Assembly (NCBI GenBank): GCA_013316395.1
Contig: WSMU01000001.1
Span: forward strand, 2,393-66,392
Direction of reading: 5' to 3'
Source: Alphaproteobacteria bacterium
GTDB lineage: Bacteria > Pseudomonadota > Alphaproteobacteria > Rs-D84
Length of the DNA stretch: 64,000 nucleotides
Of the stretch, positions 1 to 64,000 are shown piece after piece. The notes under the pieces were generated by a model. It saw only the letters and a list, made by a program, of their open reading frames with translations, was not told the DNA's origin and ran no database searches. How positions within the stretch are numbered: the stretch's first letter is position 1; the number at the start of each line of letters is the position of its first letter. The translations under genes and the position numbers were made by a program.

Positions 1-1020
1 CTGAAGGATATTCAGGCGGTCGGGAACGAGCTTATTCCGGCGCTTATTCGCCAGTTTGTGCCGGGTGCAAAAATTCATCCGGAAATTCCGCACATCCCCT
101 ATGATGAGGCGATGTTGAAATACGGATGTGACAAGCCTGATTTGCGCAATCCGATTGAAATTTCAGATGTGACGGAAATATTCCGCGGTTCTGATTTTGG
201 TATTTTTGCAAACGCTATTGAAAATGGTGCGGTTGTTCGTGCAATTCCGGCGCCTGCGTCCGCTGATAAACCGCGCAGTTGGTTCGATAAGCTGGGTGAC
301 TATGCGGTAAAGGAACTGGGGCTGGGGGGCTTGGGCTATATTGTTTTCGCAGACGAGGCAAAGGGGCCGGTTGCAAAGAAGCTGGACCAGGAGCGTATTG
401 AAAAATTGCGGGCGATTGCCGGCGATGGTGCGACATTGTTCTTTGTATGCGATGCGCTTGATGCCGCGGCCAAGGCGGCGGGCAAGCTGCGCATCAAACT
501 GGGCCAGGATTTGGGACTGATAGATGAAAAAGAATTCCGCCTGTGCTGGATAGAAGAATTCCCGTTCTATGAAGTTAACGAAGAAACAGGTGCAATTGAT
601 TTCGGACATAATCCGTTTTCGCTGCCGCGTGGTGAACTGGACAAGGATGATCCGCTGTCTATCAAGGCGAACCAGTTTGACATGGTTCTAAACGGTGCCG
701 AAATATGCAGTGGCGGTTTGCGTAACTATAATCCTGAGACAATGGTTCGTGCATTTGAAATTGCCGGCTATGGCGAGGAAGACGTAAAGGCAAAGTTCGG
801 TGGTATGTACGCCGCGTTCCAGTATGGTGCACCGCCCCACGGTGGATGCGCGTTCGGTATTGACCGTCTGGTTCAAATCATGCTGGGCGAGGATAACCTG
901 CGTGCGGTGGTCGCATTCCCGACAAACCAGCGCGGCCAGGATTTGATGCTGGGGTCCCCGCGTGAGGTGACCGAACAGCAACTGCGCGAGGTTCATATAC
1001 AGGTTCGTAAAAAAGGTTAA
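1..1020 (+). CDS. aspS: Aspartyl-tRNA synthetase, C-terminal part (5' end lies outside the window)
   Basis: The frame is open from base 1. The translation carries class II aaRS motif 3 (GAPPHGGCAFGIDRLV) and the AspRS-type insertion domain. The listed ORF 58..1020 is only the part downstream of an internal GTG. Confidence 0.9.
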   Translation: MKDIQAVGNELIPALIRQFVPGAKIHPEIPHIPYDEAMLKYGCDKPDLRNPIEISDVTEIFRGSDFGIFANAIENGAVVRAIPAPASADKPRSWFDKLGDYAVKELGLGGLGYIVFADEAKGPVAKKLDQERIEKLRAIAGDGATLFFVCDALDAAAKAAGKLRIKLGQDLGLIDEKEFRLCWIEEFPFYEVNEETGAIDFGHNPFSLPRGELDKDDPLSIKANQFDMVLNGAEICSGGLRNYNPETMVRAFEIAGYGEEDVKAKFGGMYAAFQYGAPPHGGCAFGIDRLVQIMLGEDNLRAVVAFPTNQRGQDLMLGSPREVTEQQLREVHIQVRKKG

Positions 1021-1038
1021 TATATACAACCCAACTGG

Positions 1039-1069
1039 CGCCCGCCCTATGGCGGGTGTCTTTATTTAA
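1039..1069 (+). terminator. Rho-independent terminator after aspS
   Basis: Hairpin CGCCCGCC-CTAT-GGCGGGTG followed by TCTTTATTT. Confidence 0.6.
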
Positions 1070-1132
1070 GAAATCAAACCTATTAACAACAATTTTTTCC
1101 CATATATAATTTTATATATGGAGAATTTCATA

Positions 1133-1495
1133 ATGAACCCGCAAATAGAAAAACTGTCCCGGATGTTGAACCTTAGCCCGTATCAGTCCCAGACCCTGGT
1201 GGGGGGCAGCGATAAGTATAATATGTCGCGCCTGGTAAAGCGCGGTGGGCTGCTGTATGCGCCATATAATATGCGTGGCGTGTTTGGGCGGGCGTCTGAT
1301 ATTTTGCGAGGGCGGCGGGCTGATTTGATTGGGTATAACAAAACACTGCTGCGGGGGCAGCGCGGAATAAAATTTTATGCGGCCGGATATCACTGTGTTC
1401 GAATTGGCCGCTTTATGTATTATGCGGATTCAACCGGTGCGGCAATATCACGCCGCGCATTTTTGCGCGGTATAAATACGTGTGACGGTCGTTAA
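1133..1495 (+). CDS. Hypothetical small basic protein (weak call)
   Basis: ATG at 1133 is preceded by GGAGA with an 8-nt spacer. The product is Gly/Arg-rich with no recognisable family. It overlaps the asmA-like gene convergently by 4 bp. Confidence 0.3.
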   Translation: MNPQIEKLSRMLNLSPYQSQTLVGGSDKYNMSRLVKRGGLLYAPYNMRGVFGRASDILRGRRADLIGYNKTLLRGQRGIKFYAAGYHCVRIGRFMYYADSTGAAISRRAFLRGINTCDGR

Positions 1496-3966
1496 AATTT
1501 CGGATGCGTCGCGATGAATTCGCGCATAAATGATGCATCAAAATCATTCATTATTTCCGATAATGAATAACGCCGTGCGCCATCGGGCAGAACCTCGATT
1601 GATATAAGCGCCGGGGCCGGTGATGTACCGCGCAATTTTAATGCAAAGTTTGCGCGCATTGCGCCGTCATTTATTTCCAGTGCACCGGTGGCGTCTGCAT
1701 GGCGCATAGATATAGTCAGCGGTGCCGTTGTTTTGAAATCACGGCCGGCAAATTCACCGGTTACATGCATTTCTTTTAAACGTGACTGGCCGCCGTCTAA
1801 TGCACGGGCGATTGCAAATTCAGCGTTAAAGGTTGTTATACTGTCGGCGGCGGCATAAAAATCATCAACACCGAAACCATAAATATAACCACCGGTGAAA
1901 ACAGCATCGATATCGCCCGCCATATTGTATGCGATATCGTGCGCGATTTTGCCCGATGTTTTGATTTGTGCCTCGCCGGTGATGCGGGCATCGGATACGT
2001 TAAGCGGCATTCGCGATGACAGCAGCATTCCGCTTAGTTTAAAGTTGCTGGCCTGGATGGAAATGTCATATTCTTTTTTATCTTTTGTTATGATAGCCAG
2101 CAGGTTGCCGCGTGCGCTGTCTGTTATGGAGTATGTTTGTGTGTCGGGTTTTAGACTATATACAAAATTGCTGTATTCATCGCCATTGTATATAAGCTTG
2201 TCGGCGCGAAGAGATATGCCAACATTTAATCCAAAGGGCAGCATTATTGGTGCGTCTGTTAAAAATTCCATTTCATCGTAGTTATCAAGAAAAGCCTGGG
2301 ATATAAAGGCATCCAGGTTAATTGTGTCAGTATGCAGCGTTATGTTTTTCCCAGATGCAGTGCCGGTCATCTCATGCCCCAGCGCCCGAATAGTCAGGTT
2401 GGATATCGCATCCCCACGACGCAGGCCCGAGATGAAGTATTCATCATCGGCGATTGCGCGCATATCCATTTTTGGGAACCAGTCGTGCAGGCTGCGGCCT
2501 GATATCACAAAGGCGTCGCCCTGGGTTGTTAGTTCCCAGCGGCCGCTATGCGGTCGGAATGTAACGCGGTCGCCACTAAGTGCGAAATCGCCTATCTCAT
2601 TGCGCATAAATTCCGGGATAAAAGTCATCTCGTCACGCAGCCATGACAATGTTTTATCACGTGCGAATTTAAATTCCGGGCGGACGGCGGGCCCTTCGAT
2701 AAACAGTGTTCCGGCCGCATCCGCAAAGATGAACTTTACAGTGCCGCGTGCCCCAAAATGCGCGATAATATCACGCAGTTCTTCATCGGATGGCATTATT
2801 GCATCGGATTTAACCGATATGACAAACGTATCCCCTTTGACGCTAATTGTTCCATTCATACCGCGGTATGAAAAGTTATCGCATGTCCAAGATTCCGGGG
2901 TGCCGGAAAAGATGCATCTGGCGATGTGATTGTTTATTTTTGTCGATATAGCCAGGTCATGGGCACCCGTTGCGGTAATGCGTCCGCCGGAAATAACAGT
3001 GTCGTCTGCAACGATTTTATTTATCTCCAGCCCGTCTTGTGTTCCTGTCGCCAGAATTATCAAACGGGAAAATTCGCGATTGCCCAGTTTTAAATGCCCG
3101 CGCAGGTTAAGGTTAAAAGATGTTTCATGAATAATCTTGGTTGGATTTAGCAGGAATGAAAAATCAAATGTTGCATCCGGCGAAGATATTTCTATGCTGC
3201 GTCGACCGTCCGGTTCCAGGTCTATGTTACCGGTAAAGTTATTGGCGTGTATGTCTGAAAAGCGAACGCCATAACCGCCGTCCCAATCGAACTTCATTTC
3301 CAGGTCAATTTCGCCCGGAATTTTTGGTTCGTTAAATTCAAACATTTCGTTTATATTATCCGTCTTTAAGGCCATTGTCCCGCGTGCCCCGCCATCGGGT
3401 GTCAGATTGCCGAACACAACCAGATTACTATTTTTATTGGCTACAAAAAATTCATCCCCGTTAAGTGTTATGTCGTATTTATGCTGGCTTGTGCGAACAG
3501 TTGCCTTTAACTCGCCACCCCCGACAAGCCCGTCTATTATCCTATATTCCTTGCCCAGGAAATCCACAGTGCAGTTATGCAATTCTATGTCATAGCGCGG
3601 CGCCACCGGTACCAGGCGCGATATTTTTACATTTGCATCGTATATGCTAATACGGCCGTCCAGATGTGCACCATCCGGATTTAGCAGCGCGCTTAGCGGG
3701 ACGCGAAACGCCGCCGCGCCGATATTACCGTCGGGGACGACTATATCACGGGCAACAATTGTTATGGCACCCAAAAGGCTGAAATGAATATCGCCACGAA
3801 TTGTTGTTATGGCCCCCGTCTGGGCCGCGATTGCAGATTCCAGTTTTGGCTTTAGCCGGTTTAGGGTAAACATCGGCGGAACAACCACGATTGCAATCGC
3901 CAAAAGGGCCATTATGGCGGCGGTTATATAAAGTATTTTGCGGCGGGTTCTGGGTTTTAATGCCAT
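1492..3966 (-). CDS. AsmA-family outer-membrane biogenesis protein
   Basis: N-terminal membrane anchor (MALKPRTRRKILYITAAIMALLAIAIVVV) followed by a large periplasmic beta-rich region typical of AsmA/TamB-like proteins. Start chosen at the internal ATG 3966 just before the anchor; the ORF extends to 4029. Confidence 0.65.
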   Translation of the reverse strand: MALKPRTRRKILYITAAIMALLAIAIVVVPPMFTLNRLKPKLESAIAAQTGAITTIRGDIHFSLLGAITIVARDIVVPDGNIGAAAFRVPLSALLNPDGAHLDGRISIYDANVKISRLVPVAPRYDIELHNCTVDFLGKEYRIIDGLVGGGELKATVRTSQHKYDITLNGDEFFVANKNSNLVVFGNLTPDGGARGTMALKTDNINEMFEFNEPKIPGEIDLEMKFDWDGGYGVRFSDIHANNFTGNIDLEPDGRRSIEISSPDATFDFSFLLNPTKIIHETSFNLNLRGHLKLGNREFSRLIILATGTQDGLEINKIVADDTVISGGRITATGAHDLAISTKINNHIARCIFSGTPESWTCDNFSYRGMNGTISVKGDTFVISVKSDAIMPSDEELRDIIAHFGARGTVKFIFADAAGTLFIEGPAVRPEFKFARDKTLSWLRDEMTFIPEFMRNEIGDFALSGDRVTFRPHSGRWELTTQGDAFVISGRSLHDWFPKMDMRAIADDEYFISGLRRGDAISNLTIRALGHEMTGTASGKNITLHTDTINLDAFISQAFLDNYDEMEFLTDAPIMLPFGLNVGISLRADKLIYNGDEYSNFVYSLKPDTQTYSITDSARGNLLAIITKDKKEYDISIQASNFKLSGMLLSSRMPLNVSDARITGEAQIKTSGKIAHDIAYNMAGDIDAVFTGGYIYGFGVDDFYAAADSITTFNAEFAIARALDGGQSRLKEMHVTGEFAGRDFKTTAPLTISMRHADATGALEINDGAMRANFALKLRGTSPAPALISIEVLPDGARRYSLSEIMNDFDASFMREFIATHPKF

Positions 3967-4015
3967 TTTCTCTTTCCTTGTATTTTTATTATAATGGATT
4001 ATATTAACAATTAAA

Positions 4016-6007
4016 ATGAAAAAGAGCATATTTGATCTTCAGAGTGATTACAAACCCATGGGCGACCAGCCGACCGCGATTGCAGAACTGGCCGGTGGTG
4101 TACGTGATGGCCGTCACAGCCAGGTCTTGCTTGGCGTGACGGGTTCGGGTAAAACCTTTACCATGGCAAACATTATCGCAGAGCTGTCACGACCGGCACT
4201 TATCATGGCACCGAACAAAATTTTGGCGGCGCAGCTGTATACGGAAATGAAATCGTTTTTTCCAAACAATCATGTCGAGTATTTCGTTTCCTACTACGAT
4301 TATTATCAGCCAGAGGCTTATATGCCCACAACCGATACATATATTGACAAGGATGCGGCGATTAACGAGCAACTGGACCGCATGCGGCACAGTGCGACGC
4401 GCGCCATGCTGGAAGAGCGTGATGTGGTTGTGATTTCATCTGTTTCATCTATATACGGTATGGGCAGCCCGGAACAATATTCCGGTATGAAGGTGGTGCT
4501 GAATGCGGGCGACAAAATGGGAATGAAAGACGTAATGCGCGCATTAGTAGATATTCAGTACAAGCGTAATGATACCGCGTTCGAGCGTGGTGATTTTCGT
4601 GTGCGTGGTGATACACTGGATGTGTTCCCGTCGCATGCACTGGACCGTGCGTGGAAGATTTCCTTTTTTGGCGATGAAATAGAAGAGATATGGGAATTTG
4701 ATACCCTAACGGGGGCAAAATTGCATCGGCTGGACCGTATTGCAATTTATCCCAATACGCACTATGCCACGCCAATGCCCAGTATTTTGCAGGCAATCGG
4801 TCAGATAAAAACCGACCTGAAGGAGCGTTTGGAATACTTTCATGAAAACATGAAGTATATAGAGGAGCAGCGCCTGCGCGAGCGTGTGAATTTTGATATA
4901 GAAATGATGGAATCAACGGGGACATGCCGGGGTATTGAAAACTATTCCAGATATCTGTCTGGGCGTGCGCCGGGGATGCCGCCGCCAACATTGTTTGAGT
5001 ATTTGCCCCGCGATGCCGTATTGTTTATTGACGAGAGTCATGTTACCGTTCCCCAGATATCTGCAATGTCACGCGGGGACCGTGCGCGCAAGGAGACGCT
5101 GTCACAGTATGGCTTTCGTCTGCCAGCGTGCATTGATAACCGGCCGCTGACGTTTGAGGAGTGGGATGCCCTGCGCCCGCAGACAATATTTGTATCTGCG
5201 ACACCCGCCGCATGGGAAATGGAGCAGGCCGGCGGTATCGTCGCAGAGCAGGTTATTCGCCCGACAGGTCTGCTGGACCCGGTATGCGAGGTACGCCCCA
5301 CCGCGAACCAGGTTGACGATTTGCTGGACCAGATAAAGAAGACCAAGGGGCGTGTACTGGTTACGACACTTACCAAAAAAATGGCGGAGCAGCTAACCGA
5401 TTATCTTAATGAAAACGGTGTGCGTGCAAAATATCTGCACAGTGATATAGAAACACTCGAGCGTATAGAACTGCTGCGTGATTTGCGCCTGGGGAAATAT
5501 GATGTGCTGGTTGGTATTAACTTGCTGCGCGAGGGGCTGGACGTTCCTGAATGTGAACTGGTTGCGATTATGGATGCCGACAAGGAAGGCTTCCTGCGCT
5601 CGACGCGTTCTCTTATCCAGACAATAGGGCGTGCGGCGCGTAATGCAAACGGGCGTGTTATTTTGTATGCCGATAAAATGACGGATTCAATGAATGCCGC
5701 CCTGACGGAAACGGCACGTCGTCGCGAAAAGCAGATGGCATATAACAAGGCGCACGGTATTACCCCAAAGACTGTTACAAAGGCGGTATTTGCAGAGGTT
5801 GGTGAAAAAGAAGAAAAAACGGATAAAAAACGTCGGTTTGTATATGACAAGGCCGGCGGTGTTATGGATGCGGATTCAATTCGCAAGCAGATAAAAGAGC
5901 TGACGCGGAAGATGCGGCGCGCGGCCGAAGATTTAGAGTTCGAAGAGGCCGGTGAATATCGCGATGCGATAAGAAAGCTGGAAGACGACTTGCTGTTGGT
6001 GGAGTAG
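4016..6007 (+). CDS. uvrB: Excinuclease ABC subunit B
   Basis: Walker A (GVTGSGKTFT), helicase motifs and the C-terminal UvrB/UvrC interaction motif (EFEEAGEYRDAIRKLE); 663 aa, full length. Confidence 0.95.
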   Translation: MKKSIFDLQSDYKPMGDQPTAIAELAGGVRDGRHSQVLLGVTGSGKTFTMANIIAELSRPALIMAPNKILAAQLYTEMKSFFPNNHVEYFVSYYDYYQPEAYMPTTDTYIDKDAAINEQLDRMRHSATRAMLEERDVVVISSVSSIYGMGSPEQYSGMKVVLNAGDKMGMKDVMRALVDIQYKRNDTAFERGDFRVRGDTLDVFPSHALDRAWKISFFGDEIEEIWEFDTLTGAKLHRLDRIAIYPNTHYATPMPSILQAIGQIKTDLKERLEYFHENMKYIEEQRLRERVNFDIEMMESTGTCRGIENYSRYLSGRAPGMPPPTLFEYLPRDAVLFIDESHVTVPQISAMSRGDRARKETLSQYGFRLPACIDNRPLTFEEWDALRPQTIFVSATPAAWEMEQAGGIVAEQVIRPTGLLDPVCEVRPTANQVDDLLDQIKKTKGRVLVTTLTKKMAEQLTDYLNENGVRAKYLHSDIETLERIELLRDLRLGKYDVLVGINLLREGLDVPECELVAIMDADKEGFLRSTRSLIQTIGRAARNANGRVILYADKMTDSMNAALTETARRREKQMAYNKAHGITPKTVTKAVFAEVGEKEEKTDKKRRFVYDKAGGVMDADSIRKQIKELTRKMRRAAEDLEFEEAGEYRDAIRKLEDDLLLVE

Positions 6008-6010
6008 GCT

Positions 6011-6409
6011 ATGACGGAATTTATATCAAACAATGTCGAAGAACTGCGTCGCTGGGCGGCGGATTTTGCCGCTGGGCTGCGTGCGCCGGTAACGGTTGCG
6101 CTGCACGGTGACCTGGGGATGGGCAAGTCAGAGATTGCACGCGCGATAATACAGACACTTTGCGGGGCGGATACCGTTGTCCCCAGTCCGACGTTTACGA
6201 TTGTGCAAAACTATGACGGAATATCACATTTTGATTTGTACCGCGTTGCAGACCCGGACGAGTTGACGGAGATAGGGCTAGATTATGCTATTGAAAATGA
6301 CATCACGCTGATTGAATGGCCTGATGTCGCGGCGGGGATGCTGCCACCGAATACTATTCATGTTTATATAGATGCCCACGGCGATGGACGCCGCATTGTT
6401 GTTAAATAG
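6011..6409 (+). CDS. tsaE: tRNA threonylcarbamoyladenosine biosynthesis protein TsaE
   Basis: P-loop GDLGMGKSEIAR and a YjeE-like size of 132 aa. Confidence 0.8.
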   Translation: MTEFISNNVEELRRWAADFAAGLRAPVTVALHGDLGMGKSEIARAIIQTLCGADTVVPSPTFTIVQNYDGISHFDLYRVADPDELTEIGLDYAIENDITLIEWPDVAAGMLPPNTIHVYIDAHGDGRRIVVK

Positions 6410-6601
6410 TAATTAGATGTGGTGCGATTGGGAAATGGCTCCTGTTGTTTATTGTGGCGATGCGCGCAATAGTTGGTATGCGGATTAACATTCGCGATGC
6501 GAACACTGCGTACACGGACTTTCTGGTCCTGAACCCATATCCCTGCGGATTTACCGGCGCCAGTGCGCGCCAAATCCAAAAACAAGCGATGTTTGCAAAA
6601 A

Positions 6602-6630
6602 AAATCCCGGGCTTTCCGGGATTTATTTTT
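6602..6630. terminator. Bidirectional hairpin between tsaE and rpe
   Basis: AAATCCCGG-GCTT-TCCGGGATTT with an A-run on one side and a T-run on the other. Confidence 0.55.
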
Positions 6631-7306
6631 TTGTACGCGGCAACAGACTTTGCACCGCCAAGGGGAAATCCGGACTGCGCGCCAGATAAGAGCCCGATAC
6701 CAACATATCCGCCCCCGCCAGCCAGCATGCCTGGGCGGTGTCGGCGTTGATGCCGCCATCGACGGATATTGTGAATTTTAAGCCGTATTTCTTGCGCGTT
6801 GCATTTAATACGGAAATCTTTTTTATGGCTTCTTTGTCAAAATGCTGGCCTGCGGCGCCGGGGGCGACCGACATTACCATTACCTCATCTATTTCGCGCA
6901 GTATCGGTTTTAATATTGCAACCGATGAATCCGGATTCAGTGCAACCGCCGCACGGCGGCCGGCGGCCTTTATCTCGCGCAGGGCCACGCGCAGGCCCGA
7001 TGTGTTCGTGGATACAACAACCGTATCCGCACCGGCCGCGATTGCGTCCGCCGCCCAGACGGACGGACTTTCCGTCATTAAGTGAACATGCAGGTGCGCC
7101 GTTGTTTTACTGCGTATGTGCTTAAGCTCCGCTATGCTGCCGGCGATGCGATCAACATAAAAGCCGTCCATTATATCGACATGAATCATCGATATCCCGC
7201 CTGATTTAAACAGTGTATATGTTTCAGGGCGGCGCATGTTAAAGCACAGTGTGCTGGGCATAATGGGGATAAAGCGTGGACGCGCCGGGCGGCGCCCGAT
7301 ATGCAT
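6623..7306 (-). CDS. rpe: Ribulose-phosphate 3-epimerase (C-terminal portion of a fused 593-aa ORF)
   Basis: Rpe motifs are present: IHVDIMDG (metal-binding His/Asp), VMSVAPGAAGQ and SVDGGIN. An N-terminal stretch MPSTLCFNMRRPE aligns with Rpe APSILSADFARLGE. There is no stop codon between this and the upstream FtsA-like part. Confidence 0.75.
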   Translation of the reverse strand: MHIGRRPARPRFIPIMPSTLCFNMRRPETYTLFKSGGISMIHVDIMDGFYVDRIAGSIAELKHIRSKTTAHLHVHLMTESPSVWAADAIAAGADTVVVSTNTSGLRVALREIKAAGRRAAVALNPDSSVAILKPILREIDEVMVMSVAPGAAGQHFDKEAIKKISVLNATRKKYGLKFTISVDGGINADTAQACWLAGADMLVSGSYLARSPDFPLAVQSLLPRTKK

Positions 7307-8404
7307 TACGCGACGCAGCCAATCGCCCCGGCGCCGCCACTTTTCCTGGCGTCGCAGTGCCGCCGCAATACGCGGCTTTTGCATGGACCAGATATGTGCC
7401 GCCAATGCACGGGCCGTTGCGTCATAGGGCAGCTTTTGTACAGGGATTGAAAAAGCGTTTTCAAAAAATTCGGTAACACCGGTCATTTCGGCCCCGCCGC
7501 CGGTCAGCATTATTTTACAAGGTCTATATTTGGCAATGGCCCCCATGGCCGATGATTTTATCAGGCCGGCTATTTCAACCATGCGCGGCAGTACAATTTC
7601 ATTTATATCCGCCCTTGAAAAGTCGTAGGCCGGGTCGGCGGGTGTAAAGCGGTCCATTTCCTGGGGCGCCAGGGATGCGACCGCGCGCTTTATAGTGTCG
7701 GCGGCATCGATGTCTATTTGCATTTTATCCGATATATCGCGCGTGATTTTAGCACCGCCAATCGGTATTTTCTTTAGCGTTACCGGACCGCGGTCCGTCC
7801 AAATGGATGCCGTTGTGAATTCATCCCCCAGGTCTATGAACATTACATTTTCGCGTGCGCGGCGCAATGTTGCGTTTAATAAAAACTGTGGGTCGAAAAA
7901 TCCGGCGGTCTGGATATGGGCGCGACGCATTGCGGCCGTGATTTTATCAAGACGGGCGCGTTCGTAAAATATTGCACCGAATGCAGATATCAGGGCATGG
8001 TCCGTATGGCCAATTGGTGATATTACATTTCGTGCGCCCGGCGTATCATATCGCAGCGGGATTATATGCATGGGATAGAAGCCGTCGGGGGGTGTGATTT
8101 GTGCAATTTGTCCGCGGACATCTGATGCGGTTATTTTATGTTCCCCGCCCCAGTTAGTGCTTTTTGCGGTCATTTCAAAATGGGCCGCGCCAAAGTCCCC
8201 CGTTACATACGCCGCATCAAAATGTGCGCCGATTTGCCGTTCCAGTTCGTCTATGACGGATTTTAAAGCATAGACGGTATCGCGGCTGTCCATTGCAAAT
8301 ATCGCTGATTTATCAATGCGTGCACTGCGTACGCGATGTGCGCATCCGCGCACGCCGGCGGCGCCTATGTCCAGGCACAGAAAAGATGAATCAAACAGGT
8401 TCAT
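7307..8404 (-). CDS. ftsA: Cell-division protein FtsA-like (N-terminal 366 aa of the fused ORF)
   Basis: Actin-like ATPase motifs: LCLDIGAAGVRG (phosphate 1), DLGDEFTTASIW, IMLTGGGAEMTGV. A basic amphipathic tail (WRRRGDWLRRV) follows. ftsQ lies immediately upstream. Confidence 0.7.
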
Positions 8405-8408
8405 TTTT

Positions 8409-9089
8409 TTATTTTACCAATATTCTGGCATCGTCACGCATGTCTATGACCGATATGTCGCGTGATAGCAGGCCGTGCTTTTCATCAAGTACCATAAGCG
8501 TGGCAATCGCCGCGGCTGGGTTATCTTCGGGCAGCATTACCGTTATTCCCCCCAGCGTCTGCATGTTCCAGCGCCGCGATTCTATCCATTCCAGGTAATC
8601 TAGTTTGCCAATCATGTTATGTGCGGATTTTGTTATTTCGGATATATCGGCCGGCAGTGTGCCGCGGAATAGTACGGATGCCGCATCGCGGGTATCTCTG
8701 GGGCGTTTGACTATTGTTCCGTCCGCCGACAGGGGAAAGTATGCCTGGCCGTCGGTCCATTGGGCGACCGCATGATGCATTTCGACCTTTACCTTTAGGT
8801 TGCCATTTGGCATGCGTCGGACCGCGCAATCGCGAACGCCGGGTGTGGCGGCGATGCGTGCGTTTTGGGCGGATAAATCAACACTGTATGTATGTGTGCC
8901 CGGTGCCACCGCGGCGGCCGCCGCAACCGGGTTTAAATCCGGGCCGCGCATGTCGGCGGATATTGATATTGTTCGCACACGCGATACCGTGCCATGACCC
9001 ATTGTTGTCATGATTATGCGCACGGCAAAGTAGGTTGCCAGAATAATTGACAGGGCAAAAAACAGCCAAAACCAGATAGAACGTTTCAT
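8409..9089 (-). CDS. ftsQ: Cell-division protein FtsQ
   Basis: N-terminal TM helix followed by POTRA/FtsQ-like periplasmic domains (KVKVEMHHAVAQWTDGQAYF...SADGTIV; C-terminal ISVIDMRDDARILV). Confidence 0.75.
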   Translation of the reverse strand: MKRSIWFWLFFALSIILATYFAVRIIMTTMGHGTVSRVRTISISADMRGPDLNPVAAAAAVAPGTHTYSVDLSAQNARIAATPGVRDCAVRRMPNGNLKVKVEMHHAVAQWTDGQAYFPLSADGTIVKRPRDTRDAASVLFRGTLPADISEITKSAHNMIGKLDYLEWIESRRWNMQTLGGITVMLPEDNPAAAIATLMVLDEKHGLLSRDISVIDMRDDARILVK

Positions 9090-9141
9090 ACCACGGATTA
9101 TAGCACAATTTTAACCGATAAAAAAGGGGGGCTGTAAAAAA

Positions 9142-9537
9142 TTACATTGCACGCAACAGATATCCGCGACGGAACATACATTTGCGGTATGAGCCCACAG
9201 ATTTTGAAGTCGTATTACGTGGTACGGACATCAGGCTGCGCTGGCCGACATCCTTGTATTCGTTTGATTGAAATGTCACCCACAGGCCGTCCCAGTCAGG
9301 CATCATCCCACTTTGGTTCGGGGCAATAAGCTTTGCCAAGCGTGAGCGCGGCAGATAAGAAGGCTTGGTTATACCCAGGCATGCCTTGTGGTCGCGAACA
9401 AACTGTTCTGTGGTTACGGCCTCATTCTCCCAGTTTAGGACAGTGGCGTTGTCAATGCTGCCGCGGTTCGGCGACGAGCATGCCGCCAGGCACATACAAA
9501 AAATTGCAGATATGCATTTTATTCTCATGTTATGCAT
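9142..9537 (-). CDS. Hypothetical lipoprotein
   Basis: Signal peptide with lipobox LAACSS; no family recognised. Confidence 0.45.
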   Translation of the reverse strand: MHNMRIKCISAIFCMCLAACSSPNRGSIDNATVLNWENEAVTTEQFVRDHKACLGITKPSYLPRSRLAKLIAPNQSGMMPDWDGLWVTFQSNEYKDVGQRSLMSVPRNTTSKSVGSYRKCMFRRGYLLRAM

Positions 9538-9601
9538 TATAATTTAATTGCGTTAGGGGGGCAATACTTTTTATAATGAATTAAATGGCAAGGGGGCGCC
9601 A

Positions 9602-9922
9602 ATGGCGATAACTGTTCAGAATTTTATAAAAATGGCAAACTTTTACAACCAGATGACGATGATGATGTCGGCTATCTGTGTGCAAAAGGGCGGCATCGCT
9701 ATTGAAAATTATGTGGGGCGTTTCTTTGCGGCCGATACTTTGGAATTTGTTTACGAATACGGTCGCCGTTTGGTAGAGGCCGGAAATGTATCGCCGGATG
9801 TGCGTGCGCTGGTGGAACGCTTTCGCATGCAGTATGAGCGTGTGCGGGATTTAACCACACCTTCACAGCGGCCGATTTACGAAATGACGTTGGAAGAATT
9901 TGAAAAGCTGATGAACATATAG
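9602..9922 (+). CDS. Hypothetical protein
   Basis: 106-aa ORF co-oriented with the downstream lipoprotein/lolCDE genes; no recognisable motif. Confidence 0.4.
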   Translation: MAITVQNFIKMANFYNQMTMMMSAICVQKGGIAIENYVGRFFAADTLEFVYEYGRRLVEAGNVSPDVRALVERFRMQYERVRDLTTPSQRPIYEMTLEEFEKLMNI

Positions 9923-9934
9923 CGGGGGCAGGGA

Positions 9935-11266
9935 ATGAAAAAAAATAGATTTATTTATATGTTAGCGGCCGCGGTGATATGTGCGGCCTGTACCCAGCGC
10001 GCATCCCGCGAGCAGGTGCCGCAATTTGATACCGTCACCGTTGTCGATAATCTGGTTATTGATGAAAACTCGGTGCCGATTTTTCCGAAAAAAGCGGCGC
10101 TGACGACAGATACGGCGCGCAGATTTTCAATTGAACTGCCCAAGCGGTGCAGTGTGGACTGGAATAACCAGAGTGTTGTTTCCGTTGTCCCGGAAGAGAA
10201 GATAGAAGTTGTTCGTCTGGATATGGGTGATGAGTTGCCCGATTTGCAGGTTTCGGATTATGAGTTTAAGCAACTGACGGTAAAGCAGGCGCTGGACAAG
10301 CTGCTGAGCGGTACGGACATTGCCGTCGTTGAAGACGACCAGGGTATAGAAAAAATAACGGGTGCCATTCAATCGGGACGCTTAAGCGATGCGGTTGAGT
10401 TAATGGCAAAAATGGGACGTACATATTTTTCCTATGATGCGGCGGCGGCCGAGTTGCATTTGACGCATCGCGCCAAGTGGATGATAAAAATGCCGCGCGA
10501 TGAAACGATAATAATGGCCCTGCTGGATGCGATGCATGGTGCCGATATGCGTAATCTGCTGGTTAACTGGCAGGACAAGACGGTCGTATTCGAAGGCAAC
10601 TATCAGACAGAACGCGAAGTGGCGCGCATCATTGCCGATATATCGTCTAAGAAATACATGATTGCATGGGATATCGATGTGTATCGTGTGTATCCAAAGA
10701 CAGATAATCCTATTATCTGGATGAATTTGCTGCCGGCATTTGGGGATAAGAATGTTCGTATGTCGATACCGGGTGTTGTTGGGCGTGCGCTGGTTGTCGG
10801 GCCAGAGATTAACACAAAAACACTGCAGGAGTTTTTATCACAGCAGTCAAATGTTGTTTTAATATCACAGGGTACTTTTTCTGTTCCAAACGGATGGCAG
10901 TCGCGTTTTGATATAGGGCAATGCGGCAAGGAAGAACGTCTGGAGACGGACCTGATTATAGGTGCAACCGGAAAATATGGTAATTTTGGCGGCTATAAAA
11001 AAATCGATGCAAAGATTGTGTTGCGTACCAGCCAGGGTGAACTATCATCGTTTACGATACCGTCTAGCATTGGTGACAACTATGTCATAATCGGTATTCC
11101 GACGCACTCTTTTGTTACAACGCCGGAAACACTGATAAGTCCGTTTGCGGAACTGGTTGTCTTTATGTCGCCGCGCATAATATCTATTGTTGATGCCGCC
11201 GATGTGCCGGATAATTCGTTTACACCGCTGGTGGGGGATGCACTGCGTGCGTTTTTGGCAGAATAA
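9935..11266 (+). CDS. Hypothetical lipoprotein, 443 aa, with a secretin-like C-terminal tail
   Basis: Lipobox ICAAC. The C-terminus (TIPSSIGDNYVIIGIP...ELVVFMSPRII) loosely resembles the end of secretin domains. It sits directly upstream of lolC/E-lolD. Confidence 0.5.
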   Translation: MKKNRFIYMLAAAVICAACTQRASREQVPQFDTVTVVDNLVIDENSVPIFPKKAALTTDTARRFSIELPKRCSVDWNNQSVVSVVPEEKIEVVRLDMGDELPDLQVSDYEFKQLTVKQALDKLLSGTDIAVVEDDQGIEKITGAIQSGRLSDAVELMAKMGRTYFSYDAAAAELHLTHRAKWMIKMPRDETIIMALLDAMHGADMRNLLVNWQDKTVVFEGNYQTEREVARIIADISSKKYMIAWDIDVYRVYPKTDNPIIWMNLLPAFGDKNVRMSIPGVVGRALVVGPEINTKTLQEFLSQQSNVVLISQGTFSVPNGWQSRFDIGQCGKEERLETDLIIGATGKYGNFGGYKKIDAKIVLRTSQGELSSFTIPSSIGDNYVIIGIPTHSFVTTPETLISPFAELVVFMSPRIISIVDAADVPDNSFTPLVGDALRAFLAE

Positions 11267-11278
11267 GGGATAAGAAAA

Positions 11279-12535
11279 ATGTTGTTTTCACGGCTGGAAA
11301 GAAAAATTGCTTTTCGATATATGTGGGCTAAGAAACGCGGATTTGGTTCCGTGATATCTTGGGTATCACTGGTTGGAATCGCGCTGGGGGTGGCGACCCT
11401 GATTGTTGTAATGTCGGTTATGGCCGGATTTCATGACACACTGCTGAATAGAATTGTTGGAATGAACGGGCATGTTGTTGTCTATCATCAGGATGGGGCA
11501 ATCGCAGATTATGATTTCCTGATAGATAAAATGCGCCAGAACAAGGTTGTAGCCGCCCGCGTGACCGATATTGTGCCAATCGCAGAAGGTCAGGTAATGG
11601 CCACCGCCGGCGGAAATAATACAGGGGCCATGATACGTGGAATACGTATGACCGACCTGCAGGCAAAGGTGGATAAGGGGACAAAAATATACGGTCGGCC
11701 GATTGCGGAAATAAAAGAAGGTGAACTGGTTGCAGGGGCTAATTTGACCCGGGCCTTGAATGTTACAATGGGGGACAAGATATCCCTGGTGTCGGCGGCG
11801 GGTGCAACACCAACGCCGTTTGGTACAATGCCGCGGATTATGGCGTATCCGGTGAAGTCTTCTTTCTTTATGGGAATGTATGAATACGACTCGGGGTATA
11901 TATTTATGCCGCTGGAAACATCGCAGAAGTATTTAAATATCGGAAATGCCGTAACGCATATAGACCTGTTCCTGGATGACCCGGAAGATACGCGTGCGGT
12001 TGCGGATGCATTGGCGCGCTTGTTGCCGGATGGTTTTGTTGTTCGTGACTGGCGTGATTTGAACCGCGGTTTTGTCGGCGCCCTGCAGGTGGAATCGAAC
12101 GTAATGTTTTTAATATTGATGCTGATAGTAATTGTCGCCGCATTTAATATAGTTTCAAGTCTGGTTATGCTGGTAAAGGATAAATCCAAAGATATTGCGG
12201 TACTGCGTACGTTTGGGGTGTCGCGCCGTTCTATGATGAAGATATTCATATTATCCGGGACCAGTATCGGTGTAATAGGTGCCCTTGTTGGAACCGTGTT
12301 GGGTGTTGTTGTCGCGATATACATAGAGCCCATACGCAAGGCGGTTCAGTTCATGACAGGTCGCGACCTGTTTCCGGCGGATTTGTATTATTTGTCGGAA
12401 CTGCCGTCAAAGTTGTCACCGGCCACGGTATTTGGGATTGCGGCGCTGGCGGTGGCGCTGGCTTTTGTGGCGACACTGTATCCCGCATGGAAGGCCGCAT
12501 CCACAGACCCTGTTGACGTACTAAGGAACGAATAA
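11279..12535 (+). CDS. Lipoprotein-releasing system permease, LolC/LolE (FtsX/MacB) family
   Basis: TM1, a large periplasmic domain, then three C-terminal TM helices; the N-terminus KIAFRYMWAKKRGFGSVISWVSLVGIALGVATLIVVMSVMAGF is typical of LolC/E. Confidence 0.8.
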   Translation: MLFSRLERKIAFRYMWAKKRGFGSVISWVSLVGIALGVATLIVVMSVMAGFHDTLLNRIVGMNGHVVVYHQDGAIADYDFLIDKMRQNKVVAARVTDIVPIAEGQVMATAGGNNTGAMIRGIRMTDLQAKVDKGTKIYGRPIAEIKEGELVAGANLTRALNVTMGDKISLVSAAGATPTPFGTMPRIMAYPVKSSFFMGMYEYDSGYIFMPLETSQKYLNIGNAVTHIDLFLDDPEDTRAVADALARLLPDGFVVRDWRDLNRGFVGALQVESNVMFLILMLIVIVAAFNIVSSLVMLVKDKSKDIAVLRTFGVSRRSMMKIFILSGTSIGVIGALVGTVLGVVVAIYIEPIRKAVQFMTGRDLFPADLYYLSELPSKLSPATVFGIAALAVALAFVATLYPAWKAASTDPVDVLRNE

Positions 12536-13245
12536 TGGCGAACATATTAAATTCTTTGTCAAAGGTATCACGCGGCGATGTTGTGTTGTCTGTGCGCGAT
12601 ATTAAAAAGACATTTATGGAAGGCGGCCAGCCGTTGCATATTTTGCGTGGTGGTGGTTTTGATTTGCACCGCGGCGAGATAATTGCACTGGTCGGACAGT
12701 CGGGCAGTGGAAAGTCAACTTTGCTGCAGTGTGTGGGACTGTTGGACCGTCCGTCGGCGGGCAGTATTTTAATAGGCGGAATCGCAGCCCAAAAGATGGA
12801 TGATGAAATGCGAACCGCAATGCGTCGCGATAAGATAGGCTTTGTATATCAGCGACATAATCTGTTGGGGGATTTTACGGCGCTGGAAAATGTGGTGCTG
12901 CCGATGTTGACGCGCGGTGTGGCAGAGGCCGATGCAAATATTCGGGCGTTAAAGCTGTTGCGGGCGGCAAATGTGGCGCATCGCGCATCACATCTGCCGG
13001 GCGAGATGTCCGGCGGCGAGCAGCAGCGAACCGCCGTTGCGCGCGCATTGGCAAACGGGCCAGAGATTTTATTAGCAGACGAGCCGACCGGCAGCCTGGA
13101 CCCGGCGCATGCCGCGGCTGTATTTGACCTGCTGCTTGACTTGGTGCGAAAGAATAAGATGGCGATGCTGTTTGTAACACATGATATGAATTTGGCCGCA
13201 CGCGCCGACAGAACAATTACAATAAAAGACGGAATAGTTAAATAA
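12535..13245 (+). CDS. lolD: Lipoprotein-releasing system ATP-binding protein LolD
   Basis: ABC Walker A GQSGSGKST, signature LSGGEQQR, Walker B ILLADEPT. Its start codon overlaps the permease stop (TAATG). Confidence 0.85.
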   Translation: MANILNSLSKVSRGDVVLSVRDIKKTFMEGGQPLHILRGGGFDLHRGEIIALVGQSGSGKSTLLQCVGLLDRPSAGSILIGGIAAQKMDDEMRTAMRRDKIGFVYQRHNLLGDFTALENVVLPMLTRGVAEADANIRALKLLRAANVAHRASHLPGEMSGGEQQRTAVARALANGPEILLADEPTGSLDPAHAAAVFDLLLDLVRKNKMAMLFVTHDMNLAARADRTITIKDGIVK

Positions 13246-13270
13246 ACAATAAAAAACGGAGGGAGAAGAC

Positions 13271-14014
13271 ATGGTAAAACAAAATACTACAAAGGTGGCA
13301 TGCTGTTCTCGGCGCCAGAAAATCTGGGGTATTATTGCATTGGCGGGGTTGTTTGCATGCGGACTAATGGTGGGGCTTGCCTTTAATGCCGGGGACCGTA
13401 GTTCAACAGTTGAACTGGCGGGTCACACAAATGACACAGAGCCCGATACAGCCGACAAGGAAACCTGTGAGGTAATAGAAGATTTTCTGTTGCGTCGAAT
13501 TAACCCCATTGATTCCGACCAGGTGGCCGCGCATAGTATGAATGTTGAAATATATCAGATACTGATAGAAAACGGATGTCCGGAAAATTCTGAAAAATAT
13601 CAGGCACTGATGCAGCAGGAATCTGCGATATTGGATATCTTAATCAACAGACAGATGCCTGAAAATTCTCAGACATGTTCGGAAATTCAATCCCTGCTGA
13701 TGCAGCAATTACCAAATGGTAATTTGAATGACAGCCAAACTCGCATCGAACGTGCAAAAATCTATGCTAACTTGTCCGAGCGCGGATGTCCTGAAAATTC
13801 GCAGCAGTATGCGGAACTGGCGGCGAAAGAATTGGAAATTGCCCGCGCTCTGCGTGATGACTACTTTAACCATAATGAAACACTTGAAGTGGTTGAAACC
13901 TACAAGCGCCTAGAGATGAAACAAGCCGCGGCGGACGTATTGGACAAGGTTCAAAAGCTGACCGACCCGGCGATTGACTTTATTATTCAAGTACAGAAGA
14001 TAATAGAAGAATAA
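13271..14014 (+). CDS. Membrane-anchored hypothetical protein with three ~38-aa (G/R)CPENS repeats
   Basis: N-terminal TM helix (IWGIIALAGLFACGLMVGLAF). Repeats are NGCPENSEKYQALMQQE, RQMPENSQTCSEIQSLLMQQ and RGCPENSQQYAELAAKE. Confidence 0.5.
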   Translation: MVKQNTTKVACCSRRQKIWGIIALAGLFACGLMVGLAFNAGDRSSTVELAGHTNDTEPDTADKETCEVIEDFLLRRINPIDSDQVAAHSMNVEIYQILIENGCPENSEKYQALMQQESAILDILINRQMPENSQTCSEIQSLLMQQLPNGNLNDSQTRIERAKIYANLSERGCPENSQQYAELAAKELEIARALRDDYFNHNETLEVVETYKRLEMKQAAADVLDKVQKLTDPAIDFIIQVQKIIEE

Positions 14015-14017
14015 AAG

Positions 14018-14656
14018 GTGGCGTCAATGCGTGGATTTATATTTGCATTAGTAGGTATTGCCATTTCATCCGCGGCGGTGGCGGCGGATGTGGCGGCGCG
14101 CCAGTCATGTGCCGACATCAAGGGACGTATCGACACATTGGCGGCGCAGGGGGATTTAAATGATTCTGATGCGGCACTGCTGACTGACTTGCGCGCGGCA
14201 TATCGTCGTGACTGTGTGGCGCGTGCATCGGGTCGCGGGTCACGGACAATCGCCGCCACACGCACCCAGATAGCCGTACCCCAGACGCCGGCGCAAAATA
14301 CTGATGCCGCCGCCGTGGCCCCGCAAGAGCCCCTGGTCGCGGACCCATGTGATAATCCGGATGCAAATGGCTGCTGTCCCGGGGAAGAATATGCCGACAT
14401 CGGAAACGGTGTAATGTATTGCTGTAAGGGGGATGCATGCTTTCCGCCGATGCCCGTGACACCATCGGTGCCGGAAAAGTCGGAGGAGGAAATCGCCGCC
14501 GAAATAGCGGCCAATATTGAAAAAGGTCTTTGCGGTGACGGCACCAAGCCCAACAAGTTCGGTTGCTGTGCTGGCGAGATTTTTAAGGATTTAGGTAATG
14601 CCACATTTGCCTGTTGCAAGAAAGACGGCGAAGAATGTTTCCCGCCAATGCAATAA
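14018..14656 (+). CDS. Secreted Cys-rich protein with a duplicated CC-x-GE...CCK-D-x-CFPPM module
   Basis: Signal peptide MASMRGFIFALVGIAISSAAVAADV. Two repeat units: GCCPGEEYADIGNGVMYCCKGDACFPPMP and GCCAGEIFKDLGNATFACCKKDGEECFPPMQ. Confidence 0.55.
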   Translation: MASMRGFIFALVGIAISSAAVAADVAARQSCADIKGRIDTLAAQGDLNDSDAALLTDLRAAYRRDCVARASGRGSRTIAATRTQIAVPQTPAQNTDAAAVAPQEPLVADPCDNPDANGCCPGEEYADIGNGVMYCCKGDACFPPMPVTPSVPEKSEEEIAAEIAANIEKGLCGDGTKPNKFGCCAGEIFKDLGNATFACCKKDGEECFPPMQ

Positions 14657-14660
14657 AAAA

Positions 14661-14685
14661 GCAGCCCATTTCGGGCTGTTTTTTA
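14661..14685 (+). terminator. Rho-independent terminator
   Basis: GCAGCCC-ATTTC-GGGCTG followed by TTTTTT. Confidence 0.7.
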
Positions 14686-14725
14686 CTATATAAATATATA
14701 TGGATGTCAAAATAATAATAAATAC

Positions 14726-14753
14726 TTGCATCTGGAGTAAATTGGTATATAAT
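14726..14753 (+). promoter_or_regulatory. Sigma70-like promoter for the tRNA-Gly/tRNA-Tyr locus
   Basis: TTGCAT (-35), 16-nt spacer, TATAAT (-10), about 20 nt upstream of the tRNA-Gly 5' end. Confidence 0.55.
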
Positions 14754-14773
14754 CACTGGGCCTTAGATTTGTT

Positions 14774-14848
14774 GCGGGCATAGTACAAAGGCTAGTATGC
14801 AAGCCTTCCAAGCTTGAAATGCGGGTTCGATTCCCGCTGCCCGCACCA
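14774..14848 (+). tRNA. tRNA-Gly (anticodon UCC)
   Basis: Perfect 7-bp acceptor stem GCGGGCA/TGCCCGC, D-stem GTAC/GTAT, anticodon stem CAAGC/GCTTG around loop CTTCCAA, T-arm GCGGG-TTCGATT-CCCGC, CCA encoded. Folded by hand. Confidence 0.9.
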
Positions 14849-14878
14849 AGATGTATAACTTCATCTTGGATAAAGATT

Positions 14879-14965
14879 GGGCGTGCGCCGGAGTTGGAGA
14901 GCCGGGGCAGACTGTAAATCTGTTGGCTTAAGCCTGAGCTGGTTCGAATCCAGCCACTCCCACCA
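14879..14965 (+). tRNA. tRNA-Tyr (anticodon GUA), long variable arm
   Basis: Anticodon arm GCAGA-CTGTAAA-TCTGT, variable arm TGGCTTAAGCCTGA, T-arm GCTGG-TTCGAAT-CCAGC, 3' CACTCCC-A-CCA. The acceptor stem GGGCGTG/CACTCCC has one C4-U69 mismatch, so the 5' boundary is +/-1 nt. Confidence 0.75.
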
Positions 14966-14972
14966 AAACACA

Positions 14973-15000
14973 AACCGACCGAATGGTCGGTTTTTGTTTT
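14973..15000 (+). terminator. Terminator after the tRNA pair
   Basis: CCGACC-GAAT-GGTCGG followed by TTTTTGTTTT. Confidence 0.6.
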
Positions 15001-15152
15001 GACAACGTGGCGTTGGATTTGAACCGTGCGACGAAAGTCGCCAGTTCGAAAACAAGTAGGCGAGACAAGCGACCGCACCGTCGAGCCGTTACGGTTTCCC
15101 CGCAGGCGCATCGCGACGAGGGAATCAGCCACTCCCACCAAAATAAAAATGC

Positions 15153-15180
15153 CGGTTTTTACCGGCGTTTTTATTTTATT
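15153..15180. terminator. Hairpin terminator, probably bidirectional
   Basis: GCCGGT-TTTTA-CCGGC followed by GTTTTTATTTTATT. It lies at the 3' end of the minus-strand lipoprotein gene. Confidence 0.5.
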
Positions 15181-15544
15181 CCACGCAGCTGTAGGTGTAG
15201 CTTTTTGGCATGCGGTACAGGTTGTTGGTTATTGCATCAATCGCAATTGGTACAATCCCGAAAATGATTCCGGGGAATATGTCAAAGAATATCGCCGGAC
15301 CGTTCGGACGCCGCGTTACAATAGGCTGCGGACAGTTTTCATTAAGGTTTGATATCGCAATGCCGTTGTTTGACTGAATCCGGAGATGGCTGTCGGGTTT
15401 TATTTTGAATATACCACTGTCCGAAGATGCGCTGATTGTATCGGATGAGTTATTATAAATCATTGTTTCATGATTACTGCCGATGCCAATTGTTCCGCAG
15501 GATGCTATTCCTAGTATTAGGGTAAATGCAAACATACGTTTCAT
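15176..15544 (-). CDS. Hypothetical small lipoprotein
   Basis: Signal peptide with lipobox LGIASC; Ser/Asn-rich mature part. Confidence 0.45.
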   Translation of the reverse strand: MKRMFAFTLILGIASCGTIGIGSNHETMIYNNSSDTISASSDSGIFKIKPDSHLRIQSNNGIAISNLNENCPQPIVTRRPNGPAIFFDIFPGIIFGIVPIAIDAITNNLYRMPKSYTYSCVE

Positions 15545-15556
15545 TTATTATCTCTT

Positions 15557-17197
15557 TTATTCGTAAATTTCAACGCTGTCTATGTATGTGCGATTAACAG
15601 ATTCCAAGGCGCGCGGCTTAAAATCAGGATTGGCTACAATCTCGTCGCTGTCGTCTTCGGGCAGGATTGTGACGATATTTTGCTGTTCTGGCACGGGTGT
15701 CTGTGTTACGTTTGCACCATACGTTTTGGATTTATATTTCCCGGTCAGGCGGTCCGGAATCTGGATATATGTCAGCGGGTTTATTCCCGGTGTTTCCATT
15801 GCCATTGCGCGTGCCGGTGACAGGCTCTGCTGGTCTATATTATATACCGGCGACAGGAAACTGGTTGGTGCGGCCTTTACCTCACGCGGGGTGGGGGCGC
15901 CCGCAATTTCTACGATGCGCAGGGCGCGCTGGCTGGCGCCGTTTGGCGTCAGGCGAAACAGCCCGTCTATGCCGACATAGCCACTGGGGTCGAGCAGATA
16001 GGCCGCGTTGGATTTATCAGAATAAATCATTCCCACCGCCAGGTTGGCCGCGTCATATCCAAACGATGCCAGGCGCGACGGCGCCGTGCCGGCGATTTGT
16101 TCATATACATTTACAAATGCAGGATTCATTTCCGGCAATGCTGGATATTTTGCCCCGCTTAGCGTTATATCAGAGTCAATATTTGCGCCATCCCACATTG
16201 CGGTTCCATACAGGTGCACATCACGCGCCCCAACACCATAATAGCGCAGGAAAGACACCAGTGATTTTGCATCGTCGCCCGTCCCCAGCATCAGAACCGC
16301 ATCATAAGGCAGGCGGCCAATGGTTTCGGATTTTGATATGCGGTCCAACTGGCGCGAGAGGGATGATTTTTCAATCGCCGTCAGGCGTTCAGTGGTAAGA
16401 ATATCAGATAGTATTTCGCGTGCGCGGTTGTTTGCTGCGCTGCGCGCGGCGTATAGTGATGCGGTATGTGCCGTGTTTTTAATAGAGTCTGTATCTTTCT
16501 CGCGGTAAAAGACAACACCGGCAACGGGGATGTCGTAGTTTGTTGCCGCCGCACGTGCCGCCGCAGCCATAAGACGCCCGGAGCTCGTTTCCGGTGCCAG
16601 GATTACCATAGCGCGGCTTTTGTCTGCGGATATCTCACGCACAATGGCCTCGACCCCGTTGGTAGGCATCAGTGCCATTGTCATAACACCGTCGCCGATT
16701 GCTGTGGCGTCGGATGTGAAGGATATTGCAGGCATTTCAGACGGCTTCATAGAGCGCAGCATCCGCGCATCGGCCGCAAACAAGGGCCCGACTATTATTT
16801 CCGGATTTTGTGACAATGCATTGTTTATTGCCGCGGCGGTATTCGCACCGGTATCAAAGAACGATACCGACAGGCTTTGCGGGGCGCGTTGCAAGACGGC
16901 TGTTTCGATTGATGTTTTTATTACGCGTCCGGTGGCGGCGTTGTTGCCCGACAATGGCAATAAGACCGCCATGCGATGTGGTGCGTTGTCTGTTTCGGTA
17001 TGTGTGCCATACATCGTCTGGGCCGGGCCGGCGGGTGCCAGTGTGCCGTATTCCCCGTGCCATGTGTTACGGGTCGCGGTCGTGGCGCATCCGGTTAACA
17101 GCACGCATGTACTTAAGAAGCCTAAAATTTTATTCATATGCATTGAAAAATCCATTTTATTCTGTATCATTTTACTATAAAAGGATTTTGAATGCAA
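15557..17197 (-). CDS. lpoA: Lipoprotein of the LpoA (YraM) / periplasmic-binding-protein type 1 family
   Basis: Lipobox LLTGC after the internal start MNKILGF (a start at 17137 is more likely than 17197). C-terminal PBP-type-1-like fold. Divergent from rsmI, as E. coli yraM is from yraL. Confidence 0.55.
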   Translation of the reverse strand: MHSKSFYSKMIQNKMDFSMHMNKILGFLSTCVLLTGCATTATRNTWHGEYGTLAPAGPAQTMYGTHTETDNAPHRMAVLLPLSGNNAATGRVIKTSIETAVLQRAPQSLSVSFFDTGANTAAAINNALSQNPEIIVGPLFAADARMLRSMKPSEMPAISFTSDATAIGDGVMTMALMPTNGVEAIVREISADKSRAMVILAPETSSGRLMAAAARAAATNYDIPVAGVVFYREKDTDSIKNTAHTASLYAARSAANNRAREILSDILTTERLTAIEKSSLSRQLDRISKSETIGRLPYDAVLMLGTGDDAKSLVSFLRYYGVGARDVHLYGTAMWDGANIDSDITLSGAKYPALPEMNPAFVNVYEQIAGTAPSRLASFGYDAANLAVGMIYSDKSNAAYLLDPSGYVGIDGLFRLTPNGASQRALRIVEIAGAPTPREVKAAPTSFLSPVYNIDQQSLSPARAMAMETPGINPLTYIQIPDRLTGKYKSKTYGANVTQTPVPEQQNIVTILPEDDSDEIVANPDFKPRALESVNRTYIDSVEIYE

Positions 17198-17992
17198 ACC
17201 GGGCTTTATATTGTGGGAACACCCATTGGAAATTTATCTGATATGTCGCCGCGTGCGATAGAGGTACTGCGCAGTGCGGACCTGATTGCCGCCGAAGATA
17301 CGCGTGTGTTTGGAAAGCTGGCGTCGCATTTTGATATTAAAACACCGCGCTGTGCGATGCATGACCATAACGAACGGGATGTTGTTCCTGATTTGATTGA
17401 AAAGATGCAGCACGGCATGACCGTCGCCGCCGTATCTGATGCCGGTATGCCCGGGGTTAGCGACCCGGGATTTCGCCTGGTGCGTGAATGCCGTGCGGCG
17501 GGTGTGCCGGTATTTGTGGTTCCCGGGCCAACGGCGGCTGTTTCCGCGCTGGTGTTGTCCGGATTTCCCACGGACCGCTTTACGTTCTGCGGATTTTTTG
17601 ATGAGAAAAAAGTGCGTGATGACAATAAAATCAGGCATACAATTATTTATTACGAAAGCCCAAACCGCATTATGTCAACAATTGCATTGCTGGCACGTGT
17701 CATGCCAGAGCGGCAAATCGCCATCGTGCGCGAGATTACAAAGATTCATGAAGAAACGATAATCGGATATCCGGCGGAACTGGTCGGTATTACGCCGCCG
17801 CGTGGTGAAATAGTTTTGGTTGTTGCGCCGGCCCCTGAATACAAGATGACAGATGCCGAAATACGGGAGATTGTAAACGACGTTGTCGGTGCATCTACCA
17901 AGGATGCGGCCGCGGATTTGGCTGCGCGCACCGGTATTTCAAAGAAAGAGGCGTATCGTCGTCTGCTGGAAAAACAAGAGGAACAGGCATGA
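17192..17992 (+). CDS. rsmI: 16S rRNA (cytidine1402-2'-O)-methyltransferase RsmI
   Basis: N-terminal LYIVGTPIGNLSDMSPRAIEVLRSADLIAAEDTR tetrapyrrole-methylase fold, typical of RsmI. Confidence 0.9.
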   Translation: MQTGLYIVGTPIGNLSDMSPRAIEVLRSADLIAAEDTRVFGKLASHFDIKTPRCAMHDHNERDVVPDLIEKMQHGMTVAAVSDAGMPGVSDPGFRLVRECRAAGVPVFVVPGPTAAVSALVLSGFPTDRFTFCGFFDEKKVRDDNKIRHTIIYYESPNRIMSTIALLARVMPERQIAIVREITKIHEETIIGYPAELVGITPPRGEIVLVVAPAPEYKMTDAEIREIVNDVVGASTKDAAADLAARTGISKKEAYRRLLEKQEEQA

Positions 17993-18543
17993 TAAAATTC
18001 GTTGGCAGTTTTGAAAAAGTAAGTGCGTTGCCGAATACTCATTTTCCCGAATTCGCCTTTGTCGGGCGCAGTAATGTTGGTAAATCATCACTTATAAATG
18101 CGGTTTTGGGGGCACCGGTGGCGCGTACATCCAATACACCGGGACGAACACAGTCGCTGAATTTATTTAATATAGACGACCGCGTTATGATTGTGGATTT
18201 GCCGGGATACGGATATGCACGTGTCGCGCGCAGCCAGGCGATGGAATGGCTGGGGCGGTTGGAGCAATATTTGCTGACGCGAAGACAGCTAAAGCGGCTA
18301 TTCATTTTGATTGATTCGCGTATCGGGCCGCGTGATTCAGATTTGGATTTAATGGACTTTTGCGATGCGAACGCAATTCAGTATCAGATTATATATACAA
18401 AAAAAGACAAGCGTATCCGCGAGGAAAAGCAGCATAGCATAGAACACATAGAACATGGTGCCATGGTGCCGGAAATACTGCAGACATCCGCTGAAAAGAA
18501 AACGGGGTTGGAACCGATAAGGGCAACGCTTGGAATTAAATAA
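17989..18543 (+). CDS. engB: Ribosome-biogenesis GTPase EngB (YihA/YsxC)
   Basis: G1 GRSNVGKSSLIN and G3 DLPGYG. Its start overlaps the rsmI stop (ATGA). Confidence 0.85.
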   Translation: MIKFVGSFEKVSALPNTHFPEFAFVGRSNVGKSSLINAVLGAPVARTSNTPGRTQSLNLFNIDDRVMIVDLPGYGYARVARSQAMEWLGRLEQYLLTRRQLKRLFILIDSRIGPRDSDLDLMDFCDANAIQYQIIYTKKDKRIREEKQHSIEHIEHGAMVPEILQTSAEKKTGLEPIRATLGIK

Positions 18544-21055
18544 AAATATCTTTTGTGCATCGAATCCTGCGCGCATGGCGGATGCCCTGTGGCATGTTAT
18601 CAGCCATGGGGATGCCGATATTTCAGATATGCTTATTTTTCTGCCCAGTCGTCGCGCCGTGCGAACGGTTGAAAAAATGATTGCCGACAAAATGGGGGGG
18701 GCGGCGCTGTTGCCGCGTTTGGTTGCCCTGGGCGAAGGGACAGACGACGAATATGCGGACAATGATGACGGTTGTGGTGATGATGTTGTACCAGATATTT
18801 TGCGTGTGTGTGTGGCGGCAAAGCTGCTGGCGGCGGATGCAAATATAGGCAGTGTTGGCGCCGCGCTGCCGGTGGCGCGTGATTTGATACGTATGACCGA
18901 CTATCTGGAAAACGAGGGAATAAATGTTGCCGATATGGACTGGTCGTCGGTCGTAGATGATAAGTATGCCGCACACTTTCAGGCCAAGGCCCAAATGCTA
19001 AATATTATCGCGCGTGTTATGCCGCTGTGCGGCGGCGGGCGCCAGACGGCCACCGCGCGTCGCAACAGTGATATTCGCGCATGGATTGATGTTATTCGTC
19101 GTCATAATTTTTCACGCGTTATTGTATGCGCATCGACGGCATCGGTTCCGGCCACCGCGGATTTAATGGCGCAAATCGCACAATTGCCCCATGGGCGGAT
19201 AATATTGTCGGGATGTATTTCCGGTGATGCGGCGGATATTGCGTTGGATACTAATCCATATAATTCCGAATACAAGTTTTTGTCACGTTTGGGGTATGTG
19301 CCCGAAGATGTAATAAAGATTGATGTTGGGCCGTCCGCAATGACTTTTTTCAACACGGCGTTTGGTAATAATGTTTCGGCCGATGTTTTAGCGGATATAT
19401 CGCATTGCACGCTGGTTGAATGTATGCGCGAGTCGGAAGAGGCCGCCGCCGCGGTTGAAATTGCATCACGTGCCACCGCCGCCGGTCAAAGTGTGTTGAT
19501 AATAACGCCCGATGCGGCCGCGAATCAGCGTCTGTGCGCATTGTTTGCTGCGCGTGGCATCACGGCCGATTTTTCAGGCGGCATATCCGGTACTATGACG
19601 GCGGCAGGTCGTGCGATTTTAAACTTGCTTGATGACTGGATAGAGCGCGCTGACAATAGTTTCGAACATGCCTATGCCGCGGCATCGGGAAATTTGTTAC
19701 GCATGATTTCCAATTTGATAGAGGCCGCGCCCGACGCCATGCGGCCCGTGTTTGATTTAAGCGACGATGAAGCGGGGCCGGTTTGGACGGCACTGGCCGA
19801 TTTGTCGGCGGCGCTGGATTCAGCGGGGATAGTGCTGAGTGCGTCGGATGCGCGTGCCTTTGTCGCGGACAGTTTGGCCGGGGTTTCCGTTCGACCCCAG
19901 ATGCAGGCCGATGCGCGTATATGCGTGCTGGGGACGATTGAATCGCGTATGCAGACGGCCGATGTCGTTATATTAACGGGCCTGAACGAGGGGATGTTCC
20001 CCGCGCGCGGGTATGAGAATGCGTGGCTGCCGCGGGCGGTGGCGCGGCGTGTGGGGTTGCCGTCTGCGGACCGCAAGGTATCGCTGATGGCGCTGGACTT
20101 TATGAATCTGTCTTGCGGGAAGAGGGTGTACTGGCTGCGCAGTAAGATGTCGGGGGGGACCCAGACAACGGAATCACGGTTTTTATCCCGCGTTATGGCG
20201 CACCGCGGTCTGTTTGATACATGCGCCGCATCAGATATATTAAACGCCGTGCGTGAGCGCGATATGCCGCCCGCCCGGCCTTTGAACTTTGGTGTCGCCG
20301 CACCGGGGGCCGATTGGTCTGATGTTTATGTGACGGAGCTGGAACTGCTGATACATAATCCGTATGCATTTTATGCGCGGCATATATTGCGCCTGTATCC
20401 CATGGACGACTGGTGGGCAGGACCCGATGCGCGGACGTTTGGAAATCTGGTTCATGGGGTAATAGAAAACGCAACTGATTTTACGCCCGCCTCTTTGATT
20501 ACGCAAATGGATGCGCGTGCCCGCCAAGAGGTTGGGGAGCATTCCGTGCTGTATCATTTCTGGCATCGGCGCTTTGAGGAGATTGCCCCAATTGTTGCCG
20601 ATGTTTTTGGAAAAAATCCCGGGCGTGCAGAGATTGCCGGTGCCGTTCGCGTTCCTGTGGGCAGCGGTGGCGCACGCACGGTGCGTGCGCGTGCGGACCG
20701 CGTCTGTGGTGATGTTGTGGTTGATATCAAGACAGGTGCCGCGCCGTCGAAGAAGCAACTGTGCGACGGCACCATGCCACAGTTACCGTTGGAGGCGCAT
20801 ATGCTGCGTTCGGGTGGATTTGGCGCGGCGGCGCGGACGGATTCGCCCCAGATGATGTTTTTGCAACTGCGTGGTGGCGATGTGCGGGCGATTTCATATG
20901 ACGCGGCCGAGACGAAAGAAATGATAGATGCGGCCCTGGATAAGGTTACGGAACTGTTTAACCAATACACCGCCGGCGCCGCCACGTACGAGTACAGATT
21001 ACAAAACGAGATTAAATATCGTGCCTATGACGATTTGGCACGCGTGGACGATTAG
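18530..21055 (+). CDS. addB: AddB-like double-strand-break repair protein (degenerate helicase N-terminus plus C-terminal PD-(D/E)XK nuclease)
   Basis: The N-terminus LIFLPSRRAVRTVEKM...ALLPRLVALGEGTDDE matches the alphaproteobacterial AddB N-terminus, with no Walker A. The C-terminus DRVCGDVVVDIKTG is a RecB-type nuclease motif. Confidence 0.55.
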   Translation: MELNKNIFCASNPARMADALWHVISHGDADISDMLIFLPSRRAVRTVEKMIADKMGGAALLPRLVALGEGTDDEYADNDDGCGDDVVPDILRVCVAAKLLAADANIGSVGAALPVARDLIRMTDYLENEGINVADMDWSSVVDDKYAAHFQAKAQMLNIIARVMPLCGGGRQTATARRNSDIRAWIDVIRRHNFSRVIVCASTASVPATADLMAQIAQLPHGRIILSGCISGDAADIALDTNPYNSEYKFLSRLGYVPEDVIKIDVGPSAMTFFNTAFGNNVSADVLADISHCTLVECMRESEEAAAAVEIASRATAAGQSVLIITPDAAANQRLCALFAARGITADFSGGISGTMTAAGRAILNLLDDWIERADNSFEHAYAAASGNLLRMISNLIEAAPDAMRPVFDLSDDEAGPVWTALADLSAALDSAGIVLSASDARAFVADSLAGVSVRPQMQADARICVLGTIESRMQTADVVILTGLNEGMFPARGYENAWLPRAVARRVGLPSADRKVSLMALDFMNLSCGKRVYWLRSKMSGGTQTTESRFLSRVMAHRGLFDTCAASDILNAVRERDMPPARPLNFGVAAPGADWSDVYVTELELLIHNPYAFYARHILRLYPMDDWWAGPDARTFGNLVHGVIENATDFTPASLITQMDARARQEVGEHSVLYHFWHRRFEEIAPIVADVFGKNPGRAEIAGAVRVPVGSGGARTVRARADRVCGDVVVDIKTGAAPSKKQLCDGTMPQLPLEAHMLRSGGFGAAARTDSPQMMFLQLRGGDVRAISYDAAETKEMIDAALDKVTELFNQYTAGAATYEYRLQNEIKYRAYDDLARVDD

Positions 21056-21130
21056 CACGAATTTGCGCGAATAAAAAATTTATGATAAAATTCGCGCGCA
21101 AGTGAGAGTTTATCAGGGGGGGATAGCAAA

Positions 21131-22318
21131 GTGGCAAAAGATAAATATTTATCCATGCGTAATTTTGTTAGCGGATTTTCATTCGCAAATTTCGGACTAT
21201 TTACCGGTTTCGCGGACGGAATTTATAATGCCGTTTATTCACTGGTTATTTTGGAGATATTTCGCTCGTCTGCGGTGGTTGGTGTTTATGTTGCCATATA
21301 TGCGGCATTTTGCATGGTTGTAGGATTGTTTGCAAACGAGCTGCTGCGTCAGTTTTCAAAGGCTAAGCTGTTTTATTTTTCAATGCTGATGCTGGCCGTG
21401 TGTTATGCCATGATGAGCTTTTCCATAAAACCGTTTACTTTTATCGCACTGGACTATACAACGGGTATTGCGATTACGCTGGTAGGTGTATTGATACCTT
21501 TGTTTATGTCCGACTTTTCAAAAAATATAGGCATGGCAAAGCTGAATGCGCGCTATCACCTGTGGTTAAATGTCGGGGCGTTGTTTGCACCGATGATAGC
21601 TGTTGCGATTGCGGGGCATTTTGGAAACAGGGCTGCGTTTTTTGCATCCGCGCTGATATACCTGGCCGGGTGGATGTTCTTTAAGTTTTGCGGAATAGTG
21701 CAGGAGGATAAAAAAATCCGCCCCGTTAATACGCGTCGTACAATTCGTGCGCTGGCACGTAATACGCGAATGTTCTTTCGTGCGCCCGGGATGGCACGCG
21801 CGTATGCGATAAATTTTGGGTACTACTCTTTGCGGGCGATGCGATATCTCTATGTTCCAATTGTTGTTATTGAAAACGGTTTTTCTAAGGATGCGCTGGG
21901 GTGGGTATTGACCCTGGGGATTATTCCATATCTGGTGCTAAGCGAATTTATGGGGCGTGCGGTTCGCCGCTATGGCAAGTCGATATGGCTGATGCTGGGG
22001 TTCGGTTCATTTGCACTGTTTTCGGCCGGGGCAACCGTGATTACGGGTGTGCCGCTGTTGGCAATATTCGTTTTATGGCAGATATCGGGGGCCTTAATGG
22101 AATCTGTGCATGACCTGATGTTCTTTGATACGGTAAAAAAATCCGACCAGGCCCGTTTCTATGGGATATTTAGAACGAGTGTTAACCTGCCTAATGTTGT
22201 GGCGCCAATTCTGGGGGCGGCATGTATTGCGATATATGGCACGACGGCCGCTGTATGGGGGGTAACGGCCGCAATTGGTGCAATGTCGGTGGGTGTGCTG
22301 ATAGGCGGGCGCCGTTAA
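21131..22318 (+). CDS. MFS-type transporter
   Basis: About 12 predicted TM helices in a 6+6 arrangement; no closer family assignment is possible. Confidence 0.65.
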
Positions 22319-22348
22319 ACTATTTCAGTTGCGTCCGGGCTATTTTCC

Positions 22349-22367
22349 TTGTATGATTTTCATACAA
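22349..22367 (+). promoter_or_regulatory. Perfect 19-bp palindrome in the recA leader (candidate operator)
   Basis: TTGTATGA-TTT-TCATACAA, 16 nt upstream of the recA ATG and overlapping a TACAAT -10-like hexamer. Confidence 0.45.
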
Positions 22368-22382
22368 TTAAAAGGGGAAAAT

Positions 22383-23465
22383 ATGGCAAAGAAAGAAGTG
22401 GTAAAAGATACGAGCGCAGGGGCCAAGAATCCGGCTTTGGAATCGGCGCTGGCCCAGATTCAAAAACAATTCGGAAAAGAAGCAATCATGAAAATGGGCG
22501 ACGGGTCGCAGCAGAACATAGAGGCGATATCGTCGGGCAGTCTGGGGTTGGATATTGCGCTGGGGATTGGCGGATATCCGCGTGGGCGAATTGTTGAAAT
22601 ATATGGCCCGGAAAGCAGTGGTAAAACAACACTGGCACTGCATGCGGTGGCAGAGGCTCAAAAGAAAGGCGGAACATGTGCATATATTGATGCGGAAAAT
22701 GCTCTGGACCCGAGTTATGCTAAAAAGCTGGGGGGTAATGTTTCTGATTTGATTATATCTCAGCCTGATTCCGGTGAACAGGCATTGGAAATTGCAGATA
22801 CATTGATAAAATCCGGTGCGGTTGATGTTGTTGTTATCGATTCTGTTGCGGCATTGGTGCCCAAGGCCGAGTTAGAAGGAAATATTGGCGATTCTTTTGT
22901 TGGTACGACCGCACGACTGATGTCGCAGTCTTTGAAAAAGCTGGCCGGGTCGGTATCGCGCAGCAATACACTGCTGATATTCATTAACCAGATTCGAATG
23001 AAAATAGGTGTTATGTTCGGTAATCCGGAAACAACATCCGGTGGAAACGCTTTGAAGTTCTATGCGTCTGTTCGACTTGATATTCGTCGTACGGGCCAGA
23101 TAAAGGACAAAGAAAACGTTATCGGAAACGAAACACGTGTAAAGGTTGTAAAGAACAAAGTAGCGCCGCCTTTCCGTACGGTTGACTTTAAAATCATGTA
23201 TGGCGAAGGAATAAGCCGCATTAGTGAAATTTTGGATATGGGTGTGAAATATGACCTGATTGAAAAAGCAGGCAGCTTCTACTCATACAATAATGAACGC
23301 ATGGGCCAGGGTGAGGCGAACGCCCGCGCATGGCTAAAAGACCATGAAGAAGTTCAGCAACAGCTGTTGGATAAAATCATGGCGCGTGCGGCGGGTATTG
23401 CCGAAGAAATGACGACAGGGCCGGCCGATGATGCCGATTCTGACGACAATATTATGGCAGAGTAA
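22383..23465 (+). CDS. recA: Recombinase A
   Basis: Walker [10 protein letters not shown]; L1/L2 loop region ([26 protein letters not shown]). The start MAKKEV at 22383 is preferred over the ORF-track start. Confidence 0.95.
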
Positions 23466-23483
23466 AGATAAAAAAGAGGTAAT

Positions 23484-24401
23484 GTGATGAACTTGTCACG
23501 AATGGTCGCGATGTCCGATGTTATTATGAACGGGCATGTATTAAACTGGTTCTGGCGCGACCGCGAGCATAGACGCGCCGTGCGCAGTGATGTTATTGCG
23601 CGTGTGATACCGCGATATTTTAAGCGGTATCTGCCGGCGGCGGCCGCGGTAAAAGAGTCGGCGCCCATTCGTGATGATAAGGGTGAGAAGATTTTTTCTA
23701 TATGGCTCCAGGGCGAAGAAAACGCACCCGCGCTTGTAAAGGCATGTTTTCGCAGCATTCGCGCACATTGTACCCAGGAATTGGTTGTTCTGGATGAAAA
23801 GACGCTGTTTGAATATATCAAGCTGCCCGATATTATCATGGAAAAACGCAAAAAGGGCATGATAAAGAATGCGCATTTTGCGGATATTTGCCGTGTGGAA
23901 TTGCTGTATCAATATGGTGGTTTTTGGCTGGATTCAACCGGCTTTGTCACATCACCCATACCACAATGGATAGTAGATCAGGATTTCTTTGTTTATCTGA
24001 CGGGCCAGCGCGTAGGCAGTCCGTATAGCTTTATGCAGAACTGCTTTATCCGTGCACGCAAGGGGGCATATCTGCTGGCGGCATGGCGGGCGATGATACT
24101 GGATTATTGGAGCCATGAAAACAGCAGCTTTGACTATTTCATGCATCAGTTGCTGTTCAAAGCACTGGTTACGGGTGATGCGCGTGCAAAGAAATATTTT
24201 AATGCCATGCCACATGTTGACCAGGACCCGACCCATGCGGTCTGGTGGGATATTGCCGACAAGCCGTTTAATAAAAAAGACTTTGATAAACATACCGCCG
24301 GCGCATTTTTCCAAAAGACGGCGTATAAAAGTCCCTATGCGGAAAACCCTGCGGCTGGGACGACGGCGGATGTAATGATAAACAAAATGAACAAAGATTA
24401 A
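23484..24401 (+). CDS. Glycosyltransferase, capsular-polysaccharide-synthesis (Caps_synth/GT32-like) family
   Basis: FSIWLQGEENAP... and AHFADICRVELLYQYGGFWLDSTGF match Caps_synth hallmarks. Confidence 0.6.
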   Translation: MMNLSRMVAMSDVIMNGHVLNWFWRDREHRRAVRSDVIARVIPRYFKRYLPAAAAVKESAPIRDDKGEKIFSIWLQGEENAPALVKACFRSIRAHCTQELVVLDEKTLFEYIKLPDIIMEKRKKGMIKNAHFADICRVELLYQYGGFWLDSTGFVTSPIPQWIVDQDFFVYLTGQRVGSPYSFMQNCFIRARKGAYLLAAWRAMILDYWSHENSSFDYFMHQLLFKALVTGDARAKKYFNAMPHVDQDPTHAVWWDIADKPFNKKDFDKHTAGAFFQKTAYKSPYAENPAAGTTADVMINKMNKD

Positions 24402-24413
24402 AAAGGTGCATAT

Positions 24414-25445
24414 ATGGCTGCTATTTCGGTAATTATACCCGTATATAACGTTGAAAAATATTTGCGGCGGTGTCTGGATAGTGTTTTAAATCAGACTTTT
24501 TCCGACTGGCAGGCGATATGTGTAAACGACGGCAGTCCGGATGCGTCGGATAAAATCCTGGCTGAGTATGCCGCGCGTGACCCACGATTTGTAGTTGTTA
24601 CAAAAGAAAACGGTGGCCTGTCCGATGCGCGAAATGCCGGGATGGAACATGCAACGGGCGAGTATATTATGTATCTGGACAGTGATGATTTTATTCATCC
24701 CCAGACCATGGAAATAGCATATCACATGGCACGTCGTGACAAGTCCGACATAGTTTCTTTTACATACGACAGAATTTACAGACCACAACTTATGGTGCGT
24801 CATAAACTGGGGCTTGATACCGACAGTGTTGTGCCGGGGCGCATGCATAAAAAGTACAATGTTGATAAAATCAAAACCCGTGTTACAAACGATGTTTATC
24901 AGTATGCGACAGAATATGCACATAATGCATTTAATCCAAAGCGTCGCTGGCTGATAAAGCATTGCCAGGTTTGGAAAAATATGTATCGACGTGATTTGAT
25001 TGCGGATACACCTTTTATCAAAGGCATTTTGTTTGAAGATTTCCCGTGGTGGAGTGCCGTTATGCTTAAAAATCCACGTGTTACGATAACTGCGCTGCCA
25101 CTTTACTTTTATGTGCCGAACTTTGGCGGAATTGTTTTATCGGCAAAGCAACTGCGTATTATGCAAAGCCTGTGCACAGGGATAGAAAGCGCATACAAGC
25201 TGTATGCGGGCCGCGCGAATGAATATCAAATGACACAGTGGTCACGAAAGTTTTTGTGGCTGTTTATAAAGTGGGCCTGGCGCAAGGTGCGCTATCTCGA
25301 CAATGATGCGGACCGTGATGTGGCGCGCGCATGTTTGTGCGGGCTGAAAAAAACAGGGGCGCTGCAAAATCCGCCGACGCGTCGTGCACGGCGTATGCGT
25401 CATGACATTTATGACTTTATCAAAGGCGGGTGCAAGAATTCATGA
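24414..25445 (+). CDS. Family 2 glycosyltransferase
   Basis: ISVIIPVYNVEKYLRRCLDSVLNQT...NDGSPD...YLDSDD (GT-A fold with DxD). Confidence 0.75.
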   Translation: MAAISVIIPVYNVEKYLRRCLDSVLNQTFSDWQAICVNDGSPDASDKILAEYAARDPRFVVVTKENGGLSDARNAGMEHATGEYIMYLDSDDFIHPQTMEIAYHMARRDKSDIVSFTYDRIYRPQLMVRHKLGLDTDSVVPGRMHKKYNVDKIKTRVTNDVYQYATEYAHNAFNPKRRWLIKHCQVWKNMYRRDLIADTPFIKGILFEDFPWWSAVMLKNPRVTITALPLYFYVPNFGGIVLSAKQLRIMQSLCTGIESAYKLYAGRANEYQMTQWSRKFLWLFIKWAWRKVRYLDNDADRDVARACLCGLKKTGALQNPPTRRARRMRHDIYDFIKGGCKNS

Positions 25446-26437
25446 TTTCCGTTGTTGTGCCCGTTTATAATGTTGCCAAATACCTGCGCAGATGTATCGA
25501 CAGCGTGCGTGCCCAGACATATACTGACTGGGAAATGATATGCATAAACGACGGCAGTACTGATAAATCGTCTGAGATTTTAAGTGAATATCTGGAAAAA
25601 GATTCCCGAATCCGTGTTATAAACAAGCAAAACGAGGGTGTGTCCGCCGCCAGAAATGACGGTGTCGCCGCCGCGCGTGGTGATTGGATTTTATTTTTGG
25701 ATAGTGATGATTTTATCCATCCTCAGACGCTGGAGATAACGCACCGCATTGCGGCCAAGGCTGGGGTGGATATTGTATCTTTTCGACATGATGCGCGCAT
25801 GCATCGGCGCGTACGTGCTGGAATGCTTGTCGGTATCAGGATTGCTCCCAGTGTTCGTCAAAAGAATTATGATGTAGAGCGGGTAAAATATAAAACAACG
25901 GGAAATCTTATAAAATATACGACCGAGCGCAATCATAGCTTTGGCCGTTGGCGTGTACGTCATTGTTATCCTGTAATGCATTTGTATCGTCGGGCGCTGA
26001 TTTCAAACATTGGATTTGATACGGATATAAAAATCACCGAAGATTTTCCATGGTGGACGCGTGTAATATTCGCGCATCCGCGTGCGGCTATAACCCGTTT
26101 ACCGTTGTATTATTATGTGCCGCATTGGTCCAGTGCACTAAATAGTGCCCACGCCCAGCGGATGTATGAAAATGTCGGCATGTCGATAATGCGTTCTTAT
26201 TCTGTGGCGGCCGATGCCGCAACGCCGCATGAAATGCGCTGGTGGCAGCGTGAATTTTTATGGCCCTTTATAATAACATGTGTACGCGCTGTGCGTCGTG
26301 CGGGGGATGAAATAGATAAGTCTGGGGCGGCGACGCGCCTGGCATGTATGGAAAAAATGGGATGCTTTGATAACCCGTCCGGTTTTCGTGCACGCAAATA
26401 TCGCCGCTGGATTCGCAGATTTATCGCGGATTCATAA
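25430..26437 (+). CDS. Family 2 glycosyltransferase, tandem paralogue of the preceding gene
   Basis: ISVVVPVYNVAKYLRRCIDSVRAQT...NDGSTD...FLDSDD, clearly similar to the upstream GT2 along its length. Start overlaps the upstream gene. Confidence 0.75.
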   Translation: MQEFMISVVVPVYNVAKYLRRCIDSVRAQTYTDWEMICINDGSTDKSSEILSEYLEKDSRIRVINKQNEGVSAARNDGVAAARGDWILFLDSDDFIHPQTLEITHRIAAKAGVDIVSFRHDARMHRRVRAGMLVGIRIAPSVRQKNYDVERVKYKTTGNLIKYTTERNHSFGRWRVRHCYPVMHLYRRALISNIGFDTDIKITEDFPWWTRVIFAHPRAAITRLPLYYYVPHWSSALNSAHAQRMYENVGMSIMRSYSVAADAATPHEMRWWQREFLWPFIITCVRAVRRAGDEIDKSGAATRLACMEKMGCFDNPSGFRARKYRRWIRRFIADS

Positions 26438-26445
26438 ATTCCGAC

Positions 26446-27285
26446 TTATATTCCTGTTTCCTCGAAGCGTGCGGGGATTGTTGTAACCCACTTTAGTCCC
26501 AGCATACCCGGTTTATTCAAATCATATATTGGACGAAATATACGCTGCATTATGCGTGCCAATGTGCGCGGCATGTTTTTATTACGCGCGCGCGTTATGA
26601 TTTCTATCGTGCGCGCACGTTTTTTTAAATGACGTGCCCACGACGGATTTCTGTCGCCAATTTTGTTCTTTATCATATCCAAATCTGCACCGCCAAAGTG
26701 AAGCAGGTAAAGATTTTTATCTATATGAAAATTATGACCCTTTACGCTGTGAAAGCCGCTGCCCCAGGTGGCGGGGCGGCTTAGCACCACGGGTTTAGTA
26801 TAGCGGGTCGACATTAAGGCATATTTACGCTGGGGCAGCATTGGCATGTCTGGGTCCAGTGGCGCCTCAGAGTTTAAATCCATTCCCACATCCAGCCCCA
26901 GGCCCGATAGCGATGTGTTAATTTTTTTGTCCGACAAATACTGACGCAGCGTCATACCCAATTCCGGGTCAACAACAAGAAATTCATCACAGTCACAGCC
27001 CACAACAATATCATAACCGTCATCGAATAGTTTTTGTGCCAAATCCGACAGCAGCAGTATGCGTGTTTTATCGCCTTTTTGAACCGCCTGGTCGCGGTGG
27101 GGCAGGCGCGTTATATTCGTGCGCCCTGCGCGTGCAGGAATTGCCTGGTCCAGGCCGTCAAGGTAGATATATAGGTTTTCTTCGCCGAACTGTTCCCCGT
27201 AATATGATATCCAGCGGTTTAGAAAAAATTCGTCATTGCGAGCCATTGTTATTGCCGCAATGCGCTTGGTACTTATGTGCTTCAT
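26446..27285 (-). CDS. GT-A-like glycosyltransferase (GT2/GT92-like hypothetical)
   Basis: AAITMARNDEFFLNRWISYY...GCDCDEF resembles the MxKNE...DxD arrangement of a GT2-related family. Confidence 0.45.
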   Translation of the reverse strand: MKHISTKRIAAITMARNDEFFLNRWISYYGEQFGEENLYIYLDGLDQAIPARAGRTNITRLPHRDQAVQKGDKTRILLLSDLAQKLFDDGYDIVVGCDCDEFLVVDPELGMTLRQYLSDKKINTSLSGLGLDVGMDLNSEAPLDPDMPMLPQRKYALMSTRYTKPVVLSRPATWGSGFHSVKGHNFHIDKNLYLLHFGGADLDMIKNKIGDRNPSWARHLKKRARTIEIITRARNKNMPRTLARIMQRIFRPIYDLNKPGMLGLKWVTTIPARFEETGI

Positions 27286-28130
27286 ATTTGTCCCTTGCGC
27301 GCTTTCCCCAGGGCGTATTTTACCCCGCGCATAAGTATTTTAACCGGATTGTTTGTCAAAAGCCAGTCTATATATTCAGCGCCCCATGTACGTCGCGCGT
27401 TTTCCAATATTGATGCACGGGCATCGGGGGCAATGTGATTTAGAACATATAATATCTGGCGCCCCAGGCGGCCGCCATGACGTGAAAAGGCGACTTTTTT
27501 CATAAAGGGCAGGCCGCCACGATACAGCTTTTTTATCTGATTATATATCCCGCGGTTTTCAACCGTATATATGCATCCCCACGCCAGGCCATGTTTTGAT
27601 ACCAGTGCGGTAAACCCCTGTTCATATAGTTTTGTGACGCTGCCTTTGTCTGTTTGCTTGCGTACGGATTGTATAAACTTCTTAAACCAGGGGGCTAAGA
27701 ATACTGTTGCCCGCATACCTATGAACCATGACTGGATATGGGGATGGGCGGGGTTGGGATTGCATACAGGGCCAAAGGCATCCACGTCCAATGATTCCAT
27801 TTCATTTAATATTTTTCCAATATCCGCCAGTGGACCATAGATGGAATCATTTGCCAGATATACAAAATCGTAATCGCTTAGAATGCCAGCTTTGCTGGCA
27901 TACATGTATGCCCGTTTATAAGAACCAAAGTCATATTCGCCATGACGCGCGGCGGTCGCCGCAACAGTAAATGGCGCCAGCTTTTTTATTGACCCGTCGT
28001 CGCAGTCGTTATCCATGTGTACGATAACATCGCCGTATTGGGACAGTTCGCGCACATAGTATTCCAGTGATGCGTCAACATGTCCCATGCGGTCGTATGC
28101 TGCGACCAGAAACAGTCTTTTGATAGACAT
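27282..28130 (-). CDS. Rhamnan-synthesis-F (RgpF)-like glycosyltransferase
   Basis: LFLVAAYDRMGHVDASLEYYVREL...DNDCDDGS...DFGSYKRA resembles the PF05045 N-terminus. Start overlaps the downstream gene. Confidence 0.4.
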   Translation of the reverse strand: MSIKRLFLVAAYDRMGHVDASLEYYVRELSQYGDVIVHMDNDCDDGSIKKLAPFTVAATAARHGEYDFGSYKRAYMYASKAGILSDYDFVYLANDSIYGPLADIGKILNEMESLDVDAFGPVCNPNPAHPHIQSWFIGMRATVFLAPWFKKFIQSVRKQTDKGSVTKLYEQGFTALVSKHGLAWGCIYTVENRGIYNQIKKLYRGGLPFMKKVAFSRHGGRLGRQILYVLNHIAPDARASILENARRTWGAEYIDWLLTNNPVKILMRGVKYALGKARKGQI

Positions 28131-28202
28131 TTGTATTCCTATTTATTTAATATATGTATATAATAAACGTAAAGTCCCACTTTTTCAATATAGGAGTGTA
28201 GA

Positions 28203-29414
28203 TTGCAGTGTGATATTTATACCAGCGATAAATATAAAAAATATTTCCATAGCGATATCGCCGCGCGTCAAATATGTGGTGCGCCTTTTGATGATAGTGC
28301 GCTGGATATAGACTGCATAGATTCCGGGTTGGTCGCGGTCGATTGTGCGACGGGGGCCTTTGGAATATTTGACGTTGATAACAAATTTGTGAAATCTTCG
28401 CTGCAACTGCGCGGCAAAATGGGGCAATTTATCCCGGATGTAAAAAAACTGTGTGTGGAAAACTGTGCTGATACGGCCATATTCTTAGGCAATATATATC
28501 CGCATTTTGGACATTTTTTGCTGGAACATTTAAATCGCGCATGGGGGCTGGGGCGCGTATATAAAAAGGGAATGAAGGTAATCTTTATTGATAATAAAAA
28601 CATCGGGGCCCAAAAGTTTGTTTTCGACTTTACCGATATGCTAAATATTCCAAGACGTGATGTTGTTATATTAACCAAGTCTGTGCGGTATAAGAAAGTC
28701 TATATACCGGCCCAATCTTGGGTAACCCAGCATCGTGCGCATACAGACTTTTGCAAGGCGTTTGACGCTATGGGCGCGGGTGTTTCGGGGCCGGGTGTCG
28801 GCGACAAGGTATATGTTTCGCGTGCCGCATTACCCGCCGATATGAAGGTGTTTGGTGAGGAGCGGATTCAAAATATATTCAAAAAAAATGGATATGCGAT
28901 AATTTATCCTGAAAAGATGCCACTGGCACATCAAGTGGCGGCTATAAAGAATGCCAAAGTTTTGGCGGGGTGCGGGGGGACTGCACTGCATTTGGCGCTG
29001 TTTATGAAACCGGGCGGGCGCGTAGTGCAGATAAAAAGAAATACAGGGATAAAGGATAATGGCCCGATACAGTGGATGCTGAACCAGGTGCGCGGTTTGA
29101 ATAGTGTGTTTATAGAGGCGTCGGTTGAAAAGCGCAAGTCAGAGCATCAGTCCAAGCTGCCTCAAATAATAGGCGTAACAGAACACTTGCAACGCTTTTT
29201 CGATGACAACGGATTTAAGTATTCGGCTCGTGATGTGGAACAAGACAAAGCGGCGTTTGCCGAATATGAAATTGCGCTGGCCGCGGCCAGCGCCGCCCAT
29301 GGCGGCGCAATATATATGCGTTTAAAGCGTTTTATAATCAAGTTTGTGACATGCTTTGTACCCGGTCGCGTACGGCGCGGGCGTGTTCGCGCATGGCTAA
29401 AGGAAAGGCTGTAA
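28203..29414 (+). CDS. DUF563/GT61-like glycosyltransferase
   Basis: FGHFLLEHLNRAWGL is the hallmark motif of the DUF563 capsular glycosyltransferases. Confidence 0.55.
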   Translation: MQCDIYTSDKYKKYFHSDIAARQICGAPFDDSALDIDCIDSGLVAVDCATGAFGIFDVDNKFVKSSLQLRGKMGQFIPDVKKLCVENCADTAIFLGNIYPHFGHFLLEHLNRAWGLGRVYKKGMKVIFIDNKNIGAQKFVFDFTDMLNIPRRDVVILTKSVRYKKVYIPAQSWVTQHRAHTDFCKAFDAMGAGVSGPGVGDKVYVSRAALPADMKVFGEERIQNIFKKNGYAIIYPEKMPLAHQVAAIKNAKVLAGCGGTALHLALFMKPGGRVVQIKRNTGIKDNGPIQWMLNQVRGLNSVFIEASVEKRKSEHQSKLPQIIGVTEHLQRFFDDNGFKYSARDVEQDKAAFAEYEIALAAASAAHGGAIYMRLKRFIIKFVTCFVPGRVRRGRVRAWLKERL

Positions 29415-29440
29415 AAAAATCCCCAAACGGGGATTTTTTT
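29413..29440. terminator. Bidirectional terminator between the GT island and typA
   Basis: AAAAAA-ATCCCC-AAAC-GGGGAT-TTTTTTT. Confidence 0.7.
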
Positions 29441-31271
29441 ACATTTCTGTATTACGGCGCATTTTTTTACGCATATTACTGTCTAGCTCTTTCTTGCGCA
29501 GACGTATTGTCGCCGGTGTTATTTCAACCAGTTCATCGTCCTGGATGTATGACAGTGCTTCTTCCAGGGTGATTTTACGCGGCGGCGCCAAGAACAGCTT
29601 TTCGTCCGCCGTGACCGAGCGCATGTTTGTCAGTTCTTTGCCTTTTATCGGATTTACTTCCAAATCATTTTCTTTTGTGTGTTCGCCGATAATCATGCCC
29701 GAATAAACTTCTGTCTGGGGGCCGATAAACAGTGTGCCGCGCGGCTGCAGGTTAAAGAGCGCATACGTCGCCGCAGAGCCGTTTTCCATTGATACAAGCA
29801 CGCCCGGGCGATACTGTACAATGGGGCCGCGGTATGGACCGTATTCGGCAAATACGCGGTTCATAATGCCGGTGCCGCGCGTGTCTGTACGGAATTCGGA
29901 CAGATAGCCAATAAGGCCGCGTGACGGTGCGGAAAATACAATACGTGTTTTGCCAATGCCCGATGGCTTCATTTCAGTAATTGTTGCCTTGCGCTTGGTC
30001 ATCTTTTCAATTACAACACCCGAGAATTCGTCATCAACGTCTATTACAACATCTTCGATAGGTTCCAGCTTTTCGCCATTTTCGCCATCTATCATTACAA
30101 CGCGTGGACGTGATACGGACAGTTCAAAGCCTTCGCGACGCATTGTTTCAATTAAGATACCAAGCTGTAATTCACCACGGCCGGATACTTCAAATGCTTC
30201 GTTATTTGCGCTTTGGCTTACTTTTAGGGCGATGTTTGTTTCCGCTTCTTTGAACAGTCGTTCGCCAATCATGCGCGATGTCAGCTTTTTGCCGGATTTT
30301 CCAGCCAGCGGCGATGTATTAACAAAGAAGGTCATCGTCAGGGTCGGCGGGTCAATCGGCAGTGCGGGGATGGGTTCTGTTACCTCGGGCGCGCACAGGG
30401 TGTCGGCCACAGTCGCCTTTGAAAAGCCCGCGACAACGACAATATCGCCCGCAGATGCTTCTTCTCGGGATACTTTTTCAACACCACGATGTTCAATGAT
30501 TTTTGTGATTTTAGCGTTTTCTATGAATTCGCCCGACATTGATATTGCCTTTACCGCCTGGCCCACGCGAACGGTGCCGGATTCAATCTTGCCTGTCAAT
30601 ATACGACCGACATAGGGGTCCGCCTCCAGTGTGGTGGCCAGCATGCGGAATGGTGCATTCAACTGGCAGCGTTCGCCATTGCAGTCGGGGGCTGGAACAT
30701 GATCGACTATCAACTGGAACAGTGGGGTCAAATCGGTATGCGGGTCGTTTAAGTCACGCACAGCCCAACCGTCACGGCCGACCGAATAAAGATATGGGAA
30801 ATCCAACTGCGAGTCGTTTGCACCCAGCTTGTCGAATAAGTCAAATGTTTCTGTTAATACTTCGTCTGGGCGTGCATCTGCGCGGTCAACCTTGTTAATG
30901 CATACAATCGGGCGCAGCCCCAGCTTTAATGCCTTTGATAGTACGAATTTTGTCTGGGGCAGGGGACCCTCAGCGGAATCGACCAGCAATACTACGCCGT
31001 CAACCATGGACAGAATACGTTCCACCTCGCCACCGAAATCGGCGTGCCCGGGCGTATCTACTATATTGATTTTATAATCGCGCCATTGAATCGACGTGGG
31101 TTTTGCAGATATTGTAATACCGCGTTCACGTTCGATATCACCGCTGTCCATGACGCGGTCTTCGACTTTTTCGTTTTCGCGGAATGTTCCGGATTGTTTA
31201 AGCATGTTATCAACCAGGGTGGTTTTACCATGGTCAACGTGCGCAATGATTGCAATGTTGCGAATTTTCAT
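29439..31271 (-). CDS. typA: Translational GTPase TypA/BipA
   Basis: G-domain AIIAHVDHGKTTL, DTPGHADF, NKVD; 610 aa with the BipA-specific C-terminal domain. Confidence 0.9.
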   Translation of the reverse strand: MKIRNIAIIAHVDHGKTTLVDNMLKQSGTFRENEKVEDRVMDSGDIERERGITISAKPTSIQWRDYKINIVDTPGHADFGGEVERILSMVDGVVLLVDSAEGPLPQTKFVLSKALKLGLRPIVCINKVDRADARPDEVLTETFDLFDKLGANDSQLDFPYLYSVGRDGWAVRDLNDPHTDLTPLFQLIVDHVPAPDCNGERCQLNAPFRMLATTLEADPYVGRILTGKIESGTVRVGQAVKAISMSGEFIENAKITKIIEHRGVEKVSREEASAGDIVVVAGFSKATVADTLCAPEVTEPIPALPIDPPTLTMTFFVNTSPLAGKSGKKLTSRMIGERLFKEAETNIALKVSQSANNEAFEVSGRGELQLGILIETMRREGFELSVSRPRVVMIDGENGEKLEPIEDVVIDVDDEFSGVVIEKMTKRKATITEMKPSGIGKTRIVFSAPSRGLIGYLSEFRTDTRGTGIMNRVFAEYGPYRGPIVQYRPGVLVSMENGSAATYALFNLQPRGTLFIGPQTEVYSGMIIGEHTKENDLEVNPIKGKELTNMRSVTADEKLFLAPPRKITLEEALSYIQDDELVEITPATIRLRKKELDSNMRKKMRRNTEM

Positions 31272-31378
31272 TAAGTTGCCTTTTTAGTATCGGGAACAGG
31301 GTATAACAAAAAATCAAAATTTCAAGAAATAAGGTTGTTTTTATGATAAAATATAAAAAATCTAAGGTGAGGAGAGTC

Positions 31379-31777
31379 ATGAAAAAAATATTGCCGATAA
31401 TTATGTGCTTGCTGGGTGGGGGTGCGTACGCAATGAACGAGACGGCCGATATGCTGCGCCGATGCGAAGGGGTAAGTGTCACAAACGCTGATAATTACAT
31501 ATTGCGATGTGCGCGCGATGAAAAGATAATCGATACCATGAAGCAGGGCCCCGAGCAGTTTTTCAGCGCCGACAATGACGGCGATATAAGTGGCAGTTTT
31601 TTGGATTCTATCCCGGAAAACAGCGATTATATATATGTAAATGTTATCAGAAATTCGCCCGATACACGATATAAGGACCAGACGTGCTATCGCTTTATCA
31701 GTGAAAAAGACATGCGTCGTGACGGATATTATGCGACCGAAGTTTGCGAGTATGAAAGGGCGGACTTTTATTTATAA
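31379..31777 (+). CDS. Hypothetical small secreted protein
   Basis: Signal peptide MKKILPIIMCLLGGGAYA; four Cys in the mature part. Start taken at the internal ATG. Confidence 0.45.
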   Translation: MKKILPIIMCLLGGGAYAMNETADMLRRCEGVSVTNADNYILRCARDEKIIDTMKQGPEQFFSADNDGDISGSFLDSIPENSDYIYVNVIRNSPDTRYKDQTCYRFISEKDMRRDGYYATEVCEYERADFYL

Positions 31778-31838
31778 TGGCTTGACAATTAAAAATATTT
31801 GTCTATAATAGTGTGGTGAAAATAAAAGAGAGGCTATT

Positions 31839-32429
31839 ATGCAGACAAATAATAAAGAAATTGTTGTTCTGTCAATCAAAAGCGGACTGCGTGCTTTTTA
31901 TGAACTGGCGTATATGAAGGCGTATCGTGGTTCATGGTATAAAAAGCTGTCGCATTCACAGCAGTTGCAGGTAGGGCGTGCAATGTTTGCTCTGCGCGAT
32001 ATTGCGGCCGCGCCGGAAACGCATTTCTCGCGTGAGGCAACCGAGAGCCAGTGGCGCACCCGTGGCAAGGAATATGCCAAGAGTCACGGTATGGCTGAAG
32101 AATGGGCGTCATATTACATTGTCCCGTCGGCTGCCGACATGGTTCGTGAAAAGGTAGAGCCTGCGTTTTGGAATGATTATCAGATGCGCGCGCGTTTGTA
32201 CAATTTCTGTGAAAAGGTACAGGACTGGTACTATAATTCTACATCTGCCGAACCGAAAGGGAAGGCTCTGGCGCAGACTAACGGTGAAGATATTATCGCG
32301 ATGTCAAAAAGAATTACCAATGACTGCAGTATTGAAAAAGACGGTCGTGTGGTACATTATATAAACAAGTTCTTGGAAAGTTCGATGGTTCAGCGTCTGC
32401 TGATTACAGGATATTCTAAGCAGAAATAA
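31839..32429 (+). CDS. Hypothetical protein
   Basis: 196-aa ORF with no signal peptide and no recognisable motif; the terminator hairpin follows. Confidence 0.45.
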   Translation: MQTNNKEIVVLSIKSGLRAFYELAYMKAYRGSWYKKLSHSQQLQVGRAMFALRDIAAAPETHFSREATESQWRTRGKEYAKSHGMAEEWASYYIVPSAADMVREKVEPAFWNDYQMRARLYNFCEKVQDWYYNSTSAEPKGKALAQTNGEDIIAMSKRITNDCSIEKDGRVVHYINKFLESSMVQRLLITGYSKQK

Positions 32430-32439
32430 ATAAAAAAAA

Positions 32440-32462
32440 TCCGGCCGGTGCCGGATTTTTTG
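32440..32462. terminator. Bidirectional terminator
   Basis: TCCGGC-CGGT-GCCGGA with A- and T-runs on either side. Confidence 0.7.
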
Positions 32463-32463
32463 T

Positions 32464-33741
32464 TTAGTGCTTCCCGCCGATTTTCGTGCGACCCGACATC
32501 AGTGGCTGCAGCTTTTTCGGTATATTTACACTGCCGTCGGCGTTCTGGTGGTTTTCAATCACAGGTACCAGTGCGCGCGGCACGGCGATGCCGGTGTTGT
32601 TTAACGTGGCGCAAAAGCGTACGTCACCGTCGGCGCCGCGGTAACGCGTGTTTGTGCGTCGTGCCTGAAACTGGCCGATTGATGAGCAACTGCCCAGTTC
32701 GCGGTATGTGTTTTCAGATGGGACCCATGCCTCAACATCGTTCATTTTTACTTTGTTAAAGCCCATGTCGCCGGTGCAGTTTGCGATAACCCGATAGGGC
32801 AGTTCCAAGTCTTCCATGATTTCACACAGGTTCGCCAGCAGCAGTTCATGCATTTCATCGGATTGTTCTGGGGTGCAGTAAATGTACTGTTCTACTTTGT
32901 TAAACTGATGAAAGCGTACAAGTCCGCGTGTGTCGCGACCGGCGGCGCCGGCCTCTTTGCGGAAGCAAGGTGAAAAGCCCGCGTATTTTATAGGCAGGTC
33001 TTTTTCTGCTAGCATTTCGCCACTGTGCAGCGAGTTTAGTATTATTTCCGCTGTTCCCGCCAGACAGCGGTCTGTCCCGCTTAGCATGAATACATCGTCG
33101 GCCATAACAGACATATCCGAACCCATAAAGTGGCCCGCGTTAAATATTGTCTGGGGCTTTGTAATAGACGGGCATTCGACAAATCGGAATCCCTTTGATA
33201 TTAGTTTTTGAATCACGTATGTTTCAATCGCCAGTTGGAGCTCGGCGGCCTCGCCCATAAGGGCATAGGTACGTGTTCCGCAAATCTGGGCGATTTTTTC
33301 CGGCGCCCACCAGTTATTCATATCCAACAGGTCCCACTGGGCGCGCGGGGTAAAGTCAAACTGGCGCGGTGTTCCCACGCGGCGGATTTCCACATTGTCA
33401 GAATCATCACGCCCCAGGGGGGATGTCGGGCTGGGGATTTGGGGAACGCGGTGCATTAAATCATTGAGCTTTTCTTCTTTCTCCGCCAGTTCGGCCAACT
33501 CTGCCGCGATTTCTTCGCCTATCTTTTTAGATGCCGCAATCAGCGGTGCCTTGTCCGATGCAGTGGGGATTTCACGTGTGATTTTATTTTTTTCCGCGGT
33601 CTTTGTCTGGGTCAGTGTTTTTAGTTCGCGTACACGCCCATCCAGTGCCAGTATTTCATCCGTATAATCGGTAAAACCCTTTGACGCGCATGCCTGGCGT
33701 ACAATGTCGGGATTTTCACGTATAAATCTTATATCCAGCAT
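32464..33741 (-). CDS. serS: Seryl-tRNA synthetase
   Basis: N-terminal coiled coil (MLDIRFIRENPD...), class II motifs (FRKEAGAAGRDTRGLVRFHQFNKVE; GRTKIG). Confidence 0.95.
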   Translation of the reverse strand: MLDIRFIRENPDIVRQACASKGFTDYTDEILALDGRVRELKTLTQTKTAEKNKITREIPTASDKAPLIAASKKIGEEIAAELAELAEKEEKLNDLMHRVPQIPSPTSPLGRDDSDNVEIRRVGTPRQFDFTPRAQWDLLDMNNWWAPEKIAQICGTRTYALMGEAAELQLAIETYVIQKLISKGFRFVECPSITKPQTIFNAGHFMGSDMSVMADDVFMLSGTDRCLAGTAEIILNSLHSGEMLAEKDLPIKYAGFSPCFRKEAGAAGRDTRGLVRFHQFNKVEQYIYCTPEQSDEMHELLLANLCEIMEDLELPYRVIANCTGDMGFNKVKMNDVEAWVPSENTYRELGSCSSIGQFQARRTNTRYRGADGDVRFCATLNNTGIAVPRALVPVIENHQNADGSVNIPKKLQPLMSGRTKIGGKH

Positions 33742-33867
33742 TTTTATTCCTTTTTGTCTATCTAATCATAGTATCGCGCACGCCAATGCGCAATTATAAA
33801 ATGCATTTGCAGACAGACTTTTCGTATGATATGCTGGGGCAGATATGAAAGACAAAGGAAAGTTACA

Positions 33868-34776
33868 ATGAACGATGTTGTTATGTATGACGTTATTATA
33901 TTGGGGTCGGGCCCTGCGGGTTTAACGGCCGCGCTATATACGTCGCGTGCGAATAAAAAGACATTAGTGCTGGGGGGTGACCGGCTGGGGGGGCAAACGG
34001 CCGGAATCGCTGTTTTGGAAAATTATCCGGGCTGGGCCGGCAGTGGTTCCGAACTGGCTGAGTTTATGAAGAAACAGGCCGAAACCTTTGGGACGGAAAT
34101 TGTGTTTACATCTGCGAAAAGCATTGATGGCGACGCAGACAGCGGATTTAATATTCTGTGTGATAATGGCCGACGTTATGTCGGGCGCACTGTTATCATC
34201 GCGACGGGTGCATCACCGCGCAGACTGCAAATAGAAGGTGCGCGCGAATTTATGGGCAAGGGTGTTTCATATTGTGCAACATGCGACGGCTTCTTTTATC
34301 ATGAAAAAGATGTTATCGTTCTGGGCGGTGGGAACAGCGCACTGAATGATGCGCTGTATCTGGCGGATTTGGCAAAGAGCGTAAAAATAGTTTATCGCAA
34401 GGGTGCCTTTACCCGGGCCGAGGCCGTATTGCGCAATCGTGTGGCAGAGCGTGAAAACATAGAATGTCTGTTTAACACAGATTTGACAAAGATTGCCGCA
34501 ACCGATGATGAACGCCTGATTGTTACGACAACAGACGGCGCCCAGATTGTTACCGACGGACTGTTTGTTGCAATCGGACACGAGGCGAACACAGACTATT
34601 TAAGCGAGGATGTCGCGCGTGATAATATGGGGCGCCTGGCACAGGGCAGCCTGCCGGCGGGTATGTTTGTGGCCGGTGACGTTGAGTCCGGGATAAAAAT
34701 GCAAATTGCGACCGCTGTTGGCACCGGGTGCAGCGCGGGTATGGATGCGATTGCGTATTTGAATTCCAAAAGCTAA
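33868..34776 (+). CDS. trxB: Thioredoxin reductase
   Basis: FAD motif GSGPAGLTAA, redox-active CATCDG, NADPH motif GGGNSA. Start MNDVVMYDV preferred. Confidence 0.9.
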   Translation: MNDVVMYDVIILGSGPAGLTAALYTSRANKKTLVLGGDRLGGQTAGIAVLENYPGWAGSGSELAEFMKKQAETFGTEIVFTSAKSIDGDADSGFNILCDNGRRYVGRTVIIATGASPRRLQIEGAREFMGKGVSYCATCDGFFYHEKDVIVLGGGNSALNDALYLADLAKSVKIVYRKGAFTRAEAVLRNRVAERENIECLFNTDLTKIAATDDERLIVTTTDGAQIVTDGLFVAIGHEANTDYLSEDVARDNMGRLAQGSLPAGMFVAGDVESGIKMQIATAVGTGCSAGMDAIAYLNSKS

Positions 34777-34883
34777 ATATAAGCTAAAAATCCTTGCGCA
34801 GGGGGCGGGAAACTAGTACAATAGGCGTATAATTAGTATGCCTAATAAAAACCGCCGTTTTTATCGGTCCTTTTTTTGCGGTC

Positions 34884-35369
34884 ATGGTTTGTTGTGCGGC
34901 CAACGCGGGAACGACTGTCAATGGGAACTGTCTTTATAAGGATATGTATGAATGCTGGTGGTGTCCTGTTGGGGGGACAAAGCCCGGGGCGACGTGTACG
35001 GTAGGATATGCGGGTTGCCTAAACAATTCTTATATCAGTGATATCGGGGATAGTCCCGTTACAGTCCAAAACGGCAGTCAAACAACAACATATACATGTA
35101 CGGCGGCCGGCTGGGAGGCGAAAACATCAGGGGGATCGTCATCATGCGACAGGTATTCTTATTATCAGCCCGGATATGGATGCAAGACATGTCCTTTGCC
35201 GGATTTTACGTATGAAGACGGCATCGACCTGATGCCGCGTGGCGATAATTATCAGTTTTTATTAACAGGCTGCAATATCTTTCTCTCTACAGGAACTGTA
35301 TATAAGGATGACACAGGGCTTTTTGTTTATACAGAAAATGTTACCTGTTATCACTCAGGCAAGCTGTAG
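34884..35369 (+). CDS. Hypothetical Cys/Thr/Gly/Tyr-rich protein (weak call)
   Basis: 16 Cys in 161 aa (CWWCP, CTVGYAGC, YGCKTCP). No clear signal peptide from this start, so the true start is uncertain. Confidence 0.35.
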   Translation: MVCCAANAGTTVNGNCLYKDMYECWWCPVGGTKPGATCTVGYAGCLNNSYISDIGDSPVTVQNGSQTTTYTCTAAGWEAKTSGGSSSCDRYSYYQPGYGCKTCPLPDFTYEDGIDLMPRGDNYQFLLTGCNIFLSTGTVYKDDTGLFVYTENVTCYHSGKL

Positions 35370-35376
35370 CGGGGGG

Positions 35377-35880
35377 CTACTTTTTGCCAAAGTGTTTCTT
35401 TAAAATTTCGTAAGCATCGGCGATTTTTGTAAATTCTGTCGCCGCGTTTTTAATGTTATGTGCCGTGTCGGGGTGATATTTTTTTGCCAGCACGCGGTAT
35501 TTTGCACCAACATCACGCCATGTTGCCGCCGGGGTCAGGTCAAATACCCGCAGGGCAGAAACAACCGGCCCCGGTGTTTTTGAAGGTGCCGGCCGGCGGT
35601 CAAATTCCGAGCGACCGTTAATAAAATCGTTTATGAATTTTACATAATCTGATGCATCCTGGTTGGCGCTTTGCTTGTCGCGCAGTGGGGCGCCAAATGT
35701 CTGGCGTTCCCAGTCATCCTCGATTTCGTCCGCCGTCATGTTTGCGTAAAAGTTCCAGTTTTTGTTATATTCGGCGGCGTGTTCGCGGCAAAAGAACCAG
35801 TATTCTTTTAAATCGCGCGATTTGGGTGCGCGACAGGTCCCGGCCTTGGTACAGCCCGTGTGTTCGCATTTCTTTATCAT
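35377..35880 (-). CDS. J-domain protein with an N-terminal Cys cluster
   Basis: C-terminal J-domain (AKKYHPDTAHN...ADAYEILKK, HPD present). N-terminal CEHTGCTKAGTCRAP...FCREH is a putative zinc-binding cluster. Confidence 0.6.
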   Translation of the reverse strand: MIKKCEHTGCTKAGTCRAPKSRDLKEYWFFCREHAAEYNKNWNFYANMTADEIEDDWERQTFGAPLRDKQSANQDASDYVKFINDFINGRSEFDRRPAPSKTPGPVVSALRVFDLTPAATWRDVGAKYRVLAKKYHPDTAHNIKNAATEFTKIADAYEILKKHFGKK

Positions 35881-36746
35881 ATTTTCTTATCCAAATTTTG
35901 ACCGCCCAGCGGGTGGCATGTTTTTACCGTTTCAATCAAATTATCCGGCATTACGTGTGTATATATCTGGGTTGTTGCAATATCTTCGTGGCCCAGCATT
36001 GTTTGTATCGCGCGCAGGTTGGCGCCACCCGCCAACAGATGCGAGGCAAACGAATGGCGCAGTACGTGCGGACTGACCCGGTCGGGTGATATGCCCGATA
36101 GTACGGCGCATTTTTTCAATATTTTAAACAGCCCGTCGCGTGTTATATGGCCGGCCGTACTGTTGGATGGGAATACAAATTTTGAATCCGTATCACCGCG
36201 GATATTTAGCCATTTTGATAACGCATCCTGGGCGCCATCGTGCATGGGAACGATGCGTTCCTTGGCGCCTTTGCCATGTATCAGCAGGCGGCCGGGCAAT
36301 ATTGCAGATACCTGCAGCGTGCACAGTTCCGACACGCGCAGACCAGATGCATAAAGCAGTTCTATAATCGCGCGCAGGCGCGTTGCATTCCGCGTATCCC
36401 CCGCCGACGATATCAGCAGTTCTATCTCTTGCTGGGTCAGCAGCTTTGGCAGCAGCTTTTCCCGCTTTGGCAGTTCTAAATCAGCCGCTGGATTTTTTTT
36501 GATAATTTTTTCCAGCATCAGGAATTTATAGTAGCCGCGCAGGGCGCTGGCCTTGCGCGATATGGTGGATGCCTTGTCAGGCAGTGTGGATAGATAGGCC
36601 GTTAAATCAGCGTTACTGGCGCCCATTAGGCCGGCGGGCAGCGCGGCATCGGCCGCGCGCAAATCAGATGCGTATGCCCCCAGGGTATTTGTGGTGCGCC
36701 CGCGTTCCGCGGCCAGGGCCTCCAAAAACGGCTCTATATAATTCAT
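35877..36746 (-). CDS. xerD: Tyrosine recombinase XerD (XerC/D family)
   Basis: RHSFASHLL and GHEDIATTQIYTHV catalytic motifs; 289 aa. Confidence 0.85.
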   Translation of the reverse strand: MNYIEPFLEALAAERGRTTNTLGAYASDLRAADAALPAGLMGASNADLTAYLSTLPDKASTISRKASALRGYYKFLMLEKIIKKNPAADLELPKREKLLPKLLTQQEIELLISSAGDTRNATRLRAIIELLYASGLRVSELCTLQVSAILPGRLLIHGKGAKERIVPMHDGAQDALSKWLNIRGDTDSKFVFPSNSTAGHITRDGLFKILKKCAVLSGISPDRVSPHVLRHSFASHLLAGGANLRAIQTMLGHEDIATTQIYTHVMPDNLIETVKTCHPLGGQNLDKKI

Positions 36747-36896
36747 GGGTATAATACTATTTCCGTAACGTTCTGGGCCGGCGGGAATGAAATTATCATA
36801 AGTGCGACAATAGCTATAACAACGATGGCTATTATAATTCTGTTGCGAACTTTGTTATTGTTTTTCTTCTTTAAAGGCATGTGTATCCCCGGATGT

Positions 36897-37979
36897 TTAT
36901 ATTGTATCAAAGCTGGCTATAAATGCACCGGCCGCGGCAATGATGATCAGCGGCGGCGCCACCACCGCCAGCAGCGGCGGCAATGCACCGGTCGCCCCCA
37001 GTGCGTTGAACATATTCAGCATAAAGTATAATGCAAAGCATGTGATGATACCCATGCCAAACTTTACGCTAAATGAATAATTGCGGCGCTGCTTGGTCTG
37101 GGAAAACGCCACCCCCAGTGCCGCCATTGCAATCATGGTCAGTGGCAAAAACAGCAGGGTCCAAAACTGAATCAGGTGACCACGGACGGGAACGCCAATA
37201 TCATTCATTTTTTCAATAAAGCGGGGCAGTTGCCAGAAAGATATCTGGTCCGGCTGCATATAGCGGTCCAGAACGTTTTGCGGGTTTAGCAGGCTGGGGC
37301 TGTGCCAGGGGCCGGTGCGCATGCGTGCCGCAGAATCCCAAATTGTGGCCGATTTAGAATCCAGGCCATCGTTGGATAGCGTTATGCTGTCGGTCTTGAT
37401 GCGCTCGGTTATTTTAAACTCAGAATTTTGAACATATAGCGTTGCGTTTTCAAAAGTAAGCCGGCCCGGGGCGGCACGCATGTTTTCCGCCTTCATGGTG
37501 ATGTAACCGGCGGGTGATTCCTCGCGCAGCCAGATTGCATCATCTACCAGCTTTAGCTGGGCCGCACTGATGTGGCTGGTGCTGAGGCTGACGGAATATG
37601 GATTAACGACCGTGGTTGCAAAGATGCCAATCAGGGCCGCGCCAATCAATAATGGTCGCGCCGCCTGGTACGGGGACAGGCCGGCACTTGATACTATAAT
37701 GCTTTCGCTGGACTTTGTAAGGTTATAAGACGCCAGCAGTGTTCCCATAAATACCGCCAGGGGTAAAAACAGCGGCACGTATTCCAGCAGGCGCATCCAT
37801 GCATCCGCCACGGTTTCGATAACCGTTGGGTTGGCCGGCAATCGCTCAACAAACGTTACGGCCAGTATTATGCCGCATACAACCAGCATAACCAAACCCA
37901 CGCCCGAGAAGAAGCGACGCATTAAAAATCGGTTTAAAATATTGAAGCTAAACATTGCTTTTAAGTATATATCCTTCAT
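36897..37979 (-). CDS. LPS export permease, LptF/LptG (YjgP/YjgQ) family
   Basis: N-terminal FSFNILNRFLMRRFF plus six TM helices and a periplasmic beta-jellyroll region. Confidence 0.7.
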   Translation of the reverse strand: MKDIYLKAMFSFNILNRFLMRRFFSGVGLVMLVVCGIILAVTFVERLPANPTVIETVADAWMRLLEYVPLFLPLAVFMGTLLASYNLTKSSESIIVSSAGLSPYQAARPLLIGAALIGIFATTVVNPYSVSLSTSHISAAQLKLVDDAIWLREESPAGYITMKAENMRAAPGRLTFENATLYVQNSEFKITERIKTDSITLSNDGLDSKSATIWDSAARMRTGPWHSPSLLNPQNVLDRYMQPDQISFWQLPRFIEKMNDIGVPVRGHLIQFWTLLFLPLTMIAMAALGVAFSQTKQRRNYSFSVKFGMGIITCFALYFMLNMFNALGATGALPPLLAVVAPPLIIIAAAGAFIASFDTI

Positions 37980-38040
37980 TTGATAATTGCAAAATTAAAA
38001 TGAATGCTTATAATTTCTTTAAAAATACAGGAAAGATACA

Positions 38041-38511
38041 ATGGAAAAGAAACCAATTTCGCGCGCAGGATTTGATGCGTTGCTTAAAGAATTGAAGGAT
38101 TTAAAGGAAAATCAGCGGCCCGAGATTTTAAAAATAGTTCAGTGGGCCCGTTCCCTGGGGGATTTGTCTGAGAATGCTGATTACAGTGCAGCTAAAGAAA
38201 AACAGCGCCAGATAGACAAGCGGATACAGTTTATAGAAGGCGTTGTCGGAAACGCCAATGTTGTGGATGTTGAATCTTTGAGCGGTGATCGCGTCGTATT
38301 TGGCGCCAAAGTGGTCGCCGAAGACGATGATGGCAACCGGATGCAGTGCCGCATCCTGTCGGATATAGAGGCCGACGGGCGCAGTGTTATATCTTGCACA
38401 TCGCCGGTGGGGCGTGCGCTTATTGGGCGTTGCGTGGGTGATACGTGTGTGGTGCGTTTGCCATCTGGCGAGAAAGAGTATGAAATTCTGTCGGTTACGT
38501 TCAAGGAATAA
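38041..38511 (+). CDS. greA: Transcription elongation factor GreA
   Basis: N-terminal coiled coil plus FKBP-like C-terminal domain; 156 aa. Confidence 0.9.
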   Translation: MEKKPISRAGFDALLKELKDLKENQRPEILKIVQWARSLGDLSENADYSAAKEKQRQIDKRIQFIEGVVGNANVVDVESLSGDRVVFGAKVVAEDDDGNRMQCRILSDIEADGRSVISCTSPVGRALIGRCVGDTCVVRLPSGEKEYEILSVTFKE

Positions 38512-38517
38512 TTCGCG

Positions 38518-40320
38518 ATGTCTGTACGCGTTCTGCCGGATTTTTTAATTAACCAAATCGCCGCCGGCGAAGTGGTGGAGCGACCTGCGTCTGTTGTAAA
38601 GGAACTGGTGGAAAATGCGCTGGATGCCGGGGCTGACAATATTGTTATAGATGTTGCGGACGGCGGTCGGACCATGATATCGGTTATGGACAACGGCAAG
38701 GGGATGACGGCCGATGATTTAAAGATTGCCATTACCAGGCATGCGACGTCAAAATTGCCCGATGATGATTTGCTGAATATAAATTTTATGGGATTTCGTG
38801 GCGAGGCGCTGCCGTCAATTGCATCTGTGGCGGATATGACGATAGATACATTTCGCGCGGGGGATAAAAACGGCTGGCAGATAGACGCTAATACTGGGGA
38901 AGTTCGGCCGTGTGCGTGGGATTCGGGGACGCGTGTTCGCGTTAAAAATCTGTTTGGTAAGACGCCCGCGCGGTTAAAATTCCTGCGTGCGGACCGTGCG
39001 GAAATGGTTGGCGTTCTGGAGGTGGTCAAGCGCCTGGCGATGGCGCGGCCAGACGTTGGCTTTGTTCTAAACGACAAATGGTGTTTTTCAAAAAATCAGG
39101 ACCTGGAGGCGCGAATTGCCGACGTTATGGGTGATGATGTGCGGGGTAATATGCTGCGTGTGGATGCGGTATCGGCCAGTGATGCATCAATGCATTTACG
39201 TGGCTTTATCTCACGCCCGACTTTGCGTCGTGCATCCAGTGTGGACCAGTATTTGTTTGTCAATGGCCGTCCGGTCAAGGACAAGGTTTTAGTTAGCGCT
39301 TTGCGTGCCGCATACATGGATGTAATGCATGCGCGCGAGTTTCCGCTGTGCGCTCTTTATCTGACGCTGGACCCGCGAAACGTAGATGTAAATGTATCCC
39401 CCGCCAAGACAGAGGTTCATTTTTTAGAGCCGGCGCATGTCAGGGCTTTTATTATAAAATCACTGCGCAGTGTTTTGGCACAGACGATGAATGCGTCGCT
39501 TTCGCGACCGGCCGTGCCAGAAACTGTCGCGACCCCGGTTCAGCAAAATCTGACACCCAGGACGGATTTTCATCTGGGGCTGGCGCGGGCGCCTGTGGGG
39601 CGTATGCCGGAATTTAGCGCTATGCGTGTATGTGAGCCGGTGTCTGCTGCTGCGGACAATTTCGGACCCTTTGCATCTGATTTTTCGCATCGCCAGGTTG
39701 CCGGGTCGGTAAATGCCATGCCTGTTACGGAAAAGGTTTCCGATATCTTTGATGAAATGCCATTGGGGCGTGCAATAGGGCAGTTTGGGAATAAATACAT
39801 TATTGCGGCGCACAGTGACGATTTTATTATCGTGGACCAGCATGCCGCACACGAGCGTATAACATACGAGCGACTGCGTGCGCACTCTATAAAGGTTCAG
39901 CCACTGTTAACACCGATTGTCGTTACCTTGCGTGCGGAAGATGTGGCGGCGATATTATCCGTTGCGGAAGAATTGGCCGCGTGCGGATTAACACTGGATG
40001 CGTTCGGTGATGATGCCGTTGCGATTTCGGCAAAGCCCGCGGATTGGAGTTTGGACTGGGGCGCGACGCTGCGGGCGGTCGCAGACGAGGTGCGTGCGAA
40101 CGGCGCATCGGCCCAGTTGCATGAGAGATTGCATCTAAAGCTGGCTAATTTTGCATGTCATCACAGTGTGCGTGCCGGACAAAGGCTGGATATGGACAGT
40201 ATGAACGCATTGCTGCGGGATATAGAACGGACCCAGCGCGCGGGTCAGTGCAACCATGGCAGACCTGTCTATAAAATTATTCCCATGCATGAAATTGACG
40301 GCTGGTTCGAGCGCGCCTAA
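38518..40320 (+). CDS. mutL: DNA mismatch repair protein MutL
   Basis: GHKL ATPase motifs (ELVENALDAGA, DNGKGM); C-terminal dimerisation domain. Confidence 0.9.
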   Translation: MSVRVLPDFLINQIAAGEVVERPASVVKELVENALDAGADNIVIDVADGGRTMISVMDNGKGMTADDLKIAITRHATSKLPDDDLLNINFMGFRGEALPSIASVADMTIDTFRAGDKNGWQIDANTGEVRPCAWDSGTRVRVKNLFGKTPARLKFLRADRAEMVGVLEVVKRLAMARPDVGFVLNDKWCFSKNQDLEARIADVMGDDVRGNMLRVDAVSASDASMHLRGFISRPTLRRASSVDQYLFVNGRPVKDKVLVSALRAAYMDVMHAREFPLCALYLTLDPRNVDVNVSPAKTEVHFLEPAHVRAFIIKSLRSVLAQTMNASLSRPAVPETVATPVQQNLTPRTDFHLGLARAPVGRMPEFSAMRVCEPVSAAADNFGPFASDFSHRQVAGSVNAMPVTEKVSDIFDEMPLGRAIGQFGNKYIIAAHSDDFIIVDQHAAHERITYERLRAHSIKVQPLLTPIVVTLRAEDVAAILSVAEELAACGLTLDAFGDDAVAISAKPADWSLDWGATLRAVADEVRANGASAQLHERLHLKLANFACHHSVRAGQRLDMDSMNALLRDIERTQRAGQCNHGRPVYKIIPMHEIDGWFERA

Positions 40321-40392
40321 CCTTAACTATTTCCTTTACAGACGGCTGTTTTTTGTCTATTCTGGTGGCATAAAAAGACAAGGAGATTTTAA

Positions 40393-40701
40393 ATGGAAGG
40401 TGAAAATATTGCCGTGGCGACAGATGTAGTAACAAATGCCCCTAAGAATGATATGTGGGGGCTGCTGGCCTATTTGTTGGTCGTGTTCGGGATAATCTAT
40501 CTGTTCATGGTTCGCCCGCAGCGCAAGCGGATGGCGGAATATAAAAAGATGTTGGATTCCATAAAGGTTGGAAACCGCGTTATGGCGGCCGGTATTTACG
40601 GTGTTGTGAAAAAAATTGGCGAAAATACCTTGGATATTGAAATTGCCAAAGGTGTTGTAGTCGAGGTTAATAAAAACGCCGTCGCCGGTGTTCAGGAATA
40701 G
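40393..40701 (+). CDS. yajC: Preprotein translocase subunit YajC
   Basis: Single TM helix plus RPQRKRMAEYKKMLDSIKVGNRV, the YajC signature. Confidence 0.85.
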   Translation: MEGENIAVATDVVTNAPKNDMWGLLAYLLVVFGIIYLFMVRPQRKRMAEYKKMLDSIKVGNRVMAAGIYGVVKKIGENTLDIEIAKGVVVEVNKNAVAGVQE

Positions 40702-40724
40702 GTTTTCATAAAAGGTAGAATGGT

Positions 40725-42278
40725 ATGTTAAAAAAACTGGCAATAATATTCGTTGCGGTATTTTGTGTTTTGTTGGCCGTGCCAACCATGATGCCGGGGG
40801 CTGCAAAGTATTTCCCGTCATGGATTCGTCCGATACCGCTGGGCTTGGATTTAAAGGGTGGTGCGCAGCTGCTGCTGGAGGTGGATACCAACACAATGAT
40901 GCGTGAAAAGTCAGCGCAGCTATACGAAGAAACGCGCAGTGCGCTGATTGACCGCGACAAAGGTGTGGTACGTTTTTCCAATCTGCGTAATGTTGACGGC
41001 ACTGTTTCTTTTGTCGTTCGTGACGAGGCGGATGTTTCCAAGGCCAAGGGGCGCCTGAAAAGCGTTTTAGGCAACAGCGTTGACATAGATTCCGACGGTC
41101 GTACGATAACATTGTCTTATTCGGATAAGCAAAGGGAAGAAATGGTATCCGATGCATTGACGCGTAGCATAGAGATTGTGCGTCGGCGTATCGATGCGCT
41201 GGGTACAAAGGAGCCTTCTATCCAGACCCAGGGCGGAAAATATATTCTAATTCAGCTGCCCGGTGTTGATAATCCGGAACATATAAAAGAACTTATCGGG
41301 CAGACGGCAAAGATGACATTCCATCTTGTTAATGAAAATGTCCCGGCAGAACAGGTGACATCAGGTCGTGCGCCGGCTGGAACGGAATTTATGCCCTATA
41401 TGGATGCACCGGAGCAAAAGGTGGCTGTCTATTCGCGGGTAGAGGTGTCCGGTGAAAACCTGAAGGATTCTCAGGCCGACTTTGACCAGAATAACATGCC
41501 GGTTGTATCAACTGTATTTGATGCAACGGGTGCGCGTCGGTTTGCAAAACTGACAACGGAACATGTAGGCGAGCGTTTTGCAATCGTGCTTGACGGCAAA
41601 GTGTTGTCTGCCCCGGTTATACGTGAGCCGATTCCGGGTGGTCGCGGCCAGATTTCCGGTGGCTTTACACTGCAGGGGGCAAAGGATTTGGCGGTACTGT
41701 TGCGCAGTGGCGCACTGCCGGCGCCGCTGTCGGTGATAGAAGAGCGCACTGTTGGTGCGGGTCTGGGGGCGGATACGATTGAGCAGGGTAAAATCGGTTC
41801 GGCTGTTGGTGTTCTGTTCGTGCTGATATTCATGATATTCTTCTATCGTGGTTTCGGGCTGATTGCGGATATCGTATTGCTGGTTAACCTGGCGATGATT
41901 ATAGGAGTTTCCGCGCTGTTTGGGGCGACGCTGACGTTGCCGGGGATTGCGGGTATCGTGTTAACGCTGGGCATGGCGGTGGATGCAAACATACTGCCGT
42001 TTGAGCGTATTCGTGACGAAGTCCGTGCCGGGGTGCCTACTTTGCGGGCCGTTGATATCGGGTTCCATCGTTCCATGAAGACTGTTTTGGACGGAAACCT
42101 GACAAATTTGATTTGCAGCTTAATCTTGTTCCAGTTCGGTGCGGGGCCAATCCGTGGATTTGCCGTAACGCTATCGATTGGTGTTGTTACAACGCTGTTT
42201 ACATGCCTTGCATTGTCAAAGGTCCTAATCGACTGGTACATGAATGGCAAAAACAAGAAAATCGGTTATATAAAATAA
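40725..42278 (+). CDS. secD: Protein-export membrane protein SecD
   Basis: LGLDLKGG motif, large periplasmic domain and six C-terminal TM helices; secF follows. Confidence 0.9.
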   Translation: MLKKLAIIFVAVFCVLLAVPTMMPGAAKYFPSWIRPIPLGLDLKGGAQLLLEVDTNTMMREKSAQLYEETRSALIDRDKGVVRFSNLRNVDGTVSFVVRDEADVSKAKGRLKSVLGNSVDIDSDGRTITLSYSDKQREEMVSDALTRSIEIVRRRIDALGTKEPSIQTQGGKYILIQLPGVDNPEHIKELIGQTAKMTFHLVNENVPAEQVTSGRAPAGTEFMPYMDAPEQKVAVYSRVEVSGENLKDSQADFDQNNMPVVSTVFDATGARRFAKLTTEHVGERFAIVLDGKVLSAPVIREPIPGGRGQISGGFTLQGAKDLAVLLRSGALPAPLSVIEERTVGAGLGADTIEQGKIGSAVGVLFVLIFMIFFYRGFGLIADIVLLVNLAMIIGVSALFGATLTLPGIAGIVLTLGMAVDANILPFERIRDEVRAGVPTLRAVDIGFHRSMKTVLDGNLTNLICSLILFQFGAGPIRGFAVTLSIGVVTTLFTCLALSKVLIDWYMNGKNKKIGYIK

Positions 42279-42300
42279 GGCAGCAAAGGGGATTTTAGCT

Positions 42301-43164
42301 ATGAAACTGCACTTTATGAAATATAGGAAACTGTCGTACTGGATTTCTGGAATCCTGGTTGCGATTTCCATTGTGTCGTTGGCGGTACGTGGTTTGAACT
42401 ATGGCATTGATTTTGCCGGTGGTATTTCCATGGAGGTAACACCGGTGGCCGCGGATTATACAATTGATAAAATGCGTTCGGATTTATCCGCATTTAGTCC
42501 GGAGTTGCAGGCGGTCGATGGTGGTTCGATATTGTTGCGCGTGGGCCTGCCCAAGGGGGCAACCGATGCGGAGCAAAACGCACGTGTTCGCGATATAAAG
42601 CAAATACTGGGCAACAAGGTTGACTACTCCCAGGTTCAGATAGTTGGACCAAAAATCGGGAGTGAACTGGTTCGCGGTGGTATTCTGGCGATTTTGGTAT
42701 CCTTTGTTTTGATGAGTGTTTATATCTGGATTAGATATCGCGGCGGATATGCGGTTGGCTCGTTCGTGTCGCTGGTTCTGGACTTTATTTTAATGTTCGG
42801 ATTTTTCTCGGTTGTAGGGTTGGAATTTAATCAGACATCTATTGCGGTTATTTTGATGGGTATCGGATATTCCATAAACGACAAGGTTGTTAACTATGAC
42901 CGTATTGATGAAAATATCAAGAAATACCACAAGATGCCGATGACTGATTTGATAGACCTGTCTATCAATGAAATGATGCATCGTACGGTAATGACCAGCT
43001 TGTCTACAATTTTGGCAATGGTTGGACTGTACTTCTTTGGCGGCTTAATGCTACAGGATTTTGCAGTTGCGATGACGTTTGCGATTGTTATGGGTACTCT
43101 TACCAGTATTTATATCTCTAACGTTATACTGTATCACTTTAATCTGCGTGAGACTAAATACTAA
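42301..43164 (+). CDS. secF: Protein-export membrane protein SecF
   Basis: GIDFAGG motif plus the SecF TM bundle. Confidence 0.9.
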   Translation: MKLHFMKYRKLSYWISGILVAISIVSLAVRGLNYGIDFAGGISMEVTPVAADYTIDKMRSDLSAFSPELQAVDGGSILLRVGLPKGATDAEQNARVRDIKQILGNKVDYSQVQIVGPKIGSELVRGGILAILVSFVLMSVYIWIRYRGGYAVGSFVSLVLDFILMFGFFSVVGLEFNQTSIAVILMGIGYSINDKVVNYDRIDENIKKYHKMPMTDLIDLSINEMMHRTVMTSLSTILAMVGLYFFGGLMLQDFAVAMTFAIVMGTLTSIYISNVILYHFNLRETKY

Positions 43165-43182
43165 TATTACGGCGGGCGCCAA

Positions 43183-44703
43183 ATGGGGGGAATACGTATG
43201 AGACTAATAGGCTTGTTTTTATTTCTGTGTACCATTGCGGTGGCGCCCGCGCATGCCGAAAGTCTGTTTTTCGAGGATGAGCCCGTACAGCAGGGCCTGC
43301 GCGTCGCCGATGTATCGGCGACGTTTGCGGATATTTATCAAAAGCTTGACGGGGTAAAGTGGGGTGGAAAAAGCCTGAACGTGGCAATAGAAAGTCTGGA
43401 GCGGCTTAACAAAAAAGCACATATTGCCGCCACGGATGAACGTGTTGTTCTGGTTTGGGGTGATGATATTATTGCGAATTATCCACGTCCCGCCGCCGGC
43501 AACTGGGAAGGGTTTGGCGAAATAACAACGGCGTTGGTATTGAAAATGCGCGAGCGTGACGCAGATTTGCGCCGCCAATCGACAAGCGAGCTGTACCAGA
43601 CTGTCGTTGGTGCATTGATGGAAGGCGTGGATGAAAATGGCCGCTATATATATTCCCGGGCTGCCGAAATTGCAGAGGATGGGCGTCTGCTTACCAGTGC
43701 GGGTATTACAGGTACGCGCGATGAGCGTGGGAATTTTCGTGTAACGGGGATTTATAAGGGGTCCAGTGCGGATGCCGCCGGTGTTCGCGCGGGTGATTTG
43801 ATTTCGGAAATAAACGGCCGCCCGGTTGCAGAGATGACAGATGCGGACTTGGATGCTGTAATCAGCGGCTTTAATTCCGGTACGGCCAAGATAAAACTGC
43901 TGACGCCGGGTGGGGCGCGAAATGTTGTATTGCGGCGTGCGACGGTTGTGCTGGCGGATGCGGATGTTGTGCATCGCAGTGGGGCCGGGACAAACGGCGG
44001 TATATTGGAGATTATTGTTCATAATGTGTCCGACAGTGCGGTATCGATTGTGAACGAGGCGCTGGCTAAATACCCGGATGCAGAGGGGATAATTTTAGAT
44101 TTACGTGCCGCCACCGGCGATGACGAGCGTGCCGCGGCTAAGCTGGCAGGCCTGTTCGTGGGGGCGGTGCCGGTAATGAGAATTGTAGAAACAGCCCGTG
44201 ACGAGGTAGAGGTTGTCCCCGGTGGCAATGCGGTGACAAAGGCGCCGGCTGTTGTTTTGATGTCTAATCAGACGCGTGGCACGGCCGAGGCCATTGCCAG
44301 TGCGTTTTATGAAAATGACCGCGGTGTTTTGGTTGGAACGCCGACCGGTGGCATCGCCAGAATTGCGACACAGATTGATTTGAATAATGGCGGGGCGCTG
44401 GAACTGCTTAACAAGTCCATAAAGACGGGGGCGGGGCGCGTGATTGACGGACGCGGTGTTTTTCCGATTATATGTCTGTCTAATATCCGCAGCGCATCCC
44501 AGAGCGAGGCTTTCTTCCTGAATGTATTAAACGGCGACTTTCGTGCGACAGACTTTAACACAAAGGCCGAAGTTCCGGCAGAGGATATTAGACGCGGGTG
44601 CCCCGTTATTACCAGTGGTGCCGACGAGGATGCGTTGTCGTCTGCGGTGGCTATGAAAATTCTGACTGATAAAAAAGTATATAACAGGTTAATGGATAAA
44701 TAA
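43183..44703 (+). CDS. S41 (C-terminal processing/tail-specific) peptidase homologue; catalytic dyad residues apparently replaced
   Basis: Signal peptide, PDZ-like GDLISEINGRPV, and an S41 core. Where the Ser motif xSASASE is expected the sequence reads TRGTAEAIASAF; where TFGKGT is expected it reads PTGGIARIAT. Confidence 0.55.
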   Translation: MGGIRMRLIGLFLFLCTIAVAPAHAESLFFEDEPVQQGLRVADVSATFADIYQKLDGVKWGGKSLNVAIESLERLNKKAHIAATDERVVLVWGDDIIANYPRPAAGNWEGFGEITTALVLKMRERDADLRRQSTSELYQTVVGALMEGVDENGRYIYSRAAEIAEDGRLLTSAGITGTRDERGNFRVTGIYKGSSADAAGVRAGDLISEINGRPVAEMTDADLDAVISGFNSGTAKIKLLTPGGARNVVLRRATVVLADADVVHRSGAGTNGGILEIIVHNVSDSAVSIVNEALAKYPDAEGIILDLRAATGDDERAAAKLAGLFVGAVPVMRIVETARDEVEVVPGGNAVTKAPAVVLMSNQTRGTAEAIASAFYENDRGVLVGTPTGGIARIATQIDLNNGGALELLNKSIKTGAGRVIDGRGVFPIICLSNIRSASQSEAFFLNVLNGDFRATDFNTKAEVPAEDIRRGCPVITSGADEDALSSAVAMKILTDKKVYNRLMDK

Positions 44704-44720
44704 CTCTAAGGCGGGCAGGT

Positions 44721-45404
44721 ATGTTTTTAACAATAGAAAATAAAATGAAATGGCGTAGATTGGTGTTCGCTACGGTTATTGTTGCCGCTTTGATTGTTGG
44801 CGGGGTGCTGTGGTATGATGCGCCGGTATTGCTGTTCTTGCGGCAATTCGATTGTCTGTTTTGGCAAATTTTAAGTAATATTTTTGATGATAAAATTTGG
44901 GCCGCTGTATTTGCGGGGGCAGTGCTGGGGATTTATATAAGAAAATCACTGAAATCAAAGCCTAAGTTTAGAAATGGAAGAGGTAACTTTAGCTTGGGTT
45001 GTTTTGTTGACGATTTTTGGCAAAAAACAAAGCGTAGTAATGTGTTTTTGATATTTTGCTCTATCCTGGCGGCAGGTGTGGTAGTTCAGGTTTTAAAGGT
45101 ATGTTTTGGGCGCGCGCGTCCGCTGCTGTATGAGGCGTTAGAGTTTACAGGATTTTATCCGCCATCGTTTGACTGGGTGTTTAATTCGATGCCATCGGGT
45201 CATACGGCGATATCTTTTGCCGCACTGGTTATGATAGGAATGCTGGCGCCAAAGGTAAAGCCGCTGACGTGGACGCTGGCGGTGCTGATAGGTGTCTCGC
45301 GGGTATGCGTTGGCGACCATTGGCCGTCCGATGTGCTGTTCGGGGCCTTTATAGGTATGGTTGCCGCTGATTTGGTAAAGTGGTACATGCTGCGTGATAA
45401 ATAA
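44721..45404 (+). CDS. PAP2-family lipid phosphatase
   Basis: KVCFGRARP, PSGHTA and SRVCVGDHWPSDV, i.e. the three PAP2 motifs. Confidence 0.7.
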   Translation: MFLTIENKMKWRRLVFATVIVAALIVGGVLWYDAPVLLFLRQFDCLFWQILSNIFDDKIWAAVFAGAVLGIYIRKSLKSKPKFRNGRGNFSLGCFVDDFWQKTKRSNVFLIFCSILAAGVVVQVLKVCFGRARPLLYEALEFTGFYPPSFDWVFNSMPSGHTAISFAALVMIGMLAPKVKPLTWTLAVLIGVSRVCVGDHWPSDVLFGAFIGMVAADLVKWYMLRDK

Positions 45405-45457
45405 TTTGGCGTTTTATTCTTAAATTTATCCCTTTTTTGTGGTACAATTAGCTCATT

Positions 45458-47722
45458 ATGGATACGCAATCAAAATTTTTGCCGGCCAGTGTTTCTGGCG
45501 CATTGAAAAGTTTAGCCTTTCGTGCGGCGGGGGCTGCTATTTTAGTTTTGGGAATATGGATGTCTGGGGCCTTGATTTTCCACAATCCGTATCTGGACGG
45601 TTTTGCCACGGCCAGTACAATGGGGCGTCAAAGCATTATGGGAAATCTGGTCGGTGTTGTGCGATATCTGATAGGTTTTGTTCCAGCATTATTTGTTTTT
45701 TTATGTGTTGCGCGGCGGGGGCTGGTAATGCTGACCGGGGCGCGTGATGAAAATGCGCCTGAATATAATTTTATGCGCGGCTTTATAGCGGTATGCCTGG
45801 GGGCGGCCGGTTTCGGAATGATTATGCCGGGCGGTACTTTTGGGGGTATGGCCGGGGCCGTGGCGGCATCAGATGTGGCATCGCTGGTTGGGGCGTGGGC
45901 TGTCTTGCCTGGTATTTTATGTGTCGGTCTGTTCTTTGTGCTGGGGGCTATGGTATTGCATATAAAGTGGGCACATGTTCGGTCGGTTATAAATATTTTA
46001 TGGCGTTCTCTGATGTGGCTGATGTCTGTTTTTCATCTGACACGTGCGCCTTATGCGGCGCCATCTGACGCAGATGAGCAAGAGGGGGCGGAACAGGAGG
46101 AGGCAGATGTCGAAGATGATGAAGAAGAGGTTGAGATAGACGCGCCCGTTGCGCGGAAGCGTACGCGTGCAATTCGGCGCCGTGCGGCCCCCGCTGCCAC
46201 ACGCAGCGCGCCCGATGCGTCAGAGTACTGTTTCCCAGACCCTGAGTTTTTGGAAAAATCAGCGTTTGGTAAAAATGTTGTAACGCCAGAGCTGAAACGT
46301 AATGCTGCGTCCCTTGAAGACCATTTTGAAGAATTTGGCGTATATGGCAAGGTTGCCGGAATAAAGCCGGGGCCAATTGTAACCCTGTATGAGTTTGAAC
46401 CTGATACCGGCATGCGCATTGCAAAAATTACCGAAACGGTAAAGGATATGACGCGCGCCATGGCGACGGAAAATATTCGCATTGCACATATTCCACGTAC
46501 AAACTATATCGGTGTGGAAATGGTTAATCTGACCACGCAAATGGTTCGCTATAGAGGTTTGATAGAAAATCCGACGTTTGTAAATTCTAAGTATAAAATA
46601 CCGCTGGCGCTGGGTGTGGATATTGGTGGCAATCCTATGTATTACGACCTGGCAAAGATGCCGCATATGATGATTGCGGGGCGTACAGGTTCGGGTAAGT
46701 CAGTATTTGTTCAGTCTATTATAACGTCTATCGTTTATCATTTTTCGCCTGATAAATGCAAGCTGATTATTATCGACCCAAAGGGTGTTGATTTCGGATT
46801 CTGGGATGATATTCCGCACTTGATAACGCCGATTGTAAAGCTGGACCCGTCGGCGGCTGTTAATGCACTGAAATGGGCTGTCCGCGAGATGGAGGAGCGC
46901 TATAAGCAGTTACAGGTGCTAAATGCCCGTAATATAGAGAGCTATAATGAAACCGCGGCGCAAAAGCGTGCATCGGGCGAGAAGATAACGCGCCAGGTTG
47001 CCGTTGGAACGGACGAGGAAACAGGCGAGCTGCTGTTCGAAACGCAGGAAATAGATTTGTCCGATATGCCCTATATCGTGATTATCATAGACGAGGTGGC
47101 GGACCTGATGAGTTTGGCCCGCAAGGAGGTTGAGGCATGCGTTCAGCGTATCGCACAGAAGGCACGTGCGGCCGGAATTCATCTGGTTATGGCGACGCAG
47201 CGTCCCGATGCCACAACAATTACCGGTGTTATTAAGGCGAACTTTCCGACGCGTGTATCGTTTCAGGCGCGCAGTAACATCGACTCGCGTACTACGTTGG
47301 GCGAGGGCGGGGCGGAAAACCTGCTGGCGTGTGGGGATATGTTGTTTAGTGAGGCCGGCCGCGTTCCTGTGCGAATACACGGCGCCTTTATCTCTGATAA
47401 TGAGTTGTCGCAGATTGGGGACTTTCTGCGCAGCCAGGGGGCGCCGGAATATGCCTCTGGTGTTACCGATGGTGACGAGGCGGAGGATGCGTCCGCCGCG
47501 GCCCCGGCCGGTGGCGGCGCGGCCGCGTCCAAAGGGGACAAGGATGCGGATTTGTATACCCAGGCAAAGGAATGCGTTCTGCGCGATAAAAAGCCAACAA
47601 TTTCATATATTCAGCGCCGACTACAGATTGGCTATAACAAGGCGGCGACATTTATGGAGCGTATGGAGGCCGATGGAATCGTCAGTGCGCCCGATGCAAA
47701 CAACAAGCGTCATATATTATAA
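45458..47722 (+). CDS. ftsK: DNA translocase FtsK
   Basis: N-terminal TM domain, acidic linker, motor domain (GRTGSGKSV; MATQRPD) and C-terminal gamma (winged-helix) domain. Confidence 0.9.
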   Translation: MDTQSKFLPASVSGALKSLAFRAAGAAILVLGIWMSGALIFHNPYLDGFATASTMGRQSIMGNLVGVVRYLIGFVPALFVFLCVARRGLVMLTGARDENAPEYNFMRGFIAVCLGAAGFGMIMPGGTFGGMAGAVAASDVASLVGAWAVLPGILCVGLFFVLGAMVLHIKWAHVRSVINILWRSLMWLMSVFHLTRAPYAAPSDADEQEGAEQEEADVEDDEEEVEIDAPVARKRTRAIRRRAAPAATRSAPDASEYCFPDPEFLEKSAFGKNVVTPELKRNAASLEDHFEEFGVYGKVAGIKPGPIVTLYEFEPDTGMRIAKITETVKDMTRAMATENIRIAHIPRTNYIGVEMVNLTTQMVRYRGLIENPTFVNSKYKIPLALGVDIGGNPMYYDLAKMPHMMIAGRTGSGKSVFVQSIITSIVYHFSPDKCKLIIIDPKGVDFGFWDDIPHLITPIVKLDPSAAVNALKWAVREMEERYKQLQVLNARNIESYNETAAQKRASGEKITRQVAVGTDEETGELLFETQEIDLSDMPYIVIIIDEVADLMSLARKEVEACVQRIAQKARAAGIHLVMATQRPDATTITGVIKANFPTRVSFQARSNIDSRTTLGEGGAENLLACGDMLFSEAGRVPVRIHGAFISDNELSQIGDFLRSQGAPEYASGVTDGDEAEDASAAAPAGGGAAASKGDKDADLYTQAKECVLRDKKPTISYIQRRLQIGYNKAATFMERMEADGIVSAPDANNKRHIL

Positions 47723-47735
47723 AAAGCAGAAAGAC

Positions 47736-47769
47736 AAGAAGCCGGATATTTCCGGCTTCTTATTCTTTT
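47736..47769 (+). terminator. Rho-independent terminator after ftsK
   Basis: AAGAAGCCGGA-TATT-TCCGGCTTCTT followed by ATTCTTTT. Confidence 0.65.
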
Positions 47770-47890
47770 ATACTTTTACCAATACGTGTTGCAACATAAA
47801 CTAAGAAAGGTCGGACAATGTCAGTGTTTTTTATGCTTTTTTATCGACTGTGATTATGGTATAATTTATCCCAAAAGGAGAACTTTTATT

Positions 47891-49132
47891 ATGAAAAAGC
47901 AGATGTCTTTATTTATATGGGCGGCGGCTGTTTTTGGCATGGCGCCTGTTTGGGCGGCGACAAACGTCGGTATGCGCGCCGCGTCCAGTGCGGATTTATC
48001 CGGTGCGCCGGCCGTACGTGCACGCGGGAATGTTAACTATGAAAAGTATGAAACACGTTCAACAACGCGTACTTATGATGTTAAGGACGGGGCGGACCTT
48101 TATTATACACAGCCCGCCAGCCGCAGCGCGCTGTATAAGCAGTATGATAATTCGGCACGTCGCACGGGCAGTGCTACTACAACGCGTAATGTTCGCACCA
48201 CACGTGCGGAGACGGTTCGTCGCGAGTTGAAACGTAAATATTATCTGGCGCATCCGTTTTTCCAGCCGCTGAAGGGCAAGTTTGGTTCGATTACGGATAT
48301 TGCATATGATATGAATTCGTATGACATGACACTGACCCCGGCCGATGGCATGACGATATCCGATACACGTGCAAAGTGGGATATGAAATCATTCTCGGTC
48401 AAAGAAGACTTTAGTTATGGTATTACGGACCGCTTGGCGGTACTGGCCATGGCGAAATATAATTCGACCAAATATAAGTTCGACTGGTCTACTGCGCCGG
48501 ACGACAAAATGGATGATGACGGTTTTAACTTGTACGGTCTGGGTGCCCAGTGGCGCTTTATTGACAATGAACAGTGGATTGGAACATTGTCCGGTTATTT
48601 CCAGCATCAGAAGGATATCGCCAATAGCTATATCTTGGATTTGAAGGGTGGGTATAAGATTGCACGCTCTACAATCTATGGATTGGCACGCGGTTGGTAT
48701 GTTGATTTTGAAGGTAACTCGTACGGTAACGGAATAGAGGGTACAACTGCCGAAGGGCAAAAGGCGGCAATCTTTATCGCGTATGATACCGATGTAGATA
48801 ATACTTTCTATATAGAAGGCGGCTTGGGCGTATTTAGCGTTCTTGATGAAGACTGGACGTTGAATCTGGAGGCTGTGTTCGGCAACTATGATTGGCATAA
48901 CCAGGCATCTATAAAGGGTGCAATCGGTTGGCAGCCCAATGATTGGGTCGCGCTTAACCTGTATGCAAAGACCGCGTTCTATGACAGTGCCGATGATAAA
49001 AAGCTGGGCTACTGGTCTTATGGCGCAGTTGGCGAAGATGGGAACCAACTGGGCTGGATGAAGCATGGCGAGGCAAAGCTGTCCGACTATAAGGAAACAT
49101 CGTTCGGGCTGCAGGCGATATTCCAGTTCTAA
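47891..49132 (+). CDS. Outer-membrane beta-barrel protein (hypothetical)
   Basis: Signal peptide MKKQMSLFIWAAAVFGMAPVWA, alternating amphipathic strands, C-terminal F (AIFQF). Confidence 0.5.
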   Translation: MKKQMSLFIWAAAVFGMAPVWAATNVGMRAASSADLSGAPAVRARGNVNYEKYETRSTTRTYDVKDGADLYYTQPASRSALYKQYDNSARRTGSATTTRNVRTTRAETVRRELKRKYYLAHPFFQPLKGKFGSITDIAYDMNSYDMTLTPADGMTISDTRAKWDMKSFSVKEDFSYGITDRLAVLAMAKYNSTKYKFDWSTAPDDKMDDDGFNLYGLGAQWRFIDNEQWIGTLSGYFQHQKDIANSYILDLKGGYKIARSTIYGLARGWYVDFEGNSYGNGIEGTTAEGQKAAIFIAYDTDVDNTFYIEGGLGVFSVLDEDWTLNLEAVFGNYDWHNQASIKGAIGWQPNDWVALNLYAKTAFYDSADDKKLGYWSYGAVGEDGNQLGWMKHGEAKLSDYKETSFGLQAIFQF

Positions 49133-49211
49133 GTCTTATTGCACGCGCCCCGGAATTTTTTCCGGGGTGCCTTTGTGTATGTAAAGGAAGTTAGCAAGGA
49201 TAGAGGAAGGA

Positions 49212-49934
49212 ATGTTTTATAAAAAGATTATTGTTGCATTTTTATGTTTGACCGCCGGTGTTTGTTCCGCATCACATGCGGGCGCATTGGAATTTGATAC
49301 GTCTGACCCGCTCTATATGCAGGGAACCGGGGAAATTTTATCAACATCTAATATTACATATTATGACAGCGTACTGCGTATCGGTCAGGCATTGTCATAC
49401 GGTTTTAGCGAGCGGTTTACCGCCGGTGTTAATCTGCATTACCAAAATGATTTTGCGGGCGACGAGGACGGATTTTCCAGCTTTGACCTGGGTGGTGTTT
49501 ATCGTCTGATGACCCCGGCTGAGAATAATCATCACATAATATCAGATGTTTTGTTCGGATTTAAATTTGGTGGCTCGTCCCATGTGCGAACACCATGGTT
49601 CGCAGATTCCACATATTATGCCGGCTTGCGCTTTGGGCGTCAGTGGGCGGGCGTAACCCTGGCCGGTACTATAAAGTCCAGCTGGATTTTCGATGATGAC
49701 CGCGGGATGTCTTATATAGACTTTATCCCAGAGGCGTATTTTAGATTGCGTGGCGCATGGCGTGCCGGAATAGGGGCGGATTTCCGCAAGGCTACGAATC
49801 CCGATTACGACCAGGAATGGATAAACGCCAAATTGGTGCGTCAATACGGACGGACGCAGTACATAGGGCATATAGATTATGAATTCGAAGGCGATGAATT
49901 TCAAATCGGGGTCAAACTGAATATCTTGTTTTAA
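49212..49934 (+). CDS. Small outer-membrane beta-barrel protein (hypothetical)
   Basis: Signal peptide with AHA cleavage site; C-terminal aromatic residue (NILF). Confidence 0.5.
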   Translation: MFYKKIIVAFLCLTAGVCSASHAGALEFDTSDPLYMQGTGEILSTSNITYYDSVLRIGQALSYGFSERFTAGVNLHYQNDFAGDEDGFSSFDLGGVYRLMTPAENNHHIISDVLFGFKFGGSSHVRTPWFADSTYYAGLRFGRQWAGVTLAGTIKSSWIFDDDRGMSYIDFIPEAYFRLRGAWRAGIGADFRKATNPDYDQEWINAKLVRQYGRTQYIGHIDYEFEGDEFQIGVKLNILF

Positions 49935-50000
49935 GAAGGCGCCGGTAGTGTAATTTTGCCTTTGTTCAAACATGTGGTTATGGTATAATTAACGGTAAGA

Positions 50001-52430
50001 ATGAAGAAAATCATTTCATGGATTTTTATCGTATTTGCTGCCTCGGCGTCTTATGGCGCGGATTCGGGGGCGATATCGCGTGCATTGCCATCGGCCACAT
50101 CAAATAATGACGCGGATGCGCCCGCACGCACAACCGCCGCCGCGGCCAGCGCGCGCAGCACATCGCGTACGACGGTTCGTCGTGATGTTGGCACCGCCAC
50201 AACCGTGCCCGCCACGGGGGCGGTATCGGCGCGGACTACGACCCGCGGGACAACCGCAGCAACGCCAACACCCACGCGCAGTGTCACGCCATCGCGCGGT
50301 GCGGCGGCGCGTACGGCGGCCGGTGGTGAAATGTCGGTGCGCGATAATTTGGATGCGGCGGTAAATACCGTTGGGCGGAATGCACGTGTGACGGCGGCAT
50401 CTGTTAACAGTGACCCGGCGGTGCGTCGGGCGGGAATGTCGCTGCGCCCCAGCACGGCAGAGGTTGGCGGCCGCGCAACCATTGCCGGAACAAATATTCA
50501 AACTGGCTCTAATATAGGGGAATCTGTACGTGCCCTGCAATCGCGGGCGGCATCTACAACGACGCAACGTGAAACTATATCAGAGGCCAAAGAGCGTCTG
50601 GAGCAGACGGCGGAACTGAACAAATCCTGCCAGGAGCAGTATAACGACTGTATGGACCAATTTTGTGCGGTGATTGACAATAATCAAAAGCGCTGCAGTT
50701 GCAGTGCGAATCTGGCGCGCTATACCAAGGTTGAAAGTGCTGTAAAAGATGCCAATACGCAGTTAAATGATGTGGCGCAAAGAATTCGTTACGTCGGATT
50801 ATCGGCGGATGAAATTCGGGCCATTATGTCCGCAACCGAGGCAGAAGAGGCACTGTCGGGGGCGCGTGACACAACAGAAACGCGCAGCATGCTGGAAGAC
50901 ATAGAGGCGTTGATTAAAAATCCCGCCAGCACGACCACCGGTGGTACGGATACATATTCCACGCTGGACCTGAATTTGGATTTTTCCGATACGTCCGATA
51001 TGTTTAATCTGGACTTTCTAAACAATAACAGCGGCAGCCTATCAAACCTGCGTGGGGCTGATTTATATAATGCGGCGAAGAAGCGCTGTAATACCATTTT
51101 GACCCAGTGCAAGGATGCCGGCGCGACAAGTCAGCAGATTACTGCAAATTATGACCTGGCGATTGACAAGGATTGTATCGCGTATGAGCAGGGGCTGACT
51201 AAAATGAATGAAACGTTGGTCTCGAATGTGCGCAGTGCGAATCTGATGCTGCAAAAGGCGCGTTTGGCCGTTTTGCAGAATAAAAATGAATACGATGCAA
51301 AGGGTTGTATCGCGGCCTTGGATTCGTGTATGACCGATGAAATGGTTTGTGGTGAAGATTATGTAAAGTGTCTGGACCCGACCAAGAAGTATATAGACGA
51401 AAACGGCAAGGTCGTTCTGGGGCAGGATATTACAGATATTCTCTCTTTTATGAAAAAGTATGATAATTCAAATATTAAAACAGAATTTTTACAATCTGCT
51501 GCGCAGAGGTCTATCTCAGGCGATGCCTGTGCCAAGTCGGTCGAGGGTGAAGCTGGTGGTGGCGACGGGTGGTGCGCGGTTAAATATTTGCTGCAGAAAA
51601 TCGGAACGGGTGTGCGGGTCACCGATGGCGGTTTGTGTCGCGCGGTACTGGACAAGTGTCAGCGGTATACGTATGACAGCAATAATAAGTATCAGCCTTA
51701 TAATGATGTTGTTGTTAATTATATTCAGCGCGCAATGGTAAATATAAAATCGGGCCAGTCAAAAGTAATATCAGATTATGCATCCAGCTGTATGGTTGAC
51801 GTTGCAACATGCTATAACCAGCAGGTAACGCAGGTAAATGCATGGAGCTCGTCCGCCAATGTAAGCAGCATCCGCAAAGTTATGAGTGGTGCCTGTCGGA
51901 ATGTGGCGCTGACATGCGGATACGCCATCTTTGGTGAGGTATGCGAAAGCGACACAAATAGCAACTTAAATAAGGTTGGAACTCTGTCCGTCAGCGGAGA
52001 GGTCGCCGGACAGGATACCAAACCTGTGGGGCCGCCATCTGTGCTAAATCAGGGTACTTTACAGCCGGGTAATGCAGGTCAGACTTCCTTGTCAGATTTG
52101 ATAAATGCAGCTGTTGTGCCAGAAGATTGCAGTGACAACGGTATAATAGAAGAGATATCGACCATGTTCTATAACAGCATGTTGTGTCCGGATAACTCGA
52201 CATATACCGGAACAACAAAAGAACACGCTAATGAAGCCGATAAATCTAAGTATGTAAATGATTTATGCGTGTGCAATACGAATTATGAGCCATGGGGTGG
52301 GCAGTGTATGAATAAATGCCCGACAGATGCTGAGAATGGTGCGGGTCGTAATTCTTATGGAACATGTACATGTAAGACCGGCTATACATATAAAAACGGC
52401 GTATGTACGGAAAACACTACGACGCAATAA
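50001..52430 (+). CDS. Large secreted Cys-rich protein with a Thr/Ala/Arg-rich low-complexity region and an EGF-like C-terminus
   Basis: Signal peptide MKKIISWIFIVFAASASYGA. Residues ~30-165 are TTAAA/RTT low complexity. About 40 Cys follow. The C-terminal CTCKTGYTYKNGVC matches EGF-like spacing. Confidence 0.5.
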   Translation: MKKIISWIFIVFAASASYGADSGAISRALPSATSNNDADAPARTTAAAASARSTSRTTVRRDVGTATTVPATGAVSARTTTRGTTAATPTPTRSVTPSRGAAARTAAGGEMSVRDNLDAAVNTVGRNARVTAASVNSDPAVRRAGMSLRPSTAEVGGRATIAGTNIQTGSNIGESVRALQSRAASTTTQRETISEAKERLEQTAELNKSCQEQYNDCMDQFCAVIDNNQKRCSCSANLARYTKVESAVKDANTQLNDVAQRIRYVGLSADEIRAIMSATEAEEALSGARDTTETRSMLEDIEALIKNPASTTTGGTDTYSTLDLNLDFSDTSDMFNLDFLNNNSGSLSNLRGADLYNAAKKRCNTILTQCKDAGATSQQITANYDLAIDKDCIAYEQGLTKMNETLVSNVRSANLMLQKARLAVLQNKNEYDAKGCIAALDSCMTDEMVCGEDYVKCLDPTKKYIDENGKVVLGQDITDILSFMKKYDNSNIKTEFLQSAAQRSISGDACAKSVEGEAGGGDGWCAVKYLLQKIGTGVRVTDGGLCRAVLDKCQRYTYDSNNKYQPYNDVVVNYIQRAMVNIKSGQSKVISDYASSCMVDVATCYNQQVTQVNAWSSSANVSSIRKVMSGACRNVALTCGYAIFGEVCESDTNSNLNKVGTLSVSGEVAGQDTKPVGPPSVLNQGTLQPGNAGQTSLSDLINAAVVPEDCSDNGIIEEISTMFYNSMLCPDNSTYTGTTKEHANEADKSKYVNDLCVCNTNYEPWGGQCMNKCPTDAENGAGRNSYGTCTCKTGYTYKNGVCTENTTTQ

Positions 52431-52432
52431 AA

Positions 52433-52455
52433 AACCGGGAATTTCCCGGTTTTTT
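52433..52455. terminator. Bidirectional terminator
   Basis: ACCGGGAA-TTTCCCGGT perfect palindrome, flanked by A- and T-runs. Confidence 0.7.
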
Positions 52456-53155
52456 ATCCTGTGATTTTGGCCATAAATGCGTTATGGGTCGCGCGTTCCT
52501 GGGGTGGGGCCGGGAATTCACGACGGGGAAAGTTCGCCCCGATTTTAGGATGGTTTAGCATTGCCTGGTGCTGCTGGGCGATTATTTCGGATATATCCGG
52601 TGCCGGCGCCGTGTTTTCCAGTTCCAGGTAAACCTTTGCTAAAATTTCAGAGTCGATTAAAGCCCCGTGTGCGTCTGCACGTGCCGTCAGTGATATGCCA
52701 TACCATTTTGCCAGTGCATCCAATGTAAAAAGTTTTGGGCCAAAAAGACGGTTGCGCGCCAGGACAAGTGAATCTATCTGCTGGCTGCGTGGAATCTGGG
52801 GCAGGCCAAGTTTTGCAAGCTCATGATTTACAAAAGGAAAGTCAAAGTCCTGGCCGTTGTGTGCAACAATAGGGGAATCGCCAACAAACTCCAAAAAGCG
52901 CGGCGCAATAACATTCATTTTGGGCTTGTCTTCTAGGAAGGCGTTTGAAATTTTATGAACCATATATGTTTCTGGGGGAATAATTTTTCCCTCCGGATTT
53001 ATGTATTCATGGAACGAGTTATCGGTTATAACGCCGTCAATGATTTCTACTGCACCGATTTCGATACATCTGTCGCCGCGCAGATATTCAAATCCGGTCG
53101 TTTCAATGTCAAAGCAAATAACGCGTTTCATCTTCCATTTCCCTTTGATAAGCAA
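52454..53155 (-). CDS. DnaQ-like 3'-5' exonuclease (DNA polymerase III epsilon family)
   Basis: Exo I CFDIETTG, Exo II and Exo III (HGALIDSEIL) motifs; 233 aa. Confidence 0.7.
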   Translation of the reverse strand: MLIKGKWKMKRVICFDIETTGFEYLRGDRCIEIGAVEIIDGVITDNSFHEYINPEGKIIPPETYMVHKISNAFLEDKPKMNVIAPRFLEFVGDSPIVAHNGQDFDFPFVNHELAKLGLPQIPRSQQIDSLVLARNRLFGPKLFTLDALAKWYGISLTARADAHGALIDSEILAKVYLELENTAPAPDISEIIAQQHQAMLNHPKIGANFPRREFPAPPQERATHNAFMAKITG

Positions 53156-53188
53156 ACTTTGGTGTATTATAATGTGTGCGTGAATTTA

Positions 53189-55267
53189 ATGCTAGAAAAT
53201 CTTAATGAAGACCAGCGGGCCGCTGTTACCACAACCCAGGGGCCGCTGTTGGTGCTGTCGGGGGCAGGAACAGGCAAGACGCGTGTGCTGACCACACGCA
53301 TTGCATATATTTTGGAACAAAACCTGGCGATGCCGTGGCAGGTGCTGGCCTTGACGTTTACTAATAAGGCCGCAAATGAGATGAAGGCACGAATTACGGC
53401 ATTTGGTACAGAGGGCGAGTTTAATGCGCGCGATCTGTGGTGCGGTACGTTTCATTCCGTTGCGTTGCGAATATTGCGGGCGAATGCCGATGCGGCCGGA
53501 TTGCGTCGTGATTTTATTGTCTTTGGGGATGACGACCAAAAGGCGGTGATAAAAAATATTCTGGCATCGCTGGGGATGTCTGTGAAAACGCCCGCCGACT
53601 ATGTGGACCAATTTTCGTCCGTAAAGGACCGCGGTCTGCGCGCGTTGGAGTATAAGGATAAGATTTTCGATGCATATAATGCCGAACTGGCCCGGTTAAA
53701 TGCCGTGGATTTCGGTGATATTATACTAAAGGTTTTGCAGTTATTTGACACAAACCCTGATATTTTGGCCCGCTATCAGAATCAGTTTAAATATATTTTA
53801 GTTGACGAGTTTCAGGATACAAATCATGCCCAGATGGAACTGCTGGAGATGTTAACACGCGGCCAGGAGGCGCCTAATATTTGCTGTGTCGGTGATGACG
53901 ACCAGTCTATTTATTCCTGGCGCGGGGCAGAGATAAAGCATATCTTGAATTTCGATAAGACTTTTCCGGCGGCGCGTGTTATTCGTCTGGAGATAAATTA
54001 TCGCAGTACGGCCAATATACTGGGGGCGGCAAATTCGCTTATACGACATAATCGCGGGCGACTGGGCAAGGATTTGCGCAGCGTGTCCGCCGAACATAAG
54101 GGCGAGCCTGTATATGTTTTAACTGTTCCATCCGATTGGGACGAGGCACGCGTTGTCGCGGATGCGGTGCTGCGCGATGCGGCGGACTTTGGAAAGTTTG
54201 CGGTGCTAATTCGCGCCGGTTCTTTATCGCGTTTGTTCGAAGAAGAATTTGCGCGCCGTGGAATTCCTTATCGCCTGATTGGTGCTACCAAGTTTTATGA
54301 CCGAACGGAAATACGTGATGCGATTGCATACATAAGACTTATGGCCTATCCATTCGACGATGTTTCTTTCCAGCGCATAATAGGGCGGCCGCGTCGCGGA
54401 TTTGGGGCGGCCGCGATTGAAAAGCTGCGTGAGGCGGGGCCGGATTTAATGTCGGGGCTTATTAACGCCAATCTGTCCGCAAAGCAGCGCTTGGCCGCAG
54501 ACGAGTTTTTGGCCGCGTTTGACTTTGACTGGGCCGCGATGGCGCCAGCTGATGCGGCGCAGACACTGCTGGAGCGGTCGGGATATTTGAAAATGTGGCG
54601 CGAATCCAAAGAGGCGGATGCATCTGATAGATTAGATAACCTGCGCGAGTTGATAACAAACGTTATTTCCAAATATGGCACCATTGCCGAATTTTTAGAG
54701 CAGGCCGCCCTGATGATGACAGACGATGATGCGGATGCGGCGGCACTGTCCGGGGGGGCGGTATGTATTATGACAATTCATGCCGCCAAGGGACTGGAAT
54801 TTGATACGGTATTTCTGCCCGCATGGGAAGAGGGGATTTTTCCCAATGAAAAGACCGTGGATGAGGGGGCGCTGGAAGAAGAGCGGCGTCTGGCCTATGT
54901 TGCGATAACGCGTGCGCGGTGTCGCGCGGTTATTATAAACACTATGTCACGGCGTCTGTTTGGGGAACAAAAATTTAATTCCCCCAGTCGCTTTATAGCA
55001 GAGATGGATAATCGCTTCTTGGATTTCCAGGGCGGGGCGCCGCGGCCGGCTTATTCGGCGACGCGTGGTATTCCGACATTGTATGAATCGCGACCGGTTC
55101 GGCGTGTGGCCCCTGCGCCAAAGGCCAATTCTGTGGGGCGTTTGGTATCTCATCCTGAGATGGGGCGCGGCGTCGTCATAGAAGATGCTGGTGATATTTT
55201 AACCGTTGCATTTAAAGAGCGCGGAATTAAAAAAGTTGCGCGGGGCTACCTGATGTTTGAATCCTGA
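53189..55267 (+). CDS. uvrD: UvrD/Rep-family DNA helicase
   Basis: Motif I AGAGTGKT, motif II DEFQDT, UvrD C-terminal Tudor-like domain. Start MLENLNEDQRAAV chosen; the ORF-track start at 52955 would overlap dnaQ. Confidence 0.85.
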   Translation: MLENLNEDQRAAVTTTQGPLLVLSGAGTGKTRVLTTRIAYILEQNLAMPWQVLALTFTNKAANEMKARITAFGTEGEFNARDLWCGTFHSVALRILRANADAAGLRRDFIVFGDDDQKAVIKNILASLGMSVKTPADYVDQFSSVKDRGLRALEYKDKIFDAYNAELARLNAVDFGDIILKVLQLFDTNPDILARYQNQFKYILVDEFQDTNHAQMELLEMLTRGQEAPNICCVGDDDQSIYSWRGAEIKHILNFDKTFPAARVIRLEINYRSTANILGAANSLIRHNRGRLGKDLRSVSAEHKGEPVYVLTVPSDWDEARVVADAVLRDAADFGKFAVLIRAGSLSRLFEEEFARRGIPYRLIGATKFYDRTEIRDAIAYIRLMAYPFDDVSFQRIIGRPRRGFGAAAIEKLREAGPDLMSGLINANLSAKQRLAADEFLAAFDFDWAAMAPADAAQTLLERSGYLKMWRESKEADASDRLDNLRELITNVISKYGTIAEFLEQAALMMTDDDADAAALSGGAVCIMTIHAAKGLEFDTVFLPAWEEGIFPNEKTVDEGALEEERRLAYVAITRARCRAVIINTMSRRLFGEQKFNSPSRFIAEMDNRFLDFQGGAPRPAYSATRGIPTLYESRPVRRVAPAPKANSVGRLVSHPEMGRGVVIEDAGDILTVAFKERGIKKVARGYLMFES

Positions 55268-55272
55268 TTTAA

Positions 55273-56574
55273 TCAGGATTTTTTACTGTCTTTATATAGC
55301 TTCCAGTATTTTTTCGACTGGTCACGAATGTTTTTAGCAAGCTTTGTTATGTCTTTGCCAAATTGCTGACCCAGGGAGTCATCAATACTGCCGCCCAGGT
55401 CTTTTGCAATTTTCATTGCCTTGTCCGCCAGATATGCAACCAGGCATCCGATAAGCAAGGTTATCATGAACCCTTCGTTGTCTATTGTCGGAACCTGGGC
55501 CGCCAGGTTGGTGTCAACAACACCGGACAATATCGCCGCGCACAACGCCACAACAATGGACAGCGATACAAAATAAATAGCCGCGTTTATAAAGCGTGTT
55601 ATTTGAGCCGACAGGTTTTCTGTTTTAAACAACCCTAAGAGTCCGTTGAATATTGTGCCGGCTATTCCGGTGTATGATGTTTTCCCGACTGTTTCCGCAA
55701 TCGCTGTAAACGGCAGCATAAATATCGCCAGGAATAAATCCGCAATAACACCCAATGCCATTAACGCAAATTTCCATATATTGATTAGGAATATTATTAT
55801 GAATGCGACACCTATAATAAATGTAAACATGCTGTGACCTATGCCGGCCAGCATCCATTTCCAGCCCGCCGCCACCGCGGTATAGAAAAATCCGGACAGG
55901 CGTGTCGGAACACACATAATGTCTGCGGCGGCATTGGCATCGATAATTGCATCGGGTGATATATGTGCCGCGGCATAGTCGCGTATTGCCGCACATGTGT
56001 CGGGCAGGGTGGCGCCCGCCGTTTGTGCCACGGCATTTAATATCAAATCAGACATATATGTACCGACAGTGATAATCGGACCCGCAACCAGCATAAATGT
56101 TTCGGCGGGACCGTATTCGATTACAAATACCCATATCGCGATTGTAAAACCTTTTTTAACAATGCCTTCGATTGTTTTTCTGACCTCGGCGGCGCCTATT
56201 ATCATTTGATATGCCTCGAACCCCATCCAGAACATAAAGGCTATGGCGATAAATATTGTTGCAAAACGCACCAGCGAACTGTCCAGAATACGGCCCAGAT
56301 ATGTCATCGCGTTGATAAACGCCAGACCTATCTTTGCCTCGACAGGGACATAGTTTTCGACCAACTGGTTTTGAAAGTCCGATTGAAAAAAGTCTATGTC
56401 CTGGGATAAGTCGGTTGTAAAAGATTCCAGATTATGCGGTGTAGTCCACGCGCCATAGTCGCTGATGTCCCCAGATGCGGAGGGAATATTTGTCGCCGCG
56501 CTTGCGCCGGGCAAAACAAGAATCACACCCAGCGCGCAGACAATAATTTTTGAAAATAGCTTTTTTACTAACAT
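55273..56574 (-). CDS. Polytopic membrane protein, VirB6/TrbL-like (paralogue 4 of 5)
   Basis: Signal peptide, periplasmic segment, at least 6 TM helices, Lys-rich C-terminal tail. One of a tandem array of similar proteins. Confidence 0.45.
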   Translation of the reverse strand: MLVKKLFSKIIVCALGVILVLPGASAATNIPSASGDISDYGAWTTPHNLESFTTDLSQDIDFFQSDFQNQLVENYVPVEAKIGLAFINAMTYLGRILDSSLVRFATIFIAIAFMFWMGFEAYQMIIGAAEVRKTIEGIVKKGFTIAIWVFVIEYGPAETFMLVAGPIITVGTYMSDLILNAVAQTAGATLPDTCAAIRDYAAAHISPDAIIDANAAADIMCVPTRLSGFFYTAVAAGWKWMLAGIGHSMFTFIIGVAFIIIFLINIWKFALMALGVIADLFLAIFMLPFTAIAETVGKTSYTGIAGTIFNGLLGLFKTENLSAQITRFINAAIYFVSLSIVVALCAAILSGVVDTNLAAQVPTIDNEGFMITLLIGCLVAYLADKAMKIAKDLGGSIDDSLGQQFGKDITKLAKNIRDQSKKYWKLYKDSKKS

Positions 56575-56585
56575 CTGGTCTCTTG

Positions 56586-58022
56586 TTATTTTTTGCCGAA
56601 AGACTTGGATAGTGCCCCGAATATCTGTGTTGGTGCGGACCAGATTTTCTTGCCTAAATCCTTGGTCCAGGCGCCAAAGTCGAATTCTTCTTTTGATGGC
56701 GCGGCCAGTATCTTGTTAACGCGCGGCGCCACAACATAATAATATAACAGGAACAAGCCTATCATTAGCATCAGGAAATCCCAGCCGTCCGACATAAAGT
56801 CAAATGCACCCGGATAGTGGCGTTCAACCTCGGCACGGCGTGCGGTAAAGCAGGCCTTGAAGCGGGCGGCATCCATTTCGCCATCGGCCAAGGCAACGCG
56901 TTCGCAGTCTGAAAATACGCGCATTACCGACAGTGTTTGGGCATCCGGGTTTTCAGGCGCCACCCCCAGCATCGGCGGCAGTATCGCACTGTAGCCATCG
57001 GCGGGGCCGGGGAAGAATTCATCGGCTGCGTATGATATGGTTGCATACAGGATAACTATTTTAAGTGTGATAGCGACTATTTGAATTGCAGATTTTACCA
57101 GCATATTGACTGCATTACCGGTAAGGCCCGATGCCAGTTTCCATGTCTTTTCAAATGCCGCGGCCGCTAATAAAAATGGCAGGAATATTATTAGGAACAC
57201 CAACTTGAACACGACAGAGAGCACCTGGAAGAATAGGTCAAAGCCGATTATTAAAAACATTAGCACCAGCGCCAGTCCCGCCAGCCATGTAAACAATCCG
57301 CCCCCCAGCCCCAGCCATGCATAGTTCATCAGCGCAAAACCGCCCGCCGCCCCGGCGAGCATTACACTATTTAAATTGCCCATAACACACATAAAGGGGC
57401 CCATAACAGGATTTAATATATCGTCAGAGTTTTCGGCCGTCTGTTCCAGTACGTGACACTGTGACGCCTCCGATGTGCCGGTGGCGGCCATAGACAGCTC
57501 GGCCCCGACAAACATTACCGGTGTTATTGTAATTGATGCGACTGTTTTTAGGGCCGCCGTGCCGCCCATTCCCAGCACGCCCATCATTGCGCCAACAATC
57601 ATAATTCGTGCGCCTTGGCGCCAGACTTTGTCGAACCATGATGTGAAGTCTAGCTTTTTTTCAGATGTATCCAGTGCGGTTGTTTTTTGCGCCGCGCCAT
57701 AGATATGCCTTATGGCTTCGATAAATAAAAATATGCCAAAGCCCACGGCCATAAGTATCCACAGCCATTGAACAATGGCATCCCAGAACATTTCCGTGGC
57801 ACGTCCGATGACGGCAAACAGGTCTGAGATATAGCCGCACATAAAGCACCCGGATGCATCGGCGATGTTATCCGATGCACCGATTGCCCCCATAAAGCCT
57901 TCCATGCTGGTATATGTCAGCGCGGCGCCCCCGATTGATGACGACAGATACCAAATACCAATCCCCAGGGCGACGGCACCCATTAAAAAACGTATGGCAA
58001 TCAAGATTAGTTGCGCTTTCAT
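56586..58022 (-). CDS. Polytopic membrane protein, VirB6/TrbL-like (paralogue 3)
   Basis: Same architecture as its neighbours. N-terminal CFMCGYISDLF motif shared with paralogues 2 and 5. Confidence 0.45.
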   Translation of the reverse strand: MKAQLILIAIRFLMGAVALGIGIWYLSSSIGGAALTYTSMEGFMGAIGASDNIADASGCFMCGYISDLFAVIGRATEMFWDAIVQWLWILMAVGFGIFLFIEAIRHIYGAAQKTTALDTSEKKLDFTSWFDKVWRQGARIMIVGAMMGVLGMGGTAALKTVASITITPVMFVGAELSMAATGTSEASQCHVLEQTAENSDDILNPVMGPFMCVMGNLNSVMLAGAAGGFALMNYAWLGLGGGLFTWLAGLALVLMFLIIGFDLFFQVLSVVFKLVFLIIFLPFLLAAAAFEKTWKLASGLTGNAVNMLVKSAIQIVAITLKIVILYATISYAADEFFPGPADGYSAILPPMLGVAPENPDAQTLSVMRVFSDCERVALADGEMDAARFKACFTARRAEVERHYPGAFDFMSDGWDFLMLMIGLFLLYYYVVAPRVNKILAAPSKEEFDFGAWTKDLGKKIWSAPTQIFGALSKSFGKK

Positions 58023-59218
58023 TTACCGTCCGATTTGCTGTCTTTTGTGTCGCCGCCGCTGATTACGATGCCACCGATTTTTTTCGCTGTTTGTGCAATC
58101 GCGGATGTCAGTTTCATTGCATCGTTTGCCAACTGTTCGCTAAGTTCGGTTTCCGTGCTGACTTCAAATGCCCCCAGAATCATTTTTGTAACCTGGGGTA
58201 TTTGGTCGTATATATAGTTTAGAACATACACCAGAACAATTGCCCCCCCCAGGGTCATCTGCGCCAGGTTATCCTGGCTAAGGTCTGATGCAAATACTTC
58301 GCCGTTTGTAATCAGCGTCATTAAATCCGCCGCTGATTCGCCCGGGGTTGAAAAGAACTTTGCGATAATTACCATTATAACGGTATATGTAATCACCGCC
58401 GCCGCCAGGCCGATAATGGCACCGATGACTTTTTTAAACTGTTCCGCGCCGACGTTTTTCCCCAGTGATGACAGCCACTTTGGCCCGTCTGCGCCCTTGA
58501 ATGCGACCAGTGTCAGCGACAGCGGAAACAAAAACGCAAAAAATGTCATGGCGACAATGATGTCGGCAAAGTAAAAACAGAAACGCACAAAGAGCTTAAA
58601 GAAGCCATAGAAAAGATAAAGCCCGATAGCAAATAGTATTATATGCTTTATAACCGCGCCAACCCCCAGCAGGGCGGACCATGAAAACGCGTTGTCCATT
58701 ATGGCGATGCCCAGCTTCATGTATGCCTGGAACTGTGTAATGGTTGTCTTCATAATATTGATGACAGTATCGCGCAGTTCGGGACGATAGAAGCCGTCAT
58801 CAGACATTGGCATCGGCTGGTAGGTAACACGTTCTGCGACGGTTTCTTCGTCTATTTGCAGCATGTTTTGCGTATATGCGGCGGTTATCTGGGCGACGGG
58901 TTCAAACGTTATTGTTGTAACAAACCGGGGCAGCATTACCCCCAGCGACAGAAATGCAAACGCCACCAGTGAATTGATTATAACCGGCTGAATAGATTTG
59001 GCATAAAACGGGTCGGTGCCGCCGCCTTTGATGTTTTTCCATACGGCGCTTATGGCAAAAAACGCAAACAGAACACAAAACAGCACCGCGCAAAACAAAA
59101 CGAATTTATCATAGACCGATGCGGCGGCGGCGGATATTACCTGGAACAGTCTGTCAAAGACAGGGCAGCCCCAGCACTGCACGCTATCTTCGATTAAAGG
59201 GTTTATCCATTGGTTCAT
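58019..59218 (-). CDS. Polytopic membrane protein, VirB6/TrbL-like (paralogue 2)
   Basis: CWGCPVFDRLF motif after the first hydrophobic segment; multiple TM helices; hydrophilic K/D/S-rich tail. Confidence 0.45.
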   Translation of the reverse strand: MNQWINPLIEDSVQCWGCPVFDRLFQVISAAAASVYDKFVLFCAVLFCVLFAFFAISAVWKNIKGGGTDPFYAKSIQPVIINSLVAFAFLSLGVMLPRFVTTITFEPVAQITAAYTQNMLQIDEETVAERVTYQPMPMSDDGFYRPELRDTVINIMKTTITQFQAYMKLGIAIMDNAFSWSALLGVGAVIKHIILFAIGLYLFYGFFKLFVRFCFYFADIIVAMTFFAFLFPLSLTLVAFKGADGPKWLSSLGKNVGAEQFKKVIGAIIGLAAAVITYTVIMVIIAKFFSTPGESAADLMTLITNGEVFASDLSQDNLAQMTLGGAIVLVYVLNYIYDQIPQVTKMILGAFEVSTETELSEQLANDAMKLTSAIAQTAKKIGGIVISGGDTKDSKSDGK

Positions 59219-60507
59219 TATTTTTTCTTTATCCAGCCGGCGGCCTTGCCGATTGATTTACCCCAGTTCTTTGCACCGGCCCATGTCTTTTTCGCATCGC
59301 CCGTCACACGGTTATATAGCGCATCAGACGCCGGTGCATACATCTTTAGCCGTTCGCGTGTTAAATCAAAAATCCGCAGCATCAGATAGAATGTCAAGAT
59401 AGCGGACATCCACATTACCGAGTGGCCGCCAAAGCCCATGTCGGTATTTGCCACGGTTGGGATGTTTGATGCCGCGCTGCCGCCGGCGGCGACAACAAAT
59501 ACCGAAGAGTTCCAGTTAAACAGCGCGCGCACGATTGCAACGTTAATGGTTAATATGAACGCGCATGCAATCATTGTTATAATTAGCGTCTGTAGCGCCT
59601 TGGTTATGCCGGAGAATGCGGGCCATATATCGAACCACTTGTCGGGATTCTTTGGCTTTGCGACCCAGGTCAGAACCTGAAACGGGTAGAGAATCAGTGC
59701 CATTCCGAATTCAAAAATCGCCTGAATAATCAGCAGCGCCATAAACAGGTTACAGCCGACGAATGTGGTTACCAGCAATATTCCAGATATTACGTTCATA
59801 AAGTCTTCGCCGCCGTGCGGTATCAGTGTAATCAGCCCGCGCAGTCCGCGATGAATAAATTCAAAGCCGCGTTTTATCATTTGGTTGTTTGTGTGGCTGA
59901 TGTCGGCAACAGGCTGGGTCAGGAATTCGCAACTGCGTTCTGATATCCAGCCGTGTTCAAGTATGTCGGGCGGGCAGGGAACCTGAGGGGCGGCGGATGC
60001 AACGATGCCGCCTGTATTTATTCCATCCGTAATGGCGCGGGTGTAAATTGCGCCGAATTCCAGAAACGGGTTAACCAGCCATTCTGTTACATATACCGGC
60101 TTTAACTGAAGCAGTACAACCGCGGCGATAATGGCGCGCATGCCGGGTTTTAGCATGTTTTGTGCGATTGTCATTGCATCGGCCTTTCCGGTAGCCATTT
60201 CCCCGCCGCCGGAAAATCCAAAGAACGACACCCACTTGGCCGGAAAGTACATTTTCACCAGGTATAGCGCCATTGATATTCCCAGGAACAGCCATACCAG
60301 CATGTATATAATACCGTTGCCGCGGCCGACAAAAAATTCATAGCCGCCGGTTGCAACCGTCATAAATGCGTCAAGTACCATTGGCACGAACGGTGCCAGG
60401 TTAAAGCTGTCCACGATGCCCCACGCGGCATGTGCAGACATTGGCGCAAACATGACGCATAATGCGGCCAGGGCGGGTAAAAATTTTTTAATCAGATGCA
60501 TAGACAT
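59218..60507 (-). CDS. Polytopic membrane protein, VirB6/TrbL-like (paralogue 1)
   Basis: Signal peptide (AAWG), multiple TM helices, Lys-rich tail. Its start codon overlaps the next gene's stop. Confidence 0.45.
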   Translation of the reverse strand: MSMHLIKKFLPALAALCVMFAPMSAHAAWGIVDSFNLAPFVPMVLDAFMTVATGGYEFFVGRGNGIIYMLVWLFLGISMALYLVKMYFPAKWVSFFGFSGGGEMATGKADAMTIAQNMLKPGMRAIIAAVVLLQLKPVYVTEWLVNPFLEFGAIYTRAITDGINTGGIVASAAPQVPCPPDILEHGWISERSCEFLTQPVADISHTNNQMIKRGFEFIHRGLRGLITLIPHGGEDFMNVISGILLVTTFVGCNLFMALLIIQAIFEFGMALILYPFQVLTWVAKPKNPDKWFDIWPAFSGITKALQTLIITMIACAFILTINVAIVRALFNWNSSVFVVAAGGSAASNIPTVANTDMGFGGHSVMWMSAILTFYLMLRIFDLTRERLKMYAPASDALYNRVTGDAKKTWAGAKNWGKSIGKAAGWIKKK

Positions 60508-60564
60508 ATATTTATTGTTTTCAATTATATCACATTTGGGGGAAAATGTGATATAGTTAAAGCA

Positions 60565-61860
60565 ATGGGGCGCCTAAAAAAATTTTGGATAGTGTTTTTG
60601 TCTTTCCTGCCGCTGTCGGCGGGTGCGGTGGCGCCGTTTGTTGTTGGTGGCATCGCGGGTGCGGTGGGAATTGTGGGCTTTTCCATATTTCGTACGGCCG
60701 CGCCGGTTAATATGTCGGATGCGCTTACGTTTTTCAGCAGTTGCTGGACATGCGACATGTTCGGCAGTGTTATGTCCACGATGTCTATATTATTGCCAAA
60801 GGCGTTTCATGCAATCGCGGGTGTGGTAATACCTTTTGCGGCGGTTTTAACAGCGGTTTGGTTTGCGTGGAAAATTTTTTCAGGATTTTTAAATGCCAAG
60901 ATTGACGACCCCTGGTCGATTACAGGCCTGTTTGGTACGCATCTTATAAAGCTTTGCTTTGTATGCGCGCTGCTGGCATTGCCGTTGCCGCGGTTGATAT
61001 CTCAAATCGCGATAGAGCCGATATTTACAGTTGGTCTGTCGGTAAATCATATTGCGGCGGATATGGCGGGTGAAAACAAATTTAACGAATGTGTTGTTGC
61101 GACCGCGCTGGCCGATGCCACGATTACCGATTCGCAGGCCGCCGATGCGGGCGCGTTTTCGCCAAATCTGCGTCATAATTTGGCGTGCGAGGTTGGAAAT
61201 GTTCACCAGATGACAGGTCTGGGGATGACGGTGGGTTGGACCATGATGAATATGGCCTTTAACGCCCAGTACATGCACAAGATTATGTGGGATGTTCCTA
61301 TTTTTCCAAATGTTCCGATATTCTTTTGCGGTTTGATGATAATAGTGCTGTTCTTTTTCGCACTGCTGCCGATTCCGATTTATTTCCTGGAGATATTTAT
61401 AAAGCTGTCGATGGATTTAATCATGCTGCCGCTGATGCTGCTGGGGTGGTTGTTTAAGGGCTGGCCGATATTCCCCCAGGGTGGGCGCACAATAAAAAGC
61501 ATGATAGATGATGTAGTCCAGGGTACAGTCGGTATCGCGATGACGGGTGTGTTTTTAACATTTGCGATAATGTTTTTAAATGCGGTATTTGGCAGTTGGA
61601 GTGGGGCGACGCGATTGGCGGCGGCGCTGCGTGAAAACGATTCGACGCTGCTGATGGATGGTCTGCTGATGCGTAACGACAGTATTGTTACAATAATCCT
61701 TATGGGAATTTTTATCGCGATGTTCATGACAATGATACCTGCACTGGTTAAGACGCTGTTTAATGTCCAGATATCGGATAAATATTACGAATCGACGAAA
61801 AAGAATTTAAATATAATGTGGGGAAATATGAAAAAATGGTACGCCGCGTTAAAAAAATAA
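60565..61860 (+). CDS. Polytopic membrane protein, VirB6/TrbL-like (paralogue 5, opposite strand)
   Basis: Signal peptide MGRLKKFWIVFLSFLPLSAGA, CWTCDMF motif, multiple TM helices, K-rich tail. Divergent from the other four. Confidence 0.45.
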   Translation: MGRLKKFWIVFLSFLPLSAGAVAPFVVGGIAGAVGIVGFSIFRTAAPVNMSDALTFFSSCWTCDMFGSVMSTMSILLPKAFHAIAGVVIPFAAVLTAVWFAWKIFSGFLNAKIDDPWSITGLFGTHLIKLCFVCALLALPLPRLISQIAIEPIFTVGLSVNHIAADMAGENKFNECVVATALADATITDSQAADAGAFSPNLRHNLACEVGNVHQMTGLGMTVGWTMMNMAFNAQYMHKIMWDVPIFPNVPIFFCGLMIIVLFFFALLPIPIYFLEIFIKLSMDLIMLPLMLLGWLFKGWPIFPQGGRTIKSMIDDVVQGTVGIAMTGVFLTFAIMFLNAVFGSWSGATRLAAALRENDSTLLMDGLLMRNDSIVTIILMGIFIAMFMTMIPALVKTLFNVQISDKYYESTKKNLNIMWGNMKKWYAALKK

Positions 61861-61928
61861 AAAATCAAGTGCTTTATTTAATGCCGGCCCCTTTTTTGAA
61901 TATTCCGAATCTGATATAATTCATACCG

Positions 61929-62438
61929 ATGAAAAAGTTTCCGATTCTTTACTGGCCCCGAAACACAAAGGGTGACGAAGAATATCGCCTGGCGCGTAAG
62001 GTGATTAGCAATGCGACCGGCGTTATGCCCCGGCTGTGGGCCGAAGACCTGGATTTGGGTCGTATATTTTCGGAAAATCCGGATGCGGCGGTTTATTATC
62101 CCGTATTTTGTGAAAGCACGGGCTGGTGGGGCGAGCTGCTGGGGGGTGATGCGGTTGTTACGGACAAGGTTATTATTTCCCCGGAATGTCAGCTAATGGT
62201 GATAGAGGCCGCGCATCATGCACGCAGTCGCGGCGGGACGCAGCTGCTGGCGGCAGAGATATATCCGGCCAGCGGCTTTTTCAAGAAGATGAACAGCGGC
62301 ATCGCCACGGTGGCGGACATGCTGGCGACGGATACGGGAACAATACTGGCACTGTTTTCAGGGAAAAGTTCCGCGTCATTTATAAATGTATTGGAATCGA
62401 CGGGTAATTCGTATCTGGGGTGCATTGGGCGATACTAG
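61929..62438 (+). CDS. Hypothetical protein
   Basis: 169-aa ORF with no confident family assignment. Confidence 0.4.
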   Translation: MKKFPILYWPRNTKGDEEYRLARKVISNATGVMPRLWAEDLDLGRIFSENPDAAVYYPVFCESTGWWGELLGGDAVVTDKVIISPECQLMVIEAAHHARSRGGTQLLAAEIYPASGFFKKMNSGIATVADMLATDTGTILALFSGKSSASFINVLESTGNSYLGCIGRY

Positions 62439-62505
62439 AATATCGCTTGATTTCTGTAAAAATCCTTGTATAATCTGCACGCTAAAAATATAAAAGGGTA
62501 TTGCT

Positions 62506-62718
62506 ATGAAAAAAGGTATTCATCCCGCGTATCATGAAATCAACGTCACAATGACGGACGGGAAGACTGTAAAAATGTATTCTTCGGTTAAGAAAGATTT
62601 GATTCTGTCGACCGATAATTTGAACCATTCCGCCTGGACCGGCCAGCGCAGCAACGCCGGCGACAAGGGTCAGCGTGCCAGCCAGTTCAAGAGCAAGTTC
62701 GCAGGCTTTAAGTTTTAA
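62506..62718 (+). CDS. rpmE: 50S ribosomal protein L31 (non-zinc-ribbon type)
   Basis: MKKGIHPAYHEI... N-terminus and 70-aa length typical of L31. The zinc-binding CxxC pairs are absent. Confidence 0.8.
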   Translation: MKKGIHPAYHEINVTMTDGKTVKMYSSVKKDLILSTDNLNHSAWTGQRSNAGDKGQRASQFKSKFAGFKF

Positions 62719-62748
62719 TAATTATTGCGGGGCGGGGGCGCATATACT

Positions 62749-63456
62749 ATGGATTTGCTGTTAAAAGGTTCCACTGAGTTAAATAAGATGTTTGCCGCGC
62801 TGCAACGTACGGCGGACGGTTTGCGCCGTGATTTCGGTGAGGTGGAAAATCTGCAGCAGTCACTGCGTGGTGCGCGCGATTTTGTGGCCAAGGCGGCCGC
62901 CCGCATAGAAGAGAGCATTCTGTCAGACCTGTTGCTGGTTCGGCCGGCGGCGGGGCTGCTGACGCCGAACGTCAGCCGTGATGGCGACGGTCGCGATGAA
63001 TTTGTTTTGGCTATATCCGGTGCGGCAAACTTTGTGCGTGCCAATCCGCGTTTTGCGATTTCGTTGGCGTTGCGCTCTAATGACGAAACGAAGATTGCAC
63101 TGATTTATTCCCCGATTGACGAAAGGCTGTATTATGCGGAGGCCGGCAATGGCGCATATATGTTTTCCGCGTTCCATTCCGCCAGAATAAAGGTATCTAA
63201 TCTGGCCGACCCGGCGGATTTGACAATCGCATATAATACGTCTGATATTCGTGCGCCGCGCTGCGCTAATCCCCGGCGGACGGGTTGTCCGGCAATGGAT
63301 TTGGCGTGGGTTGCCGCGGGCAAGTTTGATGCGTTTGTGTCCGATGCGCTGGATTGGGCCGAAATTGCGGCGGGCGACCTGATTATACGCGAGGCCGCGG
63401 GTCATATCGAAATGGGCGCCGATTTAATCGCAACAAACGGAAAGGTTGCGCTGTAA
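62749..63456 (+). CDS. Inositol-monophosphatase family protein (SuhB-like)
   Basis: C-terminal WDxAAG motif (AWVAAGKFDAFVSDALDWAEIAAGDLII). Start MDLLLKG chosen. Confidence 0.7.
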   Translation: MDLLLKGSTELNKMFAALQRTADGLRRDFGEVENLQQSLRGARDFVAKAAARIEESILSDLLLVRPAAGLLTPNVSRDGDGRDEFVLAISGAANFVRANPRFAISLALRSNDETKIALIYSPIDERLYYAEAGNGAYMFSAFHSARIKVSNLADPADLTIAYNTSDIRAPRCANPRRTGCPAMDLAWVAAGKFDAFVSDALDWAEIAAGDLIIREAAGHIEMGADLIATNGKVAL

Positions 63457-63484
63457 CGCGCCGCCGGTGATATAAAAAATAAAA

Positions 63485-63509
63485 CCCCCGCGTTTCGCGG
63501 GGGTTTTTT
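63485..63509 (+). terminator. Rho-independent terminator
   Basis: CCCCCGCG-TTT-CGCGGGGG followed by TTTTTT. Confidence 0.75.
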
Positions 63510-63893
63510 CGCGCAATTTATATTCGTGATTGTTAGAAGGTCGTGGTGGGCGGCAATGAATAATGAGAAGGCGCACATACATCATATGCAAAGGGCCGCC
63601 CACTATAAAAAGGAAAAGACCACTTAAGAAATAAGCGGTCGGGGTGTTTACAAATCAACAAGTAAGTGACCCTGTTGGCCTTCGGCGAACCTTATAACCA
63701 ACAGCACCCCGACCACGATGTCAAGGCGTAACGGTGCAAATATGCGCCGCACTAATATATTGTTATCGATGCAATTCGCACCGTACTTGTTGGGCTTGTA
63801 ACGGCCCCGAACCCAAATTCCCATCCGGATTCGGTTATTATTATGTATCACCCGGCGCCGAAATACAAGAATATATTCGTGATGGATATTTGT

Positions 63894-63921
63894 TGACAAA
63901 TGGGTGGGTTGGGGTAAACTA
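63894..63921 (+). promoter_or_regulatory. Sigma70-like promoter upstream of fabD
   Basis: TTGACA, 16-nt spacer, TAAACT. Confidence 0.45.
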
Positions 63922-63930
63922 GTGTCCATT

Positions 63931-64000
63931 ATGAAAGAACGCAGTGTATTTGTTTTCCCAGGCCAGGGCGCACAGTATGTGGGCATGGGCGCGGGTTTAT
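63931..64000 (+). CDS. fabD: Malonyl-CoA:ACP transacylase, N-terminal 23 codons (runs off the window)
   Basis: The translation MKERSVFVFPGQGAQYVGMGAG matches the FabD N-terminus (FPGQGSQ motif). Confidence 0.7.
   Translation, partial: MKERSVFVFPGQGAQYVGMGAGL

What the first reader, a model, noticed from the sequence alone, without database searches (positions are those of the whole stretch)
6623..8404. FtsA and ribulose-phosphate 3-epimerase encoded as one uninterrupted 593-aa reading frame
The minus-strand ORF begins as a convincing FtsA directly downstream of ftsQ. It continues with no stop codon through a basic amphipathic tail (WRRRGDWLRRV) into a complete Rpe, whose N-terminal substrate-binding stretch (MPSTLCFNMRRPE, aligning to APSILSADF) and HVDIMDG and DGGIN motifs are all present. 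Either a stop codon has been lost, giving a genuine FtsA-Rpe fusion, or rpe is translated from an internal start inside the ftsA 3' extension, or the assembly has an error. ftsZ, which normally follows ftsA, is absent from the locus, so the dcw cluster is fragmented here.
Basis: seen in the sequence. Interest (0 to 1): 0.55.

Follow-up and report, generated by a model that had tools for sequence, protein, structure and literature searches.

The report
Conserved natural FtsA–Rpe fusion protein
In a whole lineage of small-genome gut bacteria, the cell-division protein FtsA and the sugar-metabolism enzyme ribulose-phosphate 3-epimerase are encoded as a single protein; this is not a sequencing error, and nothing in the searchable literature describes it.

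Summary
Window 6623..8404 (-) is one 593-aa ORF, 4 nt downstream of ftsQ. It has four parts:
- a divergent but complete FtsA actin fold (residues 1-341);
- a long amphipathic helix (343-367);
- a short disordered basic tether (368-380);
- a complete Rpe TIM barrel (381-593) with all metal-binding and catalytic residues.

Assembly error is excluded. Four independent assemblies carry an identical gene. The same uninterrupted ~590-aa ORF, always just after ftsQ and never near ftsZ, is found in 61 of 62 species-level genomes (the 62nd is cut by its contig end). These belong to Candidatus Enterousia and relatives (GTDB order Rs-D84, genomes under 1 Mb), and full-length two-domain relatives reach down to about 29% identity.

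An internal start for Rpe is not a conserved feature. Met367 is specific to this window. The Met382 codon is TTA, GCN or TAC in 22 of 62 species.

FtsA, linker and Rpe are all under purifying selection (omega 0.08, 0.15 and 0.04).

The best reading is a genuine, ancient two-domain protein that holds Rpe at the membrane through FtsA's retained membrane-targeting helix.

Two AT-rich relatives keep the Rpe half as open coding sequence although its catalytic residues are gone. This hints at a non-catalytic role.

I found no literature description. I rate it a new variant of known kinds.

The parts
8409..9089 (-). ftsQ (226 aa). Its stop lies 4 nt upstream of the fusion gene's ATG, so it is probably the first gene of a two-gene operon.
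   Evidence: Pfam FtsQ_DivIB_C, E 6.8e-8. An ftsQ homologue lies 0-98 nt upstream of the fusion in 62 of 62 related genome loci.
7382..8404 (-). FtsA domain, residues 1-341: actin-like ATPase fold with FtsA-type subdomains. The nucleotide-binding motifs are kept: DIG (D12, G14), DLG (D191, G193) and GGG (302-304).
   Evidence: Pfam PF14450 at 48 bits, above its cutoff. TIGR01174 over residues 26-323 at 84.5 bits, below its 175.85 cutoff. The AF2 model matches FtsA structures 1e4g, 4a2a, 7q6f and 7q6d at TM 0.64-0.73, against 0.52-0.64 for PilM. The motif residues are invariant in 20 homologues. dN/dS is 0.08.
7613..7666 (-). Nearly invariant, clade-specific loop in the FtsA 2B region, residues 247-264 (P-x-EMDRF-x-PAD-x-AY-x-FSR). 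The model has low confidence here. It may be a partner-binding site.
   Evidence: Invariant columns P247, E249-F253, P255-D257, A259, Y260 and F262-R264 in alignment A1. pLDDT is below 50 for residues 249-261.
7304..7378 (-). Linker helix, residues 343-367, Arg-rich and amphipathic. Its end, DWLRRVM, corresponds to the C-terminal membrane-targeting helix of canonical FtsA, which ends ...SWLRKEF in E. coli (that sequence is recalled from memory).
   Evidence: DSSP helix 343-367 with pLDDT about 73-81. The highest hydrophobic moment in the whole protein lies just past the helix's C-terminal end (0.91 for window 362-375), and windows inside the helix (353-369) score 0.56-0.60, against 0.62 for the E. 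coli FtsA targeting helix. W339 and R352 are invariant.
7265..7303 (-). Disordered polybasic tether, residues 368-380 (HIGRRPARPRFIP), joining the helix to the first beta-strand of Rpe.
   Evidence: pLDDT is below 50 for residues 370-376. Across 58 species the whole linker is 38-44 aa (median 39), has a median net charge of +10, and its last 14 residues hold a median of 7 K/R/H and 0 D/E. dN/dS is 0.15.
7304..7306 (-). In-frame ATG for Met367, a candidate internal start. It is specific to this species.
   Evidence: The position is T, F or L in the other 19 aligned homologues. The upstream sequence GATTGGCTGCGTCGCGTA has no SD-like motif.
7259..7261 (-). In-frame ATG for Met382, the residue that aligns to the Ala or Ser before the PS of the Rpe N-terminal motif. 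It is a candidate internal start but is not conserved as a start codon.
   Evidence: Codon counts across the window and 58 loci: ATG 28, TTA 17, TTG 7, CTG 2, GCN 4, TAC 1; three further loci that the motif search missed also show Met at this position. The upstream sequence CCACGCTTTATCCCCATT has no SD-like motif.
6626..7264 (-). Rpe domain, residues 381-593: a complete (beta/alpha)8 barrel. Metal and catalytic residues H408, D410, H441 and D549 are present, as are the Met cushion (M412, M443, M511), the PG..GQ loop (515-520) and the phosphate-binding GS (571-572).
   Evidence: Pfam PF00834 at 144.5 bits. NF004076 at 162.6 bits against a cutoff of 165, and TIGR01163 at 152.7 against 212.6. phmmer hits 2FLI at E 1.4e-34, and the 1RPX alignment starts at residue 381. 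Foldseek gives TM 0.91 to 2FLI. dN/dS is 0.04, and mean pairwise identity is 0.69, against 0.52 for the FtsA half.
6623..6625 (-). TAA stop codon of the fusion gene.
6602..6624 (.). Strong bidirectional intrinsic terminator (AAATCCCGG-AAAG-CCCGGGATTT followed by a T-run) directly after the stop. It lies between the fusion gene and the convergent tsaE.
   Evidence: 9-10 pairs, 5 of them G-C, with T-runs on both strands.

Best explanation
This is a genuine, ancient gene fusion, translated as one 593-aa cytoplasmic protein. It consists of a full FtsA, the amphipathic membrane-targeting helix that normally ends FtsA, a short polybasic tether, and a complete, catalytically competent ribulose-phosphate 3-epimerase. 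It forms a two-gene unit with ftsQ that ends at a strong terminator. The fusion arose in the common ancestor of the reduced-genome gut Alphaproteobacteria around Candidatus Enterousia (GTDB order Rs-D84) and related termite-gut lineages, and selection has kept it since. Shown here: the ORF is real and conserved, both folds are intact, the functional residues are kept, all three segments are under purifying selection, and there is no conserved internal start. Inferred: the FtsA part is the cell's divisome FtsA; the now-internal helix plus basic tract still binds the inner membrane; the Rpe barrel is therefore held within a few nanometres of the membrane on FtsA polymers; and it is probably the cell's only Rpe, serving the non-oxidative pentose-phosphate steps. 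The most economical origin is a fusion immediately after the last residues of the FtsA targeting helix, where a stop codon was lost or replaced, during genome compaction.
For: ORF and domains. Reality of the sequence: the exact protein is indexed in 65 blocks of independent assemblies (22 contigs read), and four loci match the gene with 0 mismatches. Conservation: more than 120 clusters at 64-99% identity are all 589-596 aa with both Pfam domains. 61 of 62 species-representative genome loci have an uninterrupted ORF, and L061 is cut by its contig end. 26 representative clusters at 50% identity span the junction, and 19 of them are essentially full length (542-623 aa), with identity down to 29%. 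Distant members share the same gene neighbourhood. ftsQ lies directly upstream in 62 of 62 loci. The two apparently split gene calls are artefacts: one is a scaffold N-gap with duplicated sequence, the other a single in-frame stop on a contig at 2x coverage. There is no conserved internal start. Selection: omega is 0.08 for FtsA, 0.15 for the linker and 0.04 for Rpe over 10 independent close pairs, and linker dS is not depressed. Structure: pLDDT is 82, with FtsA fold 1-341, helix 343-367, disorder 368-380 and barrel 381-593; Foldseek matches FtsA at TM about 0.7 and Rpe at TM 0.91. Linker: its length is constant at 38-44 aa, its median net charge is +10, and its hydrophobic moment equals or exceeds that of the E. 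coli FtsA targeting helix. Genome context: Enterousia and Rs-D84 genomes are 0.75-1.0 Mb and encode the non-oxidative pentose-phosphate steps except transaldolase (PMC12306168). One MAG from that paper, 125_22-69, is locus L017 and carries the fusion.
Against: There is no protein-level evidence, so translation as one chain, membrane binding and Rpe activity all remain inferred. The FtsA half is very divergent: it is below the TIGR01174 equivalog cutoff and matches PDB FtsA sequences only at E about 5e-5. I could not check whole genomes for a second ftsA or rpe, or for ftsZ. In this species two in-frame ATGs (Met367, Met382) lie just before the Rpe barrel, and a promoter-like match lies about 250 nt upstream of them (7536-7509), so an additional free Rpe cannot be excluded. 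Some distant family members (P0139, P0143, P0144, P0146) have short linkers without an obvious amphipathic helix, so membrane tethering through the linker may not be universal. A pTM of 0.60 means the relative position of the two domains is not predicted.
Confidence: 0.78

Rival explanations
1. The two proteins are made separately from one ORF: Rpe is translated from an internal start (Met367 or Met382), possibly from an internal transcript, so the fusion frame is only a compact overlap.
For: In the window two in-frame ATGs sit 15 and 0 residues before the Rpe N-terminal motif. A gene caller started a 209-aa Rpe exactly at the Met382 equivalent when the upstream frame was broken. A sigma-70-like match (TTGCCA-16-AATAAT) lies at 7536-7509.
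Against: Met367 is not conserved. The Met382 position is TTA (17), GCN (4) or TAC (1) in 22 of 62 species, none of which can initiate translation. Neither ATG has an SD-like or A-rich leader, although 24 of 48 genes in the window have an SD-like motif. Promoter-like matches in the region are at chance level, 7 found against 5.3 +/- 2.1 expected. Synonymous divergence in the linker is not markedly reduced, so there is no sign of an embedded signal. Every linker length change across species keeps the frame.
Confidence: 0.1
2. The fusion is translated as one chain and then cut in the basic, disordered tether, which releases free Rpe and a normal FtsA ending in its membrane-targeting helix.
For: The 368-380 segment is disordered, exposed and rich in Arg/Lys and Pro, so it would be accessible to proteases. 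Cleavage there would restore the canonical FtsA C-terminus.
Against: No conserved cleavage motif was found, since the tether sequence varies apart from its charge. There is no obvious reason for selection to hold the linker at such a constant length (38-44 aa) if it is only cut. AT-rich relatives keep a catalytically dead Rpe half in frame, which is hard to explain if the product is meant to be a free enzyme.
Confidence: 0.1
3. Assembly or sequencing error: a missing stop codon or an indel around 7300-7340 has joined two ordinary adjacent genes.
For: None found. Only two low-quality contigs show split calls.
Against: The 1782-nt gene is identical in four independent assemblies from different samples, and the exact protein is indexed in 65 blocks of the collection. 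The fusion is intact in 61 of 62 other species and in full-length relatives at 29-88% identity. The split calls come from a scaffold gap and a nonsense change on a 2x-coverage contig, and in neither does the reading frame shift.
Confidence: 0.01
4. The FtsA-like half is not the divisome FtsA. It is a degenerate membrane anchor or scaffold (or a PilM-like paralogue) whose only role is to place Rpe at the membrane.
For: The FtsA half is below the NCBIfam equivalog cutoff and also gives weak PilM and MreB hits. ftsZ is not adjacent in any locus.
Against: The gene always lies directly after ftsQ. Foldseek ranks FtsA structures above PilM. The nucleotide-binding motifs are invariant. Omega is 0.08. 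Genomes under 1 Mb are unlikely to carry a second ftsA (inference).
Confidence: 0.07

Closest known systems
Canonical bacterial FtsA (E. coli, Vibrio and Thermotoga maritima structures 7Q6D, 7Q6F, 1E4G, 4A2A)
   Same: Actin-like fold with FtsA-type subdomains (TM 0.64-0.73). Nucleotide-binding motifs are kept. The gene lies directly after ftsQ. An amphipathic helix follows the core, and its last residues, DWLRRVM, resemble the E. coli C-terminal ...SWLRKEF (the E. coli sequence is recalled from memory).
   Different: Sequence identity is only about 14-18%, and the match is below the TIGR01174 cutoff. The core is shorter (about 341 aa). ftsZ does not follow. The membrane-targeting helix is internal, not C-terminal, and is followed by a 213-aa enzyme domain. 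A clade-specific invariant loop sits in the 2B region.
Stand-alone ribulose-phosphate 3-epimerase (S. pyogenes 2FLI, potato chloroplast 1RPX, human 3OVP)
   Same: Complete TIM barrel (TM 0.85-0.91). The His/Asp/His/Asp metal site, Met cushion, PG..GQ loop and phosphate-binding GS are all conserved.
   Different: It has no free N-terminus, because its first beta-strand follows directly from the FtsA tether. Identity to any stand-alone Rpe representative is at most about 41%. Scores fall just below or below the NCBIfam Rpe cutoffs. In two AT-rich relatives the domain persists without its catalytic residues.
Metabolic enzymes that moonlight as cell-division regulators (Caulobacter GdhZ and KidO, B. 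subtilis UgtP, E. coli OpgH; cited from general knowledge, not tested here)
   Same: A central-metabolism enzyme is physically linked to the FtsZ/FtsA machinery. Two of these examples, GdhZ and KidO, come from an alphaproteobacterium (Caulobacter).
   Different: Those enzymes are separate proteins that bind FtsZ reversibly according to substrate. Here the enzyme is covalently and permanently attached to FtsA, and no regulatory effect has been shown.
Rosetta-stone gene fusions in reduced genomes (a general phenomenon)
   Same: Two housekeeping genes have merged into one ORF in a lineage with genomes under 1 Mb. A low-complexity linker joins the two halves.
   Different: The partners have no known functional link. 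The fusion is very old (members down to about 29% identity) and kept under strong purifying selection, so it is not a sporadic, lineage-restricted accident.

Membership tests
FtsA (cell-division actin homologue) | Sequence match to curated FtsA models above their thresholds | tested here: inconclusive
   Pfam PF14450 scores 48.4 bits, above its gathering score of 31.8. NCBIfam equivalog TIGR01174 scores 84.5 bits, below its 175.85 cutoff, although the alignment is collinear over residues 26-323. PDB FtsA sequences match only at E about 5e-5.
FtsA (cell-division actin homologue) | Actin-like two-lobed ATPase fold with FtsA subdomain arrangement | tested here: met
   The AF2 model (pLDDT 82) gives FtsA structures as its top 19 Foldseek PDB hits (probability 1.00, TM 0.64-0.73 over about 380 columns). 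PilM scores lower, at 0.52-0.64.
FtsA (cell-division actin homologue) | Conserved nucleotide-binding motifs (DxG phosphate 1, DxG phosphate 2, GGG adenosine) | tested here: met
   D12, G14, D191, G302 and G303 are invariant, and G193 and G304 nearly invariant, in 20 homologues. They are kept in most of the 19 deep representatives.
FtsA (cell-division actin homologue) | Gene located in the dcw cluster between ftsQ and ftsZ | tested here: inconclusive
   ftsQ lies directly upstream in the window and in 62 of 62 related loci. No ftsZ is found in the 64-kb window or within 6 kb in any locus.
FtsA (cell-division actin homologue) | C-terminal amphipathic membrane-targeting helix | tested here: inconclusive
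   A predicted amphipathic helix (343-367) has a hydrophobic moment at least as high as the E. coli targeting helix. However, it is internal, not C-terminal, and membrane binding was not tested.
FtsA (cell-division actin homologue) | Binds the FtsZ C-terminal peptide and recruits late divisome proteins | not testable with these tools
   This needs biochemistry or localisation. FtsZ of this organism was not found in the available sequence.
Ribulose-phosphate 3-epimerase (Rpe) | Sequence match to curated Rpe models | tested here: inconclusive
   Pfam PF00834 scores 144.5 bits, far above its 21.1 cutoff. NCBIfam NF004076 scores 162.6 against a cutoff of 165, and TIGR01163 scores 152.7 against 212.6, so both are below cutoff. 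phmmer hits 14 PDB Rpe-family sequences (13 Rpe and one D-allulose-6-phosphate 3-epimerase), the best at E 1.4e-34.
Ribulose-phosphate 3-epimerase (Rpe) | Complete (beta/alpha)8 barrel | tested here: met
   Foldseek gives TM 0.91 and rmsd 2.0 A to 2FLI over 212 columns. The alignment to 1RPX begins at residue 381, so the first strand is present.
Ribulose-phosphate 3-epimerase (Rpe) | Metal-binding and catalytic His-x-Asp, His, Asp-Gly-Gly, plus phosphate-binding loops | tested here: met
   H408, D410, H441, D549, G550, G551, P515, G516, G519, Q520, G571 and S572 are invariant in alignment A1. They align to the equivalent residues of 2FLI and 1RPX. All four metal-binding/catalytic residues are kept in 17 of 19 deep representatives.
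Ribulose-phosphate 3-epimerase (Rpe) | Ru5P to Xu5P epimerase activity | not testable with these tools
   This needs an enzyme assay or complementation.

The most novel reading that the evidence does not exclude
The Rpe barrel has become a working part of the division machinery, not a passenger. It could act as an oligomerisation or spacing module for membrane-bound FtsA, or as a pentose-phosphate sensor that couples division to carbon supply. On this reading its catalytic activity is dispensable. In at least two AT-rich lineages with identical or closely similar gene neighbourhoods (P0138, P0142), the His/Asp metal site, the PG..GQ loop and the phosphate-binding GS are replaced. Even so, the roughly 210-codon Rpe half stays open in genomes of about 24% GC, where 22-25 in-frame stops would be expected by chance. 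P0142 also still has its FtsA nucleotide-binding motifs.
Probability: 0.2. Interest if true: 0.8.

Novelty: new variant of a known kind. Interest (0 to 1): 0.58.

Why it matters
FtsA is the membrane anchor and organiser of the bacterial division ring, and its free C-terminal amphipathic helix is regarded as a defining functional element. Here an entire order of uncultured, reduced-genome gut bacteria, common in human, livestock, bird and termite gut metagenomes, has buried that helix inside the chain. It has also permanently attached a central pentose-phosphate enzyme to it, under strong purifying selection. This is a natural experiment on three questions:
- how much cargo FtsA can carry;
- whether an internal amphipathic helix is enough for membrane targeting;
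- whether metabolism and division can be physically coupled, as the separate Caulobacter regulators GdhZ and KidO suggest.

It also matters for annotation. Public records name these proteins only "ribulose-phosphate 3-epimerase" or "hypothetical protein", so ftsA looks absent from these genomes in automated surveys.

Tried and rejected
- **Assembly error:** rejected.
- **Split versions:** I looked for genuine split versions among the representative hits. P0134 (an Rpe-only call starting at the Met382 equivalent) and P0137 (an FtsA-only call) both turned out to be artefacts. L085 is a scaffold with 10 Ns and a duplicated segment. L086 has one in-frame stop on a 2.15x-coverage contig.
- **Internal start:** I tested conservation of the start codon, the SD-like motif and synonymous-site constraint, and found no support.
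- **Internal promoter or terminator near the junction:** the pattern scan is at chance level.
- **TAATG at 7304-7308:** I considered that the TAA, read in another frame and overlapping the Met367 ATG, might be a relic stop/start overlap. I dropped this because Met367 is not conserved and the FtsA frame is continuous through the targeting helix.
- **Literature:** the term sets (FtsA, ribulose-phosphate 3-epimerase, fusion), (FtsA, Rpe, fused), Enterousia and Rs-D84 gave no description of the fusion. The one genome paper on the clade mentions neither FtsA nor FtsZ, and no supplements are held for it.
- **Not achieved:** I did not find ftsZ, a second ftsA or a second rpe for this organism, because only 64 kb plus 6-10 kb flanks were accessible.
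Full report
**1. Observation**

The window holds a single minus-strand ORF, 6623..8404, of 593 aa with an ATG start. It begins 4 nt after the stop of the upstream ORF 8409..9089.
- Pfam places an FtsA domain (PF14450, residues 189-323, 48 bits) and a ribulose-phosphate 3-epimerase domain (PF00834, residues 394-574, 144.5 bits) in the same chain. The upstream ORF is FtsQ.
- NCBIfam aligns the ftsA equivalog model collinearly over residues 26-323, at 84.5 bits and below its cutoff. It aligns Rpe models over 394-587.
- The C-terminal 215 residues hit 14 solved Rpe-family sequences (13 Rpe and one D-allulose-6-phosphate 3-epimerase), the best being 2FLI at E 1.4e-34. The alignment to potato Rpe 1RPX begins at fusion residue 381 (IMPSTLCFNM against VSPSILSANF) and covers HVDIMDG, HVHLM, PG..GQ, VDGG and GS.
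- The N-terminal 378 residues match solved FtsA sequences only weakly, at E about 5e-5.
The only correction is that the first internal Met is residue 367 (ATG 7306..7304).
- No FtsZ signature occurs in any frame of the 64 kb. Pfam annotation of 40 further ORFs found ftsK, a xerC/D-like recombinase gene, lptF/G, secDF, recA, mutL and a glycosyltransferase cluster. It found no ftsZ, no second ftsA or rpe, and no other pentose-phosphate gene.

**2. The sequence is real**

The exact 593-aa protein is indexed in 65 blocks of the assembly collection, and 22 contigs were read. Four loci from different samples (two ENA assemblies, two Logan assemblies of different runs) have no mismatch to the window over the 1782-nt gene.

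**3. The fusion is conserved**

- A search of 5.8 billion proteins returned more than 120 clusters at 64-99% identity. Nearly all are 589-596 aa and all carry both domains.
- One scan of species-representative genomes returned 62 loci with the two-domain gene. 61 have an uninterrupted ORF: 60 are 588-604 aa and one distant member is 552 aa. The 62nd is cut by its contig end.
- Record titles name Candidatus Enterousia, uncultured Alphaproteobacteria from human, ruminant, horse, bird and rabbit gut, and termite-gut "Rickettsiales bacterium" MAGs.
- ftsQ lies 0-98 nt upstream in all 62 loci. tsaE lies convergently downstream in 48. No locus has an FtsZ motif within 6 kb.
- An exhaustive HMMER search of 1.84 billion representatives at 50% identity found 26 clusters that span the junction. 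19 of them are essentially full length (542-623 aa), with identity down to 29%. After these come only stand-alone Rpe proteins at 41% identity or less.
- Distant members keep a similar neighbourhood. L090/L091 match the window fully, from the MacB-like ABC transporter through ftsQ and the fusion to tsaE, uvrB and asmA. L088 shares the upstream genes, and L087 shares a downstream tsaE.
- The only two "split" gene calls are artefacts: a scaffold gap with duplicated sequence, and a single nonsense change on a 2x-coverage contig. The frame is unbroken in both.

**4. Taxon**

A 2025 study places Enterousia in GTDB order Rs-D84. Its genomes are about 0.75-1.0 Mb, it lacks most biosynthetic pathways, and it has the non-oxidative pentose-phosphate steps apart from transaldolase. 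The paper mentions neither FtsA nor FtsZ nor this fusion (PMC12306168). One of its MAGs, 125_22-69, is locus L017, which carries the fusion.

**5. Anatomy**

An AlphaFold2 model built on 20 homologues (mean pLDDT 82, pTM 0.60) shows four parts:
- an FtsA-type actin fold, residues 1-341;
- a single long helix, 343-367;
- a disordered stretch, 368-380;
- a (beta/alpha)8 barrel, 381-593.

Against the PDB, the top 19 hits are FtsA structures (TM 0.64-0.73). PilM scores lower (0.52-0.64). Rpe structures match at TM 0.85-0.91.

The FtsA nucleotide-binding residues and the Rpe metal, catalytic and phosphate-binding residues are invariant or nearly so among 20 homologues.

Hydrophobic moment peaks at the junction of the linker helix and the basic tether. 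The highest value in the whole protein is 0.91 for window 362-375, and windows inside the helix (353-369) score 0.56-0.60. The E. coli FtsA targeting helix scores 0.62 by the same measure. Across 58 species the linker is 38-44 aa with a median net charge of +10. The helix ends in DWLRRVM, which resembles the C-terminal ...SWLRKEF of E. coli FtsA (recalled from memory). The fusion point therefore lies immediately after the normal end of FtsA.

**6. One protein or two**

- Met367 is unique to this species.
- The Met382 codon is ATG in 28 of the 59 sequences typed (the window plus 58 loci), and three further loci that the motif search missed also show Met there. It is TTA in 17, an Ala codon in 4 and TAC in 1, and none of these can initiate.
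- Neither ATG has an SD-like or A-rich leader, although 24 of 48 genes in the window have an SD-like motif.
- Promoter-like and terminator-like matches in 6300-9700 are at chance level. The exception is a strong bidirectional terminator at 6602-6624, right after the stop.
- Nei-Gojobori estimates on 10 independent close species pairs give omega 0.08 (FtsA), 0.15 (linker) and 0.04 (Rpe). Linker dS (median 0.8) is similar to the flanks (1.0-1.1), so there is no sign of an embedded nucleotide signal.
- Every change in linker length is in frame.
- The conserved mode of expression is therefore a single polypeptide. A minor internally initiated Rpe in this one species, or cleavage in the tether after translation, cannot be excluded by sequence alone.

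**7. Likely mechanism**

Shown: a conserved two-domain protein with both folds and all key residues intact, under purifying selection, in a unit with ftsQ.

Inferred:
- The FtsA half is the divisome FtsA, given its position after ftsQ, its fold, its motifs and a genome too small for paralogues.
- The now-internal amphipathic helix and polybasic tract still bind the inner leaflet of the membrane.
- The Rpe barrel is held on a 13-residue tether at the membrane on FtsA polymers. It remains the cell's epimerase, since it is the most conserved part of the protein (mean pairwise identity 0.69 against 0.52 for FtsA).
- The fusion most likely arose by loss or replacement of the ftsA stop codon during genome compaction, after ftsZ had left the locus.

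Whether the attachment confers anything beyond economy is unknown.

**8. A hint of more**

Two AT-rich relatives have lost the Rpe metal and catalytic residues. Both loci are about 24-25% GC. One keeps the window's full gene neighbourhood and the other its upstream half.
- P0138 has H408Y, D410T and D549C, and its PG..GQ and GS motifs are degraded.
- P0142 has H408N, H441N and D549Y, a deleted PG..GQ loop, and GS changed to NN.
- Both still keep the ~210-codon Rpe half free of stops, where shuffled sequence gives 22-25 stops. None of 20,000 shuffles was open.
- P0142 still has its FtsA DxG and GGG motifs. P0138 is identical in contigs from independent samples.

This suggests the barrel may also have a non-catalytic role in the fusion, such as structure or oligomerisation. 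The evidence is thin: two lineages, and an inference based on alignment.

**9. Comparison with what is known**

The two halves belong to well-known families, and the membership tests are listed separately. What is new is the architecture: FtsA, then an internal targeting helix, then Rpe. Four full-text searches found no paper describing it. Public records call these proteins "ribulose-phosphate 3-epimerase" or "hypothetical protein".

In concept, the nearest systems are metabolic enzymes that regulate division as separate proteins: GdhZ and KidO in Caulobacter, UgtP in Bacillus, and OpgH in E. coli. These are cited from general knowledge. No regulatory behaviour has been shown here.

**10. Verdict**

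The "genuine fusion" reading is supported. The "internal start" reading is not supported as a conserved mechanism. The "assembly error" reading is refuted.

It is a new variant of known kinds. It is of moderate to good interest to cell-division and genome-reduction researchers, and it is directly testable.

Noticed in passing
L090/L091 6001-7770 (P0138) and L088 4568-6295 (P0142): AT-rich relatives (locus GC 0.24-0.25), L090/L091 with the window's full synteny and L088 with its upstream half, keep the FtsA-Rpe ORF intact although the Rpe metal, catalytic and phosphate-binding residues are replaced. There are 0 in-frame stops in the Rpe half against 22-25 expected. The Rpe domain looks like a retained pseudoenzyme.
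   Followed up: partly
window 7613-7666 (-), residues 247-264: A nearly invariant, clade-specific motif (P-x-EMDRF-x-PAD-x-AY-x-FSR) sits in the FtsA 2B region, where the AF2 model has its lowest confidence. In T. maritima FtsA, the 2B subdomain binds the FtsZ C-terminal peptide (from general knowledge). This could be a partner-binding loop.
   Followed up: no
window 9142-11266 and 13271-14656: A block of conserved genes has no Pfam match: a 131-aa lipoprotein-like ORF on the minus strand, plus 106-aa, 443-aa, 247-aa and 212-aa ORFs. They surround a MacB/FtsX-type ABC transporter (11279-13245). The three ORFs nearest ftsQ are syntenic in 55 of 62 loci. Function is unknown.
   Followed up: partly
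window 6602-6624: A strong bidirectional intrinsic terminator lies directly after the fusion gene's stop codon, between it and the convergent tsaE (6011-6409).
   Followed up: yes
window 47786-52430 and 55273-58022: Five large ORFs (448, 240, 809, 433 and 478 aa) have no Pfam family at E <= 1e-4. They are candidates for lineage-specific surface or host-interaction proteins in this reduced genome.
   Followed up: no
window 23484-29414: A cluster of six glycosyltransferase or capsule-type genes (Caps_synth, GT2 x3, RgpF-like, GT61) sits next to recA. This is a sizeable investment in surface polysaccharide for a genome of this size.
   Followed up: no
window 4016-4029: By the longest-ORF rule, the 5' ends of the divergent AsmA-family gene (1492-4029, -) and uvrB (4016-6007, +) overlap by 14 nt. 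Gene calls in related contigs use a later AsmA start (824 aa), so the overlap probably comes from start-codon choice.
   Followed up: no
L054, L056 (record titles 'uncultured Muribaculaceae bacterium'): Two genome records labelled Muribaculaceae carry the alphaproteobacterial ftsQ-ftsA::rpe locus with the same upstream genes. This suggests mis-binning or mislabelling of those MAGs.
   Followed up: no
P0139, P0143, P0144, P0146 (distant fusions; L065, L087): The most distant fused members have much shorter linkers with no obvious amphipathic helix. The internal membrane-targeting helix may therefore not be universal in the fusion family.
   Followed up: partly

Follow-up and report, generated by a model that had tools for sequence, protein, structure and literature searches.

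Two genes directly downstream of lolD, here called P1 and P2, encode a membrane-anchored helical protein and an exported cysteine-rich protein that, by sequence, represent two new protein families with four new sequence modules (named R, T, H and K). They may form a lineage-specific extracytoplasmic complex on the periplasmic side of the inner membrane that works with the type VII ABC transporter LolCE(LolF)/LolD, a reading that is given a probability of roughly 45%. The evidence suggests, without proving, that the two proteins are accessory parts of the lipoprotein-export machine. Gram-negative bacteria cannot do without the Lol system, which is a target for antibiotics; outside the Beta- and Gammaproteobacteria it has no LolB and its make-up is still under study. 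Single-permease LolF systems and different LolA contacts are found outside these two classes (PMC10865981).

Gene organization

The window (the whole 64,000-nucleotide stretch of DNA that was analyzed) contains the following features at this locus.

9602..13245, + strand: upstream part of the same probable operon, four genes (from ORFs and their spacing)
9602–9922, + strand: 106-aa ORF
9935–11266, + strand: gene for a 443-aa lipoprotein
11279–12535, + strand: lolCE/lolF (TIGR02212, score 413 bits, cutoff 362)
12535–13245, + strand: lolD (LolD is the best match of the ATPase)
13258..13264, + strand: P1 Shine-Dalgarno sequence GGAGGGA, 6 nt 5’ of the ATG, read from the sequence
13271..14014, + strand: P1 gene (ORF), predicted 247-aa single-pass inner-membrane protein, architecture anchor-R-R-T
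13271..13384, + strand: P1 anchor module with a basic tail in the cytoplasm (aa 1–17) and a transmembrane helix (aa 18–38), from alignment, hydropathy and charge
13457..13654, + strand: P1 repeat R1 (aa 63–128), three-helix unit with Cys66 and Cys103 (GCPEN turn)
13667..13855, + strand: P1 repeat R2 (aa 133–195), three-helix unit with Cys136 and Cys173
13856..14011, + strand: P1 C-terminal T domain (aa 196–247), from alignment, AF2 and T HMM matches
14015..14021, + strand: P2 Shine-Dalgarno sequence AAGGTGG, 5 nt 5’ of the ATG, read from the sequence
14027..14656, + strand: P2 gene (ORF), predicted 209-aa secreted (periplasmic) protein, architecture signal peptide-H-linker-K1-helix-K2
14027..14083, + strand: P2 signal peptide (aa 1–19) with an AVA/A cleavage motif, MRGFIFALVGIAISSAAVA followed by AD, from sequence reading and hydropathy
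14099..14236, + strand: P2 H module, helical hairpin with the invariant Cys pair C28 and C63 (209-aa numbering)
14348..14452, + strand: K1, first Cys6 knot module, C-x7-CC-x14-CC-x4-C-FPPM
14531..14653, + strand: K2, second Cys6 knot module, C-x10-CC-x14-CC-x6-C-FPPM
14662..14685, + strand: intrinsic terminator-like stem-loop CAGCCCATTTCGGGCTG followed by TTTTTT, from the sequence and a consensus scan

The P1 and P2 ORFs are co-directional and begin directly 3’ of the lolD stop (13245), which agrees with their placement between lolD and a terminator in the first-pass annotation. The upstream genes overlap or are spaced by 12 nt or less, the gap between lolD and P1 is 25 nt, and that between P1 and P2 is 12 nt. 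One terminator serves both genes: the stem-loop and T-run 3’ of P2 was the sole strong intrinsic terminator in the consensus scan. From this layout, P1 and P2 appear to be co-transcribed with the lolCE and lolD genes. The start of P2 had been read as the GTG at 14018, but the ATG at 14027 is the most likely one, because it has AAGGTGG 5 nt upstream and all homologs begin with MR or MK. The window holds no paralogs of either gene elsewhere, and the neighboring genes serve partly the envelope and partly housekeeping – AsmA, FtsQ/A, LppC and tRNAs.

The permease retains a LolC-type Hook (TPFGTMP, compared to TPMGRIP in E. coli), so the canonical hand-off to LolA is probably intact and there is no missing Lol function that would call for a new component. 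For the same reason, a role for P1 and P2 as a substitute for LolA is disfavored. Carriers of the LolA/LolB type are rejected as well: that fold is an open beta-barrel with an alpha-helical lid, while P1 is modeled as all-helical, P2 as a helical hairpin with small knots, and neither gives a Pfam match to it. The 443-aa lipoprotein has weak matches to the STN domain (9 of 15 members), and no secretin domain was detected in it by profile searches. Its C-terminus reads as secretin-like, which is left as a lead.

The membrane-anchored protein P1

P1 has a single hydrophobic segment (aa 18–38). The net charge is +5 before it and −4 after it, a positive-inside bias that indicates an N-in/C-out topology and upholds the N-terminal anchoring read at first sight. 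In the alignment of homologs, F28, C30 and G31-xxx-G35 of this helix are invariant, the transmembrane Gly even among the most distant members, and the anchor HMM also matches paralogs in related loci. Two other readings of the anchor were rejected. A lipobox (‘LFAC’) would need one of the small residues A, G or S at −1 and a Cys that never varies at +1; homologs have A, M, V, T, L, I, G or F at −1, the Cys is missing in the distant members P0269, P0323 and P0340, and the hydrophobic helix runs on past it. The class III signal of type IV pilins and pseudopilins is cleaved between G and F(M)xxxE, with Glu at +5; in the P1 family no Glu follows the conserved WG, and the sequence reads G-[IVLA]-[IVL]-A-L-x-G.

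Internal repeats are present in P1 as had been proposed, but there are two units of ~65 aa and not three of ~38 aa; alignment, shuffling and profile comparison all favor the two-unit model over the three-unit one. R1 and R2 align at z=12.6, with none of 2000 shuffles reaching the score, and profile–profile comparison gives a probability of 99.3% (E=1e-20). Both units share the consensus ‘TCxxIE ... IYxxLxxxGCPEN ... ELEIxxAL’. The supposed middle core, ‘MPENSQ’ (aa 129–134), has no Cys and is not conserved in homologs, and its similarity is weakly above chance (3 of 2000 shuffles), so it does not stand as a repeat. In each unit a single Cys pair is invariant (C66/C103 in R1, C136/C173 in R2, both with a spacing of 37) and probably forms a disulfide, one staple per three-helix unit. 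R2 is the copy conserved family-wide, and distant members match only positions ca. 125–247. The most conserved part of the family is the T domain, ‘DDxF..ETxEVVETYKRLxM...KLTDPAIDFI...IIEE’. The AF2 model of P1 is all-helical, with pLDDT of 85–94 over aa 60–190 and, at lower confidence, a long helix at 201–246 in the T domain.

The exported protein P2 and the cysteine knot modules

The signal peptide read earlier in P2 is upheld by the sequence MRGFIFALVGIAISSAAVA and its cleavage motif before AD. It is followed by the H module, with the pattern ‘sCadIk...L..LR..YRRDC.aRasGR’; the HMM of this module also matches inserts in the long P1 variants L004, L096 and L100. The two Cys-dense modules noted at first are well founded, with K1 and K2 aligning at a Smith-Waterman z=14.3 (0 of 2000 shuffles reach the score). 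The general pattern of the K module is C-x7-10-CC-x13-14-CC-x4-7-C. All six Cys of K2 are invariant throughout the P2 family, and K1 is confined to a subclade that has no separate mini-K gene. What had been described as an acidic linker does separate the two modules, but it is not a mere spacer: EEIAAEIAANIEKGL is conserved as a helix and goes with K2. In the AF2 model, pLDDT is >90 on H, K1 and K2 and <50 on the linker between H and K1, which is flexible and made of Pro, Ala, Thr and Gln.

In relatives, the K module is also encoded as mini-K proteins of 71–99 aa, with an N-terminal hydrophobic anchor and the module within ca. 5–15 residues of it. Most of the mini-K hydrophobic segments are 18–22 residues long with no cleavage motif, and some N-termini carry AxA-like, possibly cleavable motifs. 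One JGI record labels a mini-K protein an ‘uncharacterized Zn-finger protein’. Some anchored P1-like proteins carry the module as a C-terminal fusion, in two architectures (P0340 and P0364). These short-linker anchors and fusions place the K module in the periplasm near the inner membrane and not at the cell surface. The number of invariant Cys per module is even in P1, P2 and K; together with the charge bias of P1 and the short linkers of the mini-K proteins, this points to a periplasmic, membrane-proximal location for the whole set. Rs-D84 bacteria are reported to be without respiratory chains (PMC12306168), which casts some doubt on the making of periplasmic disulfides in them and counts against the preferred reading.

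Homologs and distribution

The earlier view that neither protein belongs to a recognized family held in all of the searches. The best Pfam E-value of P1 is 0.11, with no match in NCBIfam; P2 has no match at E≤1 in Pfam or NCBIfam. No consistent Pfam family emerged from member-wise scans of 32 P1 and 38 P2 homologs, profile searches of the PDB with P1, P2 and the 443-aa lipoprotein gave no match, and Foldseek comparison of the P1 and P2 models to the PDB found nothing significant. The two proteins also appear unrelated to each other: a single-sequence hint of kinship (z=5.4) is not supported by profile comparisons, which give 1% probability for the whole proteins (hhalign) and 10% for H against R, over 8 columns around the first Cys.

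A word-index search found 670 homologs of P1, P2 has 99 homologs, and an exhaustive HMMER search of 1.84 billion representative proteins found no more than 217 representatives related to P1. All P1 relatives that could be placed are from gut Alphaproteobacteria of the order Rs-D84 (Candidatus Enterousia; genomes <1 Mb). By tblastn, P2 had no match in 50,697 phage records, and neither P1 nor P2 had one in 72,556 plasmid records. As, in addition, the flanking genes are core chromosomal genes, the pair is not regarded as mobile-element cargo.

P1 and P2 change in amino-acid sequence 2.5–6 times faster than the Lol genes, and their modules have been duplicated, lost and shuffled among relatives, which is unusual for parts of an essential machine. 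In the available pairs dS is saturated (>1 or not computable), leaving dN ratios and a few dN/dS values usable; where dS could be computed, dN/dS is 0.04–0.14, and P1 has ca. 0.14 in the one such pair.

Linkage to the lol genes

In all of the 80 species-level genomes, the gene order is lipoprotein-lolCE-lolD-P1-(K gene). In none of 81 loci (those of the 80 species plus the window) is the gap between P1 and the next gene wider than 20 nt, and in this main clade K is encoded next to P1 without exception. The Lol proteins of the main clade are 70–94% identical; in so shallow a clade, common descent may account for some of the synteny. Other gene orders are found outside it: lolCE-P1-lolD in L095, lolCE followed directly by an anchor-H-R-R-K fusion in L091, lolCE-lolD-P1 at a Lol identity of merely 63–72% in L096 and L100, and lolD-P1 in L094 and L099. 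A metagenome scan with the single protein of a distant P1 member returned one locus, L100. In L092, the permease upstream of a distant P1 is a different one, of MacB type and part of an OEP-MFP-ABC cluster, and this P1 faces a secreted protein of 419 aa that is very rich in Cys.

A MacB_PCD/FtsX permease and an ABC ATPase adjoin P1 in 80 of 80 loci, and also in L086–L089, L091, L094, L095, L096/L097, L099 and L100; L092/L093 have the permease only. The sole exception is L098, a distant P1 homolog located away from lol. No K module is found near the more distant P1 loci L095, L096 and L100, and mini-K genes also occur beside an LppC/LpoA-like gene or elsewhere. Since P1 and P2 have been kept in the lol operon of every species examined despite genome loss, they are taken to be important to these bacteria.

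Linkage of this kind could also come from tight packing, with P1, P2 and K forming a periplasmic complex that has a job of its own (structural, metal-binding, redox or peptidoglycan-linked) and merely shares the lol transcript. This is possible, although on balance unlikely. Rs-D84 genomes are <1 Mb with ca. 90% coding density (PMC12306168), and the mixed neighborhood, the mini-K genes after LppC/LpoA-like genes or elsewhere, the Zn-finger label, the fast evolution relative to the Lol genes, and the intact Hook that leaves no Lol gap to fill are all compatible with it. However, adjacency to lolCE holds over three gene orders and where Lol identity is as low as 63%, one P1 adjoins a different MacB-type permease (L092), and passive packing alone hardly accounts for a P1 between lolCE and lolD (L095).

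Comparison to known systems

All four type VII ABC systems of E. coli act through a periplasmic partner, and the genes of YbbAP and of TesA lie together in the genome (PMC12646458). P1, like LolA, EnvC, MacA and TesA, is predicted to be extracytoplasmic and is encoded with a MacB_PCD/FtsX-type permease and an ATPase. MacA has an N-terminal membrane anchor, and the ectodomains of EnvC and MacA are largely helical; P1 resembles MacA in the former and both proteins in the latter. Unlike these partners, P1 has no catalytic or barrel domain and no sequence or significant fold similarity to them, its putative cysteine-knot partner has no counterpart in the known type VII systems, and its interaction with the permease is inferred.

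The stacked antiparallel helices built from repeats, with Cys pairs that probably staple them, recall TPR, Sel1-like and 14-3-3 proteins, and the Helicobacter Hcp proteins are disulfide-bridged Sel1-like proteins. The best Foldseek matches of P1 in the PDB, none of them significant, were 14-3-3 and kinesin light-chain TPR (E ca. 0.07–0.4, TM-score ca. 0.2–0.28). However, the P1 unit has ca. 65 aa and three helices, compared to 34–36 aa and two helices in TPR and Sel1; with this difference and no TPR or Sel1 match in Pfam at E≤1, assignment to those families was rejected. The K module similarly recalls granulin and EGF-like domains – it has ca. 35–40 residues and six Cys, with CC doublets at two places, and AF2 models it with short beta-hairpins – but it is bacterial, predicted to be periplasmic, and confined to one alphaproteobacterial order. 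Its C-CC-CC-C pattern matches no Pfam model, and Foldseek matches to Notch EGF and granulin have E of 2.3–9.1, so this assignment was rejected too.

LapB/YciM combines a membrane anchor with TPR repeats and with a rubredoxin-like domain rich in Cys, and its soluble part is cytoplasmic. The fused proteins P0340 and P0364 share this order of parts (anchor, helical repeats, C-terminal Cys-rich module) and a setting in envelope biogenesis. By contrast, charge bias and signal peptides indicate that P1 and P2 are extracytoplasmic, they have no TPR or rubredoxin match, and their Cys pattern is not CxxC.

Proposed role and alternatives

The preferred reading, a complex working with LolCE/LolD, rests on a linkage to lol that survives gene-order rearrangement and on the precedent of the type VII ABC partners. 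It is weakened by the fact that unrelated genes can share operons in compact genomes, and by the P1 homolog away from lol, the mini-K genes located elsewhere, and the distant loci that have no K nearby. P1 would cross the membrane once, by a helix that has the packing motif GxxxG, with its N-terminus on the inside, and would display two three-helix repeats and the conserved helical C-terminal domain on the other side. P2, exported through its signal peptide, would present a Cys-stapled helical hairpin and two six-Cys knots. The two fusion architectures, the constant adjacency and the H module common to P1 variants and P2 argue for coupling of P1 to K, and the knot module would be the constant partner of P1 – encoded right after it, sometimes self-anchored, sometimes fused. 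P1 may dock on the permease as LolA, EnvC, MacA and TesA do, its transmembrane helix contacting permease helices and its ectodomain the permease periplasmic domain, and would thereby hold the knot module beside the permease. The complex could then modulate lipoprotein extraction or release, or be driven by the ATP-powered movements of the transporter.

A more specific form of this proposal is tentative and rather doubtful. Here P1 and the Cys6 knots would be new subunits of the Lol machine in Rs-D84 and form a type VII ABC partner complex of a fifth kind, binding LolF/LolD at the inner membrane and controlling or assisting lipoprotein extraction or hand-over; the 443-aa lipoprotein, which is invariably encoded with them, might have its place where the system reaches the outer membrane.

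The first-pass annotation had suggested binding or adhesion, possibly at the host interface, and P2 could in principle be released or displayed to adhere to a host or partner cell. A cleavable signal peptide, a flexible Pro/Ala/Thr/Gln linker, fast divergence and shuffled modules would suit such a protein, and Rs-D84 bacteria have been proposed to be partner-dependent, with many unknown membrane proteins (PMC12306168). Still, this is improbable: there is no evident route over the outer membrane, P1 is anchored in the inner membrane, K occurs as anchored mini-proteins with short linkers or fused to anchored proteins, Pfam scans found no similarity to adhesin families, no phage or plasmid copies were found, and the genes are tied to lolCE/lolD even in genomes with another gene order.

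MacAB-TolC exports the enterotoxin STII, and by analogy a MacB-type ABC transporter with an outer-membrane lipoprotein could expel Cys-rich proteins of the K type from the periplasm, with P1 as adaptor, chaperone or immunity protein. The OEP-MFP-ABC cluster of L092 with its Cys-rich secreted protein, the weak STN matches and the AxA-like motifs of some mini-K proteins fit this idea, but it is highly improbable, as the permease scores above the LolCE cutoff and keeps the LolA-recruiting Hook of a housekeeping Lol extractor, the window operon has no membrane-fusion protein or TolC-like gene, most mini-K segments have no cleavage motif, K is fused to anchored proteins, and the lipoprotein has no detected secretin domain.

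If the linkage to lol is passive, what is left is a pair of new periplasmic families restricted to a single clade, a result of modest interest. The lol-P1-P2 arrangement provides a clear operon marker of the order Rs-D84, which is uncultured. Should the pair bind LolF/LolD, the Lol system would gain a new accessory module, and mechanotransmitting ABC transporters a new type of partner.

Gene content of the lol operon and its surroundings

P1 and P2, the two genes of the cassette, end a string of six genes on one strand, with near-zero spacing between them. The first-pass annotation had placed the pair between lolD and its own terminator, and this is where it lies.

Features of the lol operon (window positions)
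9602–9922 (+): conserved 106-aa ORF heading the string, without signal peptide
9935–11266 (+): 443-aa lipoprotein, lipobox ...ICAAC/T, directly 5' of lolCE
11279–12535 (+): lolCE, TIGR02212 at 413 bits against a cutoff of 362
12535–13245 (+): lolD
13271–14014 (+): P1, 247 aa, GGAGGGA 5' of the gene
14027–14656 (+): P2, 209 aa, AAGGTGG 5 nt 5' of its ATG (14027)
14662–14685: GC-rich hairpin, then TTTTTT, 3' of P2

The ATG at 14027 was taken as the start of P2 because all P2 homologues begin with MR or MK; the GTG at 14018, which the ORF finder lists, probably goes unused. Homologues of the 106-aa ORF occupy the same position in four related loci (L086, L088, L095 and L100).

A tRNA-Gly and a tRNA-Tyr gene come after the hairpin. 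The wider surroundings are core chromosome, with neighbours that include AsmA, UvrB, FtsA/FtsQ, an LppC/LpoA-like lipoprotein, RsmI, EngB, AddB, RecA, LptF/G, MutL and aminoacyl-tRNA synthetases. The LppC-like gene (15557–17197, −) converges on the cassette and is adjoined by a gene for a 122-aa lipoprotein (15176–15544, −), for which no family was found; a look-alike at 4900–5250 in locus L096 converges on the P1 gene there. Elsewhere in the window, an ORF at 34833/34884–35369 (+) encodes a protein of 161 aa with 15 Cys, whose N-terminus may be hydrophobic if translation begins at an upstream TTG. It has no Pfam match and is unrelated to the Cys modules of P2 and to the Cys-rich protein of locus L092.

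Module structure of P1 and P2

P1 consists of a basic tail (net charge +5), a single hydrophobic helix (aa 18–38, with F28, C30 and G31-xxx-G35 invariant), an acidic variable linker, two repeats (R1 and R2) and a very conserved C-terminal domain, T (ETxEVVETYKRLxM...KLTDPAIDFI...IIEE). The charge bias, like the paired Cys, speaks for an N-in/C-out topology, the ectodomain being periplasmic. In the window's subclade the cytoplasmic tail carries a CC doublet (VACCSRRQK, aa 11–12, 13301–13306), where other P1 members have V-x-H-[ST].

P1 had been described as containing three repeats of about 38 aa; it is repetitive, in two longer units. Residues 63–128 and 133–195 align over about 60 residues (z = 12.6), and the family profiles of R1 and R2 match over all 63 columns (hhalign probability 99.3%, E = 1e-20). 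In the AlphaFold model each unit has three helices; one invariant Cys opens helix 1 (TCxxIE) and a second, 37 residues away, closes helix 2 (GCPEN). The supposed third core, MPENSQ (aa 129–134), is part of the connector between the units; it lacks Cys, and homologues have unrelated residues in its place.

P2 consists of a signal peptide (AVA/A), a helical hairpin with an invariant Cys pair (H; pLDDT 94–96), a disordered Pro/Ala/Thr/Gln linker (pLDDT below 50), and two six-Cys modules, K1 (CDNPDANGCCPGEEYADIGNGVMYCCKGDACFPPM) and K2 (CGDGTKPNKFGCCAGEIFKDLGNATFACCKKDGEECFPPM), separated by a conserved helix. The two Cys-dense modules noted at first pass are thus confirmed: they align with z = 14.3, a score reached by 0 of 2000 shuffles. 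K2 is nearer to the K that occurs singly in H-K proteins (62% identity), while K1 is nearer to mini-K, a small separate anchor-plus-K protein (51%), than to that single K (42%), and a separate mini-K gene is absent from all H-K-K genomes. On these grounds it is moderately supported that K1 and K2 are diverged paralogues joined in one protein, rather than a recent tandem duplication.

The observation as a whole is real but in need of correction.

Distribution and family architecture

A word-indexed search found 670 homologues of P1 and 99 of P2, all labelled 'hypothetical protein'; where a source organism is named, it is an uncultured alphaproteobacterium or an unclassified bacterium. When 1.84 billion representative proteins were searched exhaustively by HMMER with the P1 profile, only 217 came up at E ≤ 0.001. 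Among GTDB species genomes the family is found in Candidatus Enterousia and in as yet unnamed Alphaproteobacteria of gut and rumen, that is, in the order Rs-D84, whose members are described as having genomes under 1 Mb, as fermentative without respiration, and as probably partner-dependent (PMC12306168). There were zero tblastn matches, to P2 in phage records or to either protein in plasmid records.

The absence of a recognisable family held up. Neither protein matched Pfam or NCBIfam, and scanning 32 P1 and 38 P2 homologues singly gave no recurring family. Profile searches of PDB sequences found nothing for P1 and one non-significant match for P2 (E = 2.3). Foldseek against the PDB gave only generic helical-repeat matches for P1 (14-3-3, TPR; E 0.07–0.4, TM about 0.2–0.28) and nothing below E = 2 for P2.

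One HMM per module was run over 100 loci. Of the 80 species loci, nearly all encode a P1 of the form anchor-R-R-T. Distant members carry R only once; the second repeat is accordingly an intra-family duplication. The gene 3' of P1 always has a K module, except where the contig ends, and the gap from P1 to the next gene is at most 20 nt in 81 of 81 loci (80 species and the window).

Arrangements 3' of P1
H-K, then a separate mini-K gene (about 80 aa): 41 loci, plus 4 that also have extra paralogues
H-K only: 12 loci, plus 1 with a one-repeat P1
H-K-K: 12 loci, including the window
mini-K only (deep branch): 12 loci

Mini-K has a basic tail, an 18–22-residue hydrophobic segment with its own GxxxG, a 5–15-residue linker, and then K. 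The few mini-K proteins with AxA-like motifs may be cleaved; cleaved or not, K starts on the outer side of the inner membrane. In a further gut lineage of Alphaproteobacteria, an LppC/LpoA-like lipoprotein gene is followed at 3 nt by a mini-K gene of 79 aa (L081 4393–6240; also L082 and L083). P1-type and K modules also occur in one chain: homologue P0340 is anchor-R-T-K and occupies the P2 slot behind an ordinary P1, and P0364 is anchor-H-R-R-K. Such fusions are a classic indication that the separate proteins work together.

H is also found as an insert in long P1 variants, and in some variants the anchor is followed by an inserted beta-rich stretch of about 100 aa. Some relatives have further paralogues, encoded between lolD and P1, in which the P1-type anchor is reused or single R- or H-like modules occur. 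These paralogues and inserts (L048 5537–5962; L007 5398–5940; L013 4644–5387 and 5405–5941; L017 5607–5954; P1 of L042/L044; P0220) show that modules are actively shuffled. P0356 (L096 3464–4375) is a P1 variant with a C-terminal extension containing an EF-hand-like motif, DTNNDGCVTREEWDAF, and no K gene downstream.

Against five relatives, dN exceeded that of lolCE, lolD and the lipoprotein by a factor of 4–6 for P1 and of about 2.5–4.6 for P2; dS was saturated, with dN/dS of 0.04–0.14 where computable. Both are real genes under purifying selection, fast-evolving outside the cores R2, T and K2.

Association with Lol and related permeases

The order lipoprotein-lolCE-lolD-P1-K is found in 80 of 80 genomes, part of which is shared ancestry since the Lol proteins there are 70–94% identical. 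The informative cases are the divergent loci.

Gene order in divergent loci
L095: lipoprotein-lolCE-P1-lolD (Lol identity 66–75%)
L091: fused P1-K gene directly 3' of lolCE
L096, L100: lolCE-lolD-P1, no K nearby (Lol identity 63–72%)
L094, L099: lolD-P1
L092/L093: 35%-identical P1 directly behind another permease of MacB type, with 22% identity to LolCE, within an OEP-MFP-ABC cluster
L098: the sole homologue away from a MacB/FtsX-type permease or lol gene

P1 therefore stays with a MacB/FtsX-type permease more consistently than with K. In L092 (1879–8828), the P1 homologue faces a gene for a 419-aa, extremely Cys-rich secreted protein (7569–8828, −).

The 443-aa lipoprotein is directly 5' of lolCE in every related locus and is as conserved as LolCE (63–93% identity). 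No Pfam, NCBIfam or PDB-sequence family was found for it, the only signal being a weak match to the STN domain, in 9 of 15 members. The C-terminus may resemble that of a secretin, and the lipoprotein is possibly an outer-membrane component linked to the lol operon. Some relatives have an extra gene of 204–234 aa, absent in the window, exactly between lolCE and lolD and overlapping or abutting both (L010 4528–5232; L013 3269–3883; L017 4218–4874; L042 4509–5213).

Possible functions

The best-supported model, at a probability of roughly 45%, has P1 and K form a clade-specific complex in the periplasm, close to the inner membrane, that is coupled to the transporter LolCE/LolD. All four type VII ABC systems of E. 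coli act via a periplasmic partner, and the genes for YbbAP and TesA lie together in the genome (PMC12646458); P1 is proposed as such a partner on this precedent. The main rival, which we consider rather doubtful, is that the complex is functionally independent of Lol and merely shares its transcript. A dedicated exporter of Cys-peptides is a weakened reading, as the permease is the housekeeping Lol extractor. Replacement of LolA by P1/P2 is unlikely because LolCE in the window retains the LolC-type Hook, aligning with E. coli LolC through the hairpin (TPFGTMP against TPMGRIP); the Hook is the essential element through which LolA is recruited, and contacts between the two are predicted by modelling for diverse Gram-negative bacteria, including Alphaproteobacteria (PMC10865981). 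Adhesion at the host interface, suggested at first pass, is not supported, since P1, mini-K and the fusions are anchored in the inner membrane.

The cassette defines four new modules, R, T, H and K, and offers a candidate, amenable to testing, for a new accessory to an essential machine of the envelope.

Follow-up and report, generated by a model that had tools for sequence, protein, structure and literature searches.

TraN, the Cys-rich outer-membrane protein that stabilises mating pairs in F-type conjugation, has a conserved base and a variable tip that recognises the surface of the partner cell. Listeria-Bacteroides repeats (Flg_new, PF09479) are known chiefly from surface proteins, the internalins among them; the twin-CX9C and CX3C CHCH proteins and the Helicobacter cysteine-rich Sel1-like repeat proteins are disulfide-stapled helical hairpins; and EGF-like domains are described by the PROSITE EGF_2 signature, C-x-C-x2-[GP]-[FYW]-x4,8-C. 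The 64,000-nucleotide stretch of DNA analysed here (the window) encodes CYS, an 809-residue protein that is real, belongs to a large unstudied family of secreted, presumably disulfide-rich proteins, and probably sits at the cell surface, with a variable tip on a helical stalk that is conserved. Like TraN it is large and secreted, with many conserved cysteines and a conserved base joined to a variable tip, but this is a functional analogy only: CYS has no similarity to plasmid-encoded proteins (tblastn, E <= 1) and no Pfam TraN match, and its fold matches nothing in the PDB. The arrangement of a conserved part near the cell and a variable binding part farther out would also resemble internalin-type proteins; unlike Flg_new proteins, however, the window CYS carries no repeats, its core is unrelated to the LRR domains of internalins, and its host is a diderm without an LPXTG or GW anchor. 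Cysteine pairs at fixed spacing on adjacent helices suggest staples of the CHCH or Sel1-like kind, although in CYS, a far larger, extracytoplasmic protein, the spacing is CX6C and Foldseek detects no similarity to them. The features of the locus are these:

47857..47865, forward strand: TGGTATAAT, extended -10 box, 25 nt before the OMP1 start codon
47891..49132, forward strand: OMP1, 413 aa, probable beta-barrel, signal peptide MKKQMSLFIWAAAVFGMAPVWA followed by ATN, ending ...GLQAIFQF (ORF, conservation)
49145..49170, forward strand: terminator-like hairpin after OMP1, 11 pairs (8 G-C), T-rich tail
49212..49934, forward strand: OMP2, 240 aa, probable small beta-barrel, signal peptide, ending ...KLNILF (ORF, conservation)
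49981..49989, forward strand: TGGTATAAT, extended -10 promoter box of CYS
50001..52430, forward strand: CYS, 809 aa, secreted, 30 Cys, stop codon included (ORF, homologues)
50001..50096, forward strand: CYS signal peptide (residues 1-20) and post-cleavage ISRA(I/L)P motif
50097..50330, forward strand: variable basic low-complexity Thr/Ser/Ala/Arg tract, residues 33-110
50331..50516, forward strand: conserved Arg-rich motif, residues 111-172 (...VGRNARVxAASxNxxPAVRRAGxxLRPSTAEVGGRA...)
50577..51950, forward strand: predicted all-helical core, residues 193-650 (conservation, AlphaFold2, Foldseek)
51951..52133, forward strand: disordered linker or insertion, residues 651-711, 61 aa (AlphaFold2, alignments)
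52134..52427, forward strand: C-terminal module, residues 712-809 (AlphaFold2, profile searches)
52427..52457, forward strand: terminator-like hairpin at the CYS stop codon, 14 pairs, common to the convergent dnaQ-like gene
55273..61860, mixed strands: five paralogous polytopic membrane proteins, M1-M4 (reverse) and M5 (forward)

The three open reading frames from OMP1 to CYS are as an earlier note on this DNA described them, each with a Sec-type signal peptide, and its reading of CYS as a secreted Cys-rich protein holds, with 30 cysteines in place of the roughly 40 it had counted. Homologues of CYS number over 1000, fall into about 698 clusters at 50% identity, and come from at least 581 species genomes, all of them uncultured gut Alphaproteobacteria of the order Rs-D84 (Candidatus Enterousia); the genomes that carry the family are smaller than 1 Mb. 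Searches of Pfam, NCBIfam, PHROG, and the PDB returned no match to CYS; no homologue has an enzymatic domain, and no other known domain was found in CYS.

CYS falls into six parts: signal peptide, variable tract, Arg-rich motif, helical core, linker, and C-terminal module. The motif that follows signal peptide cleavage is conserved, with R27 and P30 invariant (alignment A1). What had been taken for a single low-complexity tract of some 140 residues is variable and of low complexity over residues 33-110 (mean identity to the window protein of 19% across 86 orthologues, in which it reaches 121 aa), but residues 111-172 form the Arg-rich motif, which is 72% identical over Enterousia orthologues and missing in the most distant family members. 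The DNA at 50090-50500 is indeed GC-rich (66.7%, vs 49.3% for the window), an effect of amino-acid composition, since the excess lies at codon positions 1 and 2 (0.63 and 0.74). The DNA lacks a repeat-like structure: Tandem Repeats Finder reports none there, and only short imperfect matches in two or three copies occur. Nor are all six frames open, as had been claimed; the coding frame alone is free of stops, two minus frames having one each and the others 2, 3, and 7.

In the comparison of 86 orthologues the core is 72% identical and the C-terminal module 41%, and identity falls to 6% in the linker, which at 61 aa in the window protein compares with a median of 14. The core holds 18 cysteines, each either invariant or conserved to 90% or more in homologues down to 27-28% identity, spaced for the most part as CX6C (C210, 217, 222, 232, 234, 363, 370, 392, 436, 443, 450, 457, 546, 553, 597, 604, 632, and 639), and we infer that the cysteines of CYS form disulfides. 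AlphaFold2, run on a 78-sequence alignment, predicts an all-helical core followed by beta hairpins (pLDDT 82.5, pTM 0.65), and Foldseek searches of two libraries, PDB and BFVD, find no relatives of the core fold. Length variation between strains had been thought possible for the low-complexity tract, where it is minimal (17 variants show a single indel, of 2 residues). The true hotspot within the species is a linker cassette at about residues 650-697, with dS 0.86 and dN 0.25, against a dS of about 0.03 elsewhere (0.015-0.057 in the other parts of the gene and 0.02-0.05 in flanking genes). The dN/dS of 0.29 indicates an imported divergent allele and does not demonstrate positive selection. Alleles are combined in mosaic fashion, and the share of columns that vary within the species is 3.3% in the core, 52% in the linker, and 24.5% in the C-terminal module.

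The C-terminal module comprises one helix and two CxC-x10-C units, 8 Cys in all, which AlphaFold2 predicts as small beta hairpins (pLDDT 84-96). Its likeness to EGF-like domains, noted earlier, stands as regards the CxC..G(Y/F)..C spacing and the predicted two-stranded hairpins, and many EGF-clan Pfam models match weakly but consistently, all below threshold (EGF_MSP1_1 and EB in 16/16 members, Pvs28 in 15/16, cEGF in 14/16, EGF_2 in 12/16). Residues 789-802 fit the EGF_2-type pattern, and most homologues contain two such matches; the first unit of the window protein departs from the signature in having N for G/P. The top PDB profile match is the Cys-rich region of human EphA2 (E 0.073). These matches might be read as a sign that the module was taken up as an EGF domain from a eukaryotic host and mimics a host ligand, but we think this very improbable. 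Every EGF match lies under its curated or gathering threshold (the module of the window protein reaches E 0.14); each unit has 4 Cys where an EGF domain has 6, so that the C1-C3 disulfide of EGF is missing; and the module does not differ from the remainder of the gene in G+C or codon use. The unit stands in a bacterial, lineage-specific setting and recurs throughout the CYS family in hosts from termites to humans; as a recurrent building block of that family it needs no eukaryote-like origin. Other family members have the module replaced or multiplied and may extend the C-terminus by as many as about 1500 residues: longer homologues stack EGF-like units in the manner of extracellular modules and add Listeria-Bacteroides repeats downstream of the core, which in five of them (P0127, P0128, P0129, P0132, and P0136) score above the Pfam threshold beside many CxC..GY..C units. 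Such expansion fits an exposed binding tip.

OMP1 and OMP2 are probable beta-barrels, as first proposed, judging from the C-terminal aromatic beta-signal kept in 34 distinct sequences of each, the lack of a hydrophobic helix past either signal peptide, and the share of residues in period-2 amphipathic segments (33% in OMP1 and 51% in OMP2, compared with 19% in CYS). OMP1, in which about residues 23-125 form a conserved N-terminal extension rich in R/T/S, matches nothing in Pfam, NCBIfam, PDB, or PHROG, and OMP2 may be its distant paralogue (hhalign probability 38%, E 3e-4). The earlier note called them dedicated OMPs and proposed testing co-transcription; a model in this sense makes them dedicated export or anchoring partners of CYS in one co-transcribed, two-partner- or usher-like operon. 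The genes do adjoin on one strand in the window and its closest relatives (loci L002, L003, L006-L009, L020, L089, and L122), as a large secreted protein and its outer-membrane partner do in two-partner secretion and adhesin-plus-OMP operons, and the gap between OMP2 and CYS contains no terminator-like site. Elsewhere the adjacency is not conserved. OMP1-OMP2 lies directly upstream of CYS in 5 of 80 species loci searched from CYS, most genomes having rplU-rpmA or a CYS paralogue there; searched from OMP1, the conserved unit is ftsK-OMP1-OMP2, in which OMP2 always adjoins OMP1, and CYS comes next in 1 of 33 loci. CYS-dnaQ-uvrD-membrane-array forms a second block, conserved separately, and the two blocks adjoin in this subclade alone. 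TGnTATAAT is present at six sites in the window (five of them 7-25 nt upstream of start codons). Of 66 distinct regions upstream of CYS, 65 contain it irrespective of the gene that precedes, and in most of these it stands 10-13 nt before the ATG; in the window TATAAT ends 11 nt before the CYS ATG, which implies a very short leader. CYS also ends in a terminator of its own. With this promoter of its own and the terminator-like hairpin after OMP1, obligatory co-transcription of CYS with the OMPs is unlikely, and neither CYS nor the OMPs have a TPS, POTRA, or Omp85 domain of a two-partner system. The operon model is largely refuted already by synteny, and we give it next to no weight; the placement of OMP1-OMP2 beside CYS reflects the gene order of one subclade.

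Two further explanations were weighed. CYS could be a periplasmic scaffold or tether, for example one that links the outer membrane, peptidoglycan, and inner-membrane proteins; it would then not be exposed at the surface, its variable parts being unconstrained spacers, and we regard this as possible though doubtful. The 72% identity of core and Arg-rich motif between species agrees with such a role; the tract, being basic and disordered, could attach to peptidoglycan or LPS, and the OMP1 extension is similar to it in composition. Against a surface role, the core is conserved at about the level of UvrD, which one would not usually expect of an adhesin and which suggests a conserved internal partner. 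Sequence searches of CYS show no beta-barrel, lipobox, TPS domain, autotransporter domain, or known sorting signal, and this lack of an outer-membrane translocation feature or anchor counts for a periplasmic location and against a surface one. However, the long extensions with their repeats and EGF-like units are hard to house in a periplasm, and a neutral spacer should show the dS of its gene, while the linker holds two deeply diverged alleles in one species. Less likely again, CYS might join M1-M5 in a lineage-specific envelope machine as its extracytoplasmic subunit; such a machine might serve contact-dependent uptake or secretion and distantly resemble VirB6/TrbL. The array lies in the CYS syntenic block in about half of related genomes (the order CYS-dnaQ-uvrD-M1..M5-P169 is retained in about 40 of 80 species loci) and near CYS despite rearrangement in 6 more, directly adjacent in L056 and upstream in L035; the five proteins are mutually related (hhalign probabilities from 0.2% to 97%, above 60% in 8 of 10 pairs), M2 has a TrbL match below threshold (E 0.0099), and both families are restricted to one common lineage. 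Yet between CYS and the array stand two housekeeping genes, the M4-M1 operon has a promoter other than that of CYS, the array is missing from the fetched flanks of about 27 loci, and TrbL is matched by just 2 of 15 M2 orthologues, with no match in PDB, NCBIfam, or plasmids.

We favour, at roughly even odds (about 0.5), the reading of CYS as a lineage-specific, separately transcribed, Sec-exported structural protein that binds ligands at the cell surface. Surface exposure we infer from domain analogy and the pattern of variation only, and further points against this reading are the linker dN/dS and the nine or more disulfides that would have to form in an anaerobe reported to have no respiratory chain. 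In this reading OMP1 and OMP2 are neighbours of CYS through gene order alone. Candidatus Enterousia has a genome of less than 1 Mb, lacks flagella and respiration, and may depend on a partner (PMC12306168). In the proposed surface protein the stalk, stapled by disulfides between CX6C pairs on neighbouring helices, would be rigid and resist proteases; attachment to the cell envelope would fall to the Arg-rich motif and the basic, disordered N-terminal tract; and the linker and C-terminal module would be exposed on the cell surface. This tip would bind a ligand on a partner cell, host mucus, or particles, and the exposed part would diversify by exchange of allelic cassettes and by gain and loss of modules.

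The three plus-strand open reading frames lie where the earlier note had placed them, and the proteins they encode all carry signal peptides. Together with the neighbouring features, they are:

OMP1, 47891-49132 (+), predicted outer-membrane protein of 413 aa, Sec-type signal peptide, C-terminus ...GLQAIFQF
Hairpin after OMP1, 49145-49170, strong, terminator-like
OMP2, 49212-49934 (+), predicted outer-membrane protein of 240 aa, Sec-type signal peptide, C-terminus ...KLNILF
TGnTATAAT of CYS, 49981-49989 (+), extended -10 box
CYS, 50001-52430 (+), secreted Cys-rich protein of 809 aa, Sec-type signal peptide
Hairpin at the CYS stop codon, 52427-52457, terminator-like, 14 pairs
M1, 55273-56574 (-), polytopic membrane protein
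M2, 56586-58022 (-), polytopic membrane protein
M3, 58019-59218 (-), polytopic membrane protein
M4, 59218-60507 (-), polytopic membrane protein
M5, 60496-61860 (+), polytopic membrane protein
P169, 61929-62438 (+), beside M1-M5

OMP1, OMP2, and CYS had been proposed to form one cluster, an operon with dedicated outer-membrane proteins. The adjacency is real in the window, but OMP1-OMP2 lies directly upstream of CYS in only 5 of 80 species loci, each of them from the window's subclade, and at a distance of 6 kb in a sixth, and in 33 metagenome loci collected starting from OMP1, CYS comes next in one. In most of the other species loci, CYS is preceded by rplU-rpmA or by CYS2, a distant CYS paralogue; downstream, dnaQ-uvrD-M1..M5-P169 follows in about 40 of the 80, while the M array is rearranged but nearby in six and not within the fetched flanks in about 27. 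Around OMP1, OMP2 is next wherever the locus extends far enough, and ftsK lies upstream in 20 of the 33. The window is therefore a junction of two separately conserved blocks. The putative transcription signals agree with this division: a strong hairpin follows OMP1, and a TGnTATAAT extended -10 box precedes the CYS start codon by no more than 40 nt in 65 of the 66 distinct upstream regions; regardless of the upstream gene, its end mostly falls 10-13 nt short of the ATG. The window has only six such boxes. Five of them (9097-9105 (-), 47857-47865 (+), 49981-49989 (+), 60524-60532 (-), and 61912-61920 (+)) sit 7-25 nt before a start codon, among them the boxes of OMP1 and the M4-M1 operon. Spacing this short would leave very short or absent 5' leaders, which may be a general feature of expression in this organism. 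The hairpin at 52427-52457 resembles a bidirectional terminator serving the convergent CYS and dnaQ-like genes, whose stop codons are only 23 nt apart.

OMP1 and OMP2 are probably beta-barrel outer-membrane proteins, judging from their sequences. Each combines a signal peptide with a C-terminal beta-signal whose last residue is aromatic, these endings are kept in 34 distinct sequences of each protein, no hydrophobic helix follows the signal peptide in either, and a crude period-2 hydrophobicity scan finds 7 amphipathic segments along OMP2 and 9 within the last 250 residues of OMP1 (33% of residues fall in such segments in OMP1, 51% in OMP2, and 19% in CYS). Searches of Pfam, NCBIfam, and PHROGs with OMP1, OMP2, and CYS returned zero matches, and sequence and profile searches of the PDB gave no meaningful match, including no relative that would confirm the barrels. 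Two-partner secretion was also considered, and neither a TPS domain nor Omp85/POTRA was found in the three proteins with Pfam and NCBIfam. Residues 23-125 of OMP1 (47957-48265) form a conserved Arg/Thr/Ser-rich non-barrel N-terminal extension similar in composition to the low-complexity tract of CYS, and the two may be a common means of envelope contact. A string shared by OMP1 and CYS, AAS..PAVRxxG, occurs in its strict form only in OMP1 of the window's species and is probably due to chance.

The window is ordinary chromosome, with two tRNAs and genes including aspS, uvrB, ftsQ/ftsA, lolC-type, recA, glycosyltransferases, typA, serS, trxB, xerC/D-type, lptF/G, mutL, secDF, an S41 protease, a PAP2 protein, ftsK, dnaQ-like, and uvrD. 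These housekeeping surroundings, the zero PHROG matches, and the even composition outside the tract led us to reject a prophage or mobile-element origin. A protein identical to the window's CYS is encoded on 22 contigs, the longest of 710 kb. Directly downstream of ftsQ, a single 593-aa ORF (6623-8404 (-)) joins FtsA-type domains (residues 184-324) to a ribulose-phosphate 3-epimerase domain (394-574); it is a fused gene or else two genes that lack a stop between them.

CYS belongs to a large family restricted to uncultured gut Alphaproteobacteria, with sources labeled 'Candidatus Enterousia', 'Alphaproteobacteria bacterium', or 'Rickettsiales bacterium'. A first search returned over 1000 homologues; identity was 57-99% for the best 120, and none had a Pfam domain or a telling name. 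When a profile was run against 1.84 billion representative proteins (E <= 0.001), it recovered 698 clusters at 50% identity with lengths of ~230-2338 aa, and with each species represented by one genome, at least 581 genomes encode a relative. Candidatus Enterousia, of the order Rs-D84, and Rs-D84 bacteria occur widely in the guts of humans, rodents, pigs, ruminants, birds, and termites, the order's presence in termites being reported in PMC11257099. Enterousia genomes are smaller than 1 Mb and lack flagella, the TCA cycle, respiration, and most biosynthesis; dependence on partner cells has been suggested, with no described mechanism of nutrient acquisition or partner contact (PMC12306168). Literature searches on Enterousia and Rs-D84 yielded genome-reduction papers and nothing about CYS. 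Some genomes encode several paralogues, for example at least three named ones in the MAG with locus-tag prefix LBB23. On one contig of this distant Rs-D84-like MAG (GCA_031283185.1), five CYS-family ORFs (5460-14122 and 21302-22282) adjoin a gene for a 1851-aa protein with a faint match to Chlamydia polymorphic membrane proteins; five paralogues on one contig show that the family has expanded in a lineage-specific way. In 31 Enterousia loci, CYS is preceded at short range by CYS2, usually with rplU-rpmA between the two; CYS2 has only the first Cys module in common with CYS (CYS residues 203-285); the 64-kb window contains no second family copy, CYS2 included.

CYS2, ~690-780 aa, in L001 at 6951-9020, L004 at 6776-9115, L005 at 6660-8732, and 28 further loci

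The regions of CYS differ sharply in conservation (residue numbers are those of the window's protein):

Regions of CYS, with mean identity to the window's CYS across 86 orthologues and, where listed, the share of variable columns among 17 strain variants (93-100% identity)
Low-complexity tract, residues 33-110: identity 19%; up to 121 aa, net positive charge; 11.5% of columns variable
Arg-rich motif, residues 111-172: identity 72%
Helical core, residues 193-650: identity 72%; 3.3% of columns variable
Linker, residues 651-711: identity 6%; 61 aa in the window, median 14; 52% of columns variable
C-terminal module, residues 712-809: identity 41%; 24.5% of columns variable

CYS contains 30 Cys rather than the roughly 40 first estimated, and 18 of these are invariant or at least 90% conserved in alignments reaching down to 27-28% identity (C210, 217, 222, 232, 234, 363, 370, 392, 436, 443, 450, 457, 546, 553, 597, 604, 632, and 639), most of them spaced CX6C. 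A first AlphaFold2 run with the full-length protein and 35 close homologues was unusably poor (pLDDT 55); a run limited to residues 186-809, which leaves out the disordered N-terminus, reached pLDDT 82.5 and pTM 0.65 using 78 diverse sequences. In this model long helices make up the core, disorder is seen at residues 311-328 and 657-695, and the C-terminal module, modelled with confidence (pLDDT 84-96), has one helix followed by seven short strands. Foldseek searches of the PDB (best E 1.3) and BFVD (best E 0.064) returned generic helical bundles and no CYS relative. Autotransporters and inverse autotransporters carry a beta-barrel translocator, and none is present in CYS, whose model shows helices and small hairpins and which has zero Pfam matches. 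The family is uncharacterised, neither the PDB nor BFVD offers a recognisable relative by fold, and it merits domain definition in databases. Cys spacing and conservation suggest that the core is a disulfide-stapled helical stalk.

The tract had been described as repeat-like DNA, open in all six frames, that could vary in length between strains, and these ideas did not hold up. GC content is 66.7% in 50090-50500 vs 49.3% for the window; the excess falls at codon positions 1 and 2 and therefore reflects Ala/Arg/Thr/Gly content. Only the coding frame is stop-free, Tandem Repeats Finder (minimum score 30) reports zero tandem repeats, and the sole repeats are short, imperfect, scattered matches. 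Among the 17 strain variants, the tract differs by a single 2-residue indel. With neither tandem repeats nor more length variation than this, we rejected a contingency locus producing a length-variable surface protein by slipped-strand mispairing. Strains differ most in the linker, which has two allele types in mosaic combinations with tract alleles. Between the window and locus L122 of the same species, linker dS is 0.86 and dN 0.25, whereas dS is 0.015-0.057 in the rest of the gene and 0.02-0.05 in seven flanking genes, the signature of an exchanged, anciently diverged cassette:

Allelic cassette, about 51948-52091, CYS residues ~650-697, two deeply diverged alleles within one species

Balancing or diversifying selection may act on the cassette. 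In the same comparison, the 6 differences in the C-terminal module are all non-synonymous (0 synonymous).

The C-terminal module had been likened to eukaryotic EGF domains, and the likeness is partial. Residues 729-802 contain 8 Cys (C-x26-CxC-x10-C-x3-C-x15-CxC-x10-C) in two units of four, whereas an EGF domain has six with 1-3, 2-4, and 5-6 disulfides, so that one Cys pair per unit is missing. What CYS shares with EGF-like domains is the C-terminal sub-motif and a predicted small two-stranded beta-sheet fold: the EGF signature C-x-C-x2-[GP]-[FYW]-x4,8-C fits once at 789-802 and twice in most homologues, and strands are predicted at 756-758, 762-765, 768-771, 780-783, 789-791, 795-798, and 801-804 (pLDDT 93-96). 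Whole CYS has no EGF-clan match in Pfam at E <= 0.1, and the window's isolated module reaches E 0.14 with EGF_MSP1_1 (12.7 bits vs a cut-off of 27). All 16 orthologous modules match EGF-clan models (EGF_MSP1_1 16/16 with best E 3.1e-5, EB 16/16, Pvs28 15/16, cEGF 14/16, EGF_2 12/16), every score lying, like the window's, below the curated gathering threshold. Among PDB profiles, the Cys-rich region of EphA2 matches best (E 0.073). Such matches could reflect mimicry through a host-derived EGF module. However, long homologues (1100-2300 aa) contain many repeats of the C-terminal-type units, with Listeria-Bacteroides repeats above threshold in 5 of 11 scanned; the module therefore serves this bacterial family as a building block that can be stacked, and a eukaryotic origin is not needed to account for it.

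M1-M5 are a tandem array of mutually related proteins (hhalign probabilities 0.2%-97%, above 60% in 8 of 10 pairs), kept in ~50 related species and forming a family of 753 proteins confined to the same lineage as CYS. This shared distribution and proximity could indicate that CYS is a subunit of a machine with the array, although about 27 CYS loci lack it within the fetched flanks. A TrbL/VirB6 identity was not substantiated: M2 scores 16.1 bits against PF04610 (E 0.0099; gathering score 25.9 bits), 2 of 15 M2 orthologues match at E <= 0.1, and M1, M3, M4, and M5 have no match. The array has no PDB, NCBIfam, or plasmid match, and tblastn of CYS, M2, and M5 against 72,556 plasmids, which bears on a conjugative TraN/TrbL link, found nothing. 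An N-terminal CxxC is present in M2 (CFMC), M3 (CWGC), and M5 (CWTC), and M2 has six invariant Cys.

The best-supported reading makes CYS a secreted protein specific to its lineage, in which a rigid, conserved stalk carries a flexible, diversifying tip that is partly EGF-like. The tip is probably surface-exposed and would bind an external ligand, while the basic N-terminal region may tether the protein to the envelope. In this form, the adhesin-like function proposed in the earlier note survives the refutation that the note itself had set: EGF-like beta hairpins are predicted, and an enzymatic domain is absent from every homologue. The observation behind it was real, if imprecisely described. 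The main weaknesses of the stalk reading are that no route for export or anchoring across the outer membrane is visible and that disulfides are hard to account for in an anaerobe that has no respiratory chain. High core conservation, another weakness, implies a conserved internal partner. Competing readings are a periplasmic scaffold, a subunit of a machine built with M1-M5, the operon with dedicated outer-membrane proteins, and EGF mimicry. It is conceivable, but in our judgment improbable, that CYS, its paralogues, and M1-M5 form a new envelope apparatus with which Rs-D84 bacteria, whose genomes are under 1 Mb and have almost no biosynthesis or standard transporters, would attach to another cell and draw its metabolites. 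On this improbable reading, the array with its CxxC motifs may also provide a quinone-independent means of oxidising the many Cys of CYS-family proteins.

The family also offers a usable handle, the conserved core for detection or enrichment and the variable cassette as a possible marker for strain typing. With its presence in at least 581 species, a strong promoter of its own, a diversifying tip, and what appears to be an unrecognised disulfide-rich helical fold, CYS is a prime candidate for how Enterousia and Rs-D84 cells interact with their surroundings.
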